Part shown: positions 1 through 64,000 of the stretch, one piece after another
Layout: each line of letters begins with the position of its first letter
Numbering within the stretch: the first letter of the stretch is position 1
Source: Candidatus Woesebacteria bacterium GW2011_GWB1_39_12
GTDB taxonomy: Bacteria; Patescibacteriota; Microgenomatia; UBA8517
Assembly (NCBI GenBank): GCA_000993405.1
Contig: LBWB01000012.1
Span: 37,777 to 101,776, forward strand
Direction of reading: 5' to 3'
DNA length: 64,000 nucleotides
Program-made: the position numbers and the translations under genes
Notes under the pieces: model-generated
What the model was told of the DNA's origin: nothing
Seen by the model: the letters and a program-made list of their open reading frames with translations, nothing else
The model's database searches: none

Positions 1-1029
1 AATAAGAGCTGGGATATAAGTTGGGTTGGATTCAGAAGTTCGCTCGAAGGAGAAAAAGTACCTTCACTCTCTTCGATTTATTTCCCGAAATATCACATTA
101 AGACGTACGGGATTACGGCCGGGCGAATTCAGAGAAAATTAACAATTCATACGCTGCCTTCGATACTGAAGATACCGCTAGGTTTTATTCATGCATTTAT
201 TCTCCTTACCGGAATTAAACCTGATTTAATATTATCTTTTGGTGGATTTGCCGCATTCCCGGTTGTTGTCATAGGTTATTTGTTGGGAATACCGGTAATA
301 ATTCATGAACAAACCTCCGTAGTCGGCAGAGCTAATAAATATTCTGCGTTCTTTGCCAAAAAAATTGCTATATCAAGAGAGTCAAGTTATGATTATTTTC
401 CCAAAAATAAAACCACACTAACAGGTAATCCGACTCCGAGCACCGTTTTTACGACGAAGCCCCGCAGATTTTTAAGTAAAATTCCGACCATTTTTGTAAC
501 CGGTGGTCAGTCGGGTTCCCTTGCCATTAATAAGGTAATTGAAGATGCACTCACGATTATTCTTAAAGATTTTTGCCTAGTTCATTTAACCGGCATTAAA
601 AATGAAAAGAAATTCATTGGTATTAGGGAAAGACTGGTCCGTGACCTAAAAAAGAGGTACAAAGTTTACGGCTTAGTCAGTCCAAAAAAGTTTAACGACC
701 TTTTTAAGTTTTCTGATATTGTAATTTCCAGGGCTGGTGCGAATACTGTTTCTAAAATTATTGCTGCCAAGAAACTCTCAATCCTTATACCGCTTCCAAT
801 TTCTTATCTTGACGAGCAGAAAAGAAATGCACTTTTTGCCGAAGAATTCGGGATTGCGAGAATTTTAAATCAGGACGCGTTGACGCCTGAAAATTTGGTT
901 GCCCAGATAAGATACATAACGGCCAATTGGAATAAAATTTTACAAAGCGTAAGCGGAAAGGAGAGCCCGGATAAAGATGCGGCTAAGAAGCTGGTCGCGC
1001 TTATCGAAGAATTTGTTGGCAAAAAATGA
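1..1029 (+). CDS. murG: UDP-GlcNAc:lipid I N-acetylglucosaminyltransferase MurG, C-terminal part (5' end lies outside the window)
   Basis: Frame 1 is open from base 1. The GGQSGS motif and a C-terminal glycosyltransferase GT28-like sequence are present. It sits directly upstream of ftsQ-ftsA-ftsZ. Confidence 0.75.
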   Translation, partial: NKSWDISWVGFRSSLEGEKVPSLSSIYFPKYHIKTYGITAGRIQRKLTIHTLPSILKIPLGFIHAFILLTGIKPDLILSFGGFAAFPVVVIGYLLGIPVIIHEQTSVVGRANKYSAFFAKKIAISRESSYDYFPKNKTTLTGNPTPSTVFTTKPRRFLSKIPTIFVTGGQSGSLAINKVIEDALTIILKDFCLVHLTGIKNEKKFIGIRERLVRDLKKRYKVYGLVSPKKFNDLFKFSDIVISRAGANTVSKIIAAKKLSILIPLPISYLDEQKRNALFAEEFGIARILNQDALTPENLVAQIRYITANWNKILQSVSGKESPDKDAAKKLVALIEEFVGKK

Positions 1030-1715
1030 TAAAGAAATTTCTTTTACTGTTAATACTATTTTTAGCTGTAGGGTTTGTTCTCAGTTTACCAAGGATAATT
1101 AAGATCAGAGAAGTCGTTTGTTTAAGTCAGTATGGGGAGTGTAGCGAAATAATCCAAAAGGAGCTTTCAAAAGAAAAAGGGAAAAGTTATTACGCTTCCA
1201 AAAGAAATATTAAAGCTTACCTTGAAGATAACATTTTGGTCAGGCAGTACTCAATTTCCTTTAAACTTCCTCCAAGAATTGAGGTTAAACTCCTTCTACA
1301 GAAGCCAAAGTTTGCCATAGCAAAAAAAGACGAAAAATTAATTTCTTTGGTTTCGGAAGAGGGCGATGTTTTAGAAGTTGCTCAGGTATCTAGCCTGCCG
1401 CGATTAATCATTGAGGAAAACCCGCCGGACATAGGTAAAAAGGTTAGTCCAAATATTTTATTTTCATTAAATATCGTTTTGGAATTGACAAATGATATTA
1501 AATTGACGAGTTCTTTCATGGAGGGTGAGAAATTGGTCATTGAAGTAGATGGTGGTCCCACTGTAATATTTCCAGTTGAAGGGGATAGGGATTTACTTTT
1601 GGGATCTTTCGTTCTGATTACAAACGAGCTTAAAAAGTCTGGTTCGGAAACGAGTTTTCCGGATGTTTCCAAAAAGGTGGTAGATTTGAGATTTAAAAAC
1701 CCCGTAATTAAGTAA
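1026..1715 (+). CDS. ftsQ: cell division protein FtsQ/DivIB-like (N-terminal TM anchor plus POTRA-like region)
   Basis: 229 aa with an N-terminal hydrophobic helix. It lies between murG and ftsA, and its start overlaps the murG stop by 4 nt. Confidence 0.6.
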   Translation: MIKKFLLLLILFLAVGFVLSLPRIIKIREVVCLSQYGECSEIIQKELSKEKGKSYYASKRNIKAYLEDNILVRQYSISFKLPPRIEVKLLLQKPKFAIAKKDEKLISLVSEEGDVLEVAQVSSLPRLIIEENPPDIGKKVSPNILFSLNIVLELTNDIKLTSSFMEGEKLVIEVDGGPTVIFPVEGDRDLLLGSFVLITNELKKSGSETSFPDVSKKVVDLRFKNPVIK

Positions 1716-1716
1716 T

Positions 1717-2994
1717 ATGACAAAAACCAAAATAGTTTCCGGAATTGAACTTGGATCTTCAAAAATAGCGACAATAATTGCGCAGGTTAACTTTGATGAG
1801 GTGACAGGTGAGAAAGCGGTTAATCTCGTTGGGGTTTCTTCAGTTGAAAGTAGAGGCATTAAGAAAGGGCAAATTGTAGATATAGAAGAAGCGGTCGAAG
1901 CGACTATTGCCAGTGTTGAAGCTGCTGAGAGAATGGCGGGGTATAACCTTGATAACGCGTATATTGCATTGGGGGGAGCACACATGGCCTCGCAGAATTC
2001 CCAAGGGATAGTTGCGGTTTCGGATCCGGGCGGAGAAATAAACTACGACGATGTGGACAGGGTAATTGAAGCTGCAAGTGCAGTATCGCTTCCTTCTTCA
2101 AGAGAGCTGATACACGTTTTACCGAGAGAATTTATCGTTGATGGTGAGGAGGGCGTAAGAGACCCCGTCGGAATGAGCGGAGTAAGACTTGAAGTTCAAA
2201 CACACCTCATCACCGCCTCAGGTGCAGCGGTTAAAAATTTAAAAAAAGCCGTTGGCGAGGTGGGTATTAAAGTCAACGAACTTATCTATAGCGGACTTGC
2301 TGCTGCCGAATCGGTTTTGACAAAGACGGAGAAAGAACTGGGATGTGTGCTAATCGACGTTGGCGGTGGGACAACATCGATTGCTGTCTTTGTTGACGGG
2401 GCTCTAAGCTACTCCGGCGTTCTTCCAATAGGCGCCAAAAATGTCAGTAATGATTTGGCGATAGGTTTACGGGTTTCGCTGGAAAGTGCTGAAAAAATAA
2501 AACTTGCTCTCTCGATAGACGATAAAAAAAACAAGAAAGCAAAAGACCAAAGTGTTTCCGATGAGTTTGACCTGGAGTCTCTGGGTATCGGTGAAATTAA
2601 GAGAGTTTCCAAAAAAACTTTGACCGAAGGAATAATAAAACCCCGTTTAAACGAGATTTTTTCGATGGTCAAGATAGCGCTTGATAGAGAAGGTTTGTCT
2701 GCAAGAGTTCCTGCCGGGGCAATTCTTACTGGCGGAGGTGCCGAAACAGTAGGAGCTGTGGAAGCCGCAAAGAGAATGCTTTCCCTTCCTATCCGAATTG
2801 GAGTTCCCAGGGGTATAGGAGGTCTGATAGATGATGTTATGAACCCTGCCTTTGCTGTTCCGATTGGATTAGTGCTTCATTCTGCAAAATTAGCGGAGGG
2901 CGAATCATTGACATCTTTTTCGAAGAAGATTAAACTGCCTTCAAAAGGCCTGATTGGCAAACTCTTAGCAACAATAAAGGATCTTCTGCCCTGA
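1717..2994 (+). CDS. ftsA: cell division protein FtsA (actin-like ATPase)
   Basis: 425 aa with actin/HSP70-fold motifs (DVGGGTT-like VLIDVGGGTTSIAVF). It is immediately upstream of ftsZ. Confidence 0.85.
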   Translation: MTKTKIVSGIELGSSKIATIIAQVNFDEVTGEKAVNLVGVSSVESRGIKKGQIVDIEEAVEATIASVEAAERMAGYNLDNAYIALGGAHMASQNSQGIVAVSDPGGEINYDDVDRVIEAASAVSLPSSRELIHVLPREFIVDGEEGVRDPVGMSGVRLEVQTHLITASGAAVKNLKKAVGEVGIKVNELIYSGLAAAESVLTKTEKELGCVLIDVGGGTTSIAVFVDGALSYSGVLPIGAKNVSNDLAIGLRVSLESAEKIKLALSIDDKKNKKAKDQSVSDEFDLESLGIGEIKRVSKKTLTEGIIKPRLNEIFSMVKIALDREGLSARVPAGAILTGGGAETVGAVEAAKRMLSLPIRIGVPRGIGGLIDDVMNPAFAVPIGLVLHSAKLAEGESLTSFSKKIKLPSKGLIGKLLATIKDLLP

Positions 2995-3030
2995 ATAAGG
3001 AATACTACCCACTAAAATAGTGTTGTTTTG

Positions 3031-3039
3031 TGCTAGAAT
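3031..3039 (+). promoter_or_regulatory. possible extended -10 element (TGcTAGAAT) upstream of ftsZ
   Basis: TGnTAnAAT-like sequence about 50 nt upstream of the ftsZ ATG. Confidence 0.25.
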
Positions 3040-3086
3040 GCCTTGTTTTCAGGATTTTCAAGTAGTAGAATCATCAGACAAAATAT

Positions 3087-4250
3087 ATGGCACTTGTTAA
3101 GCCGGATTCGGCAAGAATTGCAAAAATTAAGGTTATTGGAATAGGTGGCGGGGGTAGTAATGCCGTAGGCTCAATGATTGATTCGAACGAGATACTCGGC
3201 GTTGAATTTATTGCGGTCAATACCGACGCTCAGGTACTTCTTGCCAATAAAGCTCCCACGAAACTTCAAATTGGAGAAAAATTAACAAAAGGCTTAGGCT
3301 CCGGAGGAGATCCTGATATCGGTTTTCAGGCTGCTGAAGAATCGAAAGAAAAAATAAAGGATTTATTGATTGATAGCGACATGGTATTTATAACTTCGGG
3401 TATGGGTGGTGGTACCGGGACAGGTGCTTCGCCGGTGGTTGCACAAATCGCCAAAGAGACTGGTGCTCTGACGGTTGCAATTGTAACCAAGCCTTTTCAC
3501 TTTGAAGGAACAAGGCGTTCGGTTGTTGCTGACGACGGAATTGAAAAGTTAAGAGAGCAGGTAGATACTCTGATAGTCATTCCAAACCAAAGGCTGATGG
3601 ACGTAATTGACCGGAAAATGACTCTTCTGGAGGCTTTTAAAGTTGCTGATTCTGTTCTTGGGCAGGCAGTATCAGGCATTGCCGATATCATAACGACCCC
3701 GGGACTCATAAACGTCGATTTTGCAGATATAAAAACCGTAATGAAAGACGCTGGAACTGCGCTTCTCGGAATAGGAACAGGCGTCGGAGAGAACAGAGCT
3801 CAGATGGCAGCACGGGCCGCAATATCATCTCCACTCCTTGATTTGTCAATTGAGGGCGCAACAGGAGTTCTCTTCAATATTACCGGAGGACGCGACTTAA
3901 CAATGTTTGAGGTTGATGAAGCCGCTCGGATTATCTCTGCGTCCACTGATGCCGATGCCAATATAATCTTTGGCGCCGTCATTAGGGATGAATTGGCGGA
4001 TCAGATAAGAATTACGGTTGTTGCAACCGGTTTTGACGAGACGAGAGCAAGGATTGCCGGCTTTGCACAACCCGGCGTTACACCACCTATTCAAGGGGTT
4101 GTTAGCGAACCGATTCAAATTCAGAAACAGGAGGAAGAGGAGGAAAGAATAAAAGACGAGGAAGATGAAGAACCGATGTCGGGTAGGGGAGACCAGGATG
4201 TGTTTGGGGAGAAATTCGAAATCCCCGCTTTTTTGAGAAAAATAACTTAA
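3087..4250 (+). CDS. ftsZ: cell division GTPase FtsZ
   Basis: Tubulin signature GGGTGTG ([16 protein letters not shown]), an N-terminal [10 protein letters not shown], and an acidic C-terminal tail. Confidence 0.95.
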
Positions 4251-4266
4251 GACTAGATTCAGAATT

Positions 4267-4288
4267 CCCCGAGCCTCCGCGCTCGGGG
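4267..4288. terminator. GC-rich hairpin (CCCCGAGC...GCTCGGGG), followed by two further small hairpins up to ~4375. Likely a bidirectional terminator between ftsZ and the convergent minus-strand gene.
   Basis: Perfect 8-bp inverted repeat with a 6-nt loop. Additional stems GTCGCCgaaGGCGAC and GCCCC...GGGGAGGC follow. Confidence 0.5.
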
Positions 4289-4379
4289 ATGAATGAACCT
4301 AGGCTAGAAGCCTGTCGCCGAAGGCGACTATCTTTGTGAAAGAAGCCCCAAGCCTCTGTGCGGGGAGGCTTCACTTACT

Positions 4380-4976
4380 TCAATTTGTAAGAGATCCACA
4401 ACTGCAGGAACAAGGGTCAGAGATTGATACGGGTTGATCCAGGCAATAAATTTGCGGACAGGGGGTTTGTGAATGAATACATATTGGGGGAACTGGTTTG
4501 GGTGGATCTATGATTATTGGAGGAGCTGTCGGTTCAGGCGCAGGGGTTGGAGTAGGAGTAAGTGTTGGTCTTGGAGTAGGCGTTAAGCATAAACTTGGAT
4601 AATCAGAACAGGCAATGATGGCTGGTGAATTTTCGATGGCAATTCCCGCAACATTACCCACCGGTTTTTCGCTTCTGGTATTATAAGCATCTTGTTTACT
4701 TGTATCCGGATCGGGATTTTCCCCTTCTTCCTGTTGCGGATTTTCCGATTGGGATTCACCCTCGGATTGGGCGACTTGAGTAGGATTTGCAGGAGGCGTA
4801 ACCGAAAGAATGACTTCGGGTAGATTTTCTTCGAGCTGAGCAATTATTTTTTCACTAACATCACCGGGAGCGGAAACGGCCTGTACGGAAAAAATGGTCA
4901 GGATTAATGCTAATAGAAATTCCAACATAGTTATCAAATATGGGATGATAATAAAGATTGGGACCCTATTTGTCAA
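4380..4976 (-). CDS. secreted proline/threonine-rich protein with a Cys-rich C-terminus (hypothetical)
   Basis: N-terminal signal/TM helix, PTP/TPTP repeats, and a CxxCxC cluster at the C-terminus. Confidence 0.5.
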   Translation of the reverse strand: MTNRVPIFIIIPYLITMLEFLLALILTIFSVQAVSAPGDVSEKIIAQLEENLPEVILSVTPPANPTQVAQSEGESQSENPQQEEGENPDPDTSKQDAYNTRSEKPVGNVAGIAIENSPAIIACSDYPSLCLTPTPRPTLTPTPTPAPEPTAPPIIIDPPKPVPPICIHSQTPCPQIYCLDQPVSISDPCSCSCGSLTN

Positions 4977-5225
4977 GCAAAACTATATAAACGAGAAAAT
5001 ATAAAAAGTATTTCTTGGATTATTTTACGGCCTTGACTTGTAATACTTTAAATGACTATTCTAGATGTATAGATATGGCGAGAAAGGTGAAAAGCAAGAA
5101 AAAAGTTAAAAGACAAACTTCGGGGTTAATGAAGATTTTGGAAGCGGTTGTGATTATCGGATCAGTTGCGGCCGTTTTAATAAAGTTTTTCAAAGTCAGA
5201 AAAAGTAAAAAGTAACTCCAAAGGC

Positions 5226-6734
5226 TTAATTATTTGGAAAACGGAATTTGTTTTCGTAATATGCTCTCAACTTACCTGTGTCTACCGATTTGATTTGTTT
5301 ATATTGCAGGTAGTCTAAAAAAGTTACCGTGCGAAAATCAAATTTTGAATATTTGCGCTGAAGGCTCTCTATTTTATAAAGTATGATAAGCGGGTTTATA
5401 TTATTGTAAACCTCAAGCGAATAATCACCTTTCTCAGTTACTTCTTTAAGATTCAAGAACTGATCGTGATAAGAAAGCGAATCGGGTGATAGAGTTGAAA
5501 GAAAGGTATAATCAACTCCCTGGCCGGTTTTTGCTTTTTGAAAGTGGTAGATGAGGTAGTCAAAATTAAGGACGTTAACAAGAAACAGTATTACCCCTGA
5601 AAAAATAATGGTTTTTTTGACAAACATAGCGACTCCCTTATTCTGCCGGTAGTTTCTAAAAAAGTGAAAAAATATACCGGTTACCCATGTCGCAAAAGTC
5701 AGGCCGTAAAGTCTTTTATAACTCAGCCCCCAAGCGTTTATATATTCGAAGACGCTTTTATAAGCCATCAAGGTTAGAAAGATGCCTTGCACCCCAAGAA
5801 TGTAAGTCAAAATCGTACCTAATGTACTTTTACCCTTGTCGTTATATATCAAAACTAAAACTATGCCCGCGACCAGCGACAGCTGACCAAACACTTCTCT
5901 TGTATGCTGGGAATAGCTGATGCCCATGCTTTTCAGAATTTCATCGCTGGCAAAATAAAACTGAAGCTGAGTGATAAAAAATACAAAAAGGATGATGGCC
6001 AAAACCAATTTGGGAATATGGAGAGGTAGCGCATCAATTTTGAAAAAAGAAGGAAGGGTATAGTTATTACTTTTATTGATTAAAGTTATGATTTTGGGAA
6101 TGATAAAAATAAAGATAAGAAAAAATACAAGTCTTAACGACCAAATAAAAACGCTTTCCAGAACGATGTTTTTAAACAGATTTTCAAGGCTGAGAAAATT
6201 CCAAACATTTTCAATAAGTCTTAGAAAAAACGGATTGGTTGACGACAGGAGAGGCAAAATAATTACCAACAAAAAAATCGTTATCAGGATGCCAAAAACT
6301 ATTTCAGTTGCCTTGACCGTATTGAAGCTTGTCTTTTTTTCTTTAAATTCAAGGTAATAATCATTTCTGGCGAAAACACTTTTTATAATAAAGAGAAGTT
6401 GTGCATAGATATAGTCTATAAAACCCTTTTTTTCCTTATCATTAGAAACAAGCATTAGCGAGCCGAAGAAAAGTGCTGCCACTAAGTTTAAAAAAGTAAT
6501 AGCTCCTTCACTTCTTACAGAAAGAAGTAGTGAAAACACAAGAGTAAATGTTAGATATAGCTTAGTTTCTTTACTTTTATCTTTCTTGAATTTGTAAGAA
6601 AGAAGTGAAAATAGTACAAGAGATACTGTGAAACCCAGATGAGGAAAATAGTTAAGTGTAATAATTAGGTACGAAAAAACTAGAGAAAGGAGAGAAATGA
6701 CGAAGAATACTTTTCCGCGATCTGTAAGGTTCAT
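5226..6734 (-). CDS. polytopic integral membrane protein (hypothetical, >=10 predicted TM helices)
   Basis: 502 aa and extremely hydrophobic, with periodic 20-aa hydrophobic stretches. Confidence 0.55.
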   Translation of the reverse strand: MNLTDRGKVFFVISLLSLVFSYLIITLNYFPHLGFTVSLVLFSLLSYKFKKDKSKETKLYLTFTLVFSLLLSVRSEGAITFLNLVAALFFGSLMLVSNDKEKKGFIDYIYAQLLFIIKSVFARNDYYLEFKEKKTSFNTVKATEIVFGILITIFLLVIILPLLSSTNPFFLRLIENVWNFLSLENLFKNIVLESVFIWSLRLVFFLIFIFIIPKIITLINKSNNYTLPSFFKIDALPLHIPKLVLAIILFVFFITQLQFYFASDEILKSMGISYSQHTREVFGQLSLVAGIVLVLIYNDKGKSTLGTILTYILGVQGIFLTLMAYKSVFEYINAWGLSYKRLYGLTFATWVTGIFFHFFRNYRQNKGVAMFVKKTIIFSGVILFLVNVLNFDYLIYHFQKAKTGQGVDYTFLSTLSPDSLSYHDQFLNLKEVTEKGDYSLEVYNNINPLIILYKIESLQRKYSKFDFRTVTFLDYLQYKQIKSVDTGKLRAYYENKFRFPNN

Positions 6735-6866
6735 CTAATACTATTATAGCAAGGAAACACAAATTTATGTGCAAAAAGCGTCTTCTCGCAAAATTCGCTT
6801 TAGATTCAAGGTTGGAGTAAAATATTGGTACCTTCAAATCTTCAGGAATTTTTGCTAGTCTGAGGA

Positions 6867-7559
6867 ATGACTCGCAAAAAACTCAATAAATTTCTTTTTA
6901 TCGGGATTTTTATCGCAGTAATTAGCCTGGGCGGGTTTGTATTGAAAAAGTCCTTTGAAAACAATCGTTGTGCTAATACCTTAAGCTGTAAGGAAAGTTT
7001 TATAGTTTCTGTTAATAACGATGAACAGGCAATTTTCAATGGCAAAGTAATTGATCCGCCGGACATTGATCTTGCCCAAAAGTCAACGGAACCGCATGTC
7101 TTGGGAAGTGAAAGCTCAATGGGTGATAAGCATATTTATGTTGATTTAACCACGCAAACGTTAAAAGCATACGAGGGAGACACTCTTTTTATGGAAACAA
7201 AAGTATCCACAGGTAAATGGGCTCCCACACCCACAGGGGATTTTAGGATTTGGACAAAGATTCGTGCAGCGAAAATGTCGGGCGGGAAGGGTGCCGATTA
7301 TTATTATTTGCCTAACGTACTATATATTATGTTTTTTTCAAATTCCCAAGTTGCCTCTTCACGCGGTTTCGCGTTACACGGGACCTACTGGCATAATAAT
7401 TTCGGCCACGCAATGAGCCATGGTTGTGTAAACTTGCGAATTACTGATGCCAGAAAGCTATATTATTGGGCCGAACCATATACTTCTGAGAACGAGTCAA
7501 AGCCTGCTAGCAAAGATTCGCCGGGTACGCTGATAACTATCTATGGAGAAGCGCCGTAG
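6867..7559 (+). CDS. L,D-transpeptidase (YkuD domain) with an N-terminal membrane anchor
   Basis: Catalytic motif HGTYWHNNFGHAMSHGCVNL (HG...SHGC[VI]N/R). Confidence 0.8.
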   Translation: MTRKKLNKFLFIGIFIAVISLGGFVLKKSFENNRCANTLSCKESFIVSVNNDEQAIFNGKVIDPPDIDLAQKSTEPHVLGSESSMGDKHIYVDLTTQTLKAYEGDTLFMETKVSTGKWAPTPTGDFRIWTKIRAAKMSGGKGADYYYLPNVLYIMFFSNSQVASSRGFALHGTYWHNNFGHAMSHGCVNLRITDARKLYYWAEPYTSENESKPASKDSPGTLITIYGEAP

Positions 7560-8169
7560 TAAATTATTTTTAACTTTTATACTAACAGGAACCTTTCTTT
7601 TGGCGGGTTTAGTATTTTTTGGTTCTTTAAGGATAAAAGAAGGTACTCCACAACCCGAAAGCTTTGCCTCAAGCGTCATGCCTGAAGAAGAAAGACAAAC
7701 TTCAGTCGATGTTCTTGCACCTAATGAGAAAGCTACGCTTACAATGAAGGCTTTAAGAAAATTAGACGGGACACTTAGCCAAACATTTTTTATTTCGTTA
7801 GATGCGGCTAAAGAAAGTGTTGAAATCTACTTGCATGAATCAAATCCCTCTTATCAGGTTTTGATTCCTTATAACACCTTTTCTCCCGACAATAAATACA
7901 TTTTTCTCAAAATTGACGATCCCGAAAGGCCGCAGTATATTGTATTAAGAACCGATGGAAAAAATATAAGAGGTGAAGAAAAGTTAGTCGAGATAACTAG
8001 TCTTTTTTACGAAAAATATGACGAATTTGTGATTACGGACGTAACCGGTTGGGGCGGCTACAGTTTGATTGTAGTTAATACAAATTACAAAGACGGCAAA
8101 ATTGGACCATCTTTCTGGTTTGATCTATCAAACTTCGGATTTATTCAACTTTCAAACAGATTCAACTAA
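7543..8169 (+). CDS. hypothetical membrane-anchored protein
   Basis: 208 aa with an N-terminal TM helix and no recognisable motifs. Confidence 0.45.
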   Translation: MEKRRSKLFLTFILTGTFLLAGLVFFGSLRIKEGTPQPESFASSVMPEEERQTSVDVLAPNEKATLTMKALRKLDGTLSQTFFISLDAAKESVEIYLHESNPSYQVLIPYNTFSPDNKYIFLKIDDPERPQYIVLRTDGKNIRGEEKLVEITSLFYEKYDEFVITDVTGWGGYSLIVVNTNYKDGKIGPSFWFDLSNFGFIQLSNRFN

Positions 8170-8218
8170 CTCAAAAGCTCTAATTTCCTTCTTAAATCTA
8201 TTGTAAAATACAGGCATA

Positions 8219-8731
8219 ATGAAAAAACTGTCCAAAAGAACTTCAAGAAATATTATTTATGCTTTCATCGACAGCCAAAACCTCAATTTGGGAGTTCAAT
8301 CGCAAGGCTGGAGGCTGGATTTTGCACGCTTCCGAATTTATCTCAAAGACAAATATCATGTACAGAAAGCCTATCTTTTTATCGGTTATATACCAAAAAA
8401 TAGAAAACTTTATGATTTTCTTGATAAAGCAGGTTATAAGTTAATTTATAAACCTGTTTTGGAATCGAAAAGGCCTAAAGTTAAAACAAAGGGAAACGTT
8501 GATGCAGAACTTGTGCTCCATACCATGATTGAGTTCCCTAGATACGACAAAGCTATTATTGTAAGTGGTGATGGAGATTTCTACTGTATTATTGAATATT
8601 TGGATAAGAAAAGAAAACTTGAGAAGGTTATTGTTCCAAACAAAGCAAGTTTTTCAAGTTTACTAAGAAAGTTTAGAAAATATGTTGTATACGTTAGGGA
8701 TTTTAGGGCGAAGGTTGAAAGAAAGAAGTAA
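8219..8731 (+). CDS. NYN/LabA-like (PIN-fold) domain protein
   Basis: FIDSQNL ... NVDAELVLH ... IIVSGDGDF pattern typical of NYN/LabA (DUF88). Confidence 0.65.
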   Translation: MKKLSKRTSRNIIYAFIDSQNLNLGVQSQGWRLDFARFRIYLKDKYHVQKAYLFIGYIPKNRKLYDFLDKAGYKLIYKPVLESKRPKVKTKGNVDAELVLHTMIEFPRYDKAIIVSGDGDFYCIIEYLDKKRKLEKVIVPNKASFSSLLRKFRKYVVYVRDFRAKVERKK

Positions 8732-8885
8732 AAAAAAGAGAGGGATTATCCTTCGGACGAACCTTAGGCGTGCCCTCTCATCGTGATTAAATATATTATA
8801 CCAACCCCCGCAACTCGAGTCAAAGGCAAAACTAGGCTCACCCGCATTCGCTTTATGCCCGAAAATCGGATAAAATACGGACAGA

Positions 8886-11627
8886 ATGAGCAAAGAGGAA
8901 ACCAAACAAAAAATCCAAGAGTTGGTCGATAAATATGAGAAAGCAAAACTTTCTCGTTCAATTTCTAAATATACAGAGGAAGAAACAAAAAAAGACTTTA
9001 TACTTCCATTATTTCAAGCTTTAGGCTGGAATATTTTTGATAAAAACGAGGTTAGTGCAGAAGAATCACAGTCGGGAGGACGAGTTGATTTTGGTTTTTA
9101 TTTTAAGGGCAGACTCAAATTTTATCTTGAGGCAAAATCTTTACGAACTGATCTTAATAGGGAAGAATTTGCTAATCAAGCCATCAAATATTCTTGGAAT
9201 AAGGGCGCAACCTGGGCAATTTTGACAGATTTCGAGGGCTTGAAAGTTTTCAACGCTCAAATTATCGATAGAAAACTTACGGACAAGCTTTATTTTGAAA
9301 TACTTTCAAACCAATATGTTGAAAGGTTTGATCAGCTTTGGTTACTCTCCAAAGGTGCTTTCGAAGAAAATTTAATTGATAAAGAAGCTGAAAAAGTCGG
9401 TAAAAAAATTCAAAGAGTTTCGGTAGGAATATCACTATATAAAGATTTAACCTTGTGCAGAGATATCTTAACCGACAAGCTTGGAAAAATGAATCCTGGG
9501 ATAGATAGTGAATTGTTAGACGAGGGTGTTCAGAAATTACTGGATAGACTTATATTTATAAGAGTTGCAGAAGATCGGGGAATAGAGCCACCAACATTAA
9601 TTCCTCTTATTCGTGCGTGGAAAAATAGCAAAAACCCAAACGAAATTCCTCTTTATAAGTCGATGGTTTCAAAGTTTAGAGAGCTAGATGAAACTTACAA
9701 TTCGAACCTTTTCACTAAACACCCATTGGAAGATTGGGAAGATTGGAGCAATATAACTGAACAAGTTGTAAAAATTCTCCAAGGAAAGCCGGGCTATTAC
9801 GAATATGACTTCAAAGCTATTCCCTCGGATGTTTTAGGAAGCGTTTATGAAAATTATCTAGGCTATAGACTTTCAAAATCCAAAAAAGGACTCACTCTCA
9901 GTAAAGACGCTAAAAAGAGAAAAGAACACGGAATCTACTATACTCCAGATTATATTGTTGACTATATTGTTAAAAATGCACTTAAACCGGTTCTGGACAA
10001 ATGTAATTCAGTAGCAGAGTTAAAGAAGATTAAGGTTTTAGATCCCGCTTGTGGTTCAGGCTCCTTTTTAATTAAAGCGATGGATTTAATTTACAAAAAA
10101 TATGAAGAATTTGGCAATCGAGGAGGGACATATACTAAATTAGCCATCCTGTTAGACAATATTTATGGTGTTGACCTTGATCCACAGGCAGTTGAAATAG
10201 CCAGGTTAAATCTTTTACTTAATATTCTTGAAGAAAAAATAAAACTTCCTTTACTTGATAAAAACATTAAAAACGGCAATTCTCTTATTTCAGGAACAGA
10301 TGAAGAGCTTAAAAGATATTTTGGAGAAAACTTCAGAGATAAAAAACCATTCAATTGGCAAGAAGAATTTCCGGAAGTATTCAAACAAGGTGGTTTTGAC
10401 GTAATTATAGGAAATCCGCCATATATAAGTTTTTATTCGAGGGAATCCCACTTAGACCAATATATACAAGATGTACAGTTTCTTACAGACAAATATGAGT
10501 TAACTCAAATATATTCTGACAGAAGACTAAATACCGTTATGTTTTTTATTGAAAGGTCTCTGCAGATACTGAGAGCTCATGGGAACTTGGGTTTTGTGAT
10601 AGATGCAAACTTTTTGGAAAAACCTTTCAGGGCACTTAGGTCATGGTTAGTGGAAAAGAAGTTCGTAGTTAAAATTTCACAAAAGTTTTCTGCTTTTAAC
10701 GAAGTGGCTAGCGATCAAAATCTTCTGTTTGTTAAAAAATCTAAGTCAGAGCTTCCTTTTGAAGTATTAAGTTTTGATGGAAATGTCGGAAACTTTACGA
10801 ACTCCAAAATCAAAGTTCTTTCTGAAAAGTTCAAAGAGGATGTGGTGAATCTAAATCCAAAGAAAATTAATCTTTATAAAGTTGGTATATTACCACTTAA
10901 GGAATTGGCGCTGGTTTCGACGGGTGTACAGATCGGAATAGGTGGAACAAGGGCATATGACGGACAAAACATTGAAAAATTGTTTTATTCTGAATCTAAA
11001 AAATCGGAGAAACATTTTGAAAATATATCGCTGAATCCAAAAGATTTCTTTCAATATTGTCCACCCAAAACAAAGAATTACCTGAATTTGGATGAAAAAT
11101 TAGCGTCTAAAATAAATAGAAACGTAAAAAAATGTAACATTGCAGTTACGAAAGCAAAACCATTTATAAACAAGGAAAAAATTTTTGTCAGACAATCTTC
11201 TTCATCGATTGTTGCAACTGTAGGTCAGCCAAGGCAAATTTCAGAGTATTCTGCCTTTATGATAAGACCTTTCCAGAAGCACGATACTCATTTCATTCTG
11301 GCAATTCTAAATTCTAAACCAATGACCTTATATGCTAAAGAGGAAAATGTAATTTTAATGGGTAATAAAAAACAACCACAAATCAGGCTAAAGGGTCTGA
11401 AAAAACTACCTTTTCCAGTTGTTGGTGTTAACCCAAAGAGGTCTTTGGCTAGTAAAGCACGGGTTATGTTACATCTCAACAATAAGTTGTTAAAAGTACA
11501 AGAAAACTCAGAAAAATGGAATTATATAAAATCAGAAATCGAGAAAACTGATAATAAAATTGATGAAGAAGTTTACAAACTCTACAACCTCACGGCTAAA
11601 GAAATTGAAATTGTGGAGAAAAGTTGA
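8886..11627 (+). CDS. MmeI-family Type IIL/IIG restriction-modification enzyme (fused PD-ExK nuclease, gamma-class N6-adenine methyltransferase and target-recognition domain)
   Basis: 913 aa. The N-terminal MmeI-like nuclease domain has VDFGFY...YLEAKS (D...EXK). It carries SAM motif I (VLDPACGSGSFL) and motif IV (IIGNPPYI), plus a long C-terminal TRD-like region. Confidence 0.7.
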   Translation: MSKEETKQKIQELVDKYEKAKLSRSISKYTEEETKKDFILPLFQALGWNIFDKNEVSAEESQSGGRVDFGFYFKGRLKFYLEAKSLRTDLNREEFANQAIKYSWNKGATWAILTDFEGLKVFNAQIIDRKLTDKLYFEILSNQYVERFDQLWLLSKGAFEENLIDKEAEKVGKKIQRVSVGISLYKDLTLCRDILTDKLGKMNPGIDSELLDEGVQKLLDRLIFIRVAEDRGIEPPTLIPLIRAWKNSKNPNEIPLYKSMVSKFRELDETYNSNLFTKHPLEDWEDWSNITEQVVKILQGKPGYYEYDFKAIPSDVLGSVYENYLGYRLSKSKKGLTLSKDAKKRKEHGIYYTPDYIVDYIVKNALKPVLDKCNSVAELKKIKVLDPACGSGSFLIKAMDLIYKKYEEFGNRGGTYTKLAILLDNIYGVDLDPQAVEIARLNLLLNILEEKIKLPLLDKNIKNGNSLISGTDEELKRYFGENFRDKKPFNWQEEFPEVFKQGGFDVIIGNPPYISFYSRESHLDQYIQDVQFLTDKYELTQIYSDRRLNTVMFFIERSLQILRAHGNLGFVIDANFLEKPFRALRSWLVEKKFVVKISQKFSAFNEVASDQNLLFVKKSKSELPFEVLSFDGNVGNFTNSKIKVLSEKFKEDVVNLNPKKINLYKVGILPLKELALVSTGVQIGIGGTRAYDGQNIEKLFYSESKKSEKHFENISLNPKDFFQYCPPKTKNYLNLDEKLASKINRNVKKCNIAVTKAKPFINKEKIFVRQSSSSIVATVGQPRQISEYSAFMIRPFQKHDTHFILAILNSKPMTLYAKEENVILMGNKKQPQIRLKGLKKLPFPVVGVNPKRSLASKARVMLHLNNKLLKVQENSEKWNYIKSEIEKTDNKIDEEVYKLYNLTAKEIEIVEKS

Positions 11628-11648
11628 CTTCATTTATTTAGCTTCATA

Positions 11649-11677
11649 TTGACAAATTCCATAGCTGGGTATATAAC
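11649..11677 (+). promoter_or_regulatory. sigma70-like promoter TTGACA-17nt-TATAAC, 10 nt upstream of the ATG at 11688
   Basis: Consensus -35, a 17-nt spacer and a near-consensus -10. The very short leader implies a near-leaderless mRNA. Confidence 0.5.
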
Positions 11678-11687
11678 TTTGTTTAAT

Positions 11688-12194
11688 ATGATAAAGGATT
11701 TAAACTCGTTACTTTCGCTACAGGAGGTTTCTGAACTATTAGGAGTCCACCCTGAAACTTTAAGACGTTGGGACAGAGAGGACAAGTTATCAGCAATTAA
11801 AGTCAACGAGAGAGGAGATAGGAGATATCGATATGGAGATGTTATGAGAATTCTAGGAAGTTACGGAACAATAGAATACAAGGGATTTAAAATAACTCAC
11901 TACAGTCCAGGTTTTGAAATGTTTCCAGATAGGTTTGGTTCCATAGCTAAATTTGTAGTAAGTAATAATTTGGTAGTTGCAGGTTTTGCTTTTGCAGTTG
12001 CGGGTCTGAAACTTTTTGCAGAGCCAGATGTTAAATCGCAAGATCTAGAAAATCTAGCATTGTCAAAAATCAAGTATTTTATAAACCAAAAGCTAATAAA
12101 GAATTTAAAGGAATATACTTTCGAGTTTGAATCTAGGGAACAAGGATTTATACAAATTAAAAATCCAGACTGGTGGACTAAAGGAAGTTTATGA
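11688..12194 (+). CDS. HTH (excisionase/MerR-like HTH_17) DNA-binding protein with a C-terminal hydrophobic segment
   Basis: LSLQEVSELLGVHPETLRRWDRE helix-turn-helix. The ATG at 11688 is preferred over the TTG at 11649 used by the ORF track. Its stop overlaps the next gene's start (ATGA). Confidence 0.55.
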   Translation: MIKDLNSLLSLQEVSELLGVHPETLRRWDREDKLSAIKVNERGDRRYRYGDVMRILGSYGTIEYKGFKITHYSPGFEMFPDRFGSIAKFVVSNNLVVAGFAFAVAGLKLFAEPDVKSQDLENLALSKIKYFINQKLIKNLKEYTFEFESREQGFIQIKNPDWWTKGSL

Positions 12195-13114
12195 GCGAGA
12201 AGATATATGTTAGTAAAATTACGCAAGACACAAAGAACAGCGTTAAAGATTGTCTTTTGAGTTTATTTTACCGAAAGAACGATTTGATTCAATTTTTAAA
12301 AAGTTGCGGTTCCACATCTTCTGATTTGATTAATATAGGAGAATTAATGACAAAGTCCCGAATTGTTGACACTTATTTTGGCAACCTCGAACAGAGGTTA
12401 GACAATGGAACAGCTCAGTATCATAGTTTGATGAGACAAATTATTGATTGGGACGATTTTGACTCTTATTGGTTTCGGAATGGCAGTCTAGATGCAGGTT
12501 ATGCAAAAAGTAGGATTGGGCAATTGAACAAGCTTTTAGGTAAGAAAACAAAAATAGAAGAGGAGAGACTGAAATTACGCGAGAAAGAACAAGAATACGA
12601 AAAAATAAAAGCTAGGTCTCAGCTAATAACTGATTTAAGAGATAAATTTTATCGAATGTGTCAGGATAGCGATCAGACGCAAAAACGAGGTTACGAGTTA
12701 GAAGATTTACTAAATAAAATGTTTAGTTTTTTCGGCTTTGACGTTTTCAAACCATTTAAACTAAAAGGGGAGCAAATAGATGGTTCCTTTAAACACGATG
12801 GAGATAACTATATATTTGAGTCGAAATGGCAGGATAAAGAAAGTGCAGTCAATGATCTTTATGCTTTTGCTTACAAAATAGAGAGCAATTCTTTGTATCC
12901 TAGGGGTGTGTTTTTTTCTATAAATGGATACTCTGAAGATGCATTAAATAGAATAACTTACAACAAAAAGGCTCAACTAATTTTATTTGATGCCGTCGAT
13001 ATAATCGCCGTTCTCGAGGAACGTATATCATTAGTTAGTCTTCTGGAAGAAAAAATTAGATTTGCACAAACACATTCAAGAATCTATGTTAATGCAAATG
13101 ATATTCTTAAATGA
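12191..13114 (+). CDS. Mrr-like restriction endonuclease-fold (PD-(D/E)xK) protein with an N-terminal domain of unknown function
   Basis: The C-terminal region FGFDVF...GEQIDGSF...IFESKWQDK...SINGYSEDA matches the Mrr_cat D...(D/E)xK pattern. It is translationally coupled to the HTH gene. Confidence 0.55.
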   Translation: MSEKIYVSKITQDTKNSVKDCLLSLFYRKNDLIQFLKSCGSTSSDLINIGELMTKSRIVDTYFGNLEQRLDNGTAQYHSLMRQIIDWDDFDSYWFRNGSLDAGYAKSRIGQLNKLLGKKTKIEEERLKLREKEQEYEKIKARSQLITDLRDKFYRMCQDSDQTQKRGYELEDLLNKMFSFFGFDVFKPFKLKGEQIDGSFKHDGDNYIFESKWQDKESAVNDLYAFAYKIESNSLYPRGVFFSINGYSEDALNRITYNKKAQLILFDAVDIIAVLEERISLVSLLEEKIRFAQTHSRIYVNANDILK

Positions 13115-13230
13115 AAACTAATTGGATGATAAAAATTGAGAAATTTATAAATTAATGACATCTCCCGGGCGGGATGAATTGACGCCTCGGGATTTTTCTT
13201 TCCTCCTTCATCAAGACTTCGAAGGACAAG

Positions 13231-13244
13231 CAAATTTGACCCCA
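13231..13244 (+). repeat. cassette-boundary motif copy a (CAAATTTGACCCCA, short form)
   Basis: First member of an 18-copy motif family. It lies 117 nt after the Mrr-like gene stop. Confidence 0.8.
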
Positions 13245-13322
13245 CTCTTTTGGTGTCTCGTATTTAGTATTTAGGAATAATTTGCGTTGACAGTGAGTCT
13301 TTCATATAGTTTAATAGGGATT

Positions 13323-13610
13323 ATGGACGACGTTAAGAAAATGTTTAGAGTAATTGTTAACGGGCAGAGTGTAATAAAGCAAGAGTTGCTTTCGGAAATT
13401 AAGAAAGTAGACAAGAGCTTGAGCGGCAGAATTGATAGTTTAACTACAGAAATGAAAGACGGGTTTAAGAAAGTAAACAAACGTTTAGATTTAATAGGGA
13501 AATCAGTCGCCTTTCTTGAGGATGATACACCGACTAGAGAAGAACATGATAAATTAGAAAAACGCGTTTCTAAAGTAGAAAGAAAACTTCAAATTCAAGC
13601 ACCTGTTTAA
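13323..13610 (+). CDS. small coiled-coil protein, paralog copy 1 (96 aa from MDDVKKMF)
   Basis: ~90% identical to the ORF at 20532..20819, and the upstream 90 nt are also conserved. Confidence 0.55.
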   Translation: MDDVKKMFRVIVNGQSVIKQELLSEIKKVDKSLSGRIDSLTTEMKDGFKKVNKRLDLIGKSVAFLEDDTPTREEHDKLEKRVSKVERKLQIQAPV

Positions 13611-13616
13611 ATATTT

Positions 13617-13634
13617 TCTCCAAACTTGACCCCA
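13617..13634 (+). repeat. motif copy b (TCTCCAAACTTGACCCCA, short form)
   Basis: Starts 7 nt after the preceding stop codon. Confidence 0.8.
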
Positions 13635-13665
13635 TCTTTTTCTATTTTAAAATATATAATTAGTT

Positions 13666-14088
13666 ATGGTTAAGATTAGGAATTATAAAATTAGTGATTA
13701 CACGAAAGTCAAAGAAATTTTAGAAGAAGCCAGTCTTTTTGATGGAGTTTGGGATTCGGAAGAAAATTTATCAGGTAAGATTAAAGCCAATCCTGAATCA
13801 ATACTTGTTGCGGTAAAAGATGGTGTAATTGTTGGAAATGTATGTATCATTAATTACGGGTCAAAACTTCAATATCTTTTCCGTTTGGCTGTAGATAAAG
13901 ATTATCGTAATCAGGGAATAGCAACACAGTTAATTAATTCTGCAGTTGATATTGCAAGAAAAAATGGGGTAAATGAAGTGGGTTTATATGCTGATGCAGA
14001 CAATTCTAAATTGTTAGCCTATTACAGCAAAAGAGGCTTTAAAAAATCTAAGAGCAGATATTATTATATGTGGCAGGATATTAAATAA
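13666..14088 (+). CDS. GNAT family N-acetyltransferase
   Basis: Acetyl-CoA-binding motif RNQGIATQLI (R/Q-x-x-G-x-A/G) and a ~140-aa GNAT fold length. Confidence 0.75.
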   Translation: MVKIRNYKISDYTKVKEILEEASLFDGVWDSEENLSGKIKANPESILVAVKDGVIVGNVCIINYGSKLQYLFRLAVDKDYRNQGIATQLINSAVDIARKNGVNEVGLYADADNSKLLAYYSKRGFKKSKSRYYYMWQDIK

Positions 14089-14092
14089 GAAT

Positions 14093-14160
14093 CTCCAAAT
14101 CCTTCGATAAATTATAACAGTGAGTGTAGTCGAACTGCTCAGGACTATAGTTTGACCCCA
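14093..14160 (+). repeat. motif copy c, long form (CTCCAAAT-CCTTCGATAAATTATAACAGTGAGTGTAGTCGAACTGCTCAGGACTATAG-TTTGACCCCA)
   Basis: 68 nt, starting 5 nt after the GNAT stop. The palindrome halves are separated by a ~48-nt insert. Confidence 0.8.
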
Positions 14161-14236
14161 CGGTTATTTTTTTGTATCAAACTGCGGTTTCTTGACTTTG
14201 TTACTTTTGAACCTCAATATTAGATTAAGGTTAAAT

Positions 14237-14509
14237 ATGATAATAGATGATCCTAACTTTGATATTCCACTTTGGTTTTTTTATCTAATAGCTTTTATAA
14301 AAATAGCATATCTACTTTTTATAGTTTGGGTTATTTTTAACTTATTTTTGATGATTTATTGGTTAATTAGGTCGATAAAAGATAAAAGTGTTATAAAGAT
14401 AGTCAAGAAAAGGGTTAAGTATGTTTTTTTTGGAATGGCTGCTCTTTTAATTCTCTCTTTGGTAGCTTACGTTTTAGGGTTAGTCCCCAATATTAGAGAT
14501 ATTGTGTAG
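14237..14509 (+). CDS. small membrane protein (2-3 TM helices), hypothetical
   Basis: Hydrophobic 90-105-aa ORF. The start is ambiguous (ATG 14192 or 14237). Confidence 0.4.
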   Translation: MIIDDPNFDIPLWFFYLIAFIKIAYLLFIVWVIFNLFLMIYWLIRSIKDKSVIKIVKKRVKYVFFGMAALLILSLVAYVLGLVPNIRDIV

Positions 14510-14576
14510 TTCGTAGCACTTGTATATTAAAGAAAATTAAACAACATAGGGTTGGACTGAAATGTCTCAGGAAAGG

Positions 14577-14590
14577 CAAATTTGACCCCA
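14577..14590 (+). repeat. motif copy d (CAAATTTGACCCCA)
   Basis: Short form. It begins a ~300-bp segment that is duplicated at 18126..18440. Confidence 0.8.
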
Positions 14591-14673
14591 CAATTTTTTA
14601 GAGCGTTTTTTTCTACAGACTCCGCAACCCCTGTTTTGTTGACAAGCCCTGAAATAAGTTTTAAAGTTTTACC

Positions 14674-14871
14674 ATGAACGACGAAAGGGTAAGAGAGCAC
14701 CGCATCCCTCAAAACACAATTGTTGATAGGGGAGGGTATATCGGCCCAGGAGGCAGAATCAACGCCGAGCTTGTGCGGCCACCTGTTGCAGCATCGCCCA
14801 CAACAGAGATTCCACCCGCAGTTTCCCCGCAATCAACTGGAACCGAAAACCCACCACCTACAACGTATTAG
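14674..14871 (+). CDS. small Pro-rich protein, paralog copy 1 (65 aa, MNDERVREHRIP...)
   Basis: Paralog at 18221..18445 differs by an in-frame 27-nt indel and a few substitutions. The frame is conserved on the + strand, and TTGACA...TTAAAG lies upstream. Confidence 0.5.
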   Translation: MNDERVREHRIPQNTIVDRGGYIGPGGRINAELVRPPVAASPTTEIPPAVSPQSTGTENPPPTTY

Positions 14872-14883
14872 TAGTAATATTTT

Positions 14884-14951
14884 CTTCAAATCCTTCGGCA
14901 TGTTATAACAGTGAGCGTTGTCGAACTGCTCAGGACTATAGTTTGACCCCA
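14884..14951 (+). repeat. motif copy e, long form (CTTCAAAT-CCTTCGGCATGTTATAACAGTGAGCGTTGTCGAACTGCTCAGGACTATAG-TTTGACCCCA)
   Basis: 68 nt, starting 13 nt after the stop of the previous ORF. Confidence 0.8.
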
Positions 14952-14974
14952 AATTATTGATAAGAAAGTAGTGC

Positions 14975-15418
14975 ATGTTCTATACTGGTAGTGTGAAGTA
15001 TTTTAAAAACTTCTTTTTATTTTTTTTGCTAACTTTTTTAATTGCTCCGTTTCCGGAATGTATAGATGGATCCTATAGGGGGGTTAATAAATTTAAATGT
15101 TATACCGGTTTATCATTTTTACCTCCTCTAATAAATATAACTTCGATTATGAGCTTTTCATTTCTTTTTTGGTATAAATCTGATCGGGTCGTTTATAACT
15201 ATTGGCTTTGGCAAAATTTCCAGTCTTTTGTCACTTTTATTATTCTTCCCGTTTTAATGTCAGTTTTTTATACAAAATTTGTTGAAAAGTTTGATGCTAA
15301 AAAGAGAGTAATGTATATGATTTTTATTTTGATATTATTCCTGACGGTAAATACTTTAGTCTTTTATTTATTGAAGTACTATAAAATATTGCCGGCTTCG
15401 CTTTTAATTGCCGATTAG
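14975..15418 (+). CDS. hypothetical membrane protein (4 TM)
   Basis: 147 aa and hydrophobic, with no recognisable motifs. Confidence 0.45.
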   Translation: MFYTGSVKYFKNFFLFFLLTFLIAPFPECIDGSYRGVNKFKCYTGLSFLPPLINITSIMSFSFLFWYKSDRVVYNYWLWQNFQSFVTFIILPVLMSVFYTKFVEKFDAKKRVMYMIFILILFLTVNTLVFYLLKYYKILPASLLIAD

Positions 15419-15488
15419 TTTTAAGATAATTATTAATTAATAAATTGCGCCTTAGAAGTGAAATAAGTTTACACCTTGATATATCCTT

Positions 15489-15625
15489 CCAATTTGACCC
15501 CATAATCCATTCGGCTTCGCTCAGGACTATAGTCCATTCGACAAGTTATAACAGTGAGCGTTGTCGAACTGCTCAGGACATAGTCCTTCGGTTTTACTCA
15601 GAATCATAATTCTTCGATTTTTGTT
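15489..15625 (+). repeat. motif copy f, composite (short core CCAATTTGACCCCA plus ATAATCCATTCGGCTTCGCTCAGGAC, plus the GTTATAACAGTGAGCGTTGTCGAACTGCTCAGGAC insert segment at 15545..15579, plus a tail shared with 18471..18551)
   Basis: Sub-repeats are shared with copies g, h and j. Confidence 0.75.
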
Positions 15626-15644
15626 TGGGTTTGAGATATAATTA

Positions 15645-16328
15645 TTGCAAATGTATAAACTATCTCCTTCCGACTTTAAGTATTTGTATGAGGACTGTAA
15701 GCATTGCTATTACCAAAAAGTTCGGGGGGTAATTAAAGAGCTCCCCTCGATTGGTATGCCGGGGGTATTTACGAAGATGAATACTCTTTTGCAAAACACA
15801 ATTATCGGCATGGATTTACGGGAAATTAATTCCAAACTTCCCGCAGGTAAAATCGAGGTTAAAGAAGGTTTTTTGAAATCCAAAACAATTCCTCCAACCA
15901 ACGATTGCTTTATAGGAGGAAGATTTGATATTGCCTCACGCCTTGACGACGGAACTTATTCAGTCATAGATTTTAAAATTACTGATCCTACAGAAGACAA
16001 AATCCAAAAGTTCTTTCCGCAATTGCATGCTTACAAATTTGCCCTGGAAAATCCGGCGTTTGGTGAGGCGAAAAAGGTGAGCAAAATGGGAGTTATCGCA
16101 ATTAATCCTGAAGAGATATCTTTTCCTGGCGAGAAAGTAGTCTTTACGGCAAAGCCCCTATTGTTTGAGATCGAGGAAGACATGGATAGGTTTTTTGCAT
16201 TTATTTCTGAAGTATCTAAATTGGTGAATGGACCTGAACCGCCGGAAAACTCTGACAATTGCAAATGGTGTTATTATCGACTTTGTACGACAAAGGTTAA
16301 AGATAACCAAGAAGACATTCCTTTTTAA
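15645..16328 (+). CDS. Cas4-like / RecB-family PD-(D/E)xK nuclease with an Fe-S Cys cluster (standalone, no CRISPR locus)
   Basis: N-terminal SPSDFKYLYEDCKHCYY (Cas4-like YxxC motif), core GGRFDI...SVIDFKI (D...DxK), and C-terminal CKWCYYRLC (CxxCx4C). Confidence 0.6.
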   Translation: MQMYKLSPSDFKYLYEDCKHCYYQKVRGVIKELPSIGMPGVFTKMNTLLQNTIIGMDLREINSKLPAGKIEVKEGFLKSKTIPPTNDCFIGGRFDIASRLDDGTYSVIDFKITDPTEDKIQKFFPQLHAYKFALENPAFGEAKKVSKMGVIAINPEEISFPGEKVVFTAKPLLFEIEEDMDRFFAFISEVSKLVNGPEPPENSDNCKWCYYRLCTTKVKDNQEDIPF

Positions 16329-16337
16329 TAACTCTTT

Positions 16338-16393
16338 AAATTTGATCTCATAATCCATTCGGCTTCGCTCAGGACTTCGCAAATTTGACTACA
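16338..16393 (+). repeat. motif copy g, degenerate (TAAATTTGATCTCATAATCCATTCGGCTTCGCTCAGGAC ... GCAAATTTGACTACA)
   Basis: Starts 10 nt after the Cas4-like stop and shares a 27-nt block with copy f. Confidence 0.7.
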
Positions 16394-16423
16394 GAGTTAT
16401 TCGAAATTATACTAGCCCATATT

Positions 16424-17356
16424 ATGAGTGAGAGAGGAAAAGATAAAAAAATTGTAAATGCCAGAAGTACAATCGCGCATCTTGGAAGAAAAGAGCATCT
16501 TACATCCAAAGAAGAAGATAGATTAGATAAAGCTAAAAAAATTACAAGACGACAATTTTTTAAACGGGCCGGAGTTTTAACCGGTGGTGCAGCTCTAACC
16601 GTAATTGGCGGTGGTGCAGCTTATAAAATTGTAGAAAATTTGACAAAGAGTGAAAGTGATGAAGAGGTTGTTACCGGATATGAGAAGGCATTAAATTCTG
16701 TTGTCGAAGGCGATTCAGAGGGAGAAAAATTACTTGATTTTTACAGAGACAGGAAGCGGGACGCCCATATAGAGGGCGATGTTATTTATGCTGATGAAGA
16801 AGGGGACTTAGATAGTAACTTCTGGGTGGTGGTGGATAGAGGTGGAGAATTTAAATCAAATAGAGTTACGGGAATTTCAGAATATAGCCAAGATAATAAT
16901 TTATTGAGAGTTAGATCCTTTGAATCAACTGATGACTTCAAGGGAACCTTGCTCGCACATGAACTGAAACACGCTTATGACGATATTATGCAGATAGAAG
17001 GTCCGGATGAGAATTCATTTTACCGTTCTGAAGCAGAGGCATATGATTTTGAATTTCGATTATTAGATAATGTTTCGGGGAAGCGTTTTATAGGTGTACT
17101 TCAGGAACAGTCACGGTCTATTGAACCGGGAAAGTTTAGGGGTAGATTGTCAGATGAAAATTTTATTTCCTTGAATGATTTATTTCTTGACGCTGTAAGC
17201 AAAGAAGAATTAAATCATAGAGTAGTAGTGTATACAATCGCACTAAATTTTGCCGCCATCGGATTAAGATCTGATATCGCCGATGTTGCACAACAAAAAG
17301 CGGAATATATTCGTGCGATTTATTCTCAAGATATCCCAATATTACCCCTTGATTAA
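16424..17356 (+). CDS. Tat-signal secreted HExxH metallopeptidase-like protein
   Basis: Twin-arginine motif TRRQFFKRAG followed by a hydrophobic h-region, and HELKH (HExxH). The ATG at 16424 is preferred over the TTG at 16385. Confidence 0.5.
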   Translation: MSERGKDKKIVNARSTIAHLGRKEHLTSKEEDRLDKAKKITRRQFFKRAGVLTGGAALTVIGGGAAYKIVENLTKSESDEEVVTGYEKALNSVVEGDSEGEKLLDFYRDRKRDAHIEGDVIYADEEGDLDSNFWVVVDRGGEFKSNRVTGISEYSQDNNLLRVRSFESTDDFKGTLLAHELKHAYDDIMQIEGPDENSFYRSEAEAYDFEFRLLDNVSGKRFIGVLQEQSRSIEPGKFRGRLSDENFISLNDLFLDAVSKEELNHRVVVYTIALNFAAIGLRSDIADVAQQKAEYIRAIYSQDIPILPLD

Positions 17357-17448
17357 CAATTTAATGCCATTTTGAAAGGAACTTGACTTAATGTGGCATT
17401 CTTATGTCACCTTCAAAGTATGATACAAGTAAGTAAATCAGGATTTTT

Positions 17449-17506
17449 CTCCAAATTCGACACTTAGACGTGACTAAGTGCAAGCCCATAATCCATTCGA
17501 CAAGCT
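17449..17506 (+). repeat. motif copy h, degenerate (CTCCAAATTCGACA ... CCCATAATCCATTCGACAAGCT)
   Basis: Lies in the convergent gap between the metallopeptidase gene and the minus-strand HD gene. Confidence 0.6.
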
Positions 17507-17517
17507 CCGAAATATTT

Positions 17518-18075
17518 TTAAATTTTCTTTGCTCTTTTCAAATCTCTTTTCTCAAGTTCCTTAAATATCTTGCTGCCGTTTTTGGATTTAAAAACAGGTT
17601 TATAATTTTCAAAAAAAGTATCCAAAACTTTTGTATCTTGTGTTTCTTCTTCAAATACTTCTCCCTGAAGTAAGGTTTCAAGCTTATCGGCTTCCCTCGC
17701 AATTTGGGATTCTTTAGTCTTCATAGAATTAAATTCATTGAATAAATTCATATATTCTTTTTTAATTACGGAAGGTAGTTCGTTGAAAACAGTCCTTTTT
17801 GCTTTCTCTTCCATTAATCGCTTCTTGTCATAATTACCGGAGGGGGGAATAACGTCATCCATTTTTGCCATCACCCAATCGTGAACTAATAATATCTTGA
17901 CTACTTTCTCTGAATTTACCTTCTCAAGTTTTGCCAAGTAGAGACCAATGCACATTGCCCCAAAAATGTGAGAGGCCAGATCATCCGAATCCATTCCTTT
18001 GTAAATCCAACCCTGGCGCTTGGTCTTCTTTAAAACTGAAATGATTGAGTACAAGTCCTTTATAGTTTTCATCAT
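17518..18075 (-). CDS. HD-domain phosphohydrolase (YfbR-like 5'-deoxynucleotidase family)
   Basis: H...HD...D pattern: SHIFGAMCIG, LLVHDWVMAKMDD, READKLETLLQ. Confidence 0.6.
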   Translation of the reverse strand: MMKTIKDLYSIISVLKKTKRQGWIYKGMDSDDLASHIFGAMCIGLYLAKLEKVNSEKVVKILLVHDWVMAKMDDVIPPSGNYDKKRLMEEKAKRTVFNELPSVIKKEYMNLFNEFNSMKTKESQIAREADKLETLLQGEVFEEETQDTKVLDTFFENYKPVFKSKNGSKIFKELEKRDLKRAKKI

Positions 18076-18120
18076 ACAATTTTAGCACTTGTAGATTCAT
18101 TTTTCGATAAACTCCAGTTT

Positions 18121-18139
18121 CTTCAAATTTGACCCTGCA
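18121..18139 (+). repeat. motif copy i (CTTCAAATTTGACCCTGCA)
   Basis: Start of the duplicated segment (copy 2). Confidence 0.8.
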
Positions 18140-18220
18140 ATTTTTTAGAGCGTTTTTTTCTACAAACTCCGCAACCCCTGTTTTGTTGACAAGCCCTGAA
18201 ATAAGTTTTAAAGTTTTACA

Positions 18221-18445
18221 ATGAACGACGAAAGGGTAGGAGAGCACCGCATTCCTAAAAACACAATTGTTGATAGGGGAGGGTATATCGGCGCAGGAGG
18301 CAGAATCAACGCCGAGCTTGTGCGACCACCCGAAGTCGTTCCTCCTATAAATCCGCCTGTCGCAGCATCGCTCACAACAGAGACGCCACCCGCTGTTCCC
18401 CCGCAACTATCTGGAAACGAAAACCCACCACTCACAACGTATTAG
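18221..18445 (+). CDS. small Pro-rich protein, paralog copy 2 (74 aa)
   Basis: See 14674..14871. A 9-aa insertion (EVVPPINPP) preserves the frame. Confidence 0.5.
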   Translation: MNDERVGEHRIPKNTIVDRGGYIGAGGRINAELVRPPEVVPPINPPVAASLTTETPPAVPPQLSGNENPPLTTY

Positions 18446-18457
18446 TAGTAATATTTT

Positions 18458-18551
18458 CTTCAAATCCTTCGGCAAGTTATAACAGTGAGCGTTGTCGAAC
18501 TGCTCAGGACTATAGTCCTTCGGTTTTACTCAGGATCACGATTCTTCGACT
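18458..18551 (+). repeat. motif copy j, long form variant (CTTCAAAT-CCTTCGGCAAGTTATAACAGTGAGCGTTGTCGAACTGCTCAGGACTATAG-TCCTTCGG...), with a tail shared with copy f
   Basis: Starts 13 nt after the stop. It is ~95% identical to 15545..15625 and lacks the terminal TTTGACCCCA. Confidence 0.75.
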
Positions 18552-18583
18552 TTTATTTATTGAAGCAGTATAATCGCCATAGA

Positions 18584-18976
18584 ATGTTGGAATCAAAATC
18601 GTCCATAAATCAGGGACTGGCAGAAATATATAAAGAGGCATGTCAAAACCTTGGTAGGTATTTAGACGGTTTGAATCATGGTGTTGCAAGGTCGTATAAA
18701 GGACGTATGAGGCAAGAAACGGTACGACAAGAGGTTGAAGAGTACGGGCAGGAATCTCTTTACCATACTTTCGAAACACCGTACGTTCAGGGATATGGTT
18801 TGGTTGTCTCGACTTTAAATATTTTAGAAAGGTTAAATGTTCATACAAATACCGATCTTTTAGGATTAGATATAGAGAACGCCGAAAAGCAAAACAGAGA
18901 CTTTGGCGATAAAAAAGTAGAATTGGTTGGCCTTTTCAAAGAAATAGTCAGAGCACAAAAAGACTTAGAAGAGTAG
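18584..18976 (+). CDS. hypothetical protein (130 aa from MLESKSS)
   Basis: ATG at 18584 with TATAAT 9 nt upstream. The ORF-track GTG start at 18485 lies inside the repeat and is rejected. Confidence 0.45.
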   Translation: MLESKSSINQGLAEIYKEACQNLGRYLDGLNHGVARSYKGRMRQETVRQEVEEYGQESLYHTFETPYVQGYGLVVSTLNILERLNVHTNTDLLGLDIENAEKQNRDFGDKKVELVGLFKEIVRAQKDLEE

Positions 18977-18982
18977 TATTAT

Positions 18983-18999
18983 CTCCAAATTTGACCCCA
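18983..18999 (+). repeat. motif copy k (CTCCAAATTTGACCCCA)
   Basis: Starts 7 nt after the stop. Confidence 0.85.
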
Positions 19000-19065
19000 C
19001 ATTATTAGTATTAAATATTGAGTATATCGTAGTTATGGAATGTTGTGGGTGATATACTTTAGCCT

Positions 19066-19632
19066 ATGAAGAGGGCAATAATTGTTCACTGTTGGGAAGG
19101 GTATCCTAAGTATTGTTGGTATCCTCAAACTAAAAAGGAGTTAGAAGAGGAAGGTTTTGAAGTAGAAGTTCCAGAGATGCCTGAAACTGCAAATCCTAAA
19201 CTTTCTGGGTGGCTTTCCAAGCTTAAAGATATAGTTCAAACTCCTGATAAAAATCTCTTTTTAGTCGGGCACAGTTTAGGCTGTATAACCATAATGAGAT
19301 ATTTGGAAAGCTTAAAAGAGGGCAAGAAAGTGGGAGGAGTAGTTTTTGTGGCGGGATTTACGGATGATTTGGGTTATAAGGAACTCACAAACTTTTTCAC
19401 TGAAACGATTGATTTTGAAAAGATTAGAGAAAAATCTGATAGTTTTTATGCAATAAATTCCGATGACGACCCATACGTTTCTCTTAAATACGCTGATATT
19501 TTGAAAGAAAAACTCGGAGCGATATCGATAATAAAGCATAATATGAAGCATTTCTCAGGACCAATAGACAATGAAGACAGCTGTCTTTCTATTCCGGAAG
19601 TTACAAAGTCCATCATAAAGATGGCGAGGTGA
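19066..19632 (+). CDS. RBBP9/YdeN-like alpha/beta serine hydrolase
   Basis: ~190 aa with IIVHCWEG at the N-terminus and the nucleophile elbow GHSLG. Confidence 0.7.
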   Translation: MKRAIIVHCWEGYPKYCWYPQTKKELEEEGFEVEVPEMPETANPKLSGWLSKLKDIVQTPDKNLFLVGHSLGCITIMRYLESLKEGKKVGGVVFVAGFTDDLGYKELTNFFTETIDFEKIREKSDSFYAINSDDDPYVSLKYADILKEKLGAISIIKHNMKHFSGPIDNEDSCLSIPEVTKSIIKMAR

Positions 19633-19634
19633 TT

Positions 19635-19651
19635 CTTCAAATTTGACCCCA
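19635..19651 (+). repeat. motif copy l (CTTCAAATTTGACCCCA)
   Basis: Starts 3 nt after the stop. Confidence 0.85.
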
Positions 19652-19696
19652 TATTGCTTCACCAGAATAAGGCGATTATAGCTCAACTGGATGAGT

Positions 19697-19930
19697 TTAT
19701 ACTATTGGTCGATGGGGTAACCTGGCACGAGTGGCTCTCGATACGGCATTGGGGTTAGTTGCATTACCAACTGCACCTATAACTTCATCTACACTGAAAG
19801 GTTCGGGAGTTAAGGCTTGAATTACATCTAACTTGGCTAGCTCTGCGGAATCTCTCGGGTCTTCCGGTTGAACGTGTTGGTATCTTTGGATTACTTCTCT
19901 TGTAAGAGGAGCTTCAATTCTTAAAGTCAT
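19697..19930 (-). CDS. hypothetical 77-aa protein (minus strand, locally higher GC)
   Basis: The ORF sits in a GC-richer patch. It is the only minus-strand ORF in this gap and has no motifs. Confidence 0.3.
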   Translation of the reverse strand: MTLRIEAPLTREVIQRYQHVQPEDPRDSAELAKLDVIQALTPEPFSVDEVIGAVGNATNPNAVSRATRARLPHRPIV

Positions 19931-19966
19931 TAGTTGTTCGTATTATAAGGATAGAATTAAGATTTT

Positions 19967-19981
19967 GCAAATTTGACCCCC
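19967..19981 (+). repeat. motif copy m (GCAAATTTGACCCCC)
   Basis: Short form. Confidence 0.8.
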
Positions 19982-20036
19982 GACCGTAGAAATTAAACGA
20001 TAGTTTCGTTTGAATATTCTATGTTAAGATTAACTA

Positions 20037-20402
20037 ATGAAACGCAGATTGCCGTATATTATTATTTTTATTTTATTTATAGCAATTTTAATTTTTCTGT
20101 ATTTTTTATTTAGTATGAATTATGTTCCTAAGAATAAGGAACTGAAATTTACGAATTCTCCACTTAATTATTGTTCGTCCAATTTTGATTGTTATATTTA
20201 CAGTTATGATTCATGCCAGTGTCCGACCAGTGTTGTTGTGAATAAGAAATATAAAGATTCCCCTGAGCTGTATAATAATTTTCCTATTACTCCCTCCGAA
20301 GAATGTCTTATTGCTTGTACTCCTGGAAGCTCTTTTCCCAAAAATGCTTATTGTGTTAATGGTAAGTGCGGTATTGAATACGAGAAATTGTTTGAAAAAT
20401 GA
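20037..20402 (+). CDS. small secreted Cys-rich protein (hypothetical)
   Basis: N-terminal signal/TM helix and 10 Cys in the mature part. Confidence 0.5.
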   Translation: MKRRLPYIIIFILFIAILIFLYFLFSMNYVPKNKELKFTNSPLNYCSSNFDCYIYSYDSCQCPTSVVVNKKYKDSPELYNNFPITPSEECLIACTPGSSFPKNAYCVNGKCGIEYEKLFEK

Positions 20403-20444
20403 CTTAAGATTTGTAACAATTGAGATTATTCATCCGTGAAATAT

Positions 20445-20461
20445 CCTTCAAATTTGACCCT
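20445..20461 (+). repeat. motif copy n (CCTTCAAATTTGACCCT)
   Basis: Begins the duplicated coiled-coil cassette (20445..20822, similar to 13231..13613). Confidence 0.8.
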
Positions 20462-20531
20462 ACTTTTGGTATCTAGTATTTAGGAATAATTTGCGTTGAC
20501 GGTGAGTCTTTCATATAGTTTAATAGGGATT

Positions 20532-20819
20532 ATGGACGACGTTAAGAAAATGTTTAGAGTAATTGTTAACGGGCAGAGTGCAATAAAGCAAGAGTTGCTT
20601 TCGGAAATTAAGAAAGTAGACAAGAGCTTGAGCGGCAGAATTGATAGTTTAACTACAGAAATGAAAGAAGGGTTTAAGAAAGTAAACAAACATCTTGATA
20701 TGATTGGAAAGAGTGTTGCTTTTCTTGAAGACGACACACCGACCTGGGAGGAACATGATGAATTAGAAAAGCGGGTTACTAAAGTTGAGAAAAAACTTCA
20801 GATTCAAGCACATATTTAA
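20532..20819 (+). CDS. small coiled-coil protein, paralog copy 2
   Basis: See 13323..13610. Confidence 0.55.
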   Translation: MDDVKKMFRVIVNGQSAIKQELLSEIKKVDKSLSGRIDSLTTEMKEGFKKVNKHLDMIGKSVAFLEDDTPTWEEHDELEKRVTKVEKKLQIQAHI

Positions 20820-20826
20820 ATATGCT

Positions 20827-20869
20827 CTCCAAATCCTTCAGTATTATTCAGGACTGTAGTTTGACCACA
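20827..20869 (+). repeat. motif copy o, intermediate form (CTCCAAAT-CCTTCAGTATTATTCAGGACTGTAG-TTTGACCACA)
   Basis: Starts 8 nt after the stop and has a shortened insert. Confidence 0.7.
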
Positions 20870-20928
20870 AAACCCCCAGCCGTTTCTTTCACGCGCCCTA
20901 TTATGAGAGTTGTTGAAACTATTGGTGA

Positions 20929-21226
20929 AGTTATTTAATCGCGTCTCGAACCGCCTCCTCCTCTGTTGTCGTTTCCGCCCGAAGATCTCTCTTCTCGCGG
21001 TCTTGCTTCGTTAACAACTATTTTTCTTCCGCCAAGCTCCGTACCGTTTAACTCTTTTATTGCTTTATCTGCATTTGCATCGTCTGCAAACTCAACAAAA
21101 GCAAACCCCTTTCCTTGATTCGTAAACTTGTCGGTAATAACGTCAGCCGTAGTAACTTCTCCTATTTTCGAAAAAAGTTCCAGAAGCCCGTGAAACCTAT
21201 ACCTGAAGTATCGATTTAGTGCCTAT
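20929..21226 (-). pseudogene. RRM-type (RNP-1/RNP-2) RNA-binding protein gene, apparently 5'-truncated with no in-frame start
   Basis: The minus-strand translation ...GLLELFSKIGEVTTADVITDKFTNQGKGFAFVEFADDANADKAIKELNGTELGGRKIVVNEARPREERSSGGNDNRGGGGSRRD* contains RNP-1 (KGFAFVEF). The RNP-2 region is garbled, and no ATG/GTG/TTG precedes the in-frame stop. Confidence 0.5.
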
Positions 21227-21360
21227 CAGAATGGATTCGTAACCTTAAGCTGTATTATATCTTAATTGGTTCCATAATTCCTAATAATCGGTTGTAGTAG
21301 AAATTTAACCCCACATAAAATGCTTCATTCTTCCTAAAGTTTTTTTAAGCCGATTTCCAG

Positions 21361-21374
21361 CAAATTTGACATTA
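21361..21374 (+). repeat. motif copy p, degenerate (CAAATTTGACATTA)
   Basis: Short form with the CCCCA tail lost. Confidence 0.6.
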
Positions 21375-21420
21375 GTTGATTTATTTCTATATAATGACTT
21401 TTTATATAAAAGTTTCAGTT

Positions 21421-22164
21421 ATGAAAGGTAAATTAGTTTTATTAACATCTCTCCTTACTTCATTTATTCTTCTTTTTTATGTCGCAACCGGTGTTAGGGC
21501 TGAAAATCCAAAAGAACAAGTTGGTCGCGGACCATTAACCAAGATTACCTTTATTCATTACAAGAAAGCGTTTGCCAAACCGCCTTGGGCAGGCGGGAAC
21601 AACACAACAGCGGTAAAGTGTTACGGTTTTTTGGCAAGAGGTGCAAAATGGAAAATCCAGGAGCCGTATTATGTAAACCCAACAGACTCCGGTCTAAGTT
21701 CCTCATTTGTCGAGAATGCAGTTACCACTGGAGTTGGTGAATGGGAGAATTATGCAGGAAACGTGTTCGGAAACGGAAACGTTGATGCGAGCGCAAGCTA
21801 TAACGAGGGCAATCTCGATGGAGTAAATACGGCTTCGTTCGGTTCATATCCTGATAACGCTGTCATTGCCGTAACCAACGTTTGGGGATATTTCGGCGGT
21901 CCACCTCAAACCAGAGAATTGGTCGAATGGGATATGCTTTTTAACAACTCTTCGGAATGGACCTGGGGAGATGGACTAGGTGATCCGACACTGATGGACG
22001 TACAAAATATTGCTACTCATGAACTCGGACATAGTTTCGGCATGGCCGATCTTTATGATACGTCGTGTAACTTGGAAACAATGTATGGTTACTCAACCGA
22101 AGGCGAGACTTCAAAACGGGATTTAAATTCTGGTGATATTCAAGGAATCCAAGAGTTATACTAA
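21421..22164 (+). CDS. secreted metzincin-like zinc metalloprotease
   Basis: Signal peptide, HELGHSFGMAD (HExxHxxGxxD), and a Met-turn candidate (ETMYGYS). Confidence 0.65.
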   Translation: MKGKLVLLTSLLTSFILLFYVATGVRAENPKEQVGRGPLTKITFIHYKKAFAKPPWAGGNNTTAVKCYGFLARGAKWKIQEPYYVNPTDSGLSSSFVENAVTTGVGEWENYAGNVFGNGNVDASASYNEGNLDGVNTASFGSYPDNAVIAVTNVWGYFGGPPQTRELVEWDMLFNNSSEWTWGDGLGDPTLMDVQNIATHELGHSFGMADLYDTSCNLETMYGYSTEGETSKRDLNSGDIQGIQELY

Positions 22165-22210
22165 AGAACTTCTACAAATTTCACTCCAAGGAAAAATTAA
22201 TAGTTAATTA

Positions 22211-22477
22211 TCATATACAAGTTGGAACTTTATCTCCCGGCAAAGTTAAGCAGATGAAGTAACAATTAGCCAGACAAGCGCCTCGAGGACACCCCAGTTC
22301 TGCCCCTTTTATACATATGGGATATTTGTTTTTGCAACTCGTTCGACACAAGTTTTTTCTTACTAATAAAATAGTTGTTACTAAAAAAGTTAATAAGGTA
22401 AGGATAAATATTATAATTAAAAAAATTTTATATATCTTCACAACCTTAATATTAGAAGCGATAGAGAATAAATTCAA
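22211..22477 (-). CDS. small Cys-rich membrane protein (hypothetical)
   Basis: 88 aa, with an N-terminal TM helix and 9 Cys. Confidence 0.3.
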   Translation of the reverse strand: MNLFSIASNIKVVKIYKIFLIIIFILTLLTFLVTTILLVRKNLCRTSCKNKYPICIKGAELGCPRGACLANCYFICLTLPGDKVPTCI

Positions 22478-22481
22478 CTTT

Positions 22482-22498
22482 CTTCAAAATTGACCCCG
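22482..22498 (+). repeat. motif copy q (CTTCAAAATTGACCCCG)
   Basis: Short form, upstream of BrnT. Confidence 0.8.
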
Positions 22499-22526
22499 TT
22501 GTTTGATATGGCAAAAGGTATGGTAA

Positions 22527-22826
22527 TATGGTAATATCCTTACAGATACGACTTTTGAGTGGGATGAGGATAAAAATACTAAGAATCTGAAGAAGCATGG
22601 TGTCGACTTTGAAACTGCCCAATACGCTTTTCTAGACGAAAGACGTGTAATTGCAAAAGATTTAGCACATAGTAAAGAAGAAGAACGGTATTATTGTTTC
22701 GGTAAAGTAAAAGGAGGTGTAATAACTGTCCGGTTTACCTATCGAGATAATCGTATCCGGATAATCGGAGCAGATTATTGGAGAAGGGGCAGAAAAATAT
22801 ATGAAAAAGAAAATAAAATATTCTAA
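22527..22826 (+). CDS. brnT: BrnT-like toxin (DUF497 ribonuclease fold); the ORF lacks a canonical in-frame start codon
   Basis: Translation TTFEWDEDKNTKNLKKHGVDFETAQYAFLDERRVIAKDLAHSKEEERYYCFGKVKGGVITVRFTYRDNRIRIIGADYWRR... matches the BrnT family. It overlaps brnA by 26 nt. An 8-bp tandem duplication, TGGTAATATGGTAATA, lies at the 5' end. Confidence 0.55.
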   Translation, partial: YGNILTDTTFEWDEDKNTKNLKKHGVDFETAQYAFLDERRVIAKDLAHSKEEERYYCFGKVKGGVITVRFTYRDNRIRIIGADYWRRGRKIYEKENKIF

Positions 22827-23028
22827 CGAGCCTGTTGAGGCAAAGGTAATCGATGATTTTCTACCCAGCCCGGAAGAGTTGGTTTTAAAAGAAAAGAAAA
22901 CCAAAATAACGCTTACTCTTACAGAAAAAAGTCTCAAATTCTTTAAAGACAGTGCCAAGAAACAGGGAGCATCTTATCAAGCAATGATCAGAAGACTAAT
23001 TGATTATTACGTAGCAAATCAAATTTAA
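22801..23028 (+). CDS. brnA: BrnA-like antitoxin (RHH/CopG-like)
   Basis: DDFLPSPEEL...KITLTLTEKSLKFFKDSAKKQGASYQAMIRRLIDYY matches the BrnA pattern. It is downstream of and overlapping BrnT. Confidence 0.65.
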   Translation: MKKKIKYSNEPVEAKVIDDFLPSPEELVLKEKKTKITLTLTEKSLKFFKDSAKKQGASYQAMIRRLIDYYVANQI

Positions 23029-23055
23029 AACACTTCTATCTGGGCATTTTTCTTT

Positions 23056-23082
23056 CCTTCAAAGTGCACAAATCTGACCCCA
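23056..23082 (+). repeat. motif copy r (CCTTCAAAGTGCACAAATCTGACCCCA)
   Basis: Last copy. It starts ~27 nt after the brnA stop. Confidence 0.7.
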
Positions 23083-23177
23083 CAAAGAAGTTATTGTACA
23101 GACCATTCGTTGTTACGAGTAACCGAAATTTGTGAAAAAAACTTGGAAATATGTCCGGAAAGGGATAGAATTAGTCT

Positions 23178-23576
23178 ATGAAAGGTTTTAAGGGAAATAT
23201 TGAAGAACTTACTTTGAAAAACGGGAATTTTAGAAAGGTTCTCTATACGGCCAAGTTTAGTCAGTTGGTTTTGATGAGTCTAAAACCAAATGAGGAAATT
23301 GGTGAAGAAATTCATGAAGACACAGATCAGTTTTTTCGTGTAGAGACAGGAGAAGGTAAAGTAATTATTGACGGAAATGAGTACGAAGTTGAAGACGGTT
23401 CTGCTGTTGTTGTTCCGGCTGGGGCCAAACATAATGTAATCAATACCTCAAGTACCGAAGACTTAAAGCTTTATACTATTTATTCTCCTGCTCATCACAA
23501 AGACGGGATAGTCCATTCAACAAAAGCTCAAGCTGAGGCGGATTCCGAACACTTTGACGGACAAACCACTGAATAA
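23178..23576 (+). CDS. cupin-domain protein
   Basis: Cupin_2-like GEEIHEDTDQFF...AVVVPAGAKHNVIN (two His-containing motifs). Confidence 0.6.
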   Translation: MKGFKGNIEELTLKNGNFRKVLYTAKFSQLVLMSLKPNEEIGEEIHEDTDQFFRVETGEGKVIIDGNEYEVEDGSAVVVPAGAKHNVINTSSTEDLKLYTIYSPAHHKDGIVHSTKAQAEADSEHFDGQTTE

Positions 23577-23645
23577 AATTGAGTATAGATTAAGGGACTT
23601 TGTTTCTACCAAAAGTGTTTAAGCTATTGTACAATTAGCCACAAT

Positions 23646-26611
23646 ATGGCAAAAACAAAGCCCTTTTTCGAACCTCTTTCCCCGAATGTAGATTTTCCAA
23701 AATTGGAGGAAGAGCTTCTCAAGAAATGGAATAAAGAGGGGACTGTCAAAAGGTATCTTCAAAAGAACGAGAATTCTAAGAAAAACTTTTCCTTCTTGGA
23801 CGGTCCTATTACCGCAAATAATCCCATGGGAGTACATCATGCATGGGGGCGTACTTATAAGGACCTTTGGCAGAGGTTTTACAATATGCGCGGGTTCAAA
23901 CAAAGGTTCCAGAATGGCTTTGACTGTCAGGGACTTTGGGTTGAGGTTGAGGTTGAAAAAGAGCTCGGTTTAAAAAGTAAAAAAGATATTGAAAATTTAG
24001 TTCCGGGTGACGTTAAGGCAAGTATCGCCAAATTTGTAGAACTTTGTAGACAAAGAGTTTATAAATACGCAAAAATACAGACGGAACAATCCAAACGATT
24101 AGGGTATTTCATGGATTGGGATAATTCCTACTTCACCCTTTCTGAAGAGAATAACTATATGATTTGGCACTTTTTGAAAAAATGTAATGACCGCGGACTT
24201 ATTTATAAGGGACGCGATTCTGTTCCATGGTGTCCCCGCTGCGGGACCGCAATTTCTCAACACGAGATTCTGACGGAAGATTATAGAGAGCTAACACACG
24301 AGACTGTCTTTTTTAAGGTTCCGGTTAAAGACCGCGACTTTAGTTTATTGGCATGGACGACAACACCCTGGACAATTCCGGCGAATGTTGCTCTGGCAAT
24401 AAACCCTAAGTTTAAATATCGGGTTTGGAAACTTAATAATAAAGATACGATTTTAACGGTTAACCCCGATGAAATTGCTGACGCGGAATCTCGCGAGTGG
24501 TTTAATAAAAATGTTGTTGAAGCGGGATTCGTGCACGAAAAAGGTACTGAAGACATTCTTGGCAAAGATCTGGTAGGCCTCAAATATGAGGGCCCTTTTG
24601 ACGATTTACCAAGAGTTAAAGATGCTCTCAATAAAAATCCTGATACATTCCACTCTGTCATTGATGCGGAAGATTTGGTTGTTGCAACGAAAGGAACAGG
24701 AATCTTGCATGTAGCCCCTGGCGCCGGAGAAGAAGATTATAAATTGGGAAAAGAGAAAAATTTATCGGTAATTGATGTAATTAATGAAGAAGCCAATTAT
24801 TACGATCAATTAGGAGAATTTAGCGGGAAAAATGCTAAAAGGCATCCCGAGATTATAATCGATTTTCTTAAAAGTAAGGATGAAGGCAGGTTTCTTTTAA
24901 AAACAGCGAATATTACACACAGATATCCCGCTTGTTGGCGCTGTAAAACCGAGCTTGTTTGGAGAGTTGTTGATGAATGGTATATCGCTATTGACCCAGT
25001 TCGTGAAGATATGAAGAAAGTTACAAAGAGAATTCGCTGGATACCCGGTTTTGGTCTTAAAAGAGAGTTAGATTGGCTAAAGAATATGCATGATTGGCTG
25101 ATTAGTAAGAAAAGATATTGGGGTCTTGCTATACCGATCTGGGAATGCAAAAAATGCGGCAATTTTGAAGTTATTGGTAGCTATGAAGAGCTGAAGGAAA
25201 AAGCGGTTGACGGCTGGGAAAAATTTGAGGGCCATACTCCGCATAAGCCGTGGGTTGACGAAGTGAGAATTAAATGTTCTAAGTGCGGTGAGATTACTGA
25301 AAGGATACCGGATGTCGGGAACCCCTGGCTTGATGCCGGGATTGTCTCTTTTTCAACAATCTCGAAAGACAATAAAAGTGATCCTTTATATTGGTCGGAT
25401 AAGGAGGAATGGCAAAAGTGGTTTCCGGCCGATTTTATAACCGAAAGCTTTCCGGGACAATTTAAAAACTGGTTTTATTCTTTAATCGCAATGAGCGCTG
25501 TTTTAGAAAATAGGGAACCATTTAAAACCGTTAAGACGGCAGGCCTATGCATAAAAGTTGGGGAAACGCGATCGAATTTAATGAGGGCGCCGAGAAAATA
25601 GGTGTTGACGTTATGCGCTGGATGTACGTTCGCCAAAATCCTTCTGATAATCTGTTATTTGGTTACAAAATTGCGGACGAGACCAGGAGGAAATTCCATT
25701 TAACTCTTTGGAATATCTATAACTTCTTCGTGACTTATGCAAATCTCGATGATTGGCATCCTGTAGCAGGTCAACCGATTATTCTAAGAAATTTGCTTGA
25801 TGTGTGGGTTACCTCACGTTTGCAGGAAACACTCCTTGGGGTAACGAAATCTCTCGAAGATTATGACGCAAGATCGGCAAGCCAATTTATTGAGGACTTT
25901 GTGCAAGATATGTCTCTTTGGTATATAAGACGCTCAAGAAATCGTGTGGGATTAAGCGCACCGGATGCGACCGATAAAAAAGATTTTTACATTGTTTGTC
26001 ATTTTGTTTTAGTAAACCTGACTAAAATCTTAGCGCCCTTTACTCCTTTTTTGGCGGACATAATATTTACAAATCTCGTAAAGCTAGGGACTATATCAGT
26101 TCACCTGATTGACTGGCCGGACGCAAAATTTGTAAAGAATTTACAAGGATTACTCGGAGAAAAAAAGGAAGTGAAAAAGTTAATGAAATATATGCATTTG
26201 GTTAGAAGTGTCGTAGAAAAAGGTCATTCGGCCAGGAAAGAAGCAAGGTTGCCTGTTAGACAACCGCTAGCCTCGATAACAATCTACTTTGATGAGAGAT
26301 GTGATGCAAGGATGCTAAAGTTAATTGAAGATGAACTGAACGTTAAAGAGGTGATTTGGAAAAAAGGGAAGGAATTAAAAATAAAACTAGATACTAAGAT
26401 TACTCCGGAACTTGAAGAAGAGGCAAAGACAAGAGAATTAATTCGGAAAATTCAAGGTACAAGAAAAGAAATGGGTATAACCCTTACTCAAAAAGTTACT
26501 GTTTTAAGTCCCTGGCTTCCTCTGAATAAAGATCTTATTCAAAGAGTGAAGGATATTACGTTAACAAGGGACATTGGTAAAGGAGATTTTGAAGTTAAAG
26601 TTAGCAATTAA
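23646..26611 (+). CDS. ileS: isoleucyl-tRNA synthetase-like class I aaRS, split by a +1/-1 frameshift around 25540-25560
   Basis: N-terminal FLDGPITANNPMGVHHAWGRT (HIGH region variant), GFDCQGLW (like IleRS WDCHGLP), WCPRCGT zinc motif, and KMHKSWGN (KMSKS). KMHKSWGN is in the second ORF, directly after the frame break. Confidence 0.6.
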
Positions 26612-26622
26612 TGCTTTAGCTA

Positions 26623-27678
26623 ATGGTAAGTTTTTCAGCATCAAAAATTTGGGACCTAGTTTTAATAGTTTCGATTTCGCTCCTGATTCTTATTAGTACT
26701 TTTGTCTTGCATTCGGTTGAACCCAGCATTTTCCCTTCATATTTTGTTTATATTGGTATGGCTGTCTTTTTCTTTCTTTTTTTCATAAGAATCGATTTTG
26801 ATATATATCTTGCTTTCTCAACCCATCTGTATTTTTTGACATTGATTTTCCTTGTAATAACTCTTCTGATCGGTCAGGTGACCAGGGGAGCGGTTCGCTG
26901 GATTCCTTTGGGGGTAGTAACGATACAACCGTCAGAAGTAATGAGGGCCTTCCTACTTCTTTTTTTTGCAAAATATCTAACCGAAAAAGAAGTAAACCTG
27001 TCAAGGCTTATCAAGCTCTTTGTCAGTTTTTTGATTCCTTTCGGTCTAATTTTAGTTCAACCATCCCTGGGTGTTGCAATTCTAACTGCGGTTGGATTTT
27101 TTGGCATTCTTTTGGCGTCAAGCCTGGAGAAAAAATACTTTTTAGTGGGCCTTTTCATTTTTGTCGCCATTTTGCCACTCGTTTGGTTTATTCTTGCACC
27201 CTATCAAAGAGAAAGGTTAAGCTCGTTTGTTGATCCTGAGAGCGACCCACTAGGCTCCGGTTATAACAGTATTCAGTCTATGATTTCAGTCGGGTCGGGA
27301 AGATTTATAGGTCGCGGATTAGGTGAAGGTGTTCAAACGCAACTTGAGTTTTTGCCTGAAAAGCATACGGACTTTATTTTTGCTGCAATTTCCGAAGAAC
27401 TCGGATTTTTGGGAGCAGGTTTAATTATAACTGGTTTATTTATAGTTTTTTGGATTCTTATTCAAATCGTAGCAAATGCAAAAAATCCAACCGCTCGGGC
27501 ATATGTTACGGGAGTATTTTTGATTCTTTTTACACAGAGCCTTATTCATATAGGGATGAACATGGGACTTTTGCCGATAACGGGTGTTCCTTTACCTTTT
27601 GTCTCATCCGGGGGTTCCTCCCTTCTGGGAACCGTAGTTGCAGTTGTAATTTCGTTAAAGGCTAAAGCTGAGAGTTAG
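26623..27678 (+). CDS. SEDS-family peptidoglycan glycosyltransferase (RodA/FtsW)
   Basis: Signature GLLPITGVPLPFVSSGGSSL, with 9-10 TM helices. Confidence 0.8.
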   Translation: MVSFSASKIWDLVLIVSISLLILISTFVLHSVEPSIFPSYFVYIGMAVFFFLFFIRIDFDIYLAFSTHLYFLTLIFLVITLLIGQVTRGAVRWIPLGVVTIQPSEVMRAFLLLFFAKYLTEKEVNLSRLIKLFVSFLIPFGLILVQPSLGVAILTAVGFFGILLASSLEKKYFLVGLFIFVAILPLVWFILAPYQRERLSSFVDPESDPLGSGYNSIQSMISVGSGRFIGRGLGEGVQTQLEFLPEKHTDFIFAAISEELGFLGAGLIITGLFIVFWILIQIVANAKNPTARAYVTGVFLILFTQSLIHIGMNMGLLPITGVPLPFVSSGGSSLLGTVVAVVISLKAKAES

Positions 27679-27723
27679 CTTGTTTTTGGAAAGCTTTAAC
27701 TATACAATACGAAGGATATAATT

Positions 27724-28026
27724 ATGACAAAGTACGCCGTACTAAAAATAAAAGGTACTCAGTATAAAGTCCTTGAAGGCGAGGAAATCCTGGTAGCTAA
27801 ATTGGGAGATACTAAGGTTCAGGCTGATATGCTTCTTCTTGTTGAAGATGATAAAGTGTCAATTGGGAAACCTGTCTTGAAGGCTTCAAATTTGAAACTT
27901 AAGGTTGTTAAAGAAGAAAAAGGTGAAAAAATAACTGTTTTTAAATACAAAGCAAAGTCGCGCTACAGAAAGAAAACCGGTTTTAGACCAAAATATACGA
28001 GACTTTTGGTTGAAAAGATCTCCTGA
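27724..28026 (+). CDS. rplU: 50S ribosomal protein L21
   Basis: MTKYAVLKIKGTQYKVLEGEEILV matches the L21 N-terminus. It is ~100 aa and lies upstream of rpmA. Confidence 0.85.
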   Translation: MTKYAVLKIKGTQYKVLEGEEILVAKLGDTKVQADMLLLVEDDKVSIGKPVLKASNLKLKVVKEEKGEKITVFKYKAKSRYRKKTGFRPKYTRLLVEKIS

Positions 28027-28072
28027 TAATTTAACCATATAGTAATATAGCAATCTGCAACTTACTATTCGC

Positions 28073-28101
28073 TTGACATCCGTGAAAATATAAATTATAT
28101 T
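28073..28101 (+). promoter_or_regulatory. sigma70-like promoter TTGACA-17nt-TATATT, 9 nt upstream of the rpmA ATG
   Basis: Consensus -35 and a good -10, implying a near-leaderless transcript. Confidence 0.45.
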
Positions 28102-28110
28102 GTTTGTAAT

Positions 28111-28356
28111 ATGGCACACAAAAAACAGGGCGGAAAGTTAACCCAAAGAGTAAGGCCCGAACCTAAATATCTTGGACTTAAAGTTTCTGACGGTCAGAAA
28201 GTTACGACAGGAAGTATTTTGGTGAGACAAAGAGGAACTCCATTTACTTCAGGAGAAGGAGTTAAGATTGGCCGCGATCATACACTTTTTGCCGTAAAAC
28301 CCGGAACGGTTAAATTTGGATCAAAAATGGGTAAGAAAATAATTTCTATTCACTAA
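28111..28356 (+). CDS. rpmA: 50S ribosomal protein L27
   Basis: MAHKKQGG...ILVRQRGT...GRDHTLFA matches the L27 signature. Confidence 0.9.
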   Translation: MAHKKQGGKLTQRVRPEPKYLGLKVSDGQKVTTGSILVRQRGTPFTSGEGVKIGRDHTLFAVKPGTVKFGSKMGKKIISIH

Positions 28357-28359
28357 CTT

Positions 28360-29205
28360 ATGGCCGAGGAAGTTATTCAAATCGATATTAACGAGTTGCA
28401 GCCGAATCCTTTACAACCAAGGGGCTCAATAACACCTGAGAGTTTGGTTGATTTGGTAGACTCGGTAAAAGAACATGGAATTTTGGAACCTCTAGTTGTT
28501 GCCAAAACTCCCGCAGGTTTTCAAATAATAGCAGGCGAAAGACGTTGGAGGGCGGCAAAGTTGGCAGGATTATCTCACGTTCCTGCAATAATCCGTGAAA
28601 CCTCTCCAAAAGGAATGCTTGAGATGGCACTGGTTGAGAATGTCCAACGCGTTGATCTAAATGCACTTGATCGCGCAAAAGGATTTGAAAGGTTACAGGC
28701 AGAATTTGGCTTATCAACAAGCGAAATCGCAACAAGAATAGGCAAGTCGGTAGCATACGTGTCGAATTCGTTAAGACTTCTTACTTTACCTGACGCACTA
28801 AAAGACGGCCTACTTTCAGGCCTTATAAGTGAAGGCCATGCCAGGGCACTTGCCGCAATTGACGATACAAATTTAATGGTTGAGGCCTATAAGATTATTT
28901 TAAGGGAGTCGGGATCTGTTAGGCGTGCAGAAGAGTTAGCACGACGGATGAAAGTAAAGTCCCAACAGCCGAACCGACCCGGCGGAAGACCTCAGGAATT
29001 TAGAATTGTTTCGGAAGAAATTGACCGTATGCAGGAGGATATGGAAAGGGCTCTTTTATCTAAAGGAGATGGTGATTCCGGTAAGAAAACAAGCGTAAAA
29101 TTAATAAGATCACGACGCGAAACCCGGATTGTCTTCATTTTTAAAGGCGGTCTTGAGGAAACAGAGGATAGACTTCAAAAAGTTTACAAGTCCGTTAGAA
29201 GCTAG
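28360..29205 (+). CDS. parB: ParB/Spo0J chromosome partitioning protein
   Basis: ParB box GERRWRAAKLAGL and an HTH region. No parA is adjacent. Confidence 0.8.
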   Translation: MAEEVIQIDINELQPNPLQPRGSITPESLVDLVDSVKEHGILEPLVVAKTPAGFQIIAGERRWRAAKLAGLSHVPAIIRETSPKGMLEMALVENVQRVDLNALDRAKGFERLQAEFGLSTSEIATRIGKSVAYVSNSLRLLTLPDALKDGLLSGLISEGHARALAAIDDTNLMVEAYKIILRESGSVRRAEELARRMKVKSQQPNRPGGRPQEFRIVSEEIDRMQEDMERALLSKGDGDSGKKTSVKLIRSRRETRIVFIFKGGLEETEDRLQKVYKSVRS

Positions 29206-29798
29206 TTTGCACCATAGGTTACCTCTTCAACTACTCCTACTTTAGGTGGCGGCCAATAGATGACCCATGCTCTTCCCGATATTGACTTTTTTGATATAAA
29301 ACCCCAAGTTCTTGAATCCGAAGATGCACCACGATTATCTCCCAACACAAAATAATATTCATTCGGTACAACTATTTCTTGGCCTTCTTTAAGAAAATTT
29401 CCACCTTGAGACTTGATTGTTTCGGATAAGTATGACTCGCCGAGTCTTTGATTATTAATAAGAATAGACCCGTTATTAAGTGAGACTTGTTCACCCGGAA
29501 GGCCAATTATCCTTTTTATGAACTCGTCTCCACCTGCGCCTGGTGCCTCGAACACGATTACGTCACCCCTTTTTGGTTTCCGGAGACGGTAAGTAATTTT
29601 GTCGGTAAGTAAGTACTCGCCGTCCAAAAAATTAGGAAGCATCGAGTCCCCCTTAATTTTATGCGGTTGGAGAATTAGCAAATAGACAAAGAGAAAGATC
29701 GCAATTGCGAATACGACGACCTCCGTTATATCCAAAAAAAATGCGCTTAATTTTTTAAGCATGGATTTATTATATGGGTGTAAGGAATAAAGATTCAA
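29202..29798 (-). CDS. lepB: signal peptidase I (S26)
   Basis: GDSMLPNF (Ser nucleophile box), GDNRGASSDSR, and an N-terminal TM anchor. Confidence 0.85.
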   Translation of the reverse strand: MNLYSLHPYNKSMLKKLSAFFLDITEVVVFAIAIFLFVYLLILQPHKIKGDSMLPNFLDGEYLLTDKITYRLRKPKRGDVIVFEAPGAGGDEFIKRIIGLPGEQVSLNNGSILINNQRLGESYLSETIKSQGGNFLKEGQEIVVPNEYYFVLGDNRGASSDSRTWGFISKKSISGRAWVIYWPPPKVGVVEEVTYGAN

Positions 29799-29810
29799 GC
29801 ACCAGCTTCT

Positions 29811-31475
29811 TTAAGCATTATTGTTGCCATGAGCTTCAGATAAATACTGTGTTTTTTCAGACATTATTCTTAAAAATTCCCGTTTATCTTTAGACAAAAG
29901 TAAACGTAATTCACGTATATCTTCCACTCCTAAATCTGCAAGAGTACGGGCTGCGTGGCGAAGATATTCATTTATCCAAAAAGCCATCGAGCATGCTTTT
30001 TCTTCATAATACATAAGACCAGGTTTCCCTTCGCTATAATAAGTTCTACCTGCGGCGTCTGTTCTTCTTAATGCTAATTCAGGATTTTCGGATTCAATAA
30101 TTTGAGTAACAGGGCTTGCTGTTCCTGGATAAGGTTGGCAAGTTCTTCCTGCGAGGTCACGTATGAAGATATTTCCGGTTTCAATAGTACCCCTGACAAA
30201 TTTCTGGTTACCCAAGACGGCGTCAACCCCAATGATAAGAGAGGTGCCGATTGATCTGCCTACGCCGCCTTCAATCATTAGGCTTGTTTTGTTAAAATCA
30301 CTGTCTAAACAAATTTCATATATGTCCTCCAAAGTAGTAATAGCCATTCCGTTTATGGCCGAAGTGCATTGTTGACCTCCGCCGTGGCCGTAGATAAGAC
30401 CATCGACGGCAATGTCAGGGGAAATCAGTTTTTTTGCCTGGGCTTTATCTGCAATTTGGCCTACGAAAATTTCGATGTTTTCCCCAAGTGTTTGTCTCAA
30501 GAGCTTTGCGGTTTTAACGACTCTTGGATCGCTTCCTATTGTGTATATTCTAAAAGAAGTAACTCTGGCTTCAAAATAAAGTCTTTTGGCGATTTTTGTT
30601 TCTTCTTCAGGATTTTCTGCTCCCAGAGCAGCTCCTACATTTCTCATCACTTTTTTCTTCCAGGAAGAGGAAATTGGGATTTTTTGGATTAAATCCCTTA
30701 CACTAATTCCTAAGCGTATTCTCTCTTCCAGATTAAGTGCAAATATGCTGCTTCTTGGAATAAAAGAAAGCATGTGGCCAATGGCAGACAGAACAAGCGT
30801 GTCTCTCCAACCTGAAACAGGAGGCATGGCACCAAGGCCGAGGATCTTACGGGGATATTTTCCGATTTTATTAAAAAGACCAATTTTCACTATGTTTCTT
30901 CTGCTTATTATCTTTTCGGAACTTATTTTTTTGTAGCCAAGTTGGGAGATTGCGGGAGTGTAAAGAGACGTTTTACCTAGTCCTTTTATGCCTAAAGCTT
31001 CTTCTATTGTTAGAGACCTTTTATTTAATCTATCGGGAATCTTAATTTTACCTGTTTCAATATCTTCTATTTTTCTATATATTGTCTCGTTGTGGTTGTC
31101 GTCAAAAAATAGTGCTCTTTGGGCTAAAGCCAAATCTGTCCTTTTTTTTCCCATTTGCCAGAAAACCGGCTCTCCATTTTTATATTTCTCTATTCTATTT
31201 AAGTCAATATTTGTTAAAACTATGCCTATGCTACGGGATTCGGAAGATCTTTTATAGCGTGAATAAAATTTGCTTTTATATTTATAAATTGGGCTTGTTT
31301 TTTTAAGCGAAATATTTTCTAAGAGATTAGAAAATATTCTACCGTTTTGACTTAATTCTTCGGTGCGGATTCTTTGCATTTCTTCTTCGTAAGGTTCTTT
31401 AAGTTCATTTATCCTGAGTTTTAACTTCTTATATGTTTTTTGAAGATTTGTATGTTTATCAATTTTTTGATTCAT
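29811..31475 (-). CDS. IMPDH/GMP-reductase-family TIM-barrel protein with an atypical ~300-aa basic N-terminal region (function unclear)
   Basis: GHGGGQQCTSA (like GIGPGSICTT, catalytic Cys loop), IEGGVGRSIGTSLIIGVDAVLGN (like IADGGIR...GAD.VM.G), and a C-terminal AGRTYYSEG...MAFWINEYL segment resembling the IMPDH flap region. No CBS pair is evident. Confidence 0.45.
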   Translation of the reverse strand: MNQKIDKHTNLQKTYKKLKLRINELKEPYEEEMQRIRTEELSQNGRIFSNLLENISLKKTSPIYKYKSKFYSRYKRSSESRSIGIVLTNIDLNRIEKYKNGEPVFWQMGKKRTDLALAQRALFFDDNHNETIYRKIEDIETGKIKIPDRLNKRSLTIEEALGIKGLGKTSLYTPAISQLGYKKISSEKIISRRNIVKIGLFNKIGKYPRKILGLGAMPPVSGWRDTLVLSAIGHMLSFIPRSSIFALNLEERIRLGISVRDLIQKIPISSSWKKKVMRNVGAALGAENPEEETKIAKRLYFEARVTSFRIYTIGSDPRVVKTAKLLRQTLGENIEIFVGQIADKAQAKKLISPDIAVDGLIYGHGGGQQCTSAINGMAITTLEDIYEICLDSDFNKTSLMIEGGVGRSIGTSLIIGVDAVLGNQKFVRGTIETGNIFIRDLAGRTCQPYPGTASPVTQIIESENPELALRRTDAAGRTYYSEGKPGLMYYEEKACSMAFWINEYLRHAARTLADLGVEDIRELRLLLSKDKREFLRIMSEKTQYLSEAHGNNNA

Positions 31476-31595
31476 AATAATTTTAGAGAAACAAAAAACC
31501 TCCCTAGGTTGGGGAGGTTAAGATGTTCCCTTTTCAAGAATATCGTAAAAATTTAGCTCTTTGTCAACACCCAATTTTGTTTTATACTTTCAAAA

Positions 31596-32147
31596 ATGAT
31601 CAAACTTTATTTTGCAACAGGTAATGAAGGGAAATTGAAAGAAGCTCAAAATATCTTGGGAGTTGACGTTGAAGGTGTAGGGTTAGAAATTGATGAAATT
31701 CAATCGATGGACCCTGTTGAAGTAGCAGTTAAAAAAGCTCGTGCCTATTACAGCGCGCTCAAAAAACCTATATTTATCGAGGACGTTTCGGTTTCAATTA
31801 AAGCTCTGTATGGTTTGCCGGGAACATATATCGATGCATTTATGCAAAGCTTGGGTAATGAGGGGATAGTTGAACTTATGAAGGAAAAAACTAATCGAAA
31901 AGTTCTGGCTCAGGCAACTGTAGTTTACGTTGAGAAGGCTGGTTCAGAAAAGATATTCATCGGTAAGGTTGTCGGAAAAGTTGCAGACAAGCCAAGGGGA
32001 GATGGTTTTGGGTGGGATCCGATTTTTATTCCTAAAGGGGAGAAAAGGACGTTTGGAGAAATGAGTTTAGAAGAAAAAAATAAGTATTCGATGCGTGCAA
32101 AAGCGTTAACGAAGTTTAAAAAGTGGCTTGATGATAAAAGTAAATAA
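31596..32147 (+). CDS. rdgB: non-canonical purine NTP pyrophosphatase (RdgB/HAM1 family)
   Basis: MIKLYFATGNEGKLKE ... FGWDPIF ... matches the HAM1/ITPase pattern. Confidence 0.85.
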   Translation: MIKLYFATGNEGKLKEAQNILGVDVEGVGLEIDEIQSMDPVEVAVKKARAYYSALKKPIFIEDVSVSIKALYGLPGTYIDAFMQSLGNEGIVELMKEKTNRKVLAQATVVYVEKAGSEKIFIGKVVGKVADKPRGDGFGWDPIFIPKGEKRTFGEMSLEEKNKYSMRAKALTKFKKWLDDKSK

Positions 32148-32158
32148 GGGCGTACTCT

Positions 32159-33271
32159 TTATTTTGCAAATTGATATATTTTCCAGAATAGATCGCCTGC
32201 AAAAGAACCTGATTCAAATCCGTTTCGCCTTTCGATACCGTCAGGATATTGATCTCCAGCAGTTACTCCGTAGTGCACATAGGCTATAGATCTTCTAATA
32301 GCCCTTTCTGTTACAGGAAAGTTGCCAAGTGGTTCATATTTGTTTTGAATTATTTTAATAAGATCGTCGTTTAGTGGCGGGAAAATATAATCAGCACAGC
32401 TCATGGCAATTATTTCTTTAAGCGCCGAACCAAAATTACCCACGCCTTCTTTTCTTATTCTTCCAAGAGTTTGATCTCCTTCTGCTCTAAAAAACCTTTT
32501 TTGAAAATACTCATATTCTTGATTCATGGCTCCCAACCAATCGCCCACAAAATCCAATGTCCGTCTCAGTCCATAAGGCAGCAATACAGGTTTGCCATCA
32601 ATCATCTTCGATTCGTTAATTGGAATTCCTGCATGCGTTAACTCATGTATATATGCGCTGTAAGCACCCCAAGGGAGAGGAGACTTCGAATCACTATATT
32701 CCTTAGCTCCAGCTTGCCATTGAACCATGTTACCGCCAGCGTGATTCTGATCTGTGAGTTTGACTTCCACAACACGCCATTGGTCGTCGGTTAAATATGC
32801 ATCAAAAATTTCTCTGGCTTGCTTTTGCCTTTCTGTGGTTCCTCCGGTAACAGCGGGTCTATCAGCCTTAAAATCATAAGAATACGATCCCTGTTCTGTA
32901 ATCCAAACCTTGAAATCGTCAGGATTTCGGAAATAAGCATTTCTTATTCCAGGAATTAAATTGTTTCTCGCTAAATAAATTGTAAGAATACCGTCAGAAT
33001 TCAAATTTGGCACTTTCCCACCCTCTTCTAGATAAATTTTTTTCCCAAAATTCCTCAATTGTGTATCGATCTCAACAATTTTTTTGGACTGTTCTGGAGG
33101 AATATCTATATCTGGTTTGCCCAAATTGCCAAGAGCTTCTGCTTGTTTCCTGAGTCGTCTAATCTCATCTAAAAACAAAACTTCTGCTGTAACTGCCGCA
33201 CCCGCAAGACCAAGCTTCAAAAAATCCCTCCTTGATAATTTCTTTCTTGGATCTAATCCACCTTCACCCAT
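32159..33271 (-). CDS. Tat-signal secreted protein with an HExxH motif (putative metallopeptidase)
   Basis: SRRDFLKLGLAGAAV twin-arginine signal, and YIHELTHAG (HExxH). Confidence 0.45.
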   Translation of the reverse strand: MGEGGLDPRKKLSRRDFLKLGLAGAAVTAEVLFLDEIRRLRKQAEALGNLGKPDIDIPPEQSKKIVEIDTQLRNFGKKIYLEEGGKVPNLNSDGILTIYLARNNLIPGIRNAYFRNPDDFKVWITEQGSYSYDFKADRPAVTGGTTERQKQAREIFDAYLTDDQWRVVEVKLTDQNHAGGNMVQWQAGAKEYSDSKSPLPWGAYSAYIHELTHAGIPINESKMIDGKPVLLPYGLRRTLDFVGDWLGAMNQEYEYFQKRFFRAEGDQTLGRIRKEGVGNFGSALKEIIAMSCADYIFPPLNDDLIKIIQNKYEPLGNFPVTERAIRRSIAYVHYGVTAGDQYPDGIERRNGFESGSFAGDLFWKIYQFAK

Positions 33272-33341
33272 ACTTTGATTTTACCAAAAAATCTTTGCTT
33301 TATTGAGCATAACCAGATTGTCTTCAAATTCTTCAAAACTG

Positions 33342-33415
33342 TAGTCGCGGATGGACTCGAACCATCGACCTTTCGAATGTGAATCGAACGCTCTAGCCAA
33401 CTGAGCTACGCGACC
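33342..33415 (-). tRNA. tRNA-Val (anticodon CAC)
   Basis: The reverse complement GGTCGCGTAGCTCAGTTGGCTAGAGCGTTCGATTCACATTCGAAAGGTCGATGGTTCGAGTCCATCCGCGACTA folds as a cloverleaf. The anticodon loop is TTCACAT and the T-loop is TTCGAGT. Confidence 0.85.
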
Positions 33416-33474
33416 TCAAATGTATTTTAACATTTTATTCTCTCATCTTCGAATACTTTGCTATACTAAAGGTA

Positions 33475-34161
33475 ATGTCTCTAGGAACGAAAAGGATTAT
33501 CTTTTGGATTTTTTGGCTTCTAATAGTTCTTTCTGGACCAATCACCGTTATTAGAAATTCGGACCTCCGGAATACTTTTGCAAACACGGTAGTACTTACC
33601 AACTTTTTTCAAAGGATGACAGGCCTTCTAGCTTTCAGTCTGCTTTTTATACAAATCATCTTGGGTTCATGGATGGGCAGGTGGCTACAAATTATCGGTG
33701 CAAAAGCCTACAAAATTCATATCACCCAGGGATTGGTTATTTACTTACTCATGCTTATTCACCCGCTTTTTGAAAATGCAATCGTATATCTTGTTTCTAA
33801 AAACATTATTGATGCTCTATATGTTTTTATCCCAAGTTTGGGAACAGAGAGGGCGATACTACTTGTATTCGGAAGGACAGCATTTTTACTGGCAACAATT
33901 GCAGTTATTGCGTCGTATTTTCGGACAAAGCCCTTTTTCAGGAGGAACTGGCAAGCTTTTCATATCCTAAACTACCTTGTCTTTATTCTTATCTTTATTC
34001 ATATGAGACTAGGCACAGATATAGTATCCCCGCCTTTTGTTTGGGTTTCTTGGATCGCCTTAATAGGTGTTTTGTTTTCACTGGTTCACAGATTTTTATA
34101 TCCTTTACTTCCAAAAAGCATTTTCCAAAGAGGGACTGACATTAAAGAGCAAAAGGCGTAG
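33475..34161 (+). CDS. hypothetical polytopic membrane protein (6 TM; paired His in TM helices may indicate a b-type haem-binding, ferric-reductase-like fold)
   Basis: Hydrophobicity pattern, with His residues in predicted helices (HITQG...IHPLF; FHILNY...IHMRLG). Confidence 0.4.
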   Translation: MSLGTKRIIFWIFWLLIVLSGPITVIRNSDLRNTFANTVVLTNFFQRMTGLLAFSLLFIQIILGSWMGRWLQIIGAKAYKIHITQGLVIYLLMLIHPLFENAIVYLVSKNIIDALYVFIPSLGTERAILLVFGRTAFLLATIAVIASYFRTKPFFRRNWQAFHILNYLVFILIFIHMRLGTDIVSPPFVWVSWIALIGVLFSLVHRFLYPLLPKSIFQRGTDIKEQKA

Positions 34162-34171
34162 TATTTTAGAT

Positions 34172-34849
34172 ATGATACAAGATGATGCGACCCGCTGGGA
34201 CTTAATTCACAAAAAGTCTTATAAGACGAGTGAAACCCACTCAAAATATGCTGAAGAGAAAGAAGCATTATTCCCCAGAAACTCACTCGTTGTCGAACTC
34301 GGGGCAGGCAGGGGGGCTGACGCCATATATTTTCTTACCAAGGGTCATAGCGTAATAGCATTGGATATATCCCCTTTCGCCCTGAAGTTACTACAGGAGA
34401 AGGTTAAAGGATTAAATTTGGGAAAAAAGCTTGTCGTTAGGCAGGTTGATTTTGGTTTGCAAGCTATACCTATCAAAGACGACTCAATCGACGTGGTTTA
34501 TTCAAGAATTTCACTAAATTACTTTGGAGCTAAACAAACGACCAAAACATTCAAGGATATTTATAGGATATTAAAGCTAGGAGGTATGGCTTTTATAACT
34601 ATGAAATCACCCGATGACTCCTTGGAAATGCAATATCTGGAAAGAAGTTCAACTTTATACGAACCTAACGTTTTTATTGAGGGTGGTATGCTTAGGAGTA
34701 GATTTACACAAGAGCAGCTCAAAGTCATTTTGAAGGAGGCGGAAATACCTGGTTTTGAACTAGATTCATACCAGGAAGATTTAACTTCTAAGGGAGAAGA
34801 GCACAACAAGACTCTTTTTGTCAACGAGATTAATTTCAAAAAAGTCTAA
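34172..34849 (+). CDS. class I SAM-dependent methyltransferase
   Basis: Motif I VVELGAGRGADAIYF and motif post-I VIALDIS. The start is chosen at MIQDD to avoid overlap with the previous gene. Confidence 0.65.
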   Translation: MIQDDATRWDLIHKKSYKTSETHSKYAEEKEALFPRNSLVVELGAGRGADAIYFLTKGHSVIALDISPFALKLLQEKVKGLNLGKKLVVRQVDFGLQAIPIKDDSIDVVYSRISLNYFGAKQTTKTFKDIYRILKLGGMAFITMKSPDDSLEMQYLERSSTLYEPNVFIEGGMLRSRFTQEQLKVILKEAEIPGFELDSYQEDLTSKGEEHNKTLFVNEINFKKV

Positions 34850-34871
34850 GAGTGTCTGAAGAGTCCTTTAG

Positions 34872-35168
34872 TCAACTAAAAAGCCCTATTATAGGGCCCA
34901 AAGGAATTAAAAATAAAAACCTGATATTTATGAGTGCTAGGATAACAAAGATTAAAGAAGTGAAGCTGCCGAATAGGACCCAAACCCAGGCCTTATTATA
35001 CCAGGTTGCAACTTCTTCATTGGGTCTTTCAAGTTTAGGTTTTTTTAATTCACGAACGTTGACGACGCTTAAGATGGTGGAAGGAGTGTCTTTTCCTTTT
35101 TGTTCGGAAAAGGTACTCTCTTTTTCCATTTGGTTGGATGTTATTCCTGTTCCCGGAATGTGAGTCAT
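34872..35168 (-). CDS. small membrane protein (hypothetical); the coding strand is ambiguous (a + strand ORF at 34852..35163 also exists)
   Basis: A C-terminal TM helix on the minus-strand ORF. Neither ORF has motifs. Confidence 0.25.
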   Translation of the reverse strand: MTHIPGTGITSNQMEKESTFSEQKGKDTPSTILSVVNVRELKKPKLERPNEEVATWYNKAWVWVLFGSFTSLIFVILALINIRFLFLIPLGPIIGLFS

Positions 35169-35551
35169 TTGATTTAGTATAACACTATGGTTGCGTTTAC
35201 GAATTCTGTGGTGTATAAATGTAAATGTACCGCTATTACTTATGCTCGACTATTTTATTAAGACTAAATCATACTTGGCTGGTTTAAAGCTCTGAGGCGA
35301 CGTTTTGTAAGGGGTGCGGTGGAGGTTGAAGCAATTGATAGAGCAGTAAGACGAACGAAAATAAAAAGGGAAAAATTAGGAGGTATTTATAAATATAAAA
35401 TTCAAGGGACAGATGGAAATTGGTTTGAGCCTGAGGAGAGAATTTGGGTTGTTGCAATGTATGCGCTTTGGCAAGACTCAAAGTGAACTGCTTCTTGTAA
35501 ATCTTCGATACTTTATTCTACTATATATTTAAAGATTTAAGGCTTAATCTG

Positions 35552-35992
35552 ATGTTAACAAAACTCAAATTTTTTACATACGCTTTCACTAAGTTTCGAA
35601 AGAAAAGTTGGAGACAGAAATTATTGTATTTTTACATCACTGGGCTTATCCTGGGAATAGTAATTCTAGCTCTATATGCCTTTATTCCATCCTTAATTTT
35701 TTGCACTCCAATTTTCGGCCAACAAGTTTGTACACCGGCAGGAATATTATTAGCCTTGGTTTTGTCTCTCCCTGGGTATTTGATTGCAGGTAATTTATTG
35801 CAATTTCTGCCTGAATTGGCATGGGGCATATCGCTTGTGGTAATAATCGTAGTTTCGGCAGCTTTTTATTATCTCTCGGGATGGTTAATTGACCAAAAGC
35901 TCGAAAAGAAATTGTCGACATCAACCTTCAGTAAATATTTAATACTTTTTGTTTTTGCCGTATTGGTTCTGATATTAATTTCATTGATTTAA
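35552..35992 (+). CDS. hypothetical membrane protein (4 TM)
   Basis: 146 aa and hydrophobic. Confidence 0.45.
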   Translation: MLTKLKFFTYAFTKFRKKSWRQKLLYFYITGLILGIVILALYAFIPSLIFCTPIFGQQVCTPAGILLALVLSLPGYLIAGNLLQFLPELAWGISLVVIIVVSAAFYYLSGWLIDQKLEKKLSTSTFSKYLILFVFAVLVLILISLI

Positions 35993-37863
35993 TGAAACGT
36001 CTTCTTAGATATTTTTTAGCTTTTGCGGCCCTTTTTTATTTTTTGAAAACTCCGGGAATTGCAAATGCCCAAGGGAAATACGAGATAAGAAGTATTGAAA
36101 GCGAGATAACTCTTGAAAAAGATACGACTTTGGCAGTTAAAGAGACGATAATAATAAACTTTCCTGAATTCCGTCACGGCATTTTTAGAATAATTCCTGT
36201 TGTTTATTCTTACAAAGGTAAAACCATAAAAGCCGACTTTAAATTATTAAGCGTCAAAGACGAGAACGGAAATTCTTACAAATATGAAAAAAGTAGACTT
36301 GGTCAGAGTATACAGTTAAAAATTGGTGATCCTGATGTGGTAATTGATGGGGTTCATACTTATGTTTTGACATACAAAATTGATGACATTCTGCAAAGAT
36401 ACGATACTTATGATGAAATCTATTGGAATATAACAGGACACGAGTGGGATACAGATATAAATAATGCTTTCGCTAAAGTTGTTTCGCCTCACGCAAAAAT
36501 AGAAAAAGTTGATTGTTTTGCCGGAATTTTCGGATCGACTGAAAAATTATGTAATTCTGCTTTTTCAGAAAATAATGCAGACTTTTATTCAACGACGGTT
36601 CTTGGAGATGGCCGTGATTTTACCGTCGTTATCGCTTTGAATAAAGAAAGCGATCTTATCTTTCCCGGAAAAGTCCAAAATGCTCTTGATTTTATTCTTG
36701 ATAACTGGGGCTATTTAGTTTCGATTCTTCCTTTTATGGCCATGGCCTACTTTTGGTTTAAGAAAGGAAGAGACAAAAAATATTTAGGAGATAATATCTA
36801 TTATGCAACTGACAAGAAAAAGGTAATAGACAGACCGTTATTTGCAAGGGAACACTTACCGCTGGTTTATTCTCCGATTCAAGGCTTTTCACCTTCAGAA
36901 ATTGGAACCGTAGTCGATGAGAAAGTGGATATTCACGATATCGTTGCCGAAATTACTGAGCTTGCGCGATTAGGTTTTCTTAAAATTGAAAAAATAGAAA
37001 AAAAGAAACTATTGGGAAGCGAGACGGACTTTGCCTTTGTCAAACTTGATAAAGATACCAAGGATTTAGCTGAATACCAAACATACTTATTAGAAAAATT
37101 ATTTGATAAAGATATGGTGGCAAAATCTTTGAAAGCGGTTGAAAGTTTTTATAGTAATAATGAAAATAAGTTAAAGGATACGTTAAAATTAATTAGCGAA
37201 GATAATTATGTGCTTCTTTCATCTTTAAAAAATAACTTCTATAAACATTTGGAGGATTTTAGGAAAAAATTATACGACTCGCTTGATATTGAAGGTGTTT
37301 TCGACGGAAAGCCGGATAAAGTAAAACAAAAATGGATAGGAGTATTTGTAATTCTGGAATTCATCTCTGGTTTTGTTGTTGTTAATTTCGCAAACGCAAC
37401 AGCTAATTTCTTTCCCTTAATAGTATTAGCAATTCTTTCCGTACCTTCAATATTATTCACTATATCGATGCCGAGAAGAACTGCTAAAGGCTTTTCTTTA
37501 TATAGACAAATAAAGGGACTGGCATTTTATCTAGGAAAAGGAAAATGGCGGGAAGAAATTGCTGAAAAGCACTTGTTTTTCGGGGAAATGTTACCTCTGG
37601 CGATAGCACTCGGAGTTGTTGATAAGTTGGCAAAAGAGATGGAAGTTCTGGGAATTCCTGCACCAAACTATTTTGGAGGAGTAGCTACGGGGGCAATTTA
37701 CCACGATTTAACAAAGTTTGAGTCAAGCGCATCCAGCACTTTTATGTCTTCGCCTGGCGGTAAGTTTTCAGGCTCATCATCATGGAGCGGCGGCTCGGGT
37801 TTCAGCGGAGGTGGTGGCTTCTCCGGCGGGGGATTTGGTGGAGGTGGAGGAGGAAGCTGGTAA
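35992..37863 (+). CDS. DUF2207-like membrane protein with a Gly-rich C-terminal tail
   Basis: Signal peptide, a large extracellular N-terminal domain, TM helices, and a C-terminal GGSGFSGGGGFSGGGFGGGGGGSW. Confidence 0.55.
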   Translation: MKRLLRYFLAFAALFYFLKTPGIANAQGKYEIRSIESEITLEKDTTLAVKETIIINFPEFRHGIFRIIPVVYSYKGKTIKADFKLLSVKDENGNSYKYEKSRLGQSIQLKIGDPDVVIDGVHTYVLTYKIDDILQRYDTYDEIYWNITGHEWDTDINNAFAKVVSPHAKIEKVDCFAGIFGSTEKLCNSAFSENNADFYSTTVLGDGRDFTVVIALNKESDLIFPGKVQNALDFILDNWGYLVSILPFMAMAYFWFKKGRDKKYLGDNIYYATDKKKVIDRPLFAREHLPLVYSPIQGFSPSEIGTVVDEKVDIHDIVAEITELARLGFLKIEKIEKKKLLGSETDFAFVKLDKDTKDLAEYQTYLLEKLFDKDMVAKSLKAVESFYSNNENKLKDTLKLISEDNYVLLSSLKNNFYKHLEDFRKKLYDSLDIEGVFDGKPDKVKQKWIGVFVILEFISGFVVVNFANATANFFPLIVLAILSVPSILFTISMPRRTAKGFSLYRQIKGLAFYLGKGKWREEIAEKHLFFGEMLPLAIALGVVDKLAKEMEVLGIPAPNYFGGVATGAIYHDLTKFESSASSTFMSSPGGKFSGSSSWSGGSGFSGGGGFSGGGFGGGGGGSW

Positions 37864-37902
37864 TCTCACAAGGAGTATCCTTGTAGAAATAAATTATTTA
37901 TA

Positions 37903-39714
37903 TTAAAGAAGATTATTGATGAGGATCTCAATTTGTTTTTGGAGGTAAAGTGAAACATTATCGCTTATAAATTGAGGAGTTGCAAATCTAACCTTTTGAA
38001 GTGCTAACTCCATTAGGATTTTTGACGAAATTCCTTGTCCTTTATCATTATTCTTTTGCGAATTTTCGATAAGCTGATGGATAGAGGTGTATAAACCATG
38101 ATTACTTATATATCCATCTTTGTATATGTCATCAAAGAATGAAAGTACAGATTCAAAATTTACTTCGGATACAATTATATTATTTAGGTCTTCGTTATCA
38201 AAATAGATTTCGAGAAGGTCAGATGATTCATCAGTCGTTGATCCAAAATAACTTCCAATTTTGATCTCGCCATTATTGTTGAAAAAATAGTAATCAAGTT
38301 GATACACTCCGTCTCCATAAATTTCAACTTCGTAATTTCCAATATCCGGTTTTGGATAATAGAAAGCATTGAGAGTCTCAACTCCACTATCTAAATCTGG
38401 ATTATCAGGATCCATCATTGGACCCTCTTTGAAGTAAAATTCATCGCCAACTATTACGCCAGATTCGCTACTAACTTTTATATCAAAATCTTCATTGACA
38501 AAAAGAACTATATATGAAAGATCAGTATTTGAGGGCCTAAATCTTCCAAGCTTTAGAGTGTTTCCCCAATAAGAATTCGCTTGAGCAAGAGTTATTTTAG
38601 TTGTGGCTGGATCGTTAATATTAATATCACTATTACTATAACCTTTAGCTACAACAAAATGATTACCGCCGTAAGCATCATTCTCGAGCTTTAATACTGA
38701 AGGTCTATTTAGGTCAATTTCGCTTTTAGCTAAACTTTCGGAATAATTTAAGTATGAAAATTCAAGTTTTGGAGTATCAGGATCTAATGAAGAATACCTG
38801 GATACAGTCGGCCAAAGAATCGCACCATTTCTTGCGTAACCGTTATTGTTTTTTAGCCAGTTATTAAGTAATTCAGGAGTAGTGTTGTTTCCATGAAAAT
38901 TAAGCACCATCGCAGCTGAAGTCATGGCACAACCCCATCGGGATATTTTTGGATTACTAGGTGACCAATTAGAGGCATTGTCATATTCTTGCGGCCCCCA
39001 AGGAGGTGAATATTGCTTAATATCAGGAACGTTTAGCAAAGTTTCCGGTTCATCTAAAGATTTTACAACCACATTGTCAAACCAAACCTCCGAAGTGGGT
39101 GTTCCACCCGCACTCGCAACAAGAGCAATATTAGAATTCTCGAAAAAAGGAGAATTTTCGCTAATTGTTTCCAAAACGCCATCATTTATATAAATTTTGT
39201 ATTCGTTTGTACTGTTTAATATTTCAACCTTTATTTTATAAGTTATATTATTTTGAAAAGGATACACCATAATCCATCCGGTAGGAAAATGTTGAATCCC
39301 GCTTACGACTTTTTCAAAGTAAATCGTTTGTCCGTAGAAGTGTAAATCATACCAGTTTGTTAAATTTTTAATTTTGAAGGAAAAATTTCTATCCATATAA
39401 ATATCGGGGGTCATTGTAATTTCAACTTCTACTGCATAATCGGTATTAATTGGGATGTTTAAATTCTGAGGTATGTTAAATGTGTTACAACCTCCACCGT
39501 TAATGATTATTCCATACTTACCATTTTGAAAAGTCCATTCAGCTGGAGAGTTATTGAATTTGCAAGTATTTCGTATAACAGTCCAGCCATTTATATTGCC
39601 ATGTTCAAAATCATCTTGAAATAAAATTGTTTGGGATTTAATTACTATTGGATGGACTAACGGTAGTAATGAGAAGATTAAAAAAATAATACTAGAATAG
39701 AGAATTTTTTTCAT
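37903..39714 (-). CDS. secreted protein with an N-terminal LamG/concanavalin-like region and a C39-like (Peptidase_C39_2/papain-fold) domain
   Basis: Signal peptide, FQDDFEHGNINGWT, and the candidate Cys nucleophile region SRWGCAMTSAAMVLNFHG ... GGNHFVVAKGY. Confidence 0.5.
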   Translation of the reverse strand: MKKILYSSIIFLIFSLLPLVHPIVIKSQTILFQDDFEHGNINGWTVIRNTCKFNNSPAEWTFQNGKYGIIINGGGCNTFNIPQNLNIPINTDYAVEVEITMTPDIYMDRNFSFKIKNLTNWYDLHFYGQTIYFEKVVSGIQHFPTGWIMVYPFQNNITYKIKVEILNSTNEYKIYINDGVLETISENSPFFENSNIALVASAGGTPTSEVWFDNVVVKSLDEPETLLNVPDIKQYSPPWGPQEYDNASNWSPSNPKISRWGCAMTSAAMVLNFHGNNTTPELLNNWLKNNNGYARNGAILWPTVSRYSSLDPDTPKLEFSYLNYSESLAKSEIDLNRPSVLKLENDAYGGNHFVVAKGYSNSDININDPATTKITLAQANSYWGNTLKLGRFRPSNTDLSYIVLFVNEDFDIKVSSESGVIVGDEFYFKEGPMMDPDNPDLDSGVETLNAFYYPKPDIGNYEVEIYGDGVYQLDYYFFNNNGEIKIGSYFGSTTDESSDLLEIYFDNEDLNNIIVSEVNFESVLSFFDDIYKDGYISNHGLYTSIHQLIENSQKNNDKGQGISSKILMELALQKVRFATPQFISDNVSLYLQKQIEILINNLL

Positions 39715-39780
39715 TACACTTATTTCATTTAATAGTCATATATGTTGTTTGTCAATATATATAACTGATACACTTCGAGT

Positions 39781-40512
39781 ATGAAGAAATTATACGAAAG
39801 ATATCACAGCGATAGAAAATCTCAGAGGAGAATAATTGGTGAAAACGATTTTACTTATCGATCTATGATTTATTTCATTAGAAAATATGTACATTTAAAA
39901 GATAAAGTTTTAGATATTGGATGCGGGGTCGGTACAATAGACTTCTATTTAGCCAAACGCGGGTGCAACATTGTTGGCGTTGACATTTCACGACAAGCTA
40001 TATTAGCCGCAATGAAAGACTCCAAAAACTTCAAATTAAATCAACATATCAAGTTTATAGTAAAAGATTTTACAAAGGTAGTTATAAATGAAAAATTTAA
40101 TGTTGTTATTTGTTCTGAGGTGCTTGAACATCTTAAACAGGATAAGCTTGCTGTAGAAAAGATCATAGATCTACTTATAAAAGGTGGTGTGGTGATTGCA
40201 TCATCACCATCCAAGAGGGCACCTCTTTACAAAATAGGAGTGTTAAATAAGTTTGATCTAAAGGTTGGACATGTTAGAAGATATACAGAAGCGAGTTTTA
40301 AAAAGTTATTTGAAAGAGCTGGATTTAAAGTCTTGGAGGTTAACAAGACAGAAGGCGTTTTTAGAAACTTTCTCTTTGTTAGCTCTGTTGGTGGGATTTT
40401 GCTTCGGGTACTCAATAAGTGGCCAGTTTCAGAAGTAGTAACTTTTTTAGATAATATGACCGTTCCGTTTTTTGGAGAATCTAATATTTATTTAGTTGCT
40501 GAAAAGAAATGA
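39781..40512 (+). CDS. class I SAM-dependent methyltransferase
   Basis: VLDIGCGVGTIDFYLAKRGCNIVGVDIS (motifs I and post-I). Confidence 0.7.
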   Translation: MKKLYERYHSDRKSQRRIIGENDFTYRSMIYFIRKYVHLKDKVLDIGCGVGTIDFYLAKRGCNIVGVDISRQAILAAMKDSKNFKLNQHIKFIVKDFTKVVINEKFNVVICSEVLEHLKQDKLAVEKIIDLLIKGGVVIASSPSKRAPLYKIGVLNKFDLKVGHVRRYTEASFKKLFERAGFKVLEVNKTEGVFRNFLFVSSVGGILLRVLNKWPVSEVVTFLDNMTVPFFGESNIYLVAEKK

Positions 40513-41513
40513 AAGTACTTTTTTTAACACGTTTGTACTGGCCGCATGTTGGGGGAGTAGAAAAACATGTGAGGGAAGTAAGTGTAAGAGTAAAAGATAA
40601 AGGAAACGAGATAACAGTCATTACTGAGAAATACGATAAGAAATTAAAAGATGAAGAGATTAAAGATGGGATAAAAATACTTAGAATTGATTATCCGAAA
40701 ATTAAATATTTAGGAATATTTTATATATGGTTTTGGTTAATTAGGAATATAAATTTAATCAAAGAAAGTGATATTGTACACGTACACGATGTATTTATTT
40801 GGTATTGGCCGTTTAAACTTCTTTTACCAAGGAAAAAAGTTTATCTAACCTTTCATGGAAGGTGGGGGATTTATCCTATTCCCTGGGTTGATATCTTGCA
40901 AAAAAGAATTGGTGCGAAATATTCGAACGGATTAATATGCATCGGCGATTATATTCCCAAAAGCTACGGGATCAAATCGGATGTTATAGCCTACGGAGCA
41001 ACCGAAATTCCGAGACATATACCAAAAAAAGACAATAATTTAGTGATTTATGTTGGGAGACTTGATAAGGACATAGCTCTTGAAAAGATTCTGAAAGTTA
41101 TAAAGGAAATAAAAAAAGATAAACAAATTATTATTTGCGGGGATGGAGAACTTGCAAGTCGGGCAAATTTATATGGAGAAGTTAAAGGTTTCGTTGATCC
41201 TTTATTGTATTTCCAAAAAACCAGATATTGTTTTGCTTCTGGATATCTAACAATTCTCGAAGCACTCGCAAATAAATGTTTAGTTTTTGTTTCTTATGAT
41301 AATACACTTCAAAAAGATTATTACGAACTGACTCTCTTCAGTAAGTATATCGTTTCATCAAAAAGCTCAAGTGATCTTTATAAAAAATTCAAATACTACG
41401 AGAAGAATGATAAAGAGGCAGAAAAATTAATAATAGGAGGTTATAATTGGGTTAGAACTCAAACATGGGAAAATATGCTTGCGAAATACTTCAAACTTTG
41501 GGATATAAAGTAA
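40509..41513 (+). CDS. glycosyltransferase, GT4-like (GT-B fold)
   Basis: N-terminal WPHVGGVEKHV, C-terminal E...E pattern, and genomic context. Confidence 0.6.
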   Translation: MKVLFLTRLYWPHVGGVEKHVREVSVRVKDKGNEITVITEKYDKKLKDEEIKDGIKILRIDYPKIKYLGIFYIWFWLIRNINLIKESDIVHVHDVFIWYWPFKLLLPRKKVYLTFHGRWGIYPIPWVDILQKRIGAKYSNGLICIGDYIPKSYGIKSDVIAYGATEIPRHIPKKDNNLVIYVGRLDKDIALEKILKVIKEIKKDKQIIICGDGELASRANLYGEVKGFVDPLLYFQKTRYCFASGYLTILEALANKCLVFVSYDNTLQKDYYELTLFSKYIVSSKSSSDLYKKFKYYEKNDKEAEKLIIGGYNWVRTQTWENMLAKYFKLWDIK

Positions 41514-41538
41514 AAATAGTTCCAAATTTATTACAAAA

Positions 41539-42513
41539 ATGAAAGTTTCGGTTTGTATCACAGTTTTTAATGAGGAAAAAAGTATAAGTAAGCTTCTTAG
41601 TAGCCTCTTGGGACAATCAAGGATACCTGACGAAATTGTTATCGTGGATGGGGGATCGAGTGATAAAACAGTTGATATTATTCGGCATTGGCAAAAAAGG
41701 AATAATAAAATTAAGTTTCTTGTTGAAAAATGTAGTCGTGCTAAAGGCAGAAACTTAGCTGTAGAACTTTCCAAAAGCGATATTATAGCCATGACAGACG
41801 CTGGTTGCATTCCAAAAAGAGATTGGCTTAAAAACATAGTAGAACCTCTAAAGCAGAAAGAAATAGATATTGTTGCGGGGTTTTACGAAATGACAGATAT
41901 TACAGGGTCGTACCCTGTAAAAACAAGGGTACGACCCTTGCAAAAGTCATTTTCAGTATTTTTAGGAATACATCCTGAGGATTTTAACATTAATTTTTTA
42001 CCTTCAACTCGTTCAATCGCTTTTAGAAGGAGAGCCTGGGAGAAAATAGGCGGTTTTCCTGAGAAATTAATAGACACAGCTGAAGACACTGTGTTTAACT
42101 ATAGAGCGATTAAAGAGGGACTTAGTTTTGCACGTGTGAAAAATGCTAGGGTAGAGTGGAAAATGCCGACAGATTTCTCCGAAGGCATCAGAAAAATCTT
42201 CTACTATGCTAAAGGTGATGCAAAAAGTGGGATATGGTTTTATCCTTTAAAAGGTCTTGTGTCGCACAATATAAAGGCATTATCTATTTTTATTCGCTAT
42301 CTAATTGGGTTTTTCCTTCTTGTTTTGGGATTCACTAAACCTATGATGCTTCTTGTACTTTTCTTACTTTTGATACTTTGTTCATTCTGGTCTTTCCGTA
42401 AAGTCTATATTAAAGTAGGAGATTTGAGAGCAGGATTGTGGGGAGTTGTTGTACAATTTGCATCGGACTTTGCAGTTATGTCAGGCTTTTTATCAGGAGT
42501 TTTAGGGAGATAG
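41539..42513 (+). CDS. glycosyltransferase family 2 with a C-terminal TM region
   Basis: VCITVFNEE...IVIVDGGSSD...DAG (DxD region), GT-A fold. Confidence 0.7.
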   Translation: MKVSVCITVFNEEKSISKLLSSLLGQSRIPDEIVIVDGGSSDKTVDIIRHWQKRNNKIKFLVEKCSRAKGRNLAVELSKSDIIAMTDAGCIPKRDWLKNIVEPLKQKEIDIVAGFYEMTDITGSYPVKTRVRPLQKSFSVFLGIHPEDFNINFLPSTRSIAFRRRAWEKIGGFPEKLIDTAEDTVFNYRAIKEGLSFARVKNARVEWKMPTDFSEGIRKIFYYAKGDAKSGIWFYPLKGLVSHNIKALSIFIRYLIGFFLLVLGFTKPMMLLVLFLLLILCSFWSFRKVYIKVGDLRAGLWGVVVQFASDFAVMSGFLSGVLGR

Positions 42514-42523
42514 TATAGGATTT

Positions 42524-43747
42524 ATGGGCTATTTTAAAGATTATATTAAAGGGTTGTCGTGGATAGGCGGTCTGAGATTTTTTACTCGAATAATCGCTTA
42601 TTTGAAGACGATTATTTTGGCAAGAATATTAGTACCCGAGCAGTTCGGAATATTTGGTATTGCATCACTGATACTTGCTTTTTTGGAAACTTTAACTGAA
42701 ACGGGAATAAATGTATTTTTTATTCAGGGCGAAGGAAAAATAAAAAAATATGTAAACTCGGCTTGGATTGTTTCGCTTGTCAGAGGTTTAGCCATATCGC
42801 TTCTTATATTACTATCTTCTTCGTATATAGCGAATTTCTTCAACTCTCCTGAGTCCTTAAATATTATAAGGTTAATTGCCCTGGTGCCGTTAATACGAGG
42901 CTTTATAAACCCTGCGATAGTTATTTTGAAAAAAGATCTTTTATTTAAAAAAGAGTTTATTTTCCGAACTTCGGTATTTTTGATTGAAGGCATTGTTGTA
43001 ATCTTTTTGGCGCTGACTTTAAAAAGCGCGTACAGCTTGGTATACGGAATGATAGTAGGTGCCTTTTTGGAAGTTATACTTTCATTTATATTTATAAAAC
43101 CCTTACCCAAGTTTTCAATAGAAAAAGAAGAAGTCAAAAAGATAATAGGCAGAGGAAAGTGGGTTACTTTGGCGCAATTTTCAAATCTGGCGTTTAAAGA
43201 AGGAGACGACGTTTTTGTAGGTAGACTGTTAGGCACTTATGCACTTGGAATTTATCAGATGGCTTATAAATTAGCTACGTTGCCTTTAACCGAGGTAGGA
43301 GAAGTCGTTAGCGAAGTGACATTTCCGGTTTATTCTAAAATTTCCGGAGACATTAAAAGACTAAAGAAGGCGTATTTTAAGGTGGTGGCAAGTGTAATTG
43401 TGCTTATTCTTCCAATAGGAGTCATCCTATTTTTTTATCCCACACAAATTGTATTAGTACTATTAGGAGAAAAATGGATTGGAGTTGCAAATATACTTAA
43501 AACTTTATCTTTGTTTGGAGTATTAAGGGCAGTAGATTACACCAGTCTTTCTTTATTTTTGTCAATAAAAAAACAGGAATATGTTGCAGTTAAAAATACA
43601 GTAAGTTTTTTAATTATGATTGTTTTAATTATTCCACTTATTTTTAAATATGGACTTGTGGGTGCGGCTTATTCCGCTTTTGCCGGCTTATTATTTTCCC
43701 TGCCATTTACGGTCTACTTCCTATTTAAAGTTTTTAAATCCAAATAA
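42524..43747 (+). CDS. polysaccharide flippase (Wzx / MOP-superfamily oligosaccharide transporter)
   Basis: 12-14 TM helices, typical length, and glycan-cluster context. Confidence 0.6.
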   Translation: MGYFKDYIKGLSWIGGLRFFTRIIAYLKTIILARILVPEQFGIFGIASLILAFLETLTETGINVFFIQGEGKIKKYVNSAWIVSLVRGLAISLLILLSSSYIANFFNSPESLNIIRLIALVPLIRGFINPAIVILKKDLLFKKEFIFRTSVFLIEGIVVIFLALTLKSAYSLVYGMIVGAFLEVILSFIFIKPLPKFSIEKEEVKKIIGRGKWVTLAQFSNLAFKEGDDVFVGRLLGTYALGIYQMAYKLATLPLTEVGEVVSEVTFPVYSKISGDIKRLKKAYFKVVASVIVLILPIGVILFFYPTQIVLVLLGEKWIGVANILKTLSLFGVLRAVDYTSLSLFLSIKKQEYVAVKNTVSFLIMIVLIIPLIFKYGLVGAAYSAFAGLLFSLPFTVYFLFKVFKSK

Positions 43748-43769
43748 CTTTATATTGCATAAAATATTT

Positions 43770-45230
43770 ATGCTAAGAAAAGTAATAGCAAAAAAAACGC
43801 TAATTTTATTTATCCTTGCTATAGGAACTTTTTTAAGATTTTATAGGATTCAGGAAAACCTTGTGTTTAATGGAGAGGTTGGACTGGATTATCTAAAAAT
43901 AAAAGACTTTGTGGAAAGCGGCAAACTTCCTCTTTTTGGCCCTCAAACATCACATCCTTGGTTTTCAATTGCACCTCTTTTTTATTGGATCTTTATGTTA
44001 ATTTTGCCATTTGGCAAGTTTCAACCTGTAGTGGGTGCATACTTTTTTGCAGGAATTGGAGTTCTGGGAATACTAATCTGTTATAAAACATTATCAAAAC
44101 TCTTGGATAGAAAAGCAGGTCTAATAACTTCATATTTAATGGCAATATCTCCTTCATGGCTTTCTTATACCCGTGCTTCAAGGTACAACTTTGTTGCGAC
44201 AATTCTTTTTTTCCCTTTTATATATTTTTTAGTCAAATCGTTTGAAGATAAAGGTAAAAGTCTTTTGGGTTTAGGTCTTACGTTAGGGTTAATGTTTAAT
44301 TTTTTTCCAAGTCCTTTTGTTCTAATACCAGTTGCTTTATTGATTATTTTTCAGAAAAGAAAAATGATTAAGAGAAAATATTTTTGGCATGGTCTTGGAG
44401 CGTTTTTATTAATCAATACCCCCTATATTATCGGAATAATCGAAGATAGATTCGTAATGCTTATGAAAATTATTCAGTGGATTCCTTATCGCATCTTAGG
44501 TTTTTTTGGTTTGTACTCGAAAAATACACTAACCTCTGCCATTTTAAAAGCAAACTTTTTTTCTTTATATGATTTTTTTAAAGAAAGTTTTATTGTTAAT
44601 GACTATCTATTTTCTATTCTTTTGTTTATATACGTAATACTATTTTTGTTTTTAAAATTTACACAAAAGAAAGATAAGGAAAAACCATTTTGGAGAATCC
44701 TGATAATCACATTTACTCTTGGTTATTTGGGATTATTCTTGCACGGAGATCCTCCCAAACATTACTATTTTGTTATATTTCCTGTTCCAATAATTGTACT
44801 GGGATCATTATTTGCTGATATAGCCAAAAGTAAGGCGGGAATGATAATTAGTGCGGTTATTTTATTGTTTATAACATATAAAAACTTTAATTATTTCTTT
44901 TCTGATAAATGGTTTTATATTCCCCAGGACAGAGTACAAGACGGTAAGTTGCCAGTTCCTTATAATCTTCAAGTTAAAATCGTTGATTTTATTAAAAACG
45001 ATGCTAAAGGTAAAATGCTTAGTCTGAAAAGGGTCGGAGAACTTGATCATTTTAATAGTGATTTTGCGCAAAATTATCTATATTTATTAGAGCTCGAAGA
45101 GATTAAAACCGTTTCTGATTCAAATCTTGTTTATACTATATTTGAGGATATAGAAAAAATTCCAAGTGATACCGAAGGCGATATTACTTGGATTAGTAAT
45201 ATCGCAGTTTTGAGAGAAATTAGCTATTAG
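43770..45230 (+). CDS. GT39/ArnT-like (PMT-type) membrane glycosyltransferase
   Basis: Polytopic membrane protein of ~487 aa, with an N-terminal loop containing a DxxK/ExD-like region (FYRIQENLVFNGEVGLDYLK). It resembles dolichyl-/undecaprenyl-phosphate sugar transferases. The ATG at 43770 is preferred. Confidence 0.45.
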   Translation: MLRKVIAKKTLILFILAIGTFLRFYRIQENLVFNGEVGLDYLKIKDFVESGKLPLFGPQTSHPWFSIAPLFYWIFMLILPFGKFQPVVGAYFFAGIGVLGILICYKTLSKLLDRKAGLITSYLMAISPSWLSYTRASRYNFVATILFFPFIYFLVKSFEDKGKSLLGLGLTLGLMFNFFPSPFVLIPVALLIIFQKRKMIKRKYFWHGLGAFLLINTPYIIGIIEDRFVMLMKIIQWIPYRILGFFGLYSKNTLTSAILKANFFSLYDFFKESFIVNDYLFSILLFIYVILFLFLKFTQKKDKEKPFWRILIITFTLGYLGLFLHGDPPKHYYFVIFPVPIIVLGSLFADIAKSKAGMIISAVILLFITYKNFNYFFSDKWFYIPQDRVQDGKLPVPYNLQVKIVDFIKNDAKGKMLSLKRVGELDHFNSDFAQNYLYLLELEEIKTVSDSNLVYTIFEDIEKIPSDTEGDITWISNIAVLREISY

Positions 45231-45245
45231 TGTAAAAAAATAGTA

Positions 45246-45947
45246 TTAACGGACTAAATCAAATATAAAGCTATTAATGGTATGGGATCGAATTACATAA
45301 CCTTTCTTTAGTAAAAATTTTGTTATTCTATTACCATTTAAATTGTTTTTGAGAGGGTTTAATAATATTTCTATACAAATAACTTTAGGTTTAAATAGAT
45401 TCCAATTATTTGATCTAAGTACTTCATAATCCAAACCTTCAACGTCAAGGTTTAAAAAGTCGATACTTGCGTTTTTGGGTAAATATCTTGTCAAAATTTG
45501 TTCTAATGTATAAGATTTAACTTTTAATATTTTAACAAGTTCAGATTGCTTGGATTTCACAACAATCCCTGCCTGTTTCCGGGATAATGTATTTAAAGCC
45601 GTATCATTAAATACATACAAATTTAAAATCGTGTTTTTGTTGGAAATAACTTTAGCGACGTTGATATCTTTAGGTCTAGCCTTTTTGAATAGTTTAATGG
45701 CTTTTATATCCGCGTCTATATTGATACCCCGCCAGCCGTTTTTATAAAGTAAGAAGGTATTGGAATAGCGGAAAGGATGGTGGGCACCAATGTCGACATA
45801 AAAACCTTTTTTTTTAAAATTGACTATTTTTTGAATTATCAGATCTTCTCCTTCCTGAGAGTAAGAAGCTCTTGCATATAAAAAATATAAATTTAATTTG
45901 ACCGAAATTACACTCTTTAAATATCTGAAAATATTTTTTAAATTCAT
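45246..45947 (-). CDS. FkbM-family methyltransferase
   Basis: YVDIGAHHPFRYSNT ... characteristic of the FkbM domain. Confidence 0.6.
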   Translation of the reverse strand: MNLKNIFRYLKSVISVKLNLYFLYARASYSQEGEDLIIQKIVNFKKKGFYVDIGAHHPFRYSNTFLLYKNGWRGINIDADIKAIKLFKKARPKDINVAKVISNKNTILNLYVFNDTALNTLSRKQAGIVVKSKQSELVKILKVKSYTLEQILTRYLPKNASIDFLNLDVEGLDYEVLRSNNWNLFKPKVICIEILLNPLKNNLNGNRITKFLLKKGYVIRSHTINSFIFDLVR

Positions 45948-46010
45948 GGAAATTAAGGTAGACTTAGGATAAACTTGCTAAAATATATATAGATCTATTT
46001 ATTTAGTCAA

Positions 46011-46772
46011 ATGAAAAAACTTAGGACTTTAAGCGCCGTTGTTTTAACTAAAAATCAAGAAAAGAATATTGTTGAGTGTATAAAAAGTCTAACATTTTGT
46101 GATGAAGTTTTGGTAATTGATGATAATTCGATTGATAAAACTATTTATCTGGCACGAAGTAACGGAGCGAAGGTTTTTTCAAGGAGTCTTAATAACGACT
46201 TTTCTTCGCAAAGGAACTTTGGACTAGAAAAAGCGAAAGGAGAATGGGTTTTATTTTTGGACGCTGACGAAAAAGTAAGCGACGAGCTCCAAAAGGAAAT
46301 ATTAAGGGAATTAAACCTAAAGGATAACCCTTATACAGGATATTATTTTCGACGAAGCGATTTCATTTGGGGAAGAGAACTTAAATTTGGTGAAACGGGG
46401 AACATAAAATTACTAAGGCTGGCAAAAAAAGGTTCCGGTAAATGGAAGCGGAAGGTTCACGAGGTATGGCAAATCGAAGGAAGAATAAAAACTCTGAGAA
46501 ATCCTCTTATTCATCACCCGCATCAAACACTGTCAGAGTTTATAGCCGACATTAATTTTCATACAAACTTGGATATTTCGGCTAAAATACAGGAAGGAAA
46601 AAGATCGAGTCTTTTGAAAATCATTTATTGGCCCATTGCTAAATTTAAGTTAAATTGGCTCCTACGTTTGGGATTTTTAGACGAAACTCAGGGATTTGTA
46701 ATTGCAATTTTAATGAGTTTTCACTCATTTCTATCATGGAGCAAACTTTGGCAAAATCAGAAAAAAAATTAG
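46011..46772 (+). CDS. glycosyltransferase family 2
   Basis: LSAVVLTKNQE...VLVIDDNSID...LDADE (DxD). Confidence 0.75.
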   Translation: MKKLRTLSAVVLTKNQEKNIVECIKSLTFCDEVLVIDDNSIDKTIYLARSNGAKVFSRSLNNDFSSQRNFGLEKAKGEWVLFLDADEKVSDELQKEILRELNLKDNPYTGYYFRRSDFIWGRELKFGETGNIKLLRLAKKGSGKWKRKVHEVWQIEGRIKTLRNPLIHHPHQTLSEFIADINFHTNLDISAKIQEGKRSSLLKIIYWPIAKFKLNWLLRLGFLDETQGFVIAILMSFHSFLSWSKLWQNQKKN

Positions 46773-47929
46773 AGAAAATTAAGGAAAACCTGTTATTCAT
46801 TTATTTGATCATATTCCCTCTTGGTCAGTTATTAAGTTTCCGCTTAAATCTTTTTAGTTACAGTTTTCCTGTACATATAATAGACTTTTTGGTAGTAATT
46901 TTAGGGTTTACTACTTTAGTAGATATAAAAAACTATCCAAAGTTTTTTAAACCCATTGTAAATTTTATTTGGATTCTTGCCTTTTGTTACATATTTTCTT
47001 TCACAATTTTCAGATCTAGCACTCTTATTTTAGGGGGGCTTTATCTTCTCAGGATCGTTTTTTACGCACTGTTTACTATTACTATTTTTAATATAGTTAA
47101 AAATAACCAAAACAAAAAAATTCTTCTTTTCAAAAGTTTAATGGTGGTTTCCCTTGCAATTGCGGTATATGGCATTTTGCAATATATTTTTTATCCTGAT
47201 ATAAGAGGACTGACTATTTTGGGTTGGGACGATCATCTATATCGTCTTGTTTCAACTTTTATAGACCCCGGGTTTACAAGTATTTTTTTGGTACTAGGAT
47301 TTTTGGCAAGCCTTCTTATGTTTCTTGAAACAAAAGAAAAAAAGTTTTTTGTATTCATGGCGATTTTTATGATAGCTTTAACGCTCACCTATTCTAGAGC
47401 CGGTTATCTGGCTTTTTTTTCTGGTACTCTAGCACTTTTAGTCCTTAAGAATAGGCTTGCCAAACTAATTCCTCTTGCCCTAATTTTTGTCGGTATACTA
47501 TTTCTGATACCGAACTACGGAAGCGAAGGAGTCAGGCTTGGTAGAACAAGAAGCATACTAACAAGGATCGTGAGTTATCAGGATGCATTTTCAATTTTCA
47601 AAAAATCTCCGCTTCTGGGTGTAGGTTATAATAATATCTGTATTGCTAAACAAAAATATTTAGGTCAGCGTGTCAACTTTGAGTCACACTCGTGTTCGGG
47701 AATAGAATCAAGCTTTCTCCTTATTCTTGCAACAACCGGAATAGTTGGATTCACAATATTTATTTACGGTTTGGGCAATTTATTAATCCTACCAAAGAAT
47801 TTTTACGGACCTGTTTTTACTTCATCAATGGTTGCTGTTTTAACTCATGCATTTTTCGTAAATAGCCTTTTTTACCCTTGGGTAATGGGTTACTTGGGAA
47901 TTCTTTTTGCTGTAAGTGTTAAGGAGTGA
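46737..47929 (+). CDS. O-antigen ligase/polymerase-like (Wzy_C) membrane protein
   Basis: Polytopic protein with a large periplasmic loop and a conserved ...SRAGYLAFF... region. The ATG at 46737 is preferred. Confidence 0.5.
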
Positions 47930-48626
47930 AAGTTACGCTTATACTTTTCTCTGTTACGTTTCCTGCCAAATCTTCAGCCTTTATGTTAAAAGTGTTAGTT
48001 CCTTCAGAAAGAGAAGTTACAAATGCGAAGGTCTGGTCCTGTTCAACCACGACTAATCTTGAATTTATATTTACCTGGGATCCCTCTTCCACTTTACCTT
48101 CAATTACGATTTGCCTTTGGAGGTTTCCGAAAAATTCGTCTTTATCTTGAGGTTTTGTAATTTCAAGGTCTGGAGGTTTTTTATCAAAAGTAATTTCCAA
48201 AGTTTCACTTTTCTGGCTTTCATTCCCTGCAGAATCTTTGCTACTTGCTGAAATTCTATTGTCTCCATTATTTAAGGGAATGCTGATATTGAAACTGCCT
48301 TCAGAATTTACTACAACTTCATCAGTTTTGCCGTTATAAAAAATTTTTATGGTTGCTCCAGGTTCACTAGATCCTTGAATGTCTAAAATTTCTTTATTTG
48401 TTTGTTTAGGAATTGATGAGAGACGAGGGGGTGGAGGAGGCGTTGTGTCCGAAGATTCAACCGACTGTGATGTTTGTCTTAAATCAGTAAGAAACCCGGC
48501 AAACTTTGCAACAGCCGGCAAACCATAAAAAAATATTAAAAAAAGAGAAAAAATTGTTAAAGAAATAAAGAAAAAGGCTTTTCTTTTATTCTTCCGTTCT
48601 TCTGTAATTAGTCTTCTTGAATACAT
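47919..48626 (-). CDS. membrane-anchored protein with Ig-like (Big) beta-sandwich repeats
   Basis: N-terminal TM, a Pro-rich linker (TTPPPPPRL), and two ~80-aa repeats ending in ...ISA/...ISV. Confidence 0.45.
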   Translation of the reverse strand: MYSRRLITEERKNKRKAFFFISLTIFSLFLIFFYGLPAVAKFAGFLTDLRQTSQSVESSDTTPPPPPRLSSIPKQTNKEILDIQGSSEPGATIKIFYNGKTDEVVVNSEGSFNISIPLNNGDNRISASSKDSAGNESQKSETLEITFDKKPPDLEITKPQDKDEFFGNLQRQIVIEGKVEEGSQVNINSRLVVVEQDQTFAFVTSLSEGTNTFNIKAEDLAGNVTEKSISVTFTP

Positions 48627-48636
48627 TTTTTACGAG

Positions 48637-48708
48637 AGCCGATGAGAGGAGTTGAACCTCTAACCTCTCCCTTACGAAGGGATTGCTCTACCATTGAGCT
48701 ACACCGGC
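48637..48708 (-). tRNA. tRNA-Thr (anticodon CGT)
   Basis: Reverse complement GCCGGTGTAGCTCAATGGTAGAGCAATCCCTTCGTAAGGGAGAGGTTAGAGGTTCAACTCCTCTCATCGGCT. The anticodon loop is TTCGTAA. Confidence 0.8.
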
Positions 48709-48751
48709 ACACGTTCGGCAAAGAAATTATAACACTTGAGTAACTGTGAAG

Positions 48752-49363
48752 CTAATAACCCCAATTTCCAATTAATTTTTTAAGCATTTGTTCATCGACT
48801 CGTCCAACTAATCCACTCCAAACTTCCCTAGATTCTTCGGGATGTGACACAGTCATTTCAACCTTAATATTTTCAAAACTTTTTGACCAATTTTCCAAAT
48901 CTTTCCTAAAGGCAATTTCCTCGGGGATTGAATTGGAATAGATAAGGTGAAGTTTTGTATCAGATAATTTATTGTCAATGTTATATTTGATAAAACTTCT
49001 GAATGGGGTAATGCCTATGCCTCCTGCTATAAGAACATAATTGCCTTTTTGGTTTTCATCCAAAATAAAAGTCCCGTTCGGACCTTCGCCTTCAACCTCA
49101 TCATTAATTTTGAGTTCATCTAAGGATTTTTTATAGCCAGATTCTTGACGTATCCTGGTAGTTAACCTCAACACTTTTCCCTCTGTAGGAGAGGAAGATA
49201 TCGTGAAATGCCTTGTAGCCCCTCTGGCATCAGGATATCTGATATTTGGAAGCGTGTAGTAAAAATATTGACCTGGAAGCCAATTTACTTCCCTTTCCGG
49301 CTCAAAAAAGAATGATTTTGTTCCCTTTGCTTCGTCTCTTTTTTCGACAAGTTTTAACTTCAT
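48752..49363 (-). CDS. ferredoxin-NADP reductase-like FAD/NAD(P)-binding oxidoreductase domain protein
   Basis: RHFTISSSP (FAD-binding RxYS/T) and GGIGITPF (NAD-binding GGxGxxP). Confidence 0.65.
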   Translation of the reverse strand: MKLKLVEKRDEAKGTKSFFFEPEREVNWLPGQYFYYTLPNIRYPDARGATRHFTISSSPTEGKVLRLTTRIRQESGYKKSLDELKINDEVEGEGPNGTFILDENQKGNYVLIAGGIGITPFRSFIKYNIDNKLSDTKLHLIYSNSIPEEIAFRKDLENWSKSFENIKVEMTVSHPEESREVWSGLVGRVDEQMLKKLIGNWGY

Positions 49364-49366
49364 TTT

Positions 49367-49600
49367 TTAATTGTCGCCTAGATCCTCAAGACACCTGTGT
49401 TTTGTATTGTCATAAGAAAAAAAAGCATCAATGTCTGAATTTCTTTTTCCAAGTACAGACGATGTATTGGCGGCAATTTCACTACAGCCTGCCTCAATAA
49501 CAATGGGTCTGTAAAAAGTAAAAAAAGCCCATCCGATTAATGAAGCTATGGCTGCAATTATTAAAAGATATAATTTACTTCTTCTTTCTGGTTGATACAT
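49367..49600 (-). CDS. small membrane protein (hypothetical)
   Basis: 77 aa with one TM helix. Its stop abuts the oxidoreductase start. Confidence 0.35.
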   Translation of the reverse strand: MYQPERRSKLYLLIIAAIASLIGWAFFTFYRPIVIEAGCSEIAANTSSVLGKRNSDIDAFFSYDNTKHRCLEDLGDN

Positions 49601-49604
49601 AAGG

Positions 49605-49675
49605 AGCGGGATACGGGAGTCGAACCCGTTTCTCTACCTTGGGAAGGTAACGTTAAACCGCTTAACTAATCCCGC
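49605..49675 (-). tRNA. tRNA-Gly (anticodon CCC)
   Basis: Reverse complement GCGGGATTAGTTAAGCGGTTTAACGTTACCTTCCCAAGGTAGAGAAACGGGTTCGACTCCCGTATCCCGCT. The anticodon loop is TTCCCAA. Confidence 0.8.
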
Positions 49676-49713
49676 TTAAGGGTACGGGATTATTATAGCA
49701 GATTTCAAGAAAA

Positions 49714-49730
49714 CCCCGATTTAATCGGGG
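49714..49730. terminator. hairpin CCCCGAtttaaTCGGGG, the first of a ~140-nt multi-hairpin element (49700..49850) between the LysM gene and tRNA-Gly
   Basis: 6-bp GC stem. It is followed by the nested palindromes ATACTTCGA...TCGAAGTAT, CTCAGTATgATACTGAG, CGCTCttttaGAGCG and CATCCTCC...GGAGGATG. Confidence 0.4.
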
Positions 49731-49859
49731 ATGAATCGAACTCTGATATGTCATACTTCGATTTCACTCAGTATGATACTGAGCTTGTCGAAGTATCATC
49801 CTCCTTTAGAGGAAACCACGCTCTTTTAGAGCGGGGAGGATGTCATAACATGTAATTTT

Positions 49860-50633
49860 CTACCTTGGTAAAGTCAGGATATTGCCGCTGTGGATTATGC
49901 CAGGATTAACTAAATCGTTTTCTTTTGCAATTTCTGGCCATCTGTAACCATCCCCATATGCCCGAATAGCAATATTCCAAAGATTGTCGTCCTTTTGAAC
50001 AGTGTATGTTGCGCCTGATATAGCTTCCGCCTCTTCTTTTTTACTTGCAACAACTGTTGTCGCCTTTGAAGTAACGTTAGGAATAGTTAATTCCTGATCT
50101 GGCTCAATTACTCCAGGGTTACTTAGATCGTTTTCTTCCGCTATATCGACCCAATTATATCCAGAATCGAAATAGAGTTCTGCTATTTTCCAAAGGTTTT
50201 CTCCTTTTTGAACGGTGTGAGTTCTTTCCTGGGCTTCGGTTTTTGCTAATGTTGGTTCAGGTTCCGTTTCTGTAGGAATTTCTTCAGCTATTCTCGGAGC
50301 AACATCAGGAATAACAAGTTCTTGTCCGACTGAAATTTGATTAGGATTTATAATTTTGTTTTCAGATTGAATATCAGTCCAGTTATATCCGGTCCCATAA
50401 TACTTTTCAGAAATAGTCCAAAGATCTTCGCCCTCGGAAACAGTGTGCGAAGCAGGAAGAGTAATCTCCTCCTCAACATCTATTGCCGGAATAGTTTCCC
50501 CACGTCTACCGGAAAAAAAGTTTATCAGTAGTACTCCTATTAAAACTATAACAATAGCTCCTAATACCATGCTAAAAGTAGTTTCGTGAAGCTTGATTGA
50601 TTTTAAAGTCTTTTTCAAATTCACTCTAATCAC
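49860..50633 (-). CDS. LysM-repeat peptidoglycan-binding protein (3 LysM domains) with an N-terminal membrane anchor
   Basis: Three repeats: HTVSEGEDLWTISEKYYG, HTVQKGENLWKIAELYFD, YTVQKDDNLWNIAIRAYG. Confidence 0.8.
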   Translation of the reverse strand: MIRVNLKKTLKSIKLHETTFSMVLGAIVIVLIGVLLINFFSGRRGETIPAIDVEEEITLPASHTVSEGEDLWTISEKYYGTGYNWTDIQSENKIINPNQISVGQELVIPDVAPRIAEEIPTETEPEPTLAKTEAQERTHTVQKGENLWKIAELYFDSGYNWVDIAEENDLSNPGVIEPDQELTIPNVTSKATTVVASKKEEAEAISGATYTVQKDDNLWNIAIRAYGDGYRWPEIAKENDLVNPGIIHSGNILTLPR

Positions 50634-50765
50634 CCCCAGAGGCAGATTTTAGGAGCAGTAAAAAGTAAATCGAATTTAAACTATAAGTCACAAAATGTCA
50701 AGCCCTGCACAAAAAGTATTGACGACTCATAAATTAAGGTAATATAATTAGATAAGCCAAATAAT

Positions 50766-51080
50766 ATGATAAATTTGATGCCAAGTGGGCAATTTTCCGG
50801 ACTTAGCAACATTACGATAGGGAATATTGTTACTGCAGTAATTACCTTAATTTTAGTAATCGCAGCTTTGATATTTTTCTTCATGCTCGTAATGGGAGGA
50901 ATAAGATATATAACTTCAGGAGGAGACAAAGGTCAAACCGAAGCAGCAAGAGGTCAGATTACAGCGGCTCTTATTGGCTTATTAATAGTTTTTGCAGCTT
51001 GGGCAGCAATTAGCCTCGTACAGAGCTTCTTCGGGGTAGATATAACAAACCTAACTATACCAAACGCCCAAGGTCCTTAA
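50766..51080 (+). CDS. small two-TM protein, possibly a VirB2/TrbC-like pilin
   Basis: 104 aa. It has a hydrophobic N-terminus, a second TM helix (ALIGLLIVFAAWAAISLV) and a Gly-rich linker. Confidence 0.3.
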   Translation: MINLMPSGQFSGLSNITIGNIVTAVITLILVIAALIFFFMLVMGGIRYITSGGDKGQTEAARGQITAALIGLLIVFAAWAAISLVQSFFGVDITNLTIPNAQGP

Positions 51081-51138
51081 CCCTTTCTTAATAGTTATTG
51101 TCGTTTATTCTTCTTTAGGTTATAATTCATTCGTCTAT

Positions 51139-51215
51139 GGGGCTGTAGCTCAGTTGGTTAGAGCGTCCGCCTGTCACGCGGAAGGTCGAGGGTTCGAGTC
51201 CCTTCAGCCCCGCCA
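51139..51215 (+). tRNA. tRNA-Asp (anticodon GTC), with encoded CCA
   Basis: GGGGCTGTAGCTCAGTTGGTTAGAGCGTCCGCCTGTCACGCGGAAGGTCGAGGGTTCGAGTCCCTTCAGCCCCGCCA. The anticodon loop is CTGTCAC. Confidence 0.9.
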
Positions 51216-51307
51216 CATTCATATCGCTAAAGCGATTGAACGTGGCGAGCCACGTTTAGTTTACATAAACGTGGACGCTTAGCCTTATTTTCTTCTAATA
51301 TTAGCTA

Positions 51308-51571
51308 ATGCCTTTCTTTTATTTTTATATTCTCCTAAGCAAGAAAAACAAAAAATTGTATCTTGGTTCAACGTCAAACCTCAATATCAGATTAAAACAA
51401 CACAACTCTGGAACAGTCGCTGCGACCAAACCAAACATTCCATATAATCTTATTCACTTTCAAGGTTTTGTAAGTAAGAGGGATGCTACCGGTTGTGAGA
51501 AATATTTTAAAACTACTGCTGGCTGGAGAAGACTGAAGAAAATGCTTAAAGATACCTTGAAAAATACCTAA
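51308..51571 (+). CDS. small GIY-YIG nuclease-family protein (YhbQ/UPF0213-like)
   Basis: FYFYILLSKKNKKLYLGSTSNLNIRLKQHNSG (GIY...YIG...R...QH/N). Confidence 0.65.
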   Translation: MPFFYFYILLSKKNKKLYLGSTSNLNIRLKQHNSGTVAATKPNIPYNLIHFQGFVSKRDATGCEKYFKTTAGWRRLKKMLKDTLKNT

Positions 51572-51679
51572 AATCAGGCTCAGGAAGAGCCTTTATTCAA
51601 AAACACAAATTAATCACCTTTTAGCCTTAGAATATTCCTTACCCTTAACGGGACGTAGAACTCCTGATATACTTGATCA

Positions 51680-52018
51680 ATGACTTTTAAAGAAGCTATT
51701 GATCTTGCTAGAGGTATAATCAAAAGATTTGAAAAGATTGAAGGAAAACCTTGGAAAGTTGATGGCTCGATGATTGAGTTATCAAAACAGGTTGGAGATT
51801 TGTCTAAACTTGTAATGTCTTATGAAGGGTATTATCCCAAAAACAGAGGGAAGCAAGTCAAACTATACTCAGCTACAAAAGAAAGAATAGCTGATGAGTT
51901 GGCAGATTTACTCTTTATGGTAATAAGAATTGCCGATTACTATGACATTGATTTAGAAAAAGCACACATCAACGCAAGAAAAGGAGAAGACAAATATTTA
52001 AAGAATTACGGGGTTTAA
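51680..52018 (+). CDS. MazG-like nucleotide pyrophosphohydrolase domain protein
   Basis: EVGDLSK...RIADELADLLFMVIRIADYYDIDLEKA (EExxE-like metal-binding helix pair). Confidence 0.6.
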   Translation: MTFKEAIDLARGIIKRFEKIEGKPWKVDGSMIELSKQVGDLSKLVMSYEGYYPKNRGKQVKLYSATKERIADELADLLFMVIRIADYYDIDLEKAHINARKGEDKYLKNYGV

Positions 52019-52200
52019 ATAAGAGTTCCTTAGATACTCAACTAGAGGCCGCCATCGTCTTGCTGAAGCTAGACTACGGCGGGGTGAAGCCCGCCTACCG
52101 AAGCGGAAGCGATTAATCTTCAATTTTTATCGAAGATATATATATATGTACTCCTTATATCGGGTATCTCACTTAGAGGCTGGAAAGAAGAAATAAATAC

Positions 52201-52479
52201 CTAGATATCATTTAAAAACTTTATACCCAACATCTCCGCATTTTTATTTTTTCTCCATTCGGAACCCCAGTCTACACATTCCCTTTTTGTACAAACCAAG
52301 ACGCCTTTACTCTCCTTATTATTTGGGGAGTTTTCATAAATCAAGTAATCCGAAATTCTATGGCAATTTGCACATCTTAAAACCTTTGTTGTATAAGAAA
52401 TTCGCCCCTGAAAAATTACCACCCAAAATGTTCCTGAGCCATCAACGTTGTTTATTTTTCTGAGTGTAGGTTCTTCCAT
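52201..52479 (-). CDS. hypothetical Cys-containing small protein
   Basis: 92 aa with CANCH...C..REC (possible Zn ribbon). Confidence 0.35.
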   Translation of the reverse strand: MEEPTLRKINNVDGSGTFWVVIFQGRISYTTKVLRCANCHRISDYLIYENSPNNKESKGVLVCTKRECVDWGSEWRKNKNAEMLGIKFLNDI

Positions 52480-52584
52480 TAGACCACTCTTTCTTCCCTT
52501 ATTATACAGTAAATTCGGTTTATAGCGGAGTGCGTGTATTTATTTGAAGCTTCGGTTCTTTCGAAACTGCTATAATCAAATTGT

Positions 52585-54426
52585 ATGAAAATGGGGAAAG
52601 AGATGACGAATACTGAGATTGCAGAGCTTCTGAGGGCTGTTGCTGCTGCCTATCAGCTTCAAGACGAAAAAAAGAATCGCTTTAAGATAATTGCATATCA
52701 AAGAGCGGCTGATGCGGTTGAACATGAGTCTAGCGAACTTAAAGATCTTTGGGATGAAGGTAAATTAGACGAAGTACCGGGGGTTGGCGAAAGTATTGCG
52801 AAGCATCTTGACGAACTGTTCCGAACCGGTAAATCAAAACATTTTGAAGAAATTATGAAAGGATTGCCTTCTTCCGTGTTTGACCTTATGAAAATTCCGG
52901 GTATTGGGGTAAAAACAGCTTACAAATTAGTTGAAAAGTTTAAGTCTAAGATTTCAGCAAAAGATCCAATAGGAGATCTTGAAAAGATAGCCAAAAAAGG
53001 AAAAATCGCTATATTAGAAGGTTTTGGAGAAGATTCTGAAAAAGCGATTCTTAATTCAATAAAGGAAGTTAAAGGCCGTGAAGTTAGACTCCTTCTTCCC
53101 TACGCTCAGAAACTTGCGGATGAAATTATATCCTGGCTAAAAGGATCAAAAGATATAATCCGAGCTGATGCTCTCGGCAGTTTAAGAAGGAGAGCTTCTA
53201 CCGTGGGCGACGTTGATATTTCTGTTTCTTCTCTCAATGCTTCCGCAGCAATTGAGCACTTTACCAACTATCCGAACGCAACTAGAATATTGGAAAAAGG
53301 GGAAAGAACTGCCTCAATTATCGTTCCAGGCAATAAACAGGTTGATTTGATGGTTGAAAAGCCAGAAAGCTATGGTTCACTGCTTCAACACTTTACCGGA
53401 AGTAAACATCATAATATTGCGCTTCGAACCTTGGCGCTAAAGAAGGGGTATTCGGTATCCGATTATGGGATTTATGTATTAGACAAAAAAAGGAAATCAC
53501 AGAAAGCACTGAAAAATTCTCGGAAGTCACTGAGAAAGTTTTCGACAGAAGAGGAGTTTTATAAATTTTTGGGAATGGGATGGATACCGCCTGAATTAAG
53601 GGAAGACAGTGGAGAAATTGAAAGTGCCCTTCGCTCCGCTCAGGGTAAACTAGGCGGATTACCTAAACTTGTGGAGCTCAATGATGTTAAGGCAGATTTA
53701 CAGATTCACTCCGACTTTGATATTGAAACAAGCCACGACTTGGGAGAATCCTCAATGCAAGATTTAGTTGAAAAAGCAAGCGCTCTTGGATATGAATATA
53801 TAGCATTTACAGAGCATAACCCAAGTCATAGTAAACACACAGAGGATGAGATCGTGGAAATATTGAAAAAGAAGCGTGAAATAATTGATAAAATAAATTA
53901 CTCATATAATCCCAAAGCTAATAGAGTATTAAAAGTATACAACAGCCTGGAAATAGATATTTTGCCGGATGGAAGATTACCTGTCCCGGATAAAGGCTTG
54001 GAAACTCTAGACTTTGCTCTCGTTGCTATTCATTCAAGTTTTAAACTTGCTAAATACAATATGACACGGAGAGTTCTTTCAGCTTTATCTCAGCCTAAGG
54101 TGAAAATATTTGCTCATCCGACGGCAAGAAAATTGGGAGAAAGAGAAGGAATTGAACTGGACTGGGAAGCGTTATTTGATTTCTGTCTAAAGAACGATAA
54201 GTGGCTAGAAATAAATGCCGATCCGATGAGGCTTGATCTTCCTGATTTTTTGGTTCATGAAGCTACAAAATTAGGAGTTAAACTAACACTAGGAACAGAT
54301 GCGCATCATTTTGAGCATATGAATAACATGGAGTTTGCTGTGTCTGTTGCAAGACGGGGTTGGGCAGAAAAGAAAGATATTGTAAATACAAGGTCATTTG
54401 CAGAATTTGAAAAGATGCTAGAATAA
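52585..54426 (+). CDS. polX: family X DNA polymerase (Pol beta-like) with a C-terminal PHP phosphoesterase domain
   Basis: HhH (IPGIGVKTAYKL), nucleotidyltransferase GSLRRRASTVGDVDI, and PHP motifs (LQIHSDFD..., EHN, LGTDAHH). Confidence 0.75.
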   Translation: MKMGKEMTNTEIAELLRAVAAAYQLQDEKKNRFKIIAYQRAADAVEHESSELKDLWDEGKLDEVPGVGESIAKHLDELFRTGKSKHFEEIMKGLPSSVFDLMKIPGIGVKTAYKLVEKFKSKISAKDPIGDLEKIAKKGKIAILEGFGEDSEKAILNSIKEVKGREVRLLLPYAQKLADEIISWLKGSKDIIRADALGSLRRRASTVGDVDISVSSLNASAAIEHFTNYPNATRILEKGERTASIIVPGNKQVDLMVEKPESYGSLLQHFTGSKHHNIALRTLALKKGYSVSDYGIYVLDKKRKSQKALKNSRKSLRKFSTEEEFYKFLGMGWIPPELREDSGEIESALRSAQGKLGGLPKLVELNDVKADLQIHSDFDIETSHDLGESSMQDLVEKASALGYEYIAFTEHNPSHSKHTEDEIVEILKKKREIIDKINYSYNPKANRVLKVYNSLEIDILPDGRLPVPDKGLETLDFALVAIHSSFKLAKYNMTRRVLSALSQPKVKIFAHPTARKLGEREGIELDWEALFDFCLKNDKWLEINADPMRLDLPDFLVHEATKLGVKLTLGTDAHHFEHMNNMEFAVSVARRGWAEKKDIVNTRSFAEFEKMLE

Positions 54427-54477
54427 TAGTGGTTAGTTGGTTCATTTTTTATAGATCATTGTTTTTTTAAACTAACT

Positions 54478-55113
54478 ATGAACGAACTAACAATGAACTT
54501 TTTACGATTGGGGGTGATAAATATGAGTTTAATTTGGATCTTAATAATTGCATTGGTAATCGTAATTGGTTGGGTTATTTCTATCTATAACTTTTTCGTA
54601 TCCAGTAAAGCTAGAATTAAAGCAGCTGTTCAGGAAATAGGAAACCAACTCAAAAGACAAGCCGATCTTATTCCGAATCTTGAGTCTTCTACTAAAGGCT
54701 ACCTTACGCACGAAAAAGGTGTTTATGAAAAACTGACGGAAGCAAGGAAAGCAATTGCAGGTGCAATAAAGTCCGGTGATGTTCAGAAGATGGCAGATGC
54801 AGGAGCAAAGCTTGCGTCTTTAATACCCAATATCCAGGTATTGGTTGAAAGTAATCCTGAGTTGAAAGCCTCAAATGTCGTGGCAAAATTAATGGACGAG
54901 CTAAGAGATACCGCTGACAAAGTGATGTTTTCAAGAAGGTTAGTAATAGATTTAACGGCCGATTACAACGTAAAAAGGGTTAGTGTTCCATCAAATATTG
55001 TAGCCAACATGTTTAAGTTTGAGGAGCAACCGGGGCTCATTACTCCTGAAAAAGGTGAACACGTAGAGGTTGGAGGTGAAGAACTTAAGACACCTAAGGT
55101 AGATTTAGGGTAA
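54478..55113 (+). CDS. lemA: LemA family protein
   Basis: N-terminal TM plus YNFFVSSKARIKAAVQEIGNQLKRQADLIPNL, typical of LemA. Confidence 0.7.
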   Translation: MNELTMNFLRLGVINMSLIWILIIALVIVIGWVISIYNFFVSSKARIKAAVQEIGNQLKRQADLIPNLESSTKGYLTHEKGVYEKLTEARKAIAGAIKSGDVQKMADAGAKLASLIPNIQVLVESNPELKASNVVAKLMDELRDTADKVMFSRRLVIDLTADYNVKRVSVPSNIVANMFKFEEQPGLITPEKGEHVEVGGEELKTPKVDLG

Positions 55114-55217
55114 GTAATTGGGTAACGGTTATGATGCCCGTTTCGGATACGTCAGTCGGTTACGTTACCATTACCGTAATACAATACGGGCTTCTTAGCC
55201 CTAACCGTAAAACATTT

Positions 55218-56147
55218 ATGCAGAATATCTATGAAGCTCAGGCTTCTAATAAACGTAAAAGTGCTTTAATTCTTGTACTTTTTCTTCTTTTTACTGCGCT
55301 TGTTATATATGTTTTATCACAGGCCTTTGTAGTCTATTTAGGCTATGAACCGGGAGGTTTAGGATTTGTTGGTCTTGCTTTGATAATATCGGGATTAATG
55401 AGTTTTGGAAGCTATTGGTATTCTGACAAGATTGTACTTACAATTTCAGGTGCAAGGCCAGCGAAAAGAGAAACCGAATTCAATTTTTATACCGCTGCAG
55501 AAAACCTGTCAATAGCCGCTGGTATTCCCAAGCCAAAGCTGTATGTCATCGAAGATTCGGCTCCAAACGCATTTGCTACAGGTCGGGATCCCGAACATGC
55601 CGTAGTCTGCGCCACATCTGGTCTTTTACAAAAACTCAATAGGACTGAACTTGAGAGTGTAATAGCCCACGAACTTTCCCATATAAAAAATTACGATATA
55701 AGGCTTATGACTATAGTTACCGTACTGGTTGGGACAATAGCCCTTCTTGCCGACTGGTTTTTCAGAATAGGCTGGCATTCGAGGGGTGGTAGGGATAGAG
55801 ACAGAGGTCAAATAGGAGCCATTTTTCTGGTTTTAGGGATAATCTTTGCGATTCTCTCGCCCTTCATCGCGCAACTTATTCAACTTGCAATATCGCGAAG
55901 ACGCGAATTTACTGCTGATGCAGGGTCTGTTGCAATTACCAGGCAACCTACCGGCCTGATTGCTGCATTAGAAAAAATTTCAGAGGATCATGAAGCCTTA
56001 GAGGCTGCCAACAAAGCCACTGCTCACCTTTACATAGTGAATCCTTTTAAAGATAAGATTAAAGGAGGAATAGGTTTGTTTTCGAATCTTTTCAACACGC
56101 ACCCTCCATTGGGAGAGAGAATAAAAATTTTAAGACAGATGTCTTAA
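55218..56147 (+). CDS. htpX: zinc metalloprotease HtpX (M48)
   Basis: HELSHIKNYD (HExxH), 4 TM helices, and a C-terminal NTHPPLGERI. The ATG at 55218 is preferred. Confidence 0.8.
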   Translation: MQNIYEAQASNKRKSALILVLFLLFTALVIYVLSQAFVVYLGYEPGGLGFVGLALIISGLMSFGSYWYSDKIVLTISGARPAKRETEFNFYTAAENLSIAAGIPKPKLYVIEDSAPNAFATGRDPEHAVVCATSGLLQKLNRTELESVIAHELSHIKNYDIRLMTIVTVLVGTIALLADWFFRIGWHSRGGRDRDRGQIGAIFLVLGIIFAILSPFIAQLIQLAISRRREFTADAGSVAITRQPTGLIAALEKISEDHEALEAANKATAHLYIVNPFKDKIKGGIGLFSNLFNTHPPLGERIKILRQMS

Positions 56148-56494
56148 CGTGTAACCAGTAAGAAAAATTTACGAAGGGCTACAAATGTAGTCCCCCAGAT
56201 CATAGGAAGCCATAAAGGCGTCGTTATTAGATTCAAAATATCAACTTCAGGCGCCCATCCGGAAAAAGTCAAACCATTCGCAATTATCGGAATCGCCGCC
56301 CCTAGCCAAAACCATAAAAAGTCTTTTTTCTCTCTCAGGAAAGTAAAATAAAAAAGTACAATTGTTATTGAGAAAATGTTAATTATATTTAGCTCAGGCC
56401 GAAGATAGGTAATAAGGAAAAGCCAGGTAAAATAAAGTACATAGAACATGGTTATTAAAGTTTCTTTTTTCATAAGATATTCGTCTAATGGCAA
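56144..56494 (-). CDS. hypothetical membrane protein (3-4 TM)
   Basis: Hydrophobic 116-aa ORF. Confidence 0.4.
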   Translation of the reverse strand: MPLDEYLMKKETLITMFYVLYFTWLFLITYLRPELNIINIFSITIVLFYFTFLREKKDFLWFWLGAAIPIIANGLTFSGWAPEVDILNLITTPLWLPMIWGTTFVALRKFFLLVTR

Positions 56495-56497
56495 GGG

Positions 56498-56920
56498 CTA
56501 TGAAGCCCGTATCGTATAACGGTTAGGTCTTTCGTCTTTTTTAAATTGTTTCCATGCGTTGGCTAATTTATATAACTGCCTCCCTGATTTATCATATACG
56601 TCTACTAGTTTTATGCAAAGTTCTGTTTCAATTTCATATATGTCAATAATTTGTTCTAGACATACCAAAGTTTCGTTACATTCTCCCATCGCATCATCCA
56701 AATATTTCTGGAATCCAGACCTTTGGTGTCTTTTTGCATATCCTTCTGCAATTAATCTTGGAATAGCCTTTGTGGATCTAGATAACTGATCGTATAATAT
56801 ATACCTTTCCTTTTCTGGAAGTTTAGGTAAAATTTTCTTATGTACAATAATACAAGCTTCATAAGTATTTTGGTAAACTTCAAGATCTTTAAAAGAAGTT
56901 ATGGGCTTTTTATTGATCAT
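56498..56920 (-). CDS. four-helix-bundle protein (TIGR02436 family, formerly the 23S rRNA intervening-sequence protein)
   Basis: FKDLEVYQ...LPKLPEKERYIL.DQLSRSTKAIPRLIAEG. Confidence 0.65.
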   Translation of the reverse strand: MINKKPITSFKDLEVYQNTYEACIIVHKKILPKLPEKERYILYDQLSRSTKAIPRLIAEGYAKRHQRSGFQKYLDDAMGECNETLVCLEQIIDIYEIETELCIKLVDVYDKSGRQLYKLANAWKQFKKDERPNRYTIRAS

Positions 56921-57125
56921 TTTAATAATAAGAATAATCTGCTAGGCCCATTTCTTAATACCCTTACTACCTTACCTCTTTACGAAACGGGCTCCTTTAC
57001 CGTGGCCGTAACCTTTGTTCCAGTTTAGCAGATTTGACAATAGAAAATCAGATAGTAGAATCAAAATAGCTTCTCACCGAGCCAGAGACTCTCTGAGCCG
57101 GAGGCATAAAACAGAAAAGTTTTTA

Positions 57126-58721
57126 ATGAAAAAAGATATTTTATCAAAAGATCAAATTAAACACATTGCAAAGTTAGCAAACTTGTCTTTAGACGATAAA
57201 GAACTCCAAATTTACACAAGACAACTAGCCTCTGTCCTAAATTATATGGAAATACTTCAAGAGGTGGATACAAAACACGTTCCACCGACTTATCAGGTTT
57301 TAGACAGGACTACAAATATTTATCGCGAAGATGTTGTTGGCGAATGTTTTAGCCAAAAAGAGGCAATTTCTCAAGGCAAAAAAATTTATGAAGGATTCTT
57401 TACTACAAGAAACGTATTTGAAGAAGCAAGAGTTGGAAATAGAACTCTAGAGCCTTCTCAAAGAAAAGTGAACGATAAATATAATGCTATTTTAACTACG
57501 GCTGATCCAAAAGGAGTGGTTGGTCATAAGGATTTGTTTATGACTAAAGGTATTGAGACCACAGCAGGATCCAGGGTTTTAGAAGGTTACATTCCCCAGT
57601 ACAACTCTACCGTTGTATCTAACTTTGAAAAAGCCGGTCTTAAAACTAAATATAAATTAAACCAGGATGCCTGGGGCCATGGATCAAGTGGAGAAAATTC
57701 TGACTTTGGCCCGACAAAAAACCCGTGGAATACCAAGAAAGTTGCGGGCGGATCTTCCAGTGGAAGTGTCGTGGTTGTCGCAACCGGAAAAGTTGATGTG
57801 GCCACGGCTACAGACACCTGTGGTTCAATTCGTATGCCCTCTTCTTACTGTAATGTTTGTGGAATTAAACCCACCTACGGAGCAGTGAGCAGATATGGAG
57901 TTATTGCTTTCGCTAGCAGTTTGGATTGTCCTGGCGTTCTATCTAACTCTGTAGAAAATCTCCAAAAATACTTTGATCTTATTAGTGCTAAAGATTCTCG
58001 TGATGCAACAAGTCAAAGTGAAAGTCGTGAAAAAAAGATGGGCAAATTAAAAAGAATCATAGGCGTTCCCATGGAGTTTTTAGGAGAGGGGATTGACAGT
58101 GAAGTCAAGAAAATTTTTCTCAAAGCTGTAGAAATTTTTAAGAAAGCCAACTACAAAATCATTGATGTGTCTCTGCCTCACACTAAATACGGAATAGCCG
58201 CATATTATATTCTTGCTCCCACAGAAACCGCCAGTAATTTAGCAAGGTATGACGGAGTTCGTTACGGAAATGACAGGAGTTACTTTGGTCCCGAAGCAAA
58301 AAGAAGAATTATGCTCGGGACTTTTGTATCGTCAGCTGGTTATACGGATAGATACTATGAAAAAGCTGCCCGTATCAGAACGCTAATTATTAGAGATCTT
58401 GAAAAAGCATACGACATAGTTGATGCTATTTTGGCTCCTGTTTCACCGATTCCCCCATTTAATATTGGAGAAAAGGTTGATGATCCGCTTCAGCTTTATT
58501 TAATGGATATATATGCAGCTCCAGCCAGCCTCTCCGGCACGCCATCTTTAGCTATACCATGCGGCTTTACTAAAGATGAACTTCCCGTCGGAATGCAGAT
58601 AATGGGACCAAGATGGAGTGAAGAGATGCTATTTGAGCTCGGGGAAGAATATCAAAAAGCTACACAATGGCATAAATTCAGGCCAAACTCAAAAGAAATG
58701 ATTTATGACAAAAACTGGTAA
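57126..58721 (+). CDS. gatCA: fused GatC-GatA: Asp/Glu-tRNA(Asn/Gln) amidotransferase subunit C fused to subunit A
   Basis: GatC-like N-terminus (LSKDQIKHIAKLANLSLDDKEL...) is continuous, with no stop, into the GatA amidase signature (GGSSSGSVVVVATG, Ser-cisSer-Lys triad region). The ATG at 57126 is preferred. Confidence 0.7.
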   Translation: MKKDILSKDQIKHIAKLANLSLDDKELQIYTRQLASVLNYMEILQEVDTKHVPPTYQVLDRTTNIYREDVVGECFSQKEAISQGKKIYEGFFTTRNVFEEARVGNRTLEPSQRKVNDKYNAILTTADPKGVVGHKDLFMTKGIETTAGSRVLEGYIPQYNSTVVSNFEKAGLKTKYKLNQDAWGHGSSGENSDFGPTKNPWNTKKVAGGSSSGSVVVVATGKVDVATATDTCGSIRMPSSYCNVCGIKPTYGAVSRYGVIAFASSLDCPGVLSNSVENLQKYFDLISAKDSRDATSQSESREKKMGKLKRIIGVPMEFLGEGIDSEVKKIFLKAVEIFKKANYKIIDVSLPHTKYGIAAYYILAPTETASNLARYDGVRYGNDRSYFGPEAKRRIMLGTFVSSAGYTDRYYEKAARIRTLIIRDLEKAYDIVDAILAPVSPIPPFNIGEKVDDPLQLYLMDIYAAPASLSGTPSLAIPCGFTKDELPVGMQIMGPRWSEEMLFELGEEYQKATQWHKFRPNSKEMIYDKNW

Positions 58722-60012
58722 TTACAATCCAACCATCGGAATGGAGACGCATGTGGAATTGAGAACGAATTCCAAGATGTTTTGCGGTTGCCCGGCCGAC
58801 CATTTCGGCAAAAAGCCAAATACTCAAACGTGTCCGGTCTGCCTAGGCTTGCCAGGCGCACTCCCTGTACCAAATAAACGAGCCATTGAATGGTGCATAG
58901 TTGCCGGCCTTGCTTTAAACTGCAAAATTAATAAGGCGAGCAAATTTGACAGGAAGCACTATTTTTACCCTGACCTACCCAAAGGTTATCAAATAAGTCA
59001 ATATGACGAACCTATTGCGATTAACGGCTTCTTAGATACTTCTTTTGGAAGGATAGGAATTGAAAGAGTTCATATAGAAGAAGATACCGGAAAACTTCAA
59101 CACAAAAAAATAAACGGAGAGAATTTAACCTTGGTTGACTTTAACAGATGTGGGGTTCCTCTTATCGAAATAGTTACAAAGCCCGATATACACTCCGGTG
59201 CCCAAGCAAAGGATTTCGAACAAAAGCTGCAGCAAATTATAAGGACTTTGAAAGTTTCGGACTGTGATATGGAAAAGGGGTCTATGAGATTGGAGGCAAA
59301 TATTTCCTGGGGGCTTGACTGGGGTTATAAAGTTGAAGTAAAAAATTTAAACTCTTTCAGATTCGTGGATAAAGCTATTGAGTACGAATTGAAACGCCAA
59401 AGACAGATTTTAGAAAAAGGGGAAATTCCTAATCAGGAAACACGGGGATGGGATGAGAATAAAAACGTAACAGTGAGCCAGCGATTTAAGGAAACCGCTT
59501 CGGATTACAGGTATTTTCCCGAGCCGGATATTCCTCCGATGGAATTCACTGATACGTTTATTGCCGAAATTAAGAAAAAAATTCCCAAGCTGCCTGCTGA
59601 AAAAAAAGCTAAACTCATAGAAACTTACAAAGTAAGAGGCTCCTACGCAGAAATAATTGTTTCCCAGGAAGGTCTTCTTGAACTGGCAGAGAAAGTATTC
59701 GACATTGGGAAGACAAAAGGTCTTGAGGCGGACGCTTTGGCAGGCATTCTGGTAAATCAGAAGATTAAAGCAGACACTACTCCGGAGAAAGTCCTGAAGT
59801 TAGTGAAAGTCAAAAAGGAAAGAGTCGGAGATATAGGCGAGGTTACCAAGTGGGTAGACGCTGCGATAATCGCCATGCCGAGTGCTATTTCTGACTATAA
59901 AAAGGGTAAAGTCAATGCAATAATGGCTGTTGTAGGGAGGGTTATGCAGTTGAGCCGCGGCAAGGCAAACCCGGACATTGTCAAAAAACTTCTGGAAGAT
60001 AGGCTGAAATGA
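58705..60012 (+). CDS. gatB: Asp/Glu-tRNA amidotransferase subunit B
   Basis: MTKTGNYNPTIGMETHVEL...CGCPADHFG... matches the GatB N-terminus. Confidence 0.85.
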   Translation: MTKTGNYNPTIGMETHVELRTNSKMFCGCPADHFGKKPNTQTCPVCLGLPGALPVPNKRAIEWCIVAGLALNCKINKASKFDRKHYFYPDLPKGYQISQYDEPIAINGFLDTSFGRIGIERVHIEEDTGKLQHKKINGENLTLVDFNRCGVPLIEIVTKPDIHSGAQAKDFEQKLQQIIRTLKVSDCDMEKGSMRLEANISWGLDWGYKVEVKNLNSFRFVDKAIEYELKRQRQILEKGEIPNQETRGWDENKNVTVSQRFKETASDYRYFPEPDIPPMEFTDTFIAEIKKKIPKLPAEKKAKLIETYKVRGSYAEIIVSQEGLLELAEKVFDIGKTKGLEADALAGILVNQKIKADTTPEKVLKLVKVKKERVGDIGEVTKWVDAAIIAMPSAISDYKKGKVNAIMAVVGRVMQLSRGKANPDIVKKLLEDRLK

Positions 60013-61277
60013 TAAATGATGAAGGGAAACTTCTTACTAACATTCGTTTTTGGTATATTTGGATCTCCCAAATATTTTCCCAATTTACCTTAAGCATTTT
60101 GAATTTCGCACTTCTTTTTACGCTTTTTGAAAAAACCGGATCGACTATAGCCACTAGTTTTCTGTGGATTGCTTATGCGCTTCCAGCACTTTTAATCGGA
60201 CCTTTTGCTTCTGCCGCGGTTGACATTTTCGACAGGCGCCGTATGTTAATTTTGACTAATCTATTTCAGTCTATTTTAATTATTTCTTATGCAATTCTGG
60301 CCAACAGCAGTTCATTCTATGTATACACCGTTGTCCTTATATATTCTTCTATAAACCAGTTTTATGTACCCAGTGAATTTGCAACTTTACCTCACGTTGT
60401 CAGTAAAAACTTGTTGGCGCAAGCGAATGGACTTTTTTTAATTACCCAGCAAGGTTCACTAATTTTAGGCTTTGGTATTGCGGGAGTGATTTTGAGTGCA
60501 TTTGGATTCAGAGATACTCTTATATTTTGCGGAATGCTGCTTTTTGTCGCTTTTATTTCAACATGTTTCTTGCCTAAAATGAAGCCAGCGCAAAAAATTC
60601 CTAAAGAGTTTGAAAAAGGCCTTATGATTTTTTTTGAAAATATCGTATCCGGAGTACGTTTCATAATCGAAAATAAGTATGTCTTAGCACCCTTTCTTAT
60701 TTTGGTTAGTATGCAAATTTCTTTAGCCATAACGGTAGTAAATGCTCCTGCAATCGCACAGGACATTGTCAGAGTCCCTCTTGCCTATGCGGGGACATAT
60801 TTGGTTGTTCCGGGAGGAATAGGCGCGGCTCTGGCATCAATTGTTATTCCAAGATTGCTTAATCTGGGTATCAGAAAAATAAAAATAATTAAATCTTCAC
60901 TTCTGGTTATGATTTTCTCGCTTTTCCTTGTGGTATTTATGTTTTCGGAATTAGCATACGTTTTGAGAATTTTGGGATCCTTATTGGCGCTTATTACAAT
61001 AGGATTTTCATATGTAGGAATAATAATTCCTTCGCAAACTTTTTTGCAGCAAAAGACGCCTTTTGATTTGAGGGGAAGAGTTTTCGGGAACTATTGGTTT
61101 CTGGTTACTGTTTTGTCGGTTTTTCCGGTAATTTTGTCTGGAACTGTGTCGGAAATTTTAGGTGCTCGTTCATTAATGTTTGTACTGATTTTAGCAGTTT
61201 TGGCACTATTCCTGTTTTTGAAAGACAGAGAGAAAAGATATCTTTTGCCTGAAAACGGAGACGGCAACAGGCTATAA
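60009..61277 (+). CDS. MFS transporter
   Basis: 12 TM helices, with the D-R/K-x-G-R-R-like loop FDRRRM. Confidence 0.65.
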   Translation: MINDEGKLLTNIRFWYIWISQIFSQFTLSILNFALLFTLFEKTGSTIATSFLWIAYALPALLIGPFASAAVDIFDRRRMLILTNLFQSILIISYAILANSSSFYVYTVVLIYSSINQFYVPSEFATLPHVVSKNLLAQANGLFLITQQGSLILGFGIAGVILSAFGFRDTLIFCGMLLFVAFISTCFLPKMKPAQKIPKEFEKGLMIFFENIVSGVRFIIENKYVLAPFLILVSMQISLAITVVNAPAIAQDIVRVPLAYAGTYLVVPGGIGAALASIVIPRLLNLGIRKIKIIKSSLLVMIFSLFLVVFMFSELAYVLRILGSLLALITIGFSYVGIIIPSQTFLQQKTPFDLRGRVFGNYWFLVTVLSVFPVILSGTVSEILGARSLMFVLILAVLALFLFLKDREKRYLLPENGDGNRL

Positions 61278-61291
61278 TGTAAAAGCGTTAT

Positions 61292-62053
61292 ATGTCAGAA
61301 GATCCACAACCCATAAATACAGAATTCTCAGCTGCCGAAGTACACTCAAAGGTTGAAGAACTAAGTGGAATGGGAAAGGAACAAGTAGCCTTGCATGTAC
61401 TCGAGGTAGAATTTGAAAACATGAAGCTAAGAAGACAGGCCTACTATGATACAGCATTAACCTTTTTGCTTAATAAGACAGGTTTAATTGAGGAACTAGA
61501 CGCTATTGAGGTTTCTTCTGAAAAGTCTGTCCAAGTTGAGGGCGAACAAAGAGGTAGCAGTGATATCGGTTATATTGTTGCAGATGCGGTAGATCTTCAC
61601 TTGGTGAATAATACCTATGGCCAGGATGCGGGAGATCTATATTTGCTGGATATAGCAAGTACTGCGTCTCTAATTGCCAGAAGAGAGAACGATTTAGTTA
61701 CAACTGTTAAGATACCCTCTTCAGCTTCACGGCCCGGAATTGCGGCTAGGGGAGGAGCACGGTCTGATGAGTTTGTAGTTGTTAACTCCGGTGTTGATCG
61801 GGAGGGACTTGATGAGCGTGTCGGAATTTGGGAAAGGATTTTAAAGGAGAGGGAGACTGAGGCACAAAAGAGATATCCGGGAATCAAATACAGCTTGAGT
61901 ATTGTAAAGACCTTGAGGCGTCCCGGTGAAAAGGTAACAGACGGTTTTGTAAGGGCTATGAGTAGTTTACACATAGCTAAGGAGGAGAGGAAGAGTAGAG
62001 AAGGTCAAGATCAAACTAAGGATGAATTGCCCGCCGGGGGTATTTGGGTATAG
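61292..62053 (+). CDS. hypothetical protein (253 aa, acidic, GC-richer than its neighbours)
   Basis: ORF only, with no motifs recognised. Confidence 0.4.
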   Translation: MSEDPQPINTEFSAAEVHSKVEELSGMGKEQVALHVLEVEFENMKLRRQAYYDTALTFLLNKTGLIEELDAIEVSSEKSVQVEGEQRGSSDIGYIVADAVDLHLVNNTYGQDAGDLYLLDIASTASLIARRENDLVTTVKIPSSASRPGIAARGGARSDEFVVVNSGVDREGLDERVGIWERILKERETEAQKRYPGIKYSLSIVKTLRRPGEKVTDGFVRAMSSLHIAKEERKSREGQDQTKDELPAGGIWV

Positions 62054-62078
62054 TAAGCACTTAGGAAAGATTAAGAAT

Positions 62079-64000
62079 ATGGCAAAAAATTTTGTCCATC
62101 TACATGTTCATAGCGAATACTCGCTTCTTGATGGCCTATCAAGAATTGGCAAAATGATTACCCATATAAAAACTCTGGGAATGGATGCACTTGCTATAAC
62201 AGATCACGGCGTAATGTACGGAGCGGTAGAATTCTATAAAAAGTGTACAAAGGAAGGCATAAAACCGATTATCGGAATGGAGGGTTATATTTCGAATGAA
62301 GATCACAGAACCAGGCCAGAAAGATCAAAACTTAAAAACTATCACTTAGTTCTTTTAGCAAAAGATAATGAAGGCTACCAAAACCTCATGAGGTTAACTT
62401 CAATCGCCCACCTCGAAGGCTACTACTATCGGCCAAGATTTGATAAGGACGTTCTTAGAAAATATTCAAAAGGCCTTATTTGTACATCGGCTTGTCCTTT
62501 AGGAGAAGTAGGACAATTATTAATAAATAATAACTATGGCGTAGCTAAAGAGACTGTCAAATGGTATTTGGACCTTTTCGGGAAAGATTATTACTTAGAA
62601 GTCCAAAGACATGAACCTGAAAAGTTTATTGCTAAAGCGGAAAGTGCTGAAATAAAAAGTTTTCTCAGAGAGCAAGCAGAAACCGAAAATAAGGTTAATC
62701 AAGGAGTATTAAAATTAAGCCGAGAATTAGGGATACCTATAATTGCAACAAATGATACCCATTATGTAAAAAGGGAGGACGCACCGGCTCAGGATGCATT
62801 GGTCTGTATTTCAACCGGGAAAAATGTAAGTGACCTCAAAAGATTAAGATACATTGATTCCCCGACCTTTTATCTCAAATCGCCTCAAGAAATGACCGAC
62901 CTTTTCCGGGATCTGCCTGATGCAATTAAGAATACTGTTAAAATAGGAGACAAGTGTGAAATTACTATTACTCTGGATAAATGGTATTTTCCCAAATTCG
63001 ATCTACCTAAAGGTAAAACTCCGGACAAAGAACTAGAAGAAAAAAGCTGGGAGGGGTTGGAGAAAAGGCTGAAAAAGATTACTTCTGAGGTAAAAGAGCG
63101 TCTCAACTATGAACTCGATATTATTAAACAAAAAGGCTATTCTACCTACTTTCTTATAGTCTCTGATATATCAGACTGGTGTAATGCTAATAAAATAATT
63201 ACAAATACAAGAGGTTCCACCGCAGGAAGCTTGGTTGCATATGCACTCGGTATAGTTAATATTAACCCTCTTGACTATGAACTTCCTTTCGAGAGATTCC
63301 TTACACCATGGAGGCCCTCTCCACCCGATATAGACTTCGACATTGCAGACAATAGAAGAGAAGAAGTAATCGAATATATGACGAAAAAATACGGCAGGGA
63401 GCGGTTGGCACAAATTTGTACTTTTGGTAGAATGCTGGCCCGCGGTTCTGTAAGAGACATTGCCAGAGTTTTAGGATTCCCTTACGCAACGGGTGATAGG
63501 ATCTCCAAACTCATTCCCATTGGATCTCAGGGCTTTCCGATGACAATAAGTAATGCTCTCGAAATATCAAGCGACTTAAAAAGGATCTACGAAGATGATA
63601 AAGACGCAAAAAAAATTATAGATCTTGCTAAAGAAGTTGAAGGTAATGCCCGACATATTTCGGTTCATGCCGCCGGCGTTGTTATTGCGCCGGATGATAT
63701 TACCATGTTTACTCCGATACAGCTTGATCCTGAGGGAAAAAAGGTTATCACTCAGTACGACATGGATTCACTAGATCCCAACGTTTCACCTAATGAAGCG
63801 GTCGGACTTCTAAAGTTTGATCTTTTAGGACTTAGAAATCTGTCAATTCTTGGTGAAGCAATTGATGTTGTCAATAAGCTGCACCAGATTGACATAAACC
63901 TAATAAATATACCACTAAACGATAAAAAGACGTTTGAGATGCTCTCACGAGGGGACACTATGGGTGTATTTCAACTTGCAGGCAGCGGAATGACCAGATA
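62079..64000 (+). CDS. dnaE: DNA polymerase III alpha subunit, N-terminal part (3' end lies outside the window)
   Basis: PHP domain FVHLHVHSEYSLLDG, ITDHGVMYGAVEFYK. The reading frame is open to the window end. Confidence 0.85.
   Translation, partial: MAKNFVHLHVHSEYSLLDGLSRIGKMITHIKTLGMDALAITDHGVMYGAVEFYKKCTKEGIKPIIGMEGYISNEDHRTRPERSKLKNYHLVLLAKDNEGYQNLMRLTSIAHLEGYYYRPRFDKDVLRKYSKGLICTSACPLGEVGQLLINNNYGVAKETVKWYLDLFGKDYYLEVQRHEPEKFIAKAESAEIKSFLREQAETENKVNQGVLKLSRELGIPIIATNDTHYVKREDAPAQDALVCISTGKNVSDLKRLRYIDSPTFYLKSPQEMTDLFRDLPDAIKNTVKIGDKCEITITLDKWYFPKFDLPKGKTPDKELEEKSWEGLEKRLKKITSEVKERLNYELDIIKQKGYSTYFLIVSDISDWCNANKIITNTRGSTAGSLVAYALGIVNINPLDYELPFERFLTPWRPSPPDIDFDIADNRREEVIEYMTKKYGRERLAQICTFGRMLARGSVRDIARVLGFPYATGDRISKLIPIGSQGFPMTISNALEISSDLKRIYEDDKDAKKIIDLAKEVEGNARHISVHAAGVVIAPDDITMFTPIQLDPEGKKVITQYDMDSLDPNVSPNEAVGLLKFDLLGLRNLSILGEAIDVVNKLHQIDINLINIPLNDKKTFEMLSRGDTMGVFQLAGSGMTR

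What the first reader, a model, noticed from the sequence alone, without database searches (positions are those of the whole stretch)
8219..11627. MmeI-family single-polypeptide RM enzyme preceded by a NYN/LabA-like PIN-fold gene
A 913-aa ORF carries the full MmeI-type architecture: an N-terminal D...EAK nuclease, motif I, NPPY and a TRD. This is a self-contained Type IIL restriction-modification system that modifies one strand. It is not typical of reduced genomes. The adjacent NYN-domain RNase-fold gene may be functionally linked, since NYN and PIN domains recur in defence islands. Together with the HTH/Mrr pair, this forms a compact defence island at the left edge of the cassette array.
Basis: partly seen in the sequence, partly recalled or inferred. 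Interest (0 to 1): 0.55.

Follow-up and report, generated by a model that had tools for sequence, protein, structure and literature searches.

The report
Type IIG restriction enzyme beside NYN–sRNA
A tiny-genome (Woesebacteria/CPR) bacterium carries an intact single-protein restriction-modification enzyme of a very common kind, not the MmeI family proper. The neighbouring NYN nuclease gene is not its partner; it travels with a conserved ~57-nt small RNA gene that has no match in Rfam.

Summary
Window 8886-11627 (+) encodes an intact 913-aa fusion: a PD-(D/E)XK nuclease (D68, E82-A-K84), a helical spacer, a gamma-class N6-adenine methyltransferase (DPACGSGSF, NPPY) and a TaqI-like target-recognition domain (TRD). 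Window 8219-8731 (+) encodes a 170-aa NYN protein.

The enzyme is a Type IIG restriction-modification (RM) enzyme, but it is not an MmeI-family member. Four of the five MmeI Pfam domains are missing, and a family profile scores MmeI at only 2e-6, against 1e-46 for CamA. It belongs to the HSDR_N + Eco57I + TaqI_C class. That class has thousands of members and is especially frequent in CPR bacteria and DPANN archaea, so it is typical of reduced genomes. The TRD is hypervariable: 17% identity to homologues against about 66% for the nuclease.

NYN is not linked to the enzyme. None of 80 homologous IIG loci holds this NYN subfamily, and none of six other NYN contexts holds an RM gene.

Unexpectedly, the NYN 3' flank holds a convergent small RNA gene (about 8731-8788, minus strand). 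It has a sigma-70-type promoter, a covarying hairpin and a U-tract terminator, is conserved across Patescibacteria, and has no Rfam match. The downstream 307-aa protein is a Mrr-like nuclease with defence contexts elsewhere. The RM enzyme itself is ordinary; the NYN-sRNA pair is the more novel lead.

The parts
8219..8731 (+). NYN (LabA/DUF88-like) nuclease gene, 170 aa. Conserved Patescibacteria gene, not part of the RM system.
   Evidence: Pfam NYN 1.4e-14. Thousands of homologues at 65-77% identity, named Roizman-, Woese-, Parcubacteria. Neighbours differ in every other locus and none is an RM gene.
8731..8788 (-). Candidate small RNA gene convergent with NYN. It has a 5' single-stranded AUCACGAU, a 7-bp outer stem (8773-8779 / 8738-8744) enclosing a near-invariant 28-nt interior, and a U8 terminator tail (8730-8737) that overlaps the NYN stop codon.
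   Evidence: 88-96% nucleotide identity next to NYN genes that are only 65-77% identical as proteins. 23 distinct copies, 98.6% of cells paired, compensatory changes at 2 pairs, 0/500 shuffles reach the score. G-U pairs exist only on this strand. Fold -18.2 kcal/mol, z -2.5. No Rfam family.
8795..8823 (-). Sigma-70-type promoter of the small RNA: TTGACT, 17 nt, TGnTATAAT.
   Evidence: 11 of 12 consensus matches plus an extended -10. Both boxes are conserved in most of the aligned loci while the spacer between them is not.
8886..11627 (+). Type IIG restriction-modification enzyme gene, 913 aa.
8886..9395 (+). N-terminal PD-(D/E)XK nuclease domain (aa 1-170). D68 = 9087-9089, E82 = 9129-9131, K84 = 9135-9137.
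   Evidence: Pfam HSDR_N 5.1e-9. D68/E82/K84 invariant in 114 sequences. Model shows alpha-beta-beta-beta-alpha-beta secondary structure.
9396..9905 (+). Helical spacer (aa 171-340).
   Evidence: All-helical in the model. No Pfam family at E<=10. 65% mean identity to homologues.
9906..10745 (+). Gamma-class N6-adenine methyltransferase (aa 341-620). Motif I DPACGSGSF = 10041-10067, NPPY = 10413-10424.
   Evidence: Pfam Eco57I 1.4e-32 and N6_Mtase 6.6e-20. Invariant motifs.
10746..11624 (+). TaqI_C-type target recognition domain (aa 621-845) plus a conserved C-terminal helical pair (aa 846-913).
   Evidence: TaqI_C 4.3e-9. CamA, M.BseCI and M.TaqI are the best structural and profile matches. 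The TRD is 17% identical to homologues against 66% for the N-terminus.
11688..12194 (+). MerR/HTH_17-type helix-turn-helix protein (168 aa from ATG 11688). Its C-terminal ~100 aa have no assignment. It overlaps the next gene by 4 nt.
   Evidence: Pfam MerR 9e-9, HTH_17 3e-7. Gene call in identical contigs.
12191..13114 (+). 307-aa Mrr-like PD-(D/E)XK nuclease with an unassigned helical N-terminal half.
   Evidence: No Pfam hit itself. Homologues at 51-54% identity carry PF04471 Mrr_cat. E171, D197, E210 invariant and K212 >=90% conserved. Model pLDDT 90.5; weak Foldseek hits to the FokI cleavage domain, AspBHI, EndoMS and BspD6I. Homologues sit inside a Type I RM operon and next to OLD/AAA_15 ATPases.

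Best explanation
Window 8886-11627 encodes a stand-alone, probably active Type IIG restriction-modification enzyme of the HSDR_N + Eco57I-methylase + TaqI_C-TRD class.

Inferred mechanism, from characterised relatives:
- The C-terminal TaqI-like TRD and the gamma-class methyltransferase read a short DNA site. They methylate one adenine (m6A) with AdoMet, which marks the host's own DNA.
- On unmethylated foreign DNA, the single N-terminal PD-(D/E)XK site (D68/E82/K84) is held at a fixed distance by the helical spacer and cuts to one side of the site. This probably needs two enzyme molecules.
- There is no companion methyltransferase, so self-protection must come from the enzyme's own methylation. 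That is most likely on one strand of an asymmetric site, as in MmeI, CamA and PglX.
- The hypervariable TRD means its specificity is probably unique to this lineage.

The gene sits in a low-GC variable stretch between housekeeping genes (FtsA/FtsZ to YkuD) and a repeat-bounded array of small genes. An HTH + Mrr-like nuclease pair follows it; that pair is a second, independent defence-type module.

The NYN gene upstream is not part of this. It is a conserved Patescibacteria gene paired tail-to-tail with a ~57-nt small RNA gene.
For: Shown:
- Intact ORF with all domains.
- Catalytic and AdoMet/NPPY residues invariant in 114 homologues.
- Confident model, pLDDT 87.6.
- Best structural matches are CamA, BrxX/PglX, M.BseCI, BpuSI, MmeI and DrdV.
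- Profile ranking: CamA 1.5e-46 > BseCI > PglX > M.TaqI > BsaXI > DrdV > Type I HsdM proteins and LlaBIII/LlaGI > MmeI 2.3e-6.
- TRD 17% identity against nuclease 67%.
- No recurrent neighbour in 80 loci, so the enzyme acts alone.
- No other methyltransferase or BREX gene among the window ORFs scanned, and no paralogue by tblastn.
- GC 0.33-0.35 at 8-14 kb against 0.45 at 2-4 kb.
- The locus is identical in at least 24 contigs from several metagenomes.

From the literature:
- Type IIG enzymes methylate one strand and cut 14-21 bp away, and Eco57I+TaqI_C architecture occurs in the characterised Cj0031 (PMC4889913).
- MmeI has one-strand protection, a two-site requirement and no second methyltransferase (PMC2582602).
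Against: - No biochemical or methylome data exist for this enzyme or any close relative. The nearest full-length homologue outside the strain is 55% identical.
- The recognition site, cut distance and strand(s) modified are unknown.
- No convincing sigma-70 promoter for the gene was seen in 8824-8885 (my reading; one search lists none), so its expression is unproven.
- The N-terminal nuclease domain has no significant sequence match to any solved nuclease.
- Some IIG-like proteins act only as methyltransferases in vivo.
Confidence: 0.8

Rival explanations
1. It is a true MmeI-family (Type IIL) enzyme: homologous to MmeI throughout, cutting about 20/18 nt away and protecting the host by one-strand methylation.
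For: Same domain order and similar size (913 against 919 aa). Pfam MmeI_Mtase passes its cut-off (51.7 bits). Foldseek aligns MmeI at 2.4e-19. No second methyltransferase lies nearby.
Against: MmeI_N, MmeI_hel, MmeI_TRD and MmeI_C are not detected even on isolated domains at E<=10. The MTase region scores far higher with Eco57I (113.6 bits) and N6_Mtase (72.1 bits). The family profile hits MmeI at 2.3e-6 (29 bits), below several Type I HsdM proteins and LlaBIII/LlaGI. Structural identity to MmeI is 13-14%. The TRD is TaqI_C.
Confidence: 0.08
2. It is the methyltransferase of a multi-gene system (BREX PglX, DISARM DrmMI, MADS mad2), not an autonomous restriction enzyme.
For: Its best NCBIfam hits are PglX models (4e-25). 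PADLOC also lists DrmMI, PglX and mad2, and the downstream HTH hits mad1 at 1e-9. BrxX/PglX are among the top structural matches.
Against: NCBIfam scores are 83-88 bits against cut-offs of 400-500 and cover only the MTase core. The IIG profile scores 325 bits from residue 3. PglX and DrmMI lack the invariant N-terminal D/E/K nuclease seen here. No PglZ, BrxC, BrxL or helicase genes occur among 37 window ORFs. There are no conserved neighbours in 80 loci.
Confidence: 0.03
3. NYN, the IIG enzyme, the HTH protein and the Mrr-like nuclease form one co-functioning defence operon, for example with NYN as an RNase effector coupled to restriction.
For: All four genes are co-oriented and close together. 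The block is invariant in at least 24 contigs of this population. NYN has a PADLOC profile.
Against: - An HMM of the NYN subfamily finds no member within +/-8 kb of 80 IIG homologues.
- Pfam NYN occurs in 0/71 upstream and 1/60 downstream neighbours, and that one is from a different subfamily.
- Six other NYN loci have unrelated neighbours and no RM gene.
- A minus-strand promoter plus terminator lies between NYN and the IIG gene.
- The 24 contigs are one strain, 99.9-100% identical.
- Homologues of the Mrr-like gene occur without the IIG enzyme.
Confidence: 0.05
4. It is a domesticated or orphan methyltransferase whose nuclease no longer cuts, serving epigenetic regulation as CamA does.
For: CamA, an orphan MTase, is the closest solved relative of the MTase-TRD half. 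No expression or cleavage data exist.
Against: The nuclease domain is the most conserved part of the protein (67%) and D68/E82/K84 are invariant across 114 homologues. That is not expected for a decaying domain.
Confidence: 0.07

Closest known systems
Eco57I/TaqI_C-type Type IIG RM enzymes, e.g. Campylobacter jejuni Cj0031 (PMC4889913); PADLOC REase_MTase_IIG profile PDLC03604
   Same: Single polypeptide carrying both nuclease and gamma-class m6A methyltransferase, with Pfam Eco57I and TaqI_C domains. The PADLOC IIG profile matches residues 3-621 at 1.8e-97.
   Different: The protein is shorter (913 against 1243 aa for Cj0031) and has no phase-variable tract. Its TRD is unrelated to any characterised one, reaching at most 48% identity to any database homologue. 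No characterised close relative was identified here.
MmeI (Type IIL; PDB 5HR4; PMC2582602)
   Same: Works alike in outline: N-terminal PD-ExK nuclease, helical spacer, gamma N6A MTase with NPPY, C-terminal TRD, about 915 aa, and no companion methyltransferase.
   Different: Homology is only distant: profile E 2.3e-6 and 13-14% structural identity. The nuclease is HSDR_N type rather than MmeI_N, and the TRD is TaqI_C rather than MmeI_TRD/MmeI_C.
CamA (C. difficile orphan m6A MTase), M.BseCI, M.TaqI
   Same: These are the closest solved relatives of the MTase + TRD half: profile E 1.5e-46, 2e-32 and 7e-19, and Foldseek 2e-24.
   Different: They have no nuclease domain or helical spacer and are methyltransferases only.
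BREX PglX/BrxX
   Same: MTase core and TaqI-like TRD are similar: 2e-29 by profile and Foldseek 5e-24 over about 930 columns.
   Different: PglX is about 1200 aa, lacks the PD-(D/E)XK catalytic triad and works only with other BREX proteins, none of which is present here.
LabA/DUF88-type NYN proteins (PF01936)
   Same: The 170-aa protein matches the NYN domain end to end and keeps the conserved Asp residues (and the sequence).
   Different: It has no OST-HTH or other fused domain. It belongs to a tight Patescibacteria subfamily (65-77% identity) that is nearly always followed by a convergent small RNA gene. I found no description of this pairing.
Mrr-type (Type IV-like) restriction endonuclease catalytic domain, PF04471
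   Same: The C-terminal half of the 307-aa protein carries the E...D...ExK signature, and its homologues score as Mrr_cat.
   Different: The protein itself is below Pfam detection. Its helical N-terminal half is unassigned, and modification dependence is untested.

Membership tests
Type IIG restriction-modification enzyme | Nuclease and methyltransferase in one polypeptide | tested here: met
   HSDR_N (5.1e-9) plus Eco57I/N6_Mtase in one 913-aa ORF. PADLOC IIG profile 1.8e-97.
Type IIG restriction-modification enzyme | PD-(D/E)XK catalytic residues present and conserved | tested here: met
   D68, E82, K84 are invariant in 114 homologues.
Type IIG restriction-modification enzyme | Gamma-class N6A MTase motifs (motif I before motif IV NPPY, TRD C-terminal) | tested here: met
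   DPACGSGSF at 386-394, NPPY at 510-513, TaqI_C at 746-842.
Type IIG restriction-modification enzyme | Site-specific cleavage at a fixed distance, stimulated by AdoMet | not testable with these tools
   Needs purified protein.
MmeI family (Type IIL) | Sequence homology to MmeI across all domains (Pfam MmeI_N, MmeI_hel, MmeI_Mtase, MmeI_TRD, MmeI_C) | tested here: not met
   Only MmeI_Mtase hits (51.7 bits), and Eco57I outscores it at 113.6 bits. The other four are absent at E<=10. Profile against the MmeI sequence gives 2.3e-6.
MmeI family (Type IIL) | No companion methyltransferase | tested here: met
   No other MTase domain in 37 window ORFs and no paralogue. The rest of the genome was not examined.
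MmeI family (Type IIL) | Only one DNA strand modified; cuts about 20/18 | not testable with these tools
   Needs methylome or biochemical data.
BREX PglX | Score above the NCBIfam cut-off, and neighbouring PglZ/BrxC/BrxL genes | tested here: not met
   83-88 bits against cut-offs of 400-500. No BREX domains in the window.
NYN domain nuclease (PF01936) | Domain match above the gathering score, with conserved Asp residues | tested here: met
   55.3 bits against a cut-off of 24.2. D18, D95, D117 and D119 are present in the sequence.
Defence-island partner of the RM enzyme (NYN) | Recurrent co-location with the RM gene family | tested here: not met
   0 of 80 IIG loci hold this NYN subfamily. 0 of 6 other NYN contexts hold an RM gene.
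Mrr-like nuclease (PF04471) for the 307-aa protein | Mrr_cat domain match with an E-D-ExK signature | tested here: inconclusive
   No direct Pfam hit. Homologues carry PF04471. Three signature residues (E171, D197, E210) are invariant and K212 is >=90% conserved. Foldseek hits to PD-(D/E)XK nucleases reach only E of about 0.01-0.1.
Structured small RNA gene (NYN-associated) | Own promoter, conserved structure with covariation, and a terminator | tested here: met
   Promoter boxes conserved in most aligned loci, with variable spacers. Two covarying pairs, 98.6% of cells paired, 0/500 shuffles reach the score. A U-tract is present in all copies. Transcription itself was not tested.

The most novel reading that the evidence does not exclude
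The NYN gene and the convergent ~57-nt RNA (window about 8731-8788, minus strand) form a previously undescribed, phylum-wide two-part module in Patescibacteria. In this reading, a LabA-type NYN ribonuclease has expression or activity tied to a dedicated small RNA. The RNA could be a 3'-overlapping antisense regulator, or a tRNA-minihelix-like partner or substrate: a 7-bp outer stem plus a GGUUCGUCC hairpin. The RNA would be a new RNA family and one of the few conserved small RNAs known in these uncultivated bacteria.
Probability: 0.45. Interest if true: 0.55.

Novelty: new member of a known kind. Interest (0 to 1): 0.3.

Why it matters
The RM enzyme matters little on its own. It adds one more specificity-unknown member to a huge Type IIG class, and it corrects the idea that such systems are unusual in reduced genomes. 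This class is in fact very frequent in CPR bacteria and DPANN archaea, which fits reports that these organisms rely on RM rather than CRISPR. The hypervariable TRD on a conserved nuclease-MTase chassis could be mined for new recognition specificities.

The more useful outcome is a by-product. The NYN gene, which looked like a defence accessory, is a highly conserved Patescibacteria gene paired with a conserved small RNA that has no Rfam match. That gives a concrete, testable handle on RNA metabolism or regulation in organisms for which almost no regulatory RNAs are known. It also explains why metagenome contigs tend to break at this spot.

Tried and rejected
- MmeI membership was rejected on Pfam domain content and profile ranking.
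- BREX, DISARM and MADS readings were rejected. The hits are sub-threshold and cover the MTase core only, and no partner genes are present.
- NYN-RM linkage was tested four ways, all negative apart from one downstream neighbour with a different NYN subfamily. These were tblastn of NYN against 80 IIG loci, a Pfam census of immediate neighbours, a subfamily HMM against all ORFs of those loci, and the gene neighbourhoods of six NYN homologues.
- HTH linkage to the IIG enzyme: one other locus (L004) has an HTH homologue just upstream of the IIG gene. That is too rare to count as a partnership.
- Phase variation: no long homopolymer or simple repeat lies in the gene.
- Rfam identity for the hairpin element: none at gathering threshold or at E<=5. 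Similarity to SRP RNA was considered by eye and rejected.
- Plus-strand (NYN 3'-UTR) reading of the element is disfavoured. Four G-U pairs would become A-C mismatches, the U-tract and promoter exist only on the minus strand, and 2 of 24 copies lack NYN.
- Trans targets of the RNA 5' region in the window: no enrichment of complementary sites.
- The motif CAAATTTGACCCC is absent upstream of NYN, the IIG gene and the HTH gene, so these genes are not cassettes of the array. I read it as a possible -35 element, but downstream -10 boxes are inconsistent.
- Sequence search of the N-terminal domain against the PDB gave only spurious hits.
- Literature searches for a described NYN-associated or CPR small RNA found nothing relevant.


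Full report
**1. What is there**

The window holds a 170-aa ORF at 8219-8731 (+) and a 913-aa ORF at 8886-11627 (+), separated by 154 nt.

The long protein carries these domains:
- Pfam HSDR_N at the N-terminus: 1.4e-6 in the whole protein and 5.1e-9 on residues 1-175 alone.
- Eco57I methylase (1.4e-32), N6_Mtase (6.6e-20) and a weaker MmeI_Mtase hit (8.9e-14).
- TaqI_C at residues 746-842 (3.5e-8).

The PADLOC profile REase_MTase_IIG (PDLC03604) matches residues 3-621 at 1.8e-97. L-E82-A-K84, VLDPACGSGSFL, and GNPPY. In an alignment of 114 homologues, D68, E82, K84, the motif I glycines and N510-P-P are invariant. An AlphaFold model built on that alignment is confident (mean pLDDT 87.6). It shows an alpha-beta-beta-beta-alpha-beta N-terminal domain, a long helical region, a Rossmann-type MTase, a beta-rich TRD and two C-terminal helices.

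**2. Which family**

The enzyme works like MmeI, but the membership test fails.
- Four of the five MmeI-specific Pfam domains (MmeI_N, MmeI_hel, MmeI_TRD, MmeI_C) are absent. This holds even when the N-terminal, helical and C-terminal parts are scanned alone at E<=10.
- A profile of the family against all PDB sequences ranks CamA 1.5e-46, M.BseCI 2e-32, PglX/BrxX about 2e-29, M.TaqI 7e-19, BsaXI 1e-14 and DrdV 2e-13. MmeI scores only 2.3e-6, below several Type I HsdM subunits and the Type ISP enzymes.
- Foldseek gives the same order: CamA 2e-24, BrxX 5e-24, BseCI 2e-20, BpuSI 3e-20, MmeI 2e-19 at 13-14% identity, DrdV 2e-17.

The protein belongs to the Eco57I-methylase/TaqI_C-TRD class of Type IIG enzymes. 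The characterised C. jejuni enzyme Cj0031 has that Pfam architecture (PMC4889913). Here the module is fused to an HsdR-N-type PD-(D/E)XK nuclease.

That condition was best hits being nuclease-less PglX with BREX genes nearby. The PglX NCBIfam hits score 83-88 bits against cut-offs of 400-500 and cover only the MTase core. The nuclease triad is invariant. Among 37 window ORFs scanned there is no PglZ, BrxC, BrxL, helicase or second DNA methyltransferase, and no paralogue by tblastn.

**3. How common, and in whom**

The protein search returned more than 7,800 homologues at E<=1e-10 before hitting its candidate cap. The named close ones are Woesebacteria, Levybacteria, Azambacteria and 'Patescibacteria group'.

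A scan of one genome per GTDB species found at least 576 loci. The best come from these groups:
- CPR bacteria: Saccharibacteria, Minisyncoccales, Staskawicz-, Magasanik-, Doudna-, Peri- and Portnoybacteria.
- DPANN archaea: Micrarchaeota, Pace- and Woesearchaeota.
- Many other phyla.

The window itself comes from a Candidatus Woesebacteria bacterium GW2011_GWB1_39_12-like genome. The 307-aa neighbour is 100% identical to protein UT24_C0012G0050 of that genome. So the enzyme is typical of reduced genomes. This agrees with the statement in PMC12455944 that CPR mostly lack CRISPR and rely on RM.

Identity of the query to its homologues, by domain:

| Domain | Mean identity |
|---|---|
| Nuclease | 67% |
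| Helical spacer | 65% |
| MTase | 56% |
| TRD | 17% (maximum 48%) |
| C-terminal helices | 49% |

This is a conserved chassis with a swapped or fast-evolving specificity domain, the usual pattern for diversifying RM specificity.

**4. Mechanism (inferred)**

The TRD and MTase should recognise a short site and methylate an adenine. The single nuclease site should cut at a fixed distance set by the spacer. With one catalytic site per chain, two molecules are probably needed, as shown for MmeI (PMC2582602).

No companion methyltransferase is nearby and no partner gene recurs next to homologues. The Pfam census of the nearest upstream (71) and downstream (60) ORFs in 80 loci found no family in more than two loci. 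Protection must therefore come from the enzyme's own methylation. Its closest relatives with known sites, CamA and PglX, act on one strand of asymmetric sites, so one-strand protection is plausible but untested. The recognition site and cut distance cannot be derived here.

**5. The NYN gene is not a partner of the enzyme**

From the RM side:
- tblastn of NYN against the 80 loci found nothing.
- No upstream neighbour carries a Pfam NYN domain, and only one downstream neighbour does.
- An HMM of the window's NYN subfamily finds no ORF in any of the 80 loci within +/-8 kb. That one downstream case is therefore a different NYN subfamily.

From the NYN side:
- The protein has thousands of homologues at 65-77% identity in Roizman-, Woese- and Parcubacteria. 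That is far more conserved than the RM enzyme.
- In six other contexts its neighbours are unrelated and never RM genes. They include giant Laminin_G proteins, NUDIX and thymidine kinase, glycosyltransferases, YchF and ribosomal protein S6, and small hypothetical ORFs.

The NYN-IIG adjacency is seen only in one population. At least 24 contigs carry it, and the six fetched are 99.9-100% identical to the window.

**6. What NYN does travel with**

The first 60-90 nt after the NYN stop codon are 88-96% identical at the nucleotide level in every other NYN locus fetched. Read on the minus strand, the region contains, in order:
- a TTGAC(A/T) box;
- a spacer of about 17 nt that is not conserved;
- TGnTAtAAT;
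- about 7 nt later, a conserved transcript: AUCACGAU, then GAGAGGG, then CAC(A/G)CCUAAGGUU(N)CGUCCGAAGG(U/A)UAAU, then CCCUCUC, then a U-tract.

Both promoter boxes are conserved in most of the aligned loci while the spacer varies.

A pattern scan of metagenome contigs returned 25 more copies. In 22 of the 24 with room, a NYN ORF ends at or inside the element in the same orientation. Two copies (L121, L123) lack NYN but keep the promoter.

In 23 distinct copies the outer 7-bp stem is paired in 98.8% of cells. Compensatory changes occur at two pairs (G-C/A-U/G-U and A-U/G-C). No shuffle out of 500 reaches the observed covariation. The four G-U pairs would be A-C mismatches on the plus strand, which fixes the strand. 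The inner helix never varies, so it is untested.

No Rfam family matches. A covariance model built from the copies finds exactly one copy in the window and none in the RM loci used as controls. It also finds one copy on an IMG/VR contig.

I conclude that window positions about 8731-8788 (-) hold a real small RNA gene convergent with NYN. Its terminator overlaps the NYN stop codon. In several loci the NYN ORF actually ends inside the hairpin. Its function is unknown. My best guess is a 3'-overlapping antisense regulator or an RNA partner or substrate of the NYN nuclease. This is inference only. The element also explains why contigs L099 and L103 end inside it, since a near-identical sequence shared between co-occurring species breaks assemblies.

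**7. The rest of the 'island'**

- **HTH gene.** It starts at ATG 11688 in gene calls on identical contigs. It is a MerR/HTH_17-type protein and overlaps the next gene by 4 nt.
- **307-aa protein.** It has no Pfam hit itself. Homologues at 51-54% identity carry Mrr_cat, and enterobacterial 'restriction endonuclease' proteins align to its C-terminal half. E171, D197 and E210 are invariant and K212 is at least 90% conserved. Its model (pLDDT 90.5) gives only weak Foldseek matches, but the top ones are PD-(D/E)XK nucleases: the FokI cleavage domain, AspBHI, EndoMS and BspD6I.
- **Contexts of its homologues.** One sits inside a Type I RM operon between hsdM and hsdS. Others sit next to an OLD-family nuclease in a prophage-like region, or next to an AAA_15/21 ATPase. 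This gene is genuinely defence-associated and independent of the IIG enzyme.
- **Setting.** GC is 0.33-0.35 across 8-14 kb, against 0.45 in the FtsA/FtsZ region.
- **Array.** It starts at 13231, just after the Mrr-like gene. Fourteen same-strand copies of CAAATTTGACCCC lie between 13231 and 23081 (16 matches in the window against 2.2 expected). None lies upstream of NYN, the IIG gene or the HTH gene.

'Compact defence island next to the array' is therefore fair for the IIG enzyme plus the HTH/Mrr-like pair, but not for NYN.

**8. Verdict**

The RM gene is a new member of a known and abundant kind. It is interesting mainly as one more untyped specificity. The NYN-small-RNA pairing found while testing that linkage is the more novel lead and deserves its own follow-up.

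Noticed in passing
window 8731-8823 (minus strand); also L081-L087, L099-L129: A conserved ~57-nt small RNA gene lies tail-to-tail with the NYN gene. It has a sigma-70-type promoter, a covarying 7-bp stem around a near-invariant 28-nt interior, and a U-tract. It abuts NYN in 22 of 24 metagenome copies with room, plus all 7 NYN contexts examined. It has no Rfam match.
   Followed up: yes
window 13231-23081: An array of small, mostly unannotated genes is punctuated by 14 same-strand copies of CAAATTTGACCCC (16 matches in the window against 2.2 expected). Longer repeats also occur: a 69-nt unit four times (14092, 14883, 15526, 18457) and a 207-nt pair (14577/18124, 96% identical). Gene content in the array differs slightly between otherwise identical contigs L088-L093. 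The motif is absent from all other loci fetched. No recombinase was seen next to it.
   Followed up: partly
window 13260-13610 and 20469-20819: A 107-aa ORF and its upstream region are duplicated inside the array: 92% nucleotide identity over the 300-nt repeat and 91% amino-acid identity over the ORF. No Pfam family matches.
   Followed up: no
L099 (ends at 6559), L103 (ends at 2156), L082-L084: Metagenome contigs repeatedly end inside or shortly after the NYN-associated RNA element. This fits an assembly break at a sequence that is nearly identical between co-occurring species.
   Followed up: partly
L094 4523-11366: A 65%-identical homologue of the 307-aa Mrr-like protein is inserted between hsdM and hsdS of a Type I RM operon, followed by DUF3800 and hsdR. 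Other homologues sit beside OLD-family or AAA_15/21 ATPase genes (L095-L098).
   Followed up: partly
window 23646-26611: Isoleucyl/valyl-type class I tRNA synthetase is split into two overlapping ORFs in different frames: 651 aa with the catalytic domain and 354 aa with the anticodon-binding domain. This could be a frameshift, a sequencing error or a genuine split gene.
   Followed up: no
L129 1404-1464 (IMG/VR UViG_3300035688_000028): One copy of the NYN-associated RNA (64.5 bits with model R1) lies on a contig classed as viral. No NYN ORF is present in the 1.9 kb retrieved.
   Followed up: partly
L004 2784-2975: In a Minisyncoccales genome, a homologue of the window's HTH protein (41% identity over 64 aa) sits immediately upstream of the IIG homologue. 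This is the only other HTH-IIG adjacency among 80 loci.
   Followed up: no
window 8824-8885: No convincing plus-strand promoter precedes the IIG start codon. The gene may be read through from NYN, across the antisense RNA gene, or may use a non-canonical promoter.
   Followed up: no

What the first reader, a model, noticed from the sequence alone, without database searches (positions are those of the whole stretch)
11688..13114. Overlapping gene pair encoding an HTH protein and an Mrr-like PD-(D/E)xK nuclease, a candidate two-gene defence module
The pair is translationally coupled (ATGA overlap at 12191) and sits immediately downstream of the MmeI-like RM gene. The first gene encodes an excisionase/MerR-type HTH protein with a C-terminal hydrophobic segment. 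The second encodes a 307-aa protein with an N-terminal ~190-aa region of unknown function and a C-terminal Mrr-type nuclease fold. A strong sigma70-like promoter drives the pair. Sensor/regulator-plus-nuclease pairs of this kind are typical of uncharacterised antiphage or abortive-infection systems.
Basis: partly seen in the sequence, partly recalled or inferred. Interest (0 to 1): 0.65.

Follow-up and report, generated by a model that had tools for sequence, protein, structure and literature searches.

The report
Regulator-led Mrr-type nuclease defence operon
The two overlapping genes are real and defence-related, but they are not a fixed two-part system: a stand-alone restriction-type nuclease has been placed behind a small DNA-binding regulator that, in related bacteria, heads many different anti-phage gene cassettes.

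Summary
Gene A (11688-12194) and gene B (12191-13114) overlap by ATGA, 60 nt downstream of a type IIG restriction-modification gene, in a Candidatus Woesebacteria (CPR) genome.

Gene B has no profile hit itself, but 24 of 34 full-length homologues match Pfam Mrr_cat. The AlphaFold model (pLDDT 89.6) shows a helical N-domain, a long helix and an alpha-beta-beta-beta-alpha-beta nuclease core. The E171/D197/E210/K212 motif is conserved.

Gene A is a BldC/Xis-like winged HTH plus a globular C-terminal domain with no Pfam family or convincing PDB match. The "hydrophobic segment" is that domain's core.

The "two-gene module" reading is only partly supported. Profile searches found no A-family gene in 84 B loci and no B-family gene in 82 A loci. 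B homologues sit alone inside type I RM operons or beside Shedu, OLD, Qat, Abi and CRISPR genes. Short A homologues lead variable cargo: type III RM, Shedu, OLD, SEC-C.

These A genes share a conserved promoter, TTGACA-N17-TATAAG, with a tandem TGTATAA repeat ending 2-3 nt before the ATG.

Best reading: an autoregulated leader-regulator gene driving a solitary Mrr-family restriction nuclease. This is a new variant of known kinds and of moderate interest.

The parts
8886..11627 (+). Neighbouring type IIG (fused endonuclease-methyltransferase) RM gene, 913 aa. It is context for the operon; no terminator separates it from gene A.
   Evidence: Pfam Eco57I 1.4e-32, N6_Mtase, MmeI_Mtase, TaqI_C, HSDR_N. 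PADLOC REase_MTase_IIG 1.8e-97.
11649..11677 (+). Candidate promoter of the A-B operon: -35 TTGACA (11649-11654), 17-nt spacer, -10 TATAAC (11672-11677). The ATG follows 10 nt after the -10, so the mRNA is leaderless or nearly so.
   Evidence: Read from the sequence. The same TTGACA-N17-TATAAG layout lies at a fixed distance from the ATG of homologous HTH genes. The tool scan does not list it because the last -10 base is C.
11670..11686 (+). Tandem direct repeat TATATAA-N3-TGTTTAA, 10-bp period, overlapping the -10 and the expected transcription start. It is the candidate operator for the HTH protein.
   Evidence: Only perfect match to TRTWTAA-N3-TRTWTAA in the 64-kb window. A perfect 7-bp repeat at 10-bp spacing occurs at this position in 7 of 16 homologous loci, each reached by 0.2-1.1% of shuffles. 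The window copy alone is not significant.
11688..12194 (+). Gene A, 168 aa. Residues 8-58 (11709-11861) form a BldC/Xis-like MerR-type winged HTH. Residues about 60-165 (11865-12182) form a globular alpha/beta domain with no Pfam family.
12181..12194 (+). Coupling junction: Shine-Dalgarno-like AAGGAAG (12181-12187) inside gene A, then ATGA (12191-12194) where the stop of A overlaps the start of B.
   Evidence: Read from the sequence. Overlaps of 4-8 nt or gaps of 3-8 nt between HTH gene and cargo recur in L090, L091, L093, L094, L098, L173, L176 and L177.
12191..13114 (+). Gene B, 307 aa. Helical N-domain at residues about 1-100 (12191-12490). Long helix at residues 102-158 (12494-12664). Mrr_cat-type PD-(D/E)xK nuclease core at residues 164-267 (12680-12991), plus C-terminal helices. 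Predicted catalytic residues: E171 (12701), D197 (12779), E210 (12818), K212 (12824).
   Evidence: 66 homologues, 34 aligned in A1; E194, D197, E210 and W213 are invariant, E171 and K212 at least 90% conserved. 24/34 match PF04471. AF2 pLDDT 89.6 with H-EEE-H-E-H-E topology. Foldseek hits to the FokI cleavage domain, R.BspD6I small subunit, Avs4 and EndoMS. The N-domain profile finds 362 clusters, none longer than about 360 aa, with the domain at or near the N-terminus.
13163..13204 (+). Candidate intrinsic terminator of the operon: a G+C-rich 9-bp stem with one bulge and an 11-nt loop, followed by ATTTTTCTTTCC.
   Evidence: RNA fold of 13105-13215. Weak evidence: the z-score of the whole stretch is -0.9, and the terminator scan, which allows loops of 3-8 only, lists nothing.

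Best explanation
A bicistronic defence operon assembled from two independently mobile parts.

1. Transcription. A promoter (TTGACA-17-TATAAC) starts a nearly leaderless mRNA at gene A. Gene B is translated by coupling (Shine-Dalgarno-like run inside A, ATGA overlap).

2. Gene A (inferred function).
- It encodes a BldC/Xis-like winged-HTH protein with an uncharacterised C-terminal alpha/beta domain.
- I infer that it binds the tandem TRTWTAA repeats over the -10 and start site, as BldC does on direct repeats.
- That would autoregulate the operon and keep the nuclease level low and bounded, like RM controller proteins, BrxR/CapW or RptR.
- The C-domain would provide oligomerisation or signal input.

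3. Gene B (inferred function).
- It encodes a self-sufficient, probably dimeric Mrr-family PD-(D/E)xK endonuclease.
- Its helical N-domain would select the target. The most likely role is a type IV-like or otherwise non-self-directed restriction activity that complements the neighbouring type IIG RM enzyme.

Shown here: gene structure, folds, catalytic motif, conserved promoter and repeat, defence-island contexts, and lack of co-occurrence of the two families. Inferred: DNA binding to the repeats, repression, nuclease activity and its target.
For: Gene structure and overlap.

Gene B is an Mrr-type nuclease:
- 24/34 homologues hit PF04471.
- The fold fits.
- The E-D-ExK residues are conserved.

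Gene B works alone:
- It sits inside type I RM operons in L001, L003 and L005, with HsdM, HsdS and HsdR confirmed by Pfam.
- L002 and L004 are similar.
- L167 reads HsdM C-terminus, SduA, then B.
- Other neighbours: OLD (L082); type III Res, OLD and bSEFIR (L006); QatA (L008); AbiLi/AbiLii (L010); type I-C Cas (L012); AbiEii and QatABCD on a Delftia plasmid.
- None of these loci has an A-family gene.

Gene A is a cassette leader. Short-form homologues directly precede:
- type III Mod+Res (L093, L094, L173, L174);
- Shedu SduA (L085, L090, L176, L177);
- OLD (L101);
- a SEC-C protein (L098);
- a Hypoth_Ymh cassette (L086/L087);
- a resolvase (L119);
- unknown proteins.

Conserved promoter plus 10-bp-period direct repeat in front of these genes.

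Closest structure is BldC, which binds direct repeats as head-to-tail multimers (PMC5859096).
Against: - No experiment supports DNA binding, repression or cleavage.
- The window's own repeat is degenerate (2 mismatches between copies; 31% of shuffles do as well).
- The -10 lacks the canonical final T.
- The second repeat copy could be a feature of leaderless starts in this genome rather than an operator. The next gene (ATG 13323) also has a TTGACA-N17-TTTAAT promoter close to its ATG.
- The N-domain of B is near-neutral in charge by my own residue count. It has no recognisable DNA-reader fold, so a type IV-like target is a guess.
- The sample of HTH loci is about 18 evaluable cases without a formal background model.
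Confidence: 0.6

Rival explanations
1. True two-component defence system: the HTH protein senses infection and directly activates or licenses the nuclease through protein-protein contact.
Against: The two families never co-occur elsewhere: 0 of 84 B loci and 0 of 82 A loci by HMM search. The closest homologues of A (70-75% identical) precede other cargo. The closest homologues of B (71-77%) lie in type I RM operons without an A-family gene.
Confidence: 0.1
2. Type II toxin-antitoxin pair: A is a DNA-binding antitoxin that neutralises the nuclease toxin B and autorepresses the operon.
For: Gene order, small upstream HTH gene, 4-nt overlap, and a putative operator at the promoter.
Against: B-family genes are kept without any adjacent A-family gene in all 84 sampled loci, so B is not intrinsically lethal. 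A-family genes also precede type III methyltransferase genes, which are not toxins.
Confidence: 0.07
3. A is an excisionase or recombination directionality factor of a mobile element that carries defence cargo, and B is just cargo.
Against: Most loci show no recombinase next to the HTH gene. No recombinase-like ORF was noticed among window ORFs 7-18 kb, though only five were Pfam-scanned. The gene keeps a fixed operon-leader position with a conserved promoter, and tight coupling to the cargo in many loci. The extra conserved C-terminal domain is not a feature of the small Xis/AlpA/RdfS excisionase structures matched here.
Confidence: 0.13
4. A is a controller for the upstream RM gene rather than for B. 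RM genes lie directly upstream in the window, L085 and L178.
For: A type IIG, type ISP or MmeI-family RM gene lies immediately upstream in 3 loci.
Against: The conserved promoter points downstream. The three upstream RM genes are different kinds (type IIG, type ISP, MmeI-family), and window versus L085 share only a 70-aa methyltransferase match. Most loci have no RM gene upstream. No second copy of the repeat motif lies near the RM gene start.
Confidence: 0.05

Closest known systems
Mrr / Mrr_cat (PF04471) type IV restriction endonucleases
   Same: C-terminal PD-(D/E)xK core with the GxxxE ... (G)xxD(G) ... ExK motifs. Most family members match the Pfam model. Single-polypeptide enzyme found in restriction and defence loci.
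   Different: No Mrr_N winged-helix reader. Instead there is a roughly 100-aa all-helical domain and a 57-residue helix with no Pfam family and no convincing PDB match. ExK replaces the QxK I recall for E. coli Mrr. Modification dependence is untested.
Defence genes embedded in type I RM operons (PrrC in the prr locus, from my own knowledge; TgvAB in Vibrio VPI-2, bioRxiv 10.1101/2024.04.04.588119; DarTG2 in the RptR island, PMC12255303)
   Same: B homologues lie between hsdM, hsdS and hsdR in L001-L005 and L167, as those embedded systems do.
   Different: Different protein families: GmrSD-like, anticodon nuclease and DarTG versus an Mrr-type nuclease. In this window the partner RM is type IIG, and the gene has its own regulator-led promoter.
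Defence-operon regulators: RM controller (C) proteins, BrxR/CapW (WYL), RptR (PMC9122601, PMC12255303)
   Same: A small DNA-binding protein encoded at the head of defence genes, with repeats in its own promoter. It is associated with many different defence systems.
   Different: The DNA-binding fold is MerR/BldC/Xis-type, not Xre or WYL-wHTH. It carries a distinct C-terminal domain. All named members come from CPR bacteria. The candidate operator is a tandem direct repeat over the -10. Regulation is not demonstrated.
BldC of Streptomyces (PDB 6amk, 6ama; PMC5859096)
   Different: BldC is a 68-residue developmental regulator without a second domain and is unrelated to defence. NCBIfam HTH_BldC scores far below its cut-off here (27.6 against 77 bits).
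MAD1 of the methylation-associated defence system (PADLOC mad1, NCBIfam NF047737)
   Same: The HTH of gene A matches PADLOC mad1 at 8.9e-10. Both are small HTH proteins in methyltransferase-linked defence loci.
   Different: The match covers only the roughly 50-aa HTH. The NCBIfam MAD1 score is 13.4 against a cut-off of 80. No MADS gene set is present.

Membership tests
Mrr_cat / PD-(D/E)xK nuclease (PF04471) | The protein itself matches the Pfam HMM | tested here: not met
   No Pfam hit for the window protein, even at E 0.1.
Mrr_cat / PD-(D/E)xK nuclease (PF04471) | Clear homologues match the HMM (transitive homology) | tested here: met
   24 of 34 full-length homologues (30-77% identical) match PF04471, best E 1.2e-9. 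Precomputed PF04471 hits appear on many relatives.
Mrr_cat / PD-(D/E)xK nuclease (PF04471) | alpha-beta-beta-beta-alpha-beta core fold | tested here: met
   AF2 elements H164-180, E184-192, E195-202, E205-212, H216-232, E238-243. Foldseek probability 1.0 to the FokI cleavage domain and R.BspD6I small subunit, 0.96 to the Avs4 chain and EndoMS; E-values only about 1e-2.
Mrr_cat / PD-(D/E)xK nuclease (PF04471) | Catalytic acidic residues and lysine (E ... D ... E/QxK) | tested here: met
   D197 and E210 invariant; E171 and K212 at least 90% conserved across 34 sequences.
Type IV (modification-dependent) restriction enzyme, Mrr proper | N-terminal Mrr_N-type winged-helix DNA reader | tested here: not met
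   No Pfam hit in residues 1-160. The model there is all-helical.
Type IV (modification-dependent) restriction enzyme, Mrr proper | Cleavage depends on modified DNA | not testable with these tools
   Needs in vitro cleavage of modified versus unmodified DNA.
Known anti-phage systems in PADLOC-DB v2 | HMM match of the effector to a catalogued system protein | tested here: not met
   Gene B: no PADLOC hit at E 0.1. Gene A: only the HTH matches mad1. DefenseFinder could not be run.
Two-gene system or type II toxin-antitoxin pair | The two gene families co-occur across genomes | tested here: not met
   tblastn and HMM searches: 0 A-family genes in 84 B loci and 0 B-family genes in 82 A loci.
BldC-like MerR-type HTH | MerR-type winged HTH without the long coiled-coil dimerisation helix | tested here: met
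BldC-like MerR-type HTH | Binds tandem direct repeats cooperatively | not testable with these tools
   Tandem repeats with a 10-bp period exist at the promoter. Binding is untested.
Classical MerR activators | Coiled-coil dimer plus effector domain, acting on promoters with a 19-20 bp spacer and a palindromic operator | tested here: not met
   The spacer is 17 nt in the window and most homologous loci (16-18 overall). The repeats are direct, not inverted. There is no coiled-coil helix.
RM controller (C) proteins | Xre/lambda cI-type HTH of about 80 aa | tested here: not met
   The fold is MerR/Xis-type. The Xre-like Pfam hit is only E 0.029, below its cut-off.
RM controller (C) proteins | Encoded directly upstream of and co-transcribed with the endonuclease gene | tested here: met
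   ATGA overlap with gene B. The same position holds relative to type III RM, Shedu and OLD genes in homologous loci.
Excisionase / recombination directionality factor | Partner integrase or recombinase and att sites nearby | tested here: inconclusive
   No recombinase-like ORF was noticed among window ORFs 7-18 kb; five of them were Pfam-scanned and the rest only read. Recombinases lie near some homologues (L119, L090). att sites were not searched.

The most novel reading that the evidence does not exclude
The BldC-like HTH plus novel C-domain family, with its conserved TTGACA-N17-TGTATAAG-N3-TATAAG promoter and operator, is a portable 'defence-cassette leader' specific to CPR/Patescibacteria.
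- It would be one regulator module, possibly an infection-responsive switch through its C-domain.
- It has been recombined in front of at least six unrelated effector types: Mrr-like, Shedu, type III RM, OLD, SLFN/AlbA_2 and SEC-C.
- If so, the gene and its promoter are a marker for finding new defence genes in CPR genomes. Candidates are the unannotated cargo proteins of 177, 185, 215, 221, 223, 267 and 838 aa in L087, L091, L178, L097, L117 and L094.
- It would also give a first handle on how these reduced genomes control toxic immunity genes.
Probability: 0.35. Interest if true: 0.65.

Novelty: new variant of a known kind. Interest (0 to 1): 0.45.

Why it matters
- CPR/Patescibacteria have small genomes, few characterised defence systems and almost no known regulation. 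A regulator family with a recognisable promoter that heads many defence cassettes would give a guilt-by-association probe for new immunity genes in that radiation. It would add a third structural class (MerR/BldC-type) to the known defence regulators: C proteins, WYL BrxR/CapW, and RptR.
- The nuclease family is widespread: at least 470 genome loci and 362 clusters at 50% identity. It is plasmid-borne in some bacteria, annotated only as "restriction endonuclease", and has an uncharacterised N-terminal domain. It recurs inside type I RM operons, so it is a reasonable candidate for a new target-recognition module in type IV-like restriction.
- Neither point overturns current ideas. Both extend known themes.

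Tried and rejected
- Direct profile and sequence searches with gene B (Pfam, NCBIfam, PHROGs, PADLOC, PDB sequences, and the A1 profile against PDB) gave nothing. Only homologue-level scanning worked.
- The AFDB Foldseek library was unavailable, so the N-domain of B was not compared with predicted structures. The top 50 Foldseek PDB hits gave no convincing match beyond the nuclease core.
- The promoter and terminator scan listed neither the A promoter nor any terminator. The promoter was established by comparison between loci instead. The terminator remains weak.
- A search for the A+B pairing in other genomes found none: tblastn, HMM search, and context of the closest homologues.
- I looked for synteny that would show a shared insertion hotspot. 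Only the PDDEXK_1 gene recurs, in L101 and L178.
- The phage collection has no B relative.
- No second copy of the repeat motif lies near the RM gene.
- The membrane-anchor reading of the hydrophobic segment was rejected from the AF2 model.
- The classical MerR mechanism was rejected on spacer length and repeat orientation.
- RptR was checked as a possible homologue. The paper mentions neither MerR nor excisionase, so I treated it as an analogue only; no sequence or fold comparison was made.
Full report
**Origin and observation**

The window comes from Candidatus Woesebacteria bacterium GW2011_GWB1_39_12. Gene B is 100% identical to UT24_C0012G0050.

Two ORFs lie at 11688-12194 and 12191-13114 on the + strand. 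ATG 12191 overlaps TGA 12192-12194, and AAGGAAG lies 4 nt upstream of the ATG. The ORF list also offers a TTG start at 11649 for gene A. Alignment with 32 homologues places the N-terminus at ATG 11688, and the TTG is part of the -35 hexamer.

The gene upstream (8886-11627) is a fused type IIG restriction-modification enzyme. It matches Pfam Eco57I, N6_Mtase, MmeI_Mtase and TaqI_C, and PADLOC REase_MTase_IIG at 1.8e-97. A NYN/LabA-like gene precedes it.

**Gene B**

The protein itself has no hit in Pfam, NCBIfam, PHROGs, PADLOC or PDB sequences. It has 66 database homologues, about 35 of them full length.

- In an alignment of 34 full-length homologues, G193, E194, D197, G198, E210 and W213 are invariant. 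E171 and K212 are at least 90% conserved. Together they give the Mrr-type pattern GYELE ... GEQIDG ... ExKW.
- Scanned one by one, 24 of the 34 match Pfam Mrr_cat (PF04471), best E 1.2e-9.
- The AF2 model (pLDDT 89.6) has three parts:
  - a five-helix N-domain (residues 12-96);
  - one long helix (102-158);
  - an alpha-beta-beta-beta-alpha-beta-alpha-beta core (164-267).
- Foldseek against the PDB puts the FokI cleavage domain and the R.BspD6I small subunit first (probability 1.0). Avs4 (8dgf_B) and EndoMS follow at 0.96, with modest E-values near 1e-2. Nothing convincing matches the N-domain.
- A profile of the N-domain alone finds 362 clusters (50% identity) in 1.8 billion representatives. 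The domain lies at or near the N-terminus of proteins no longer than about 360 aa. The architecture is therefore fixed, and the domain is not shared with other effectors.

**Where the B family lives**

A genome scan found 470 loci encoding relatives. They span Patescibacteria, Bacillota, Proteobacteria, Cyanobacteria and archaea. Full-length copies also occur on conjugative plasmids and are annotated "restriction endonuclease". None occurs in phage records.

| Locus | Neighbours of the B homologue |
|---|---|
| L001, L005 | hsdM - B - hsdS - hsdR |
| L003 | hsdM - hsdS - B - hsdR |
| L002, L004 | fragments of the same type I RM layout |
| L167 (77% identical) | HsdM C-terminus (judged from the translated sequence), Shedu SduA, B |
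| L082 | OLD-family ATPase-nuclease |
| L006 | type III Res, OLD and bSEFIR |
| L008 | QatA |
| L010 | AbiLi/AbiLii |
| L012 | type I-C Cas5/Cas7 |
| L169 (Delftia plasmid) | AbiEii and QatABCD |
| L081 | metabolic genes |

None of these loci encodes an A-family protein (tblastn; HMM search of all ORFs). B is thus a solitary, horizontally mobile resident of defence islands. It is neither a housekeeping gene nor half of a fixed pair.

**Gene A**

Residues 8-56 match MerR, MerR_1 and HTH_17 above the Pfam cut-offs. The AF2 model (pLDDT 89.7, pTM 0.73) shows a winged HTH followed by a compact beta-rich domain. The hydrophobic GFAFAVAGLKLFA stretch forms strand 97-105 and helix 106-111 of that domain, in blocks with pLDDT 86-97. 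It is a domain core, not a membrane anchor.

- No Pfam family covers the C-domain in any homologue.
- The family has a short form (about 166 aa, as here) and a long form (about 292 aa).
- There is also a split form. In L173 a 67-aa HTH gene and a 115-aa C-domain gene overlap and precede type III Mod and Res.
- All members that carry an organism name are CPR bacteria: Patescibacteria, Curtissbacteria, WWE3, Saccharimonadales and Gottesmanbacteria.

**What follows A-family genes**

About 18 short-form loci were long enough to judge. In each, the gene directly downstream on the same strand (overlap of 4-8 nt up to a gap of about 100 nt) was as follows.

| Cargo directly downstream | Loci |
|---|---|
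| Type III Mod+Res | L093; L094 (after one unknown gene); L173; L174 |
| Shedu SduA | L085, L090, L177; L176 (after an SLFN/AlbA_2 gene) |
| OLD-family nuclease | L101 |
| SEC-C protein | L098 |
| Hypoth_Ymh cassette | L086/L087 |
| Resolvase | L119 |
| Unknown protein followed by a PDDEXK_1 gene | L178 |
| Proteins with no family | L091, L097, L117 |
| Mrr-like nuclease | this window only |

At least 10 of about 18 loci carry recognised restriction or defence genes. Three loci (the window, L085 and L178) also have an RM gene immediately upstream. These are three different kinds of RM enzyme, and the window and L085 genes share only a 70-aa methyltransferase match.

**Conserved cis-element**

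Aligning the 60-66 nt upstream of these HTH genes shows a shared layout. TTGACA lies near -41, then a 17-nt spacer, TGTATAAG, three bases, a second (G/A)TATAAG, and TT before the ATG. Four further loci fetched later (L174, L176, L177, L178) have the same layout.

- A perfect 7-bp direct repeat at exactly 10-bp spacing occurs in 7 of 16 loci. In each, only 0.2-1.1% of shuffles reach it.
- The window has TTGACA-17-TATAAC and a degenerate repeat, TATATAA-N3-TGTTTAA. Its second copy equals both copies in L085, whose HTH protein is about 70% identical.
- The motif occurs once in the 64-kb window.
- The -10 ends 10 nt before the ATG, so the transcript should be leaderless or nearly so.

The generic scan does not list the site because the -10 ends in C. 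A weak hairpin plus T-run at 13163-13204 may end the operon. The next gene has its own TTGACA-N17-TTTAAT promoter.

**Mechanism proposed**

Shown here:
- a promoter-led, coupled A-B operon;
- an intact Mrr-type active site in B;
- a BldC-like HTH in A;
- a tandem repeat over the -10 and start site;
- independent mobility of the two families.

Inferred:
- A binds the repeats head-to-tail, as BldC does on direct repeats (PMC5859096), and autoregulates the operon.
- This limits expression of a potentially harmful nuclease, in the manner of RM C proteins, BrxR/CapW (PMC9122601) and RptR (PMC12255303).
- The C-domain mediates oligomerisation or receives a signal.
- B acts alone, probably as a dimer through the long helix. 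It would be a restriction nuclease whose N-domain chooses the target.
- It complements the adjacent type IIG enzyme, as the type IV-like TgvAB complements the type I system that surrounds it (bioRxiv 10.1101/2024.04.04.588119).

I give this reading 0.6.

Rival readings:

| Rival | Probability | Main evidence against |
|---|---|---|
| True sensor-effector pair | 0.10 | No co-occurrence of the two families |
| Toxin-antitoxin pair | 0.07 | No co-occurrence; A also precedes type III methyltransferase genes |
| Excisionase with cargo | 0.13 | Fixed leader position, conserved promoter, usually no adjacent recombinase |
| Controller of the upstream RM gene | 0.05 | Promoter points downstream; upstream RM genes are of different kinds |

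**Comparison and novelty**

B is a new member of the Mrr_cat nuclease superfamily with an uncharacterised N-terminal module. It fails the test for Mrr proper because it has no Mrr_N reader. It is absent from PADLOC v2.

A resembles defence regulators in position and in promoter repeats, but it belongs to none of their families. It is not Xre-type, not WYL, and not RptR as far as the paper describes that protein. It is not a classical MerR activator either, given the 17-nt spacer, direct repeats and lack of a coiled coil.

The combination seen here appears to be a one-off assembly of two mobile parts. Overall it is a new variant of known kinds. Interest is moderate (0.45). The main value is the regulator family as a possible marker for defence cassettes in CPR genomes.

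Noticed in passing
window 13231-13243, about 14148, about 14939, 15490, 18124, 18986, 19638, 19968; larger copies 14577-14783 / 18124-18330 and 14779-14942 / 18353-18516: A family of intergenic repeats sharing the core CAAATTTGACCCC(A). Two copies of about 370 nt are 91-96% identical, and there are four copies of a 69-nt unit. No Rfam family matches. The region just downstream of the operon is rich in them. They may be a MITE- or REP-like element, or a shared promoter or terminator module.
   Followed up: partly
window 15645-16328; L101 9181-9855; L178 6191-6859: A 227-aa PDDEXK_1 protein (Pfam family seen on the L178 copy) with a C-terminal CxxC motif has 44-45% identical homologues one or two genes downstream of the HTH gene in two other loci. 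It may be a recurrent companion of these cassettes or a flank of a shared insertion hotspot.
   Followed up: partly
window 13323-13610 and 20532-20816: A 95-aa ORF with only weak coiled-coil-type Pfam hits, just after the operon, is duplicated 7 kb downstream at 89% amino-acid identity. It has its own TTGACA-N17-TTTAAT promoter close to the ATG.
   Followed up: no
L173 3801-4348: A split version of the HTH protein: a 67-aa HTH_17 gene overlaps a 115-aa stand-alone C-domain gene, followed by type III Mod and Res. Stand-alone C-domain proteins of about 105-122 aa are common in CPR metagenomes. One (L171) lies between unannotated genes.
   Followed up: partly
L099, L100, L105-L113, L121-L129: The long (about 292 aa) form of the HTH family has an extra conserved C-terminal domain of about 125 aa. 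It usually faces convergent, recurring neighbour genes instead of leading an operon: 205-208-aa and 191-199-aa proteins, or 440-474-aa plus about 111-aa proteins.
   Followed up: no
L087 7558-11288; L091 1852-2409; L094 7500-8303; L097 6021-6686; L117 1691-2362; L178 5520-6167: Cargo genes directly behind the HTH leader that have no Pfam or PADLOC family on record, apart from the middle L087 gene, which is Hypoth_Ymh. The L087 genes other than the 838-aa one and the L178 gene have no precomputed Pfam hit and were not scanned with PADLOC. By position they are candidates for undescribed defence genes.
   Followed up: no
window 8219-8731: A NYN/LabA-like nuclease gene (Pfam NYN 1.4e-14; PADLOC NYN 1.3e-14) lies just upstream of the type IIG RM gene. 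This extends the apparent defence cluster to about 8.2-13.1 kb.
   Followed up: no
plasmid collection: The C-terminal nuclease half of gene B has relatives of about 290 aa on more than 1,100 Klebsiella plasmid records. In one search such relatives are named 'restriction endonuclease' or 'DUF3644 domain-containing protein', so they form a very common enterobacterial plasmid gene with a different N-terminal half.
   Followed up: no

Follow-up and report, generated by a model that had tools for sequence, protein, structure and literature searches.

The locus described here is a chromosomal accessory-gene island of about 10 kb in Candidatus Woesebacteria, an uncultured CPR lineage from Rifle groundwater, with the dcw cluster on one side and ileS on the other. 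In the stretch of DNA that we analysed (64 kb, hereafter the window), the array extends over 13226-23081 of the plus strand and comprises 19 junctions, each carrying a short conserved motif, and approximately 18 modules, each with a single gene or a single toxin-antitoxin (TA) pair. The island is flanked by a gene for a NYN RNase, and past its last junction come the cupin and IleRS genes; the preliminary description of this DNA had wrongly placed the cupin among the cargo.

The consensus of the motif, derived from 70 copies in six loci representing five distinct arrays, is the 18-nt sequence TTCTYCAAATTTGACCCC. Twelve of its positions show at least 84% identity, whereas the adjoining non-coding DNA in the same alignment displays no conservation. 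It is C-rich and G-poor, and is followed by a T-rich tract at +12 to +21. The left half, TTCTYC, accompanies the upstream module and is substituted by a ‘GCAAAT’-type sequence where no plus-strand ORF terminates; the right half includes a consensus -35 element (TTGACC). The site had been called conserved and palindromic: the conservation holds, but the palindrome is limited to CAAATTTG (8 bp, or 10 bp in the TCAAATTTGA variants) within an otherwise asymmetric consensus. Counting degenerate and split versions, we found 21 copies at the 19 junctions, in agreement with the 18 reported before and, as was also reported, all in one orientation, on the plus strand. The motif is confirmed as real and non-random: a 17-mer search of the window returned 12 matches with at most three mismatches against 0.55 expected, and TTGACCCC occurs 10 times on searching both strands of the 64 kb, always on the plus strand and always inside 13236-22497. 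The remaining 54 kb has no copy of the motif on either strand, as against 21 copies in 9.9 kb.

All junctions, and the genes unless otherwise stated, are on the plus strand. Junction 1 (13226-13243; ACAAGCAAATTTGACCCC, of a ‘GC-type’) is preceded by a terminator-like hairpin after a 307-aa restriction-endonuclease-like gene, and positions 13186-13245 (60 nt) match positions 11028-11087 of L015 at 90% identity, L015 being a congener with core genes 88% identical to those of the window and an island at the same chromosomal place. The first module encodes a 95-aa coiled-coil protein (13323-13610), with a second copy at 20532-20819 (92% nucleotide identity); this family has its own promoter (TTGACA-17-TTTAAT) and more than one copy in all arrays examined. 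Junction 2 (13616-13633; TTCTCCAAACTTGACCCC), 5 nt past its stop codon, is among the few copies that double as a -35 element (TTGACC-16-TAAAAT). A GNAT acetyltransferase gene (13666-14088) is followed 2 nt past its stop by junction 3 (14091-14159), a split site in which a 50-nt insert separates ATCTCCAAAT from TTTGACCCC and which folds no better than its shuffled versions. Junction 4 (14572-14589; AAAGGCAAATTTGACCCC, GC-type) is the 5' boundary of a duplicated 65-aa module; junction 5 (14882-14950) is likewise split by the 50-nt insert; and junction 6 (15484-15501; TCCTTCCAATTTGACCCC) leads into tandem short repeat modules (15502-15640). Next come a gene for a Cas4-like PD-(D/E)XK nuclease (15651-16328), with homologues in three other arrays (L011, L014 and L034), and junction 7 (16332-16392), a double site with a degenerate copy (16332-16349) and a GC-type copy (16375-16392) that yields TTGACT-17-TATACT.

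Junction 8 (17447-17464; TTCTCCAAATTCGACACT), with a degenerate right half, occupies the convergent gap between a 310-aa gene and a minus-strand gene for an HD-domain hydrolase (17518-18075), which is inverted within its own module. Junction 9 (18119-18136; TTCTTCAAATTTGACCCT) is separated from the start of the latter gene by 43 nt and forms the 5' boundary of a 74-aa duplicate. In junction 10 (18456-18515) the left half TTCTTCAAAT and the 50-nt insert are followed by a different repeat module in place of the right half, and junction 11 (18981-18998; ATCTCCAAATTTGACCCC) lies 4 nt past a stop codon. A perfect copy at junction 12 (19633-19650) directly abuts (0 nt) the stop of a serine hydrolase gene (PF06821; 19066-19632), which is common to L015 at 77% nucleotide identity; as the next gene is convergent and on the minus strand, this copy has no plus-strand gene to regulate. 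Junction 13 (19963-19980; TTTTGCAAATTTGACCCC) is past the 5' end of a minus-strand 77-aa gene, junction 14 (20444-20461; TCCTTCAAATTTGACCCT) bounds the second 95-aa module on its 5' side, and junction 15 (20825-20868), split by a 25-nt insert, precedes a convergent gene for an RRM protein. The last is the ‘gene fragment’ noted earlier: it is a fragment in the window because 100 bp found in other assemblies of the same population are missing here. Junction 16 (21295-21373) is a double site (21295-21312 and 21356-21373), whose second copy forms a perfect promoter (TTGACA-18-TATAAT) for the gene of a secreted matrixin-like metalloprotease (21394-22164), and the degenerate junction 17 (22170-22187; TTCTACAAATTTCACTCC) is 5 nt past the matrixin stop. 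Junctions 18 (22480-22497; TTCTTCAAAATTGACCCC) and 19 (23064-23081; GTGCACAAATCTGACCCC) are the 5' and 3' boundaries of a BrnT/BrnA TA module (genes at 22533-23028), which is 90% identical to its counterpart in L075 and 82% to that in L015, though the neighbourhoods differ; junction 19 is the last site ahead of the cupin and IleRS genes. The cargo list (GNAT, BrnT/BrnA, Cas4-like PD-(D/E)XK, HD, serine hydrolase, matrixin and duplicated ORFs) is otherwise confirmed.

The modules share a layout: TTGACCCC, a 5' leader often with a promoter, one ORF or TA pair, a stop codon and TTCTYCAAAT, with neighbouring modules overlapping in the core CAAAT/TTG. Fifteen junctions in the window follow a plus-strand ORF, nine at 0-10 nt past the stop and six at 35-113 nt; the other four are preceded by the 5' end of a gene or ORF on the minus strand. 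Over all arrays about 40% of the copies are 0-10 nt past a stop codon. From the motif to the next start the gap is always about 21 nt or more, with a median near 90 nt. The asymmetry between stop and start is real, though the earlier statement that the motif directly follows the stop in most cases was too strong. In four annotated arrays the motif occupies 37 of 47 co-directional, 7 of 9 convergent and 9 of 11 divergent gaps, and a minus-strand copy is present in none of the 68 intergenic regions. This roughly equal occupancy whatever the gene orientation, and the lack of inversion, argue against a plain promoter or operator, a terminator or a 3'-UTR element.

The same motif is found in at least ten other distinct Woesebacteria-like contigs, as arrays of largely different genes, every one with a single orientation; exact matches to the 18-mer on a 414-kb Woesebacteria 39_32 contig are confined to array loci. 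The window and L015 have just three of about 18 modules in common (the serine hydrolase, BrnTA and the 95-aa family), and ORFs common to different species are 63-82% identical at the nucleotide level. The arrays contain duplicated modules and decayed gene remnants, and in L011 the essential GTPase gene obg is situated between two motif copies. Among approximately 24 contigs from the same population the module order is identical and no presence/absence polymorphism of modules was seen; nor was a module excision or insertion event observed. Two strain-level variants (L010; L092 versus L095) break inside the coiled-coil ORF family rather than at the motif, and homologous exchange is ongoing within the paralogous 95-aa genes. 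The preliminary description had held that an identical gene order, with no unit-wise variation and no recombinase, would speak against cassettes: this is what is seen within the population, yet there are extensive unit-wise differences among related species.

In shared or duplicated modules homology disappears, at either end, no more than a few bases from the motif. The BrnTA modules of the window and L075 are 90% identical over 584 nt, whereas just outside both junctions identity falls to 60% (background 56 ± 4%); a module shared by L011 and L015 shows the same pattern (69% inside versus 57-58% outside). Both dispersed intra-array duplicates start exactly at CAAATTTGACCC, with unrelated sequence upstream, and as they are in opposite relative order, a single segmental duplication does not explain them. 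These breakpoints are suggestive of a recombination site but not decisive, because with short intergenic regions and a conserved motif any gene-by-gene shuffling would put the ends of homology near it. The cassette-array architecture is nevertheless supported: there is one gene or TA pair per unit, uniform site polarity, a single hypervariable island, module turnover between related species, and homology that stops at the motif on both sides in the two dispersed duplications and several cross-genome modules.

No recombinase family match was obtained among the window ORFs scanned, and the remaining large ORFs at 40.5-62 kb, read by eye, are glycosyltransferases, membrane proteins and GatA/B. 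The earlier report of no recombinase in view holds for about 82 kb, i.e. the window with about 8 kb upstream and 9 kb downstream, and around at least seven other arrays, too, the flanking sequence available contains neither a recombinase nor an integrase. The dyad-symmetric arms of the site, at most 8-10 bp, are unlike those of typical tyrosine- or serine-recombinase core sites.

The island is modular, its sites are of uniform polarity and confined to it, and the site is conserved across species despite the turnover of cargo, with breakpoints falling at it. We tentatively favour, as the most likely reading, that the 18-nt sequence is an asymmetric element joining the units of a hypervariable accessory-gene island, and that it is a putative recombination site for inserting, losing and moving single-gene modules. 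An enzyme encoded elsewhere in the genome, such as a site-specific recombinase, would recognize the asymmetric double-stranded site, excise a module along with one site and reinsert it at any other site, a process functionally akin to that of an integron, or to the tandem accretion known at an att core. As the right half contains a consensus -35, a module that arrives with a -10 box 16-18 nt away may also gain a promoter from it, probably as a side effect rather than the main role of the site. Several observations weigh against this reading: the lack of a recombinase in the sequence searched, the short dyad, the uniform module content within the population, the two variants that break away from the motif, and the position of obg in L011.

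That promoter capacity could instead be the primary function, with the motif acting as a cis-regulatory element, namely a -35 (TTGACC) with an UP-like tract, or an operator overlapping it. It would be bound by RNA polymerase or by a regulator specific to the island that coordinates accessory-gene expression; we consider this reading unlikely. Promoter-carrying intergenic repeats are known in viruses, e.g. halovirus HF2 (PMC8707807). Here, a -10 box (at least 5/6 matches) lies at 16-18 nt in nine of 70 copies (13%) versus 4% (mean 2.9) at control offsets; copies at 13626, 16385, 18991 and 21366 score as sigma-70-like promoters; and in L014 three of eight copies pass the automated -10 test, five look like complete promoters by eye and several start leaderless or short-leader genes. 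Moreover, the right half is degenerate in three of the four window copies lacking a downstream plus-strand gene (17447, 20825-20868 and 22170), which hints at selection tied to the downstream gene. Nevertheless, the -10 position has zero information content over the 70 copies and 87% have no usable -10; the earlier remark that the motif lacks promoter spacing is right for most copies. In addition, a separate promoter lies 40-60 nt beyond the motif in many modules, the housekeeping promoters of this organism have strong or extended -10 boxes and a weak -35, and conservation goes beyond the hexamer, by 10 nt on its upstream side and by 2 nt on its downstream side; the occupancy of convergent gaps and the absence of inverted copies upstream of minus-strand genes point the same way. 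Somewhat less probable still is a boundary element, which could work in the RNA (UUCUYCAAAUUUGACCCC), as a signal for 3' ends, processing or stability, or in the DNA, as a roadblock or insulator between transcription units. The proximity to stops at nine window junctions and in about 40% of all copies, the C-rich, G-poor composition with the T-rich tract, a polarity matching the dominant direction of transcription, and the RRM protein and BrnT RNase in the cargo along with the flanking NYN RNase gene are all consistent with it. Against it, there is no hairpin, no Rfam family match and no terminator-like site coinciding with the motif, such sites being rarer in the region than in shuffled sequence (5 versus 7.9); the motif occupies divergent gaps, where no plus-strand ORF ends, including the near-perfect copy at 18119; and both the restriction to one island and the ending of module homology at the motif are left unexplained.

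A functionless relic is improbable: a founder unit would have been repeatedly duplicated, or copies would have undergone homologous or microhomology-mediated recombination after DNA uptake, the motif being retained by descent or gene conversion. While the duplicated modules, decayed remnants and exchange inside the 95-aa genes accord with this, it sits poorly with a motif that is conserved next to unconserved non-coding DNA even though ORFs have diverged to 63-82% identity between species, and descent of unrelated genes from a single founder would need a precise swap of each. In addition, RecA-dependent exchange usually requires a length exceeding 18 bp. The likeness to an integron with attC-like sites, drawn at the outset, is not supported, and a canonical integron cassette array (CALIN) with unusually short attC sites and an IntI gene elsewhere or lost is very improbable. 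Numerous sites in a single orientation with spacings under 4 kb, single-ORF units, and TA and small uncharacterised cargo typical of sedentary chromosomal integrons would suit it (definitions in PMC4889954 and PMC9024848). However, the sites measure 18 bp versus 57-141 bp for attC, lack the R'' (RYYYAAC) and R' (GTTRRRY) boxes, and show no folding advantage over shuffled sequence in their long forms (z from -2.1 to +0.9); IntI adjoins none of at least eight arrays; and the ORF is tight on the 3' site, not the 5' boundary, in modules with promoters of their own. None of the papers that we found, PMC4889954 and PMC9024848 among them, describes an integron in CPR bacteria.

Among known systems, promoter-carrying intergenic repeats (the halovirus HF2 IRs, PMC8707807, and phage early-promoter families) similarly place a conserved sequence with a promoter element inside nearly all gaps of a cluster, and a minority of island copies are complete sigma-70-type promoters; the island motif differs in lacking a conserved -10, in occurring in convergent gaps, in an orientation fixed to the chromosome and not to the neighbouring gene, and in its chromosomal setting. 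Sedentary chromosomal integrons and CALINs (Cury et al. 2016, PMC4889954; IntegronFinder 2.0, PMC9024848) are likewise chromosomal, with single-ORF units (about 18 here), a repeated site of single polarity that is homogeneous within a lineage, content that diverges strongly between related species, and a cargo of TA pairs, small uncharacterised proteins, acetyltransferases and nucleases. Unlike theirs, the island site is an 18-bp asymmetric double-strand one that has neither an imperfect hairpin nor R/L boxes nor extrahelical bases. In the pdif (Xer) modules of Acinetobacter plasmids and in IMEX at dif, short double-strand sites bound small single-gene or TA modules, and a housekeeping enzyme encoded at a distant locus, XerC/XerD, acts as the recombinase. 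Repeated integration in such systems produces site-module-site arrays as in the island, and on that model the lack of a recombinase in view would be expected. However, pdif/dif sites comprise two 11-bp arms around a 6-bp spacer (28 bp in all) and switch orientation from module to module, whereas the island has a dyad of just 8-10 bp, mutually unrelated flanks, all sites in the same direction and no sequence similarity to dif consensus sequences. Lastly, in tandem accretion and CIMEs at an att core, as in ICESt1/ICESt3 of Streptococcus, repeated integration leaves a same-orientation direct repeat at each junction, as is seen throughout the island, and integrase-less elements are movable in trans. 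Those elements are few, kilobases long and usually at the 3' end of a tRNA or conserved gene, at least one of their number carrying an integrase; the island has about 18 units of 0.3-1.1 kb with one gene each and no integrase. With the look of an integron but not its defining parts, the island may represent a different way of collecting accessory genes.

The array occupies 13226-23081 of the window, a piece of a Woesebacteria (CPR/Patescibacteria) chromosome from the Rifle aquifer, whose proteins carry the name Woesebacteria GW2011_GWB1_39_12 and whose sequence recurs in many ENA/JGI assemblies (PRJNA268031 and related samples). Its upstream side faces the dcw cell-division cluster, its downstream side housekeeping genes. 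The upstream genes run from murD...murG-ftsA-ftsZ through YkuD and an NYN protein to an Eco57I-like restriction-modification enzyme that has two small partners; the downstream ones are a cupin, ileS, ftsW, rplU and parB. Going by the gene calls of public contigs, a single gene (in one case the BrnT/BrnA pair) fills the space from one junction to the next. In order, the cargo consists of: a 95-aa coiled-coil protein, a GNAT acetyltransferase, a 90-aa membrane protein, a 65-aa protein, a 147-aa membrane protein, a Cas4-like PD-(D/E)XK nuclease, a 310-aa protein, an HD hydrolase (minus strand), a 74-aa protein, a 130-aa protein, a serine hydrolase, a 77-aa protein (minus strand), a 121-aa secreted protein, the second copy of the 95-aa protein, an RRM protein (minus strand), a matrixin and BrnT/BrnA. 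The BrnT frame (22524-22811) has no ATG, GTG or TTG start after the in-frame stop at 22524-22526, and brnT is not among the gene calls of public contigs; hence BrnA of the window may be an orphan antitoxin. The counterpart frame in the related contig L015 has an ATG. Two stretches present in other assemblies from this population (L001 and others) are missing from the window: 100 bp at ~21191 (21182-21191), whose loss takes out the 5' end and promoter of the RRM-protein gene and leaves it truncated, and 25 bp at 25532/25533, where ileS is split into ORFs 23646-25601 and 25547-26611; these gaps could be assembly variants or real deletions. Elsewhere in the window, a gene for a PF05635 '23S rRNA intervening sequence protein' stands free at 56498-56920 on the minus strand, between an htpX-like gene and gatA.

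The junctions are marked by a motif that the preliminary description had reported as repeated in a single orientation, an observation that is borne out and extends to a clade of Woesebacteria. The 17-mer given there has 12 matches in the window at up to three mismatches against 0.55 expected, all on the plus strand (13228-22498), and the 8-mer TTGACCCC occurs 10 times, always on the plus strand within the array, and nowhere else on either strand of the 64 kb. Reading through the region with degenerate and split copies included gives 21 copies at 19 junctions. A logo of 70 copies from the window and five related loci yields the consensus TTCTYCAAATTTGACCCC, with twelve positions at least 84% conserved and flanks devoid of information, bar a weak T-rich tract at +12 to +21. 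Its palindrome is confined to CAAATTTG, the outer parts TTCTYC and ACCCC not being complementary: the motif as a whole is thus asymmetric. The T-rich left part TTCTYC occurs where a plus-strand ORF ends just upstream; otherwise the site reads nnnnGCAAATTTGAC. Nine junctions of the window begin 0-10 nt past a stop codon, and the distance from motif to the next start has a median of ~90 nt and a minimum of about 21 nt.

At four split junctions an insert of 25 or 50 nt with conserved ends (CCTTYG...CAGGACTRTAG) separates the left half TTCTYCAAAT from the right half TTTGACCCC, which in one of the four is wholly replaced. The window also contains a family of short repeat modules (TCCWTTCG...CTCAGGACTATAG; TTCTTCGAC...) at 14101-14150, 14892-14941, 15502-15640, 16350-16374 and 18466-18560, which either interrupt the motif exactly at its centre or form tandem stacks 3' of it; one such stack (15482-15630) shows a moderate fold on the minus strand (z=-2.1). 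Akin pieces are found in four related contigs (L011, L015, L075 and L148), and the modules may be MITE-, REP- or leader-like.

Homologues of the 95-aa protein led to three related contigs, L011 (39_32-like), L014 (JXA63) and L015 (37_19-like), each with the motif many times over and always in the orientation of the array. Exact-pattern scans of genome and metagenome collections added further arrays (L034/L057/L138, L075, L095, L146, L148, L150 and L165), the other matches being single chance matches in unrelated taxa. Isolated exact matches in other CPR genomes (Daviesbacteria, Saccharibacteria and others) were considered as 'attB-like' sites and rejected as chance, as those that could be placed fall inside ORFs. 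In the viral collection the matches were likewise chance singles, together with one giant-virus contig with an unrelated longer repeat: this contig (L248; IMGVR GVMAG-M-3300017963-13) has, at 558-2460 of the reverse strand, four copies of a ~130-nt repeat with the 15-mer TTCCAAATTTGACCCCCC, which looks like an unrelated viral intergenic repeat. Two Amycolatopsis genomes (L062 7846-7871; L066 6671-6696) have a tandem pair CTTCAAATTTGACCCC-N9-GAAATTTGACCCC, which may be an operator and is probably unrelated to the motif.

The congener array on L015 lies at the same chromosomal place as that of the window, with YkuD-208aa-NYN upstream at 88% nucleotide identity. The only common cargo is the serine hydrolase (77%), BrnTA (82%) and the 95-aa family: at 88% core identity, 3 of about 18 modules are common, and the 18-nt junction is nearly invariant. 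A restriction-modification system precedes the array in the window, L011, L015 and L075, a different one each time. The 90-95-aa coiled-coil family, of which most arrays compared have at least two copies and L015 one, lies in the window at 13323-13610 and 20532-20819 and has its own conserved promoter, TTGACA-17-TTTAAT. In L011 (Woesebacteria 39_32) two motif copies enclose, at 10408-12041, two minus-strand genes, obg for an essential GTPase and one for a 156-aa protein, and several decayed copies of a gene for an 89-aa ArsR-like wHTH protein recur in the array; the latter was considered as a candidate site-binding protein and rejected since it is missing from the window.

The limits of homology fall at the motif. 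Two dispersed duplications in the window (13231-13617 with 20449-20826, and 14577-14942 with 18124-18516, in opposite relative order) both begin exactly at CAAATTTGACCC, with unrelated sequence upstream, and at the 3' end the similarity reaches through the left half TTCTYCAAAT of the next junction, spanning in the second pair a common 50-nt insert as well. Between genomes, the BrnTA module of the window and L075 is 90% identical across 584 nt, and in the 60 nt on each side outside its junctions identity is 60% against a background of 56 +/- 4%; a module encoding an 88/77-aa protein behaves alike between L011 and L015, and many BLAST segments between arrays start or stop at the same motif offset in both partners. 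Taken together, the limits of duplicates and of inter-genome modules point to a unit of exchange that is likely [TTGACCCC ... ORF ... TTCTYCAAAT], overlapping in CAAAT/TTG; at the same time, homology ending near the motif is expected from any gene-wise shuffling, given short intergenic DNA and a conserved motif. Within the population of the window, no presence/absence polymorphism of modules was seen among about 24 contigs: gene order is identical in the about 24 with the cupin gene and in the 6 with the second 95-aa copy. Two strain-level differences were found (L010, and L092 versus L095), both recombination tracts inside the coiled-coil ORF family (L010 1-450) and not at the motif. This family is the sole place where such tracts were seen, and its genes may serve as portable anchors of homology.

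Several readings of the motif compete with that of a module junction. It could be a regulatory -35 or operator module, which we consider unlikely. In its favour, the right half is a consensus -35 in nearly all copies, a good -10 (at least 5/6) lies at 16-18 nt in 9 of 70 copies against a mean of 2.9 at control offsets, and L014 has several copies that form complete promoters of genes with a short leader or none. However, 87% of the copies have no -10, the information of the logo at -10 is zero, many modules have another promoter further downstream, and the housekeeping promoters of the organism are -10-driven. As a promoter family the motif was rejected, since the logo, the -10 enrichment test and a consensus scan single out no more than a minority of copies. 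Across four annotated arrays, the plus-strand motif is present in 37/47 intergenic regions between co-directional genes, 7/9 between convergent and 9/11 between divergent ones, and inverted copies are found in 0/68, none serving minus-strand genes. A promoter or operator should skip convergent gaps and be inverted before minus-strand genes, neither of which is seen; by the same token, a 3'-UTR signal should skip divergent gaps, where the motif is present. What the motif marks is the edge of a module, and its polarity follows that of the array.

Somewhat less probable again is an element that bounds transcripts or transcription. The core motif coincides with 0/5 terminator-like sites in 12-24 kb, where the count of such sites is below shuffle expectation, and has no self-complementary arm; an intrinsic terminator, which consists of a G+C-rich hairpin and a T run where a transcription unit ends, was rejected for want of hairpins at the motif. 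Two of the five terminator-like sites, at 15575 and 18506, lie in repeat modules beside junctions 6 and 10. In Rfam 15 only four tRNAs of the window reach the gathering score, and a permissive search of 13.0-23.4 kb gave nothing below E=5. That the motif is a functionless relic appears to us improbable.

The best reading, held tentatively and at a little under even confidence, is that the array is polar and made of single-gene modules that can be exchanged, with a conserved site at each join, an integron-like function and a putative unlinked enzyme. More tentative still is the possibility of an undescribed gene-cassette platform in this Woesebacteria clade, in which the putative unlinked enzyme would capture, shuffle and lose single-gene modules at the 18-bp asymmetric double-strand site (TTCTYCAAAT|TTGACCCC). 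Whichever reading holds, the motif is specific to the lineage, strongly conserved and situated at the junctions of a hypervariable CPR island, and we found no description of such an element. In CPR bacteria genomes are tiny and recognised mobile elements few, so that little is known of how accessory genes are acquired and exchanged. An island of 10-20 kb almost completely rebuilt between congeners, with a near-invariant junction, points to a dedicated mechanism of module turnover in this lineage. As the arrays adjoin restriction-modification systems and their cargo includes TA pairs, nucleases and HEPN/Gp49-type genes, they may stockpile genes for defence and stress. Searching for the motif is a simple way to find such islands in groundwater metagenomes.

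As to the enzyme, the preliminary description had seen no recombinase, and ours agrees: there are no Phage_integrase, resolvase or transposase Pfam matches among the window ORFs scanned (the remaining ORFs at 40.5-62 kb were judged by eye only), and precomputed Pfam lists show no recombinase in about 8 kb upstream and about 9 kb downstream of the window, nor in or beside seven other arrays (L011, L014, L015, L075, L095, L146 and L148). The gene pair preceding the array was considered: it encodes a 168-aa MerR/HTH_17 protein with an excisionase-type HTH (11688-12194) and a 307-aa protein (12191-13114) with, by eye, a restriction-endonuclease-like C-terminus and no family match. The former resembles the IS607 transposase in its N-terminal HTH only, followed by a roughly 100-aa C-terminal domain without a family match, and its homologues in other CPR contigs precede varied defence effectors (Shedu SduA_C, nSTAND NTPase), not motif arrays; it was rejected as array recombinase on both counts. 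The pairing of the HTH protein with different effectors suggests instead a modular two-gene defence system.

The attC sites of integrons and CALINs are 57-141 bp long and form an imperfect single-strand hairpin (R''-L''...L'-R', with extrahelical bases), whereas the sites of the array are mostly 18 bp (definitions from PMC4889954 and PMC9024848). A CALIN has two or more sites spaced by under 4 kb in the same orientation, each separating one promoterless ORF. In spacing, polarity and one gene per unit the array agrees with this; however, many array units have their own promoter-like sites. The long forms of the motif (44-149 nt) fold with -2.8 to -17 kcal/mol (both strands, as DNA), at z -2.1 to +0.9 versus shuffles on either strand, none significant. 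Neither core box, R'' RYYYAAC or R' GTTRRRY, is in the consensus; the long forms read ...TAGTTTGAC, one mismatch from GTTRRRY, without a RYYYAAC partner. The IntI tyrosine recombinase gene that a complete integron has beside attI at the array start was detected neither among the window ORFs scanned nor in the flanks and the seven other arrays. With no recombinase detected, no attC folding and no core boxes, the array is not an integron or a CALIN by its defining features: the integron or attC-like label once given to it fails on structural grounds, and a true integron is very improbable.

Xer/pdif sites are of 28 bp, with two 11-bp imperfectly inverted arms around a 6-bp spacer, and alternate in orientation between modules. 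In contrast, the dyad of the array site is limited to CAAATTTG and all sites are in direct orientation; no XerC/XerD-type recombinases were found within the about 82 kb of genome searched. We know of no convincing likeness of the motif to parS, DnaA-box, IHF, dif, hix or lox sites, and found no paper on the motif in bacteria or on integron-like arrays in CPR. A cassette platform of the kind proposed would be convergent with integrons in function and unrelated to them in site structure and recombinase linkage: if site-specific recombination is at work, the task of integrons would have been solved a second time and independently, with a much simpler site that could be useful as a tool.
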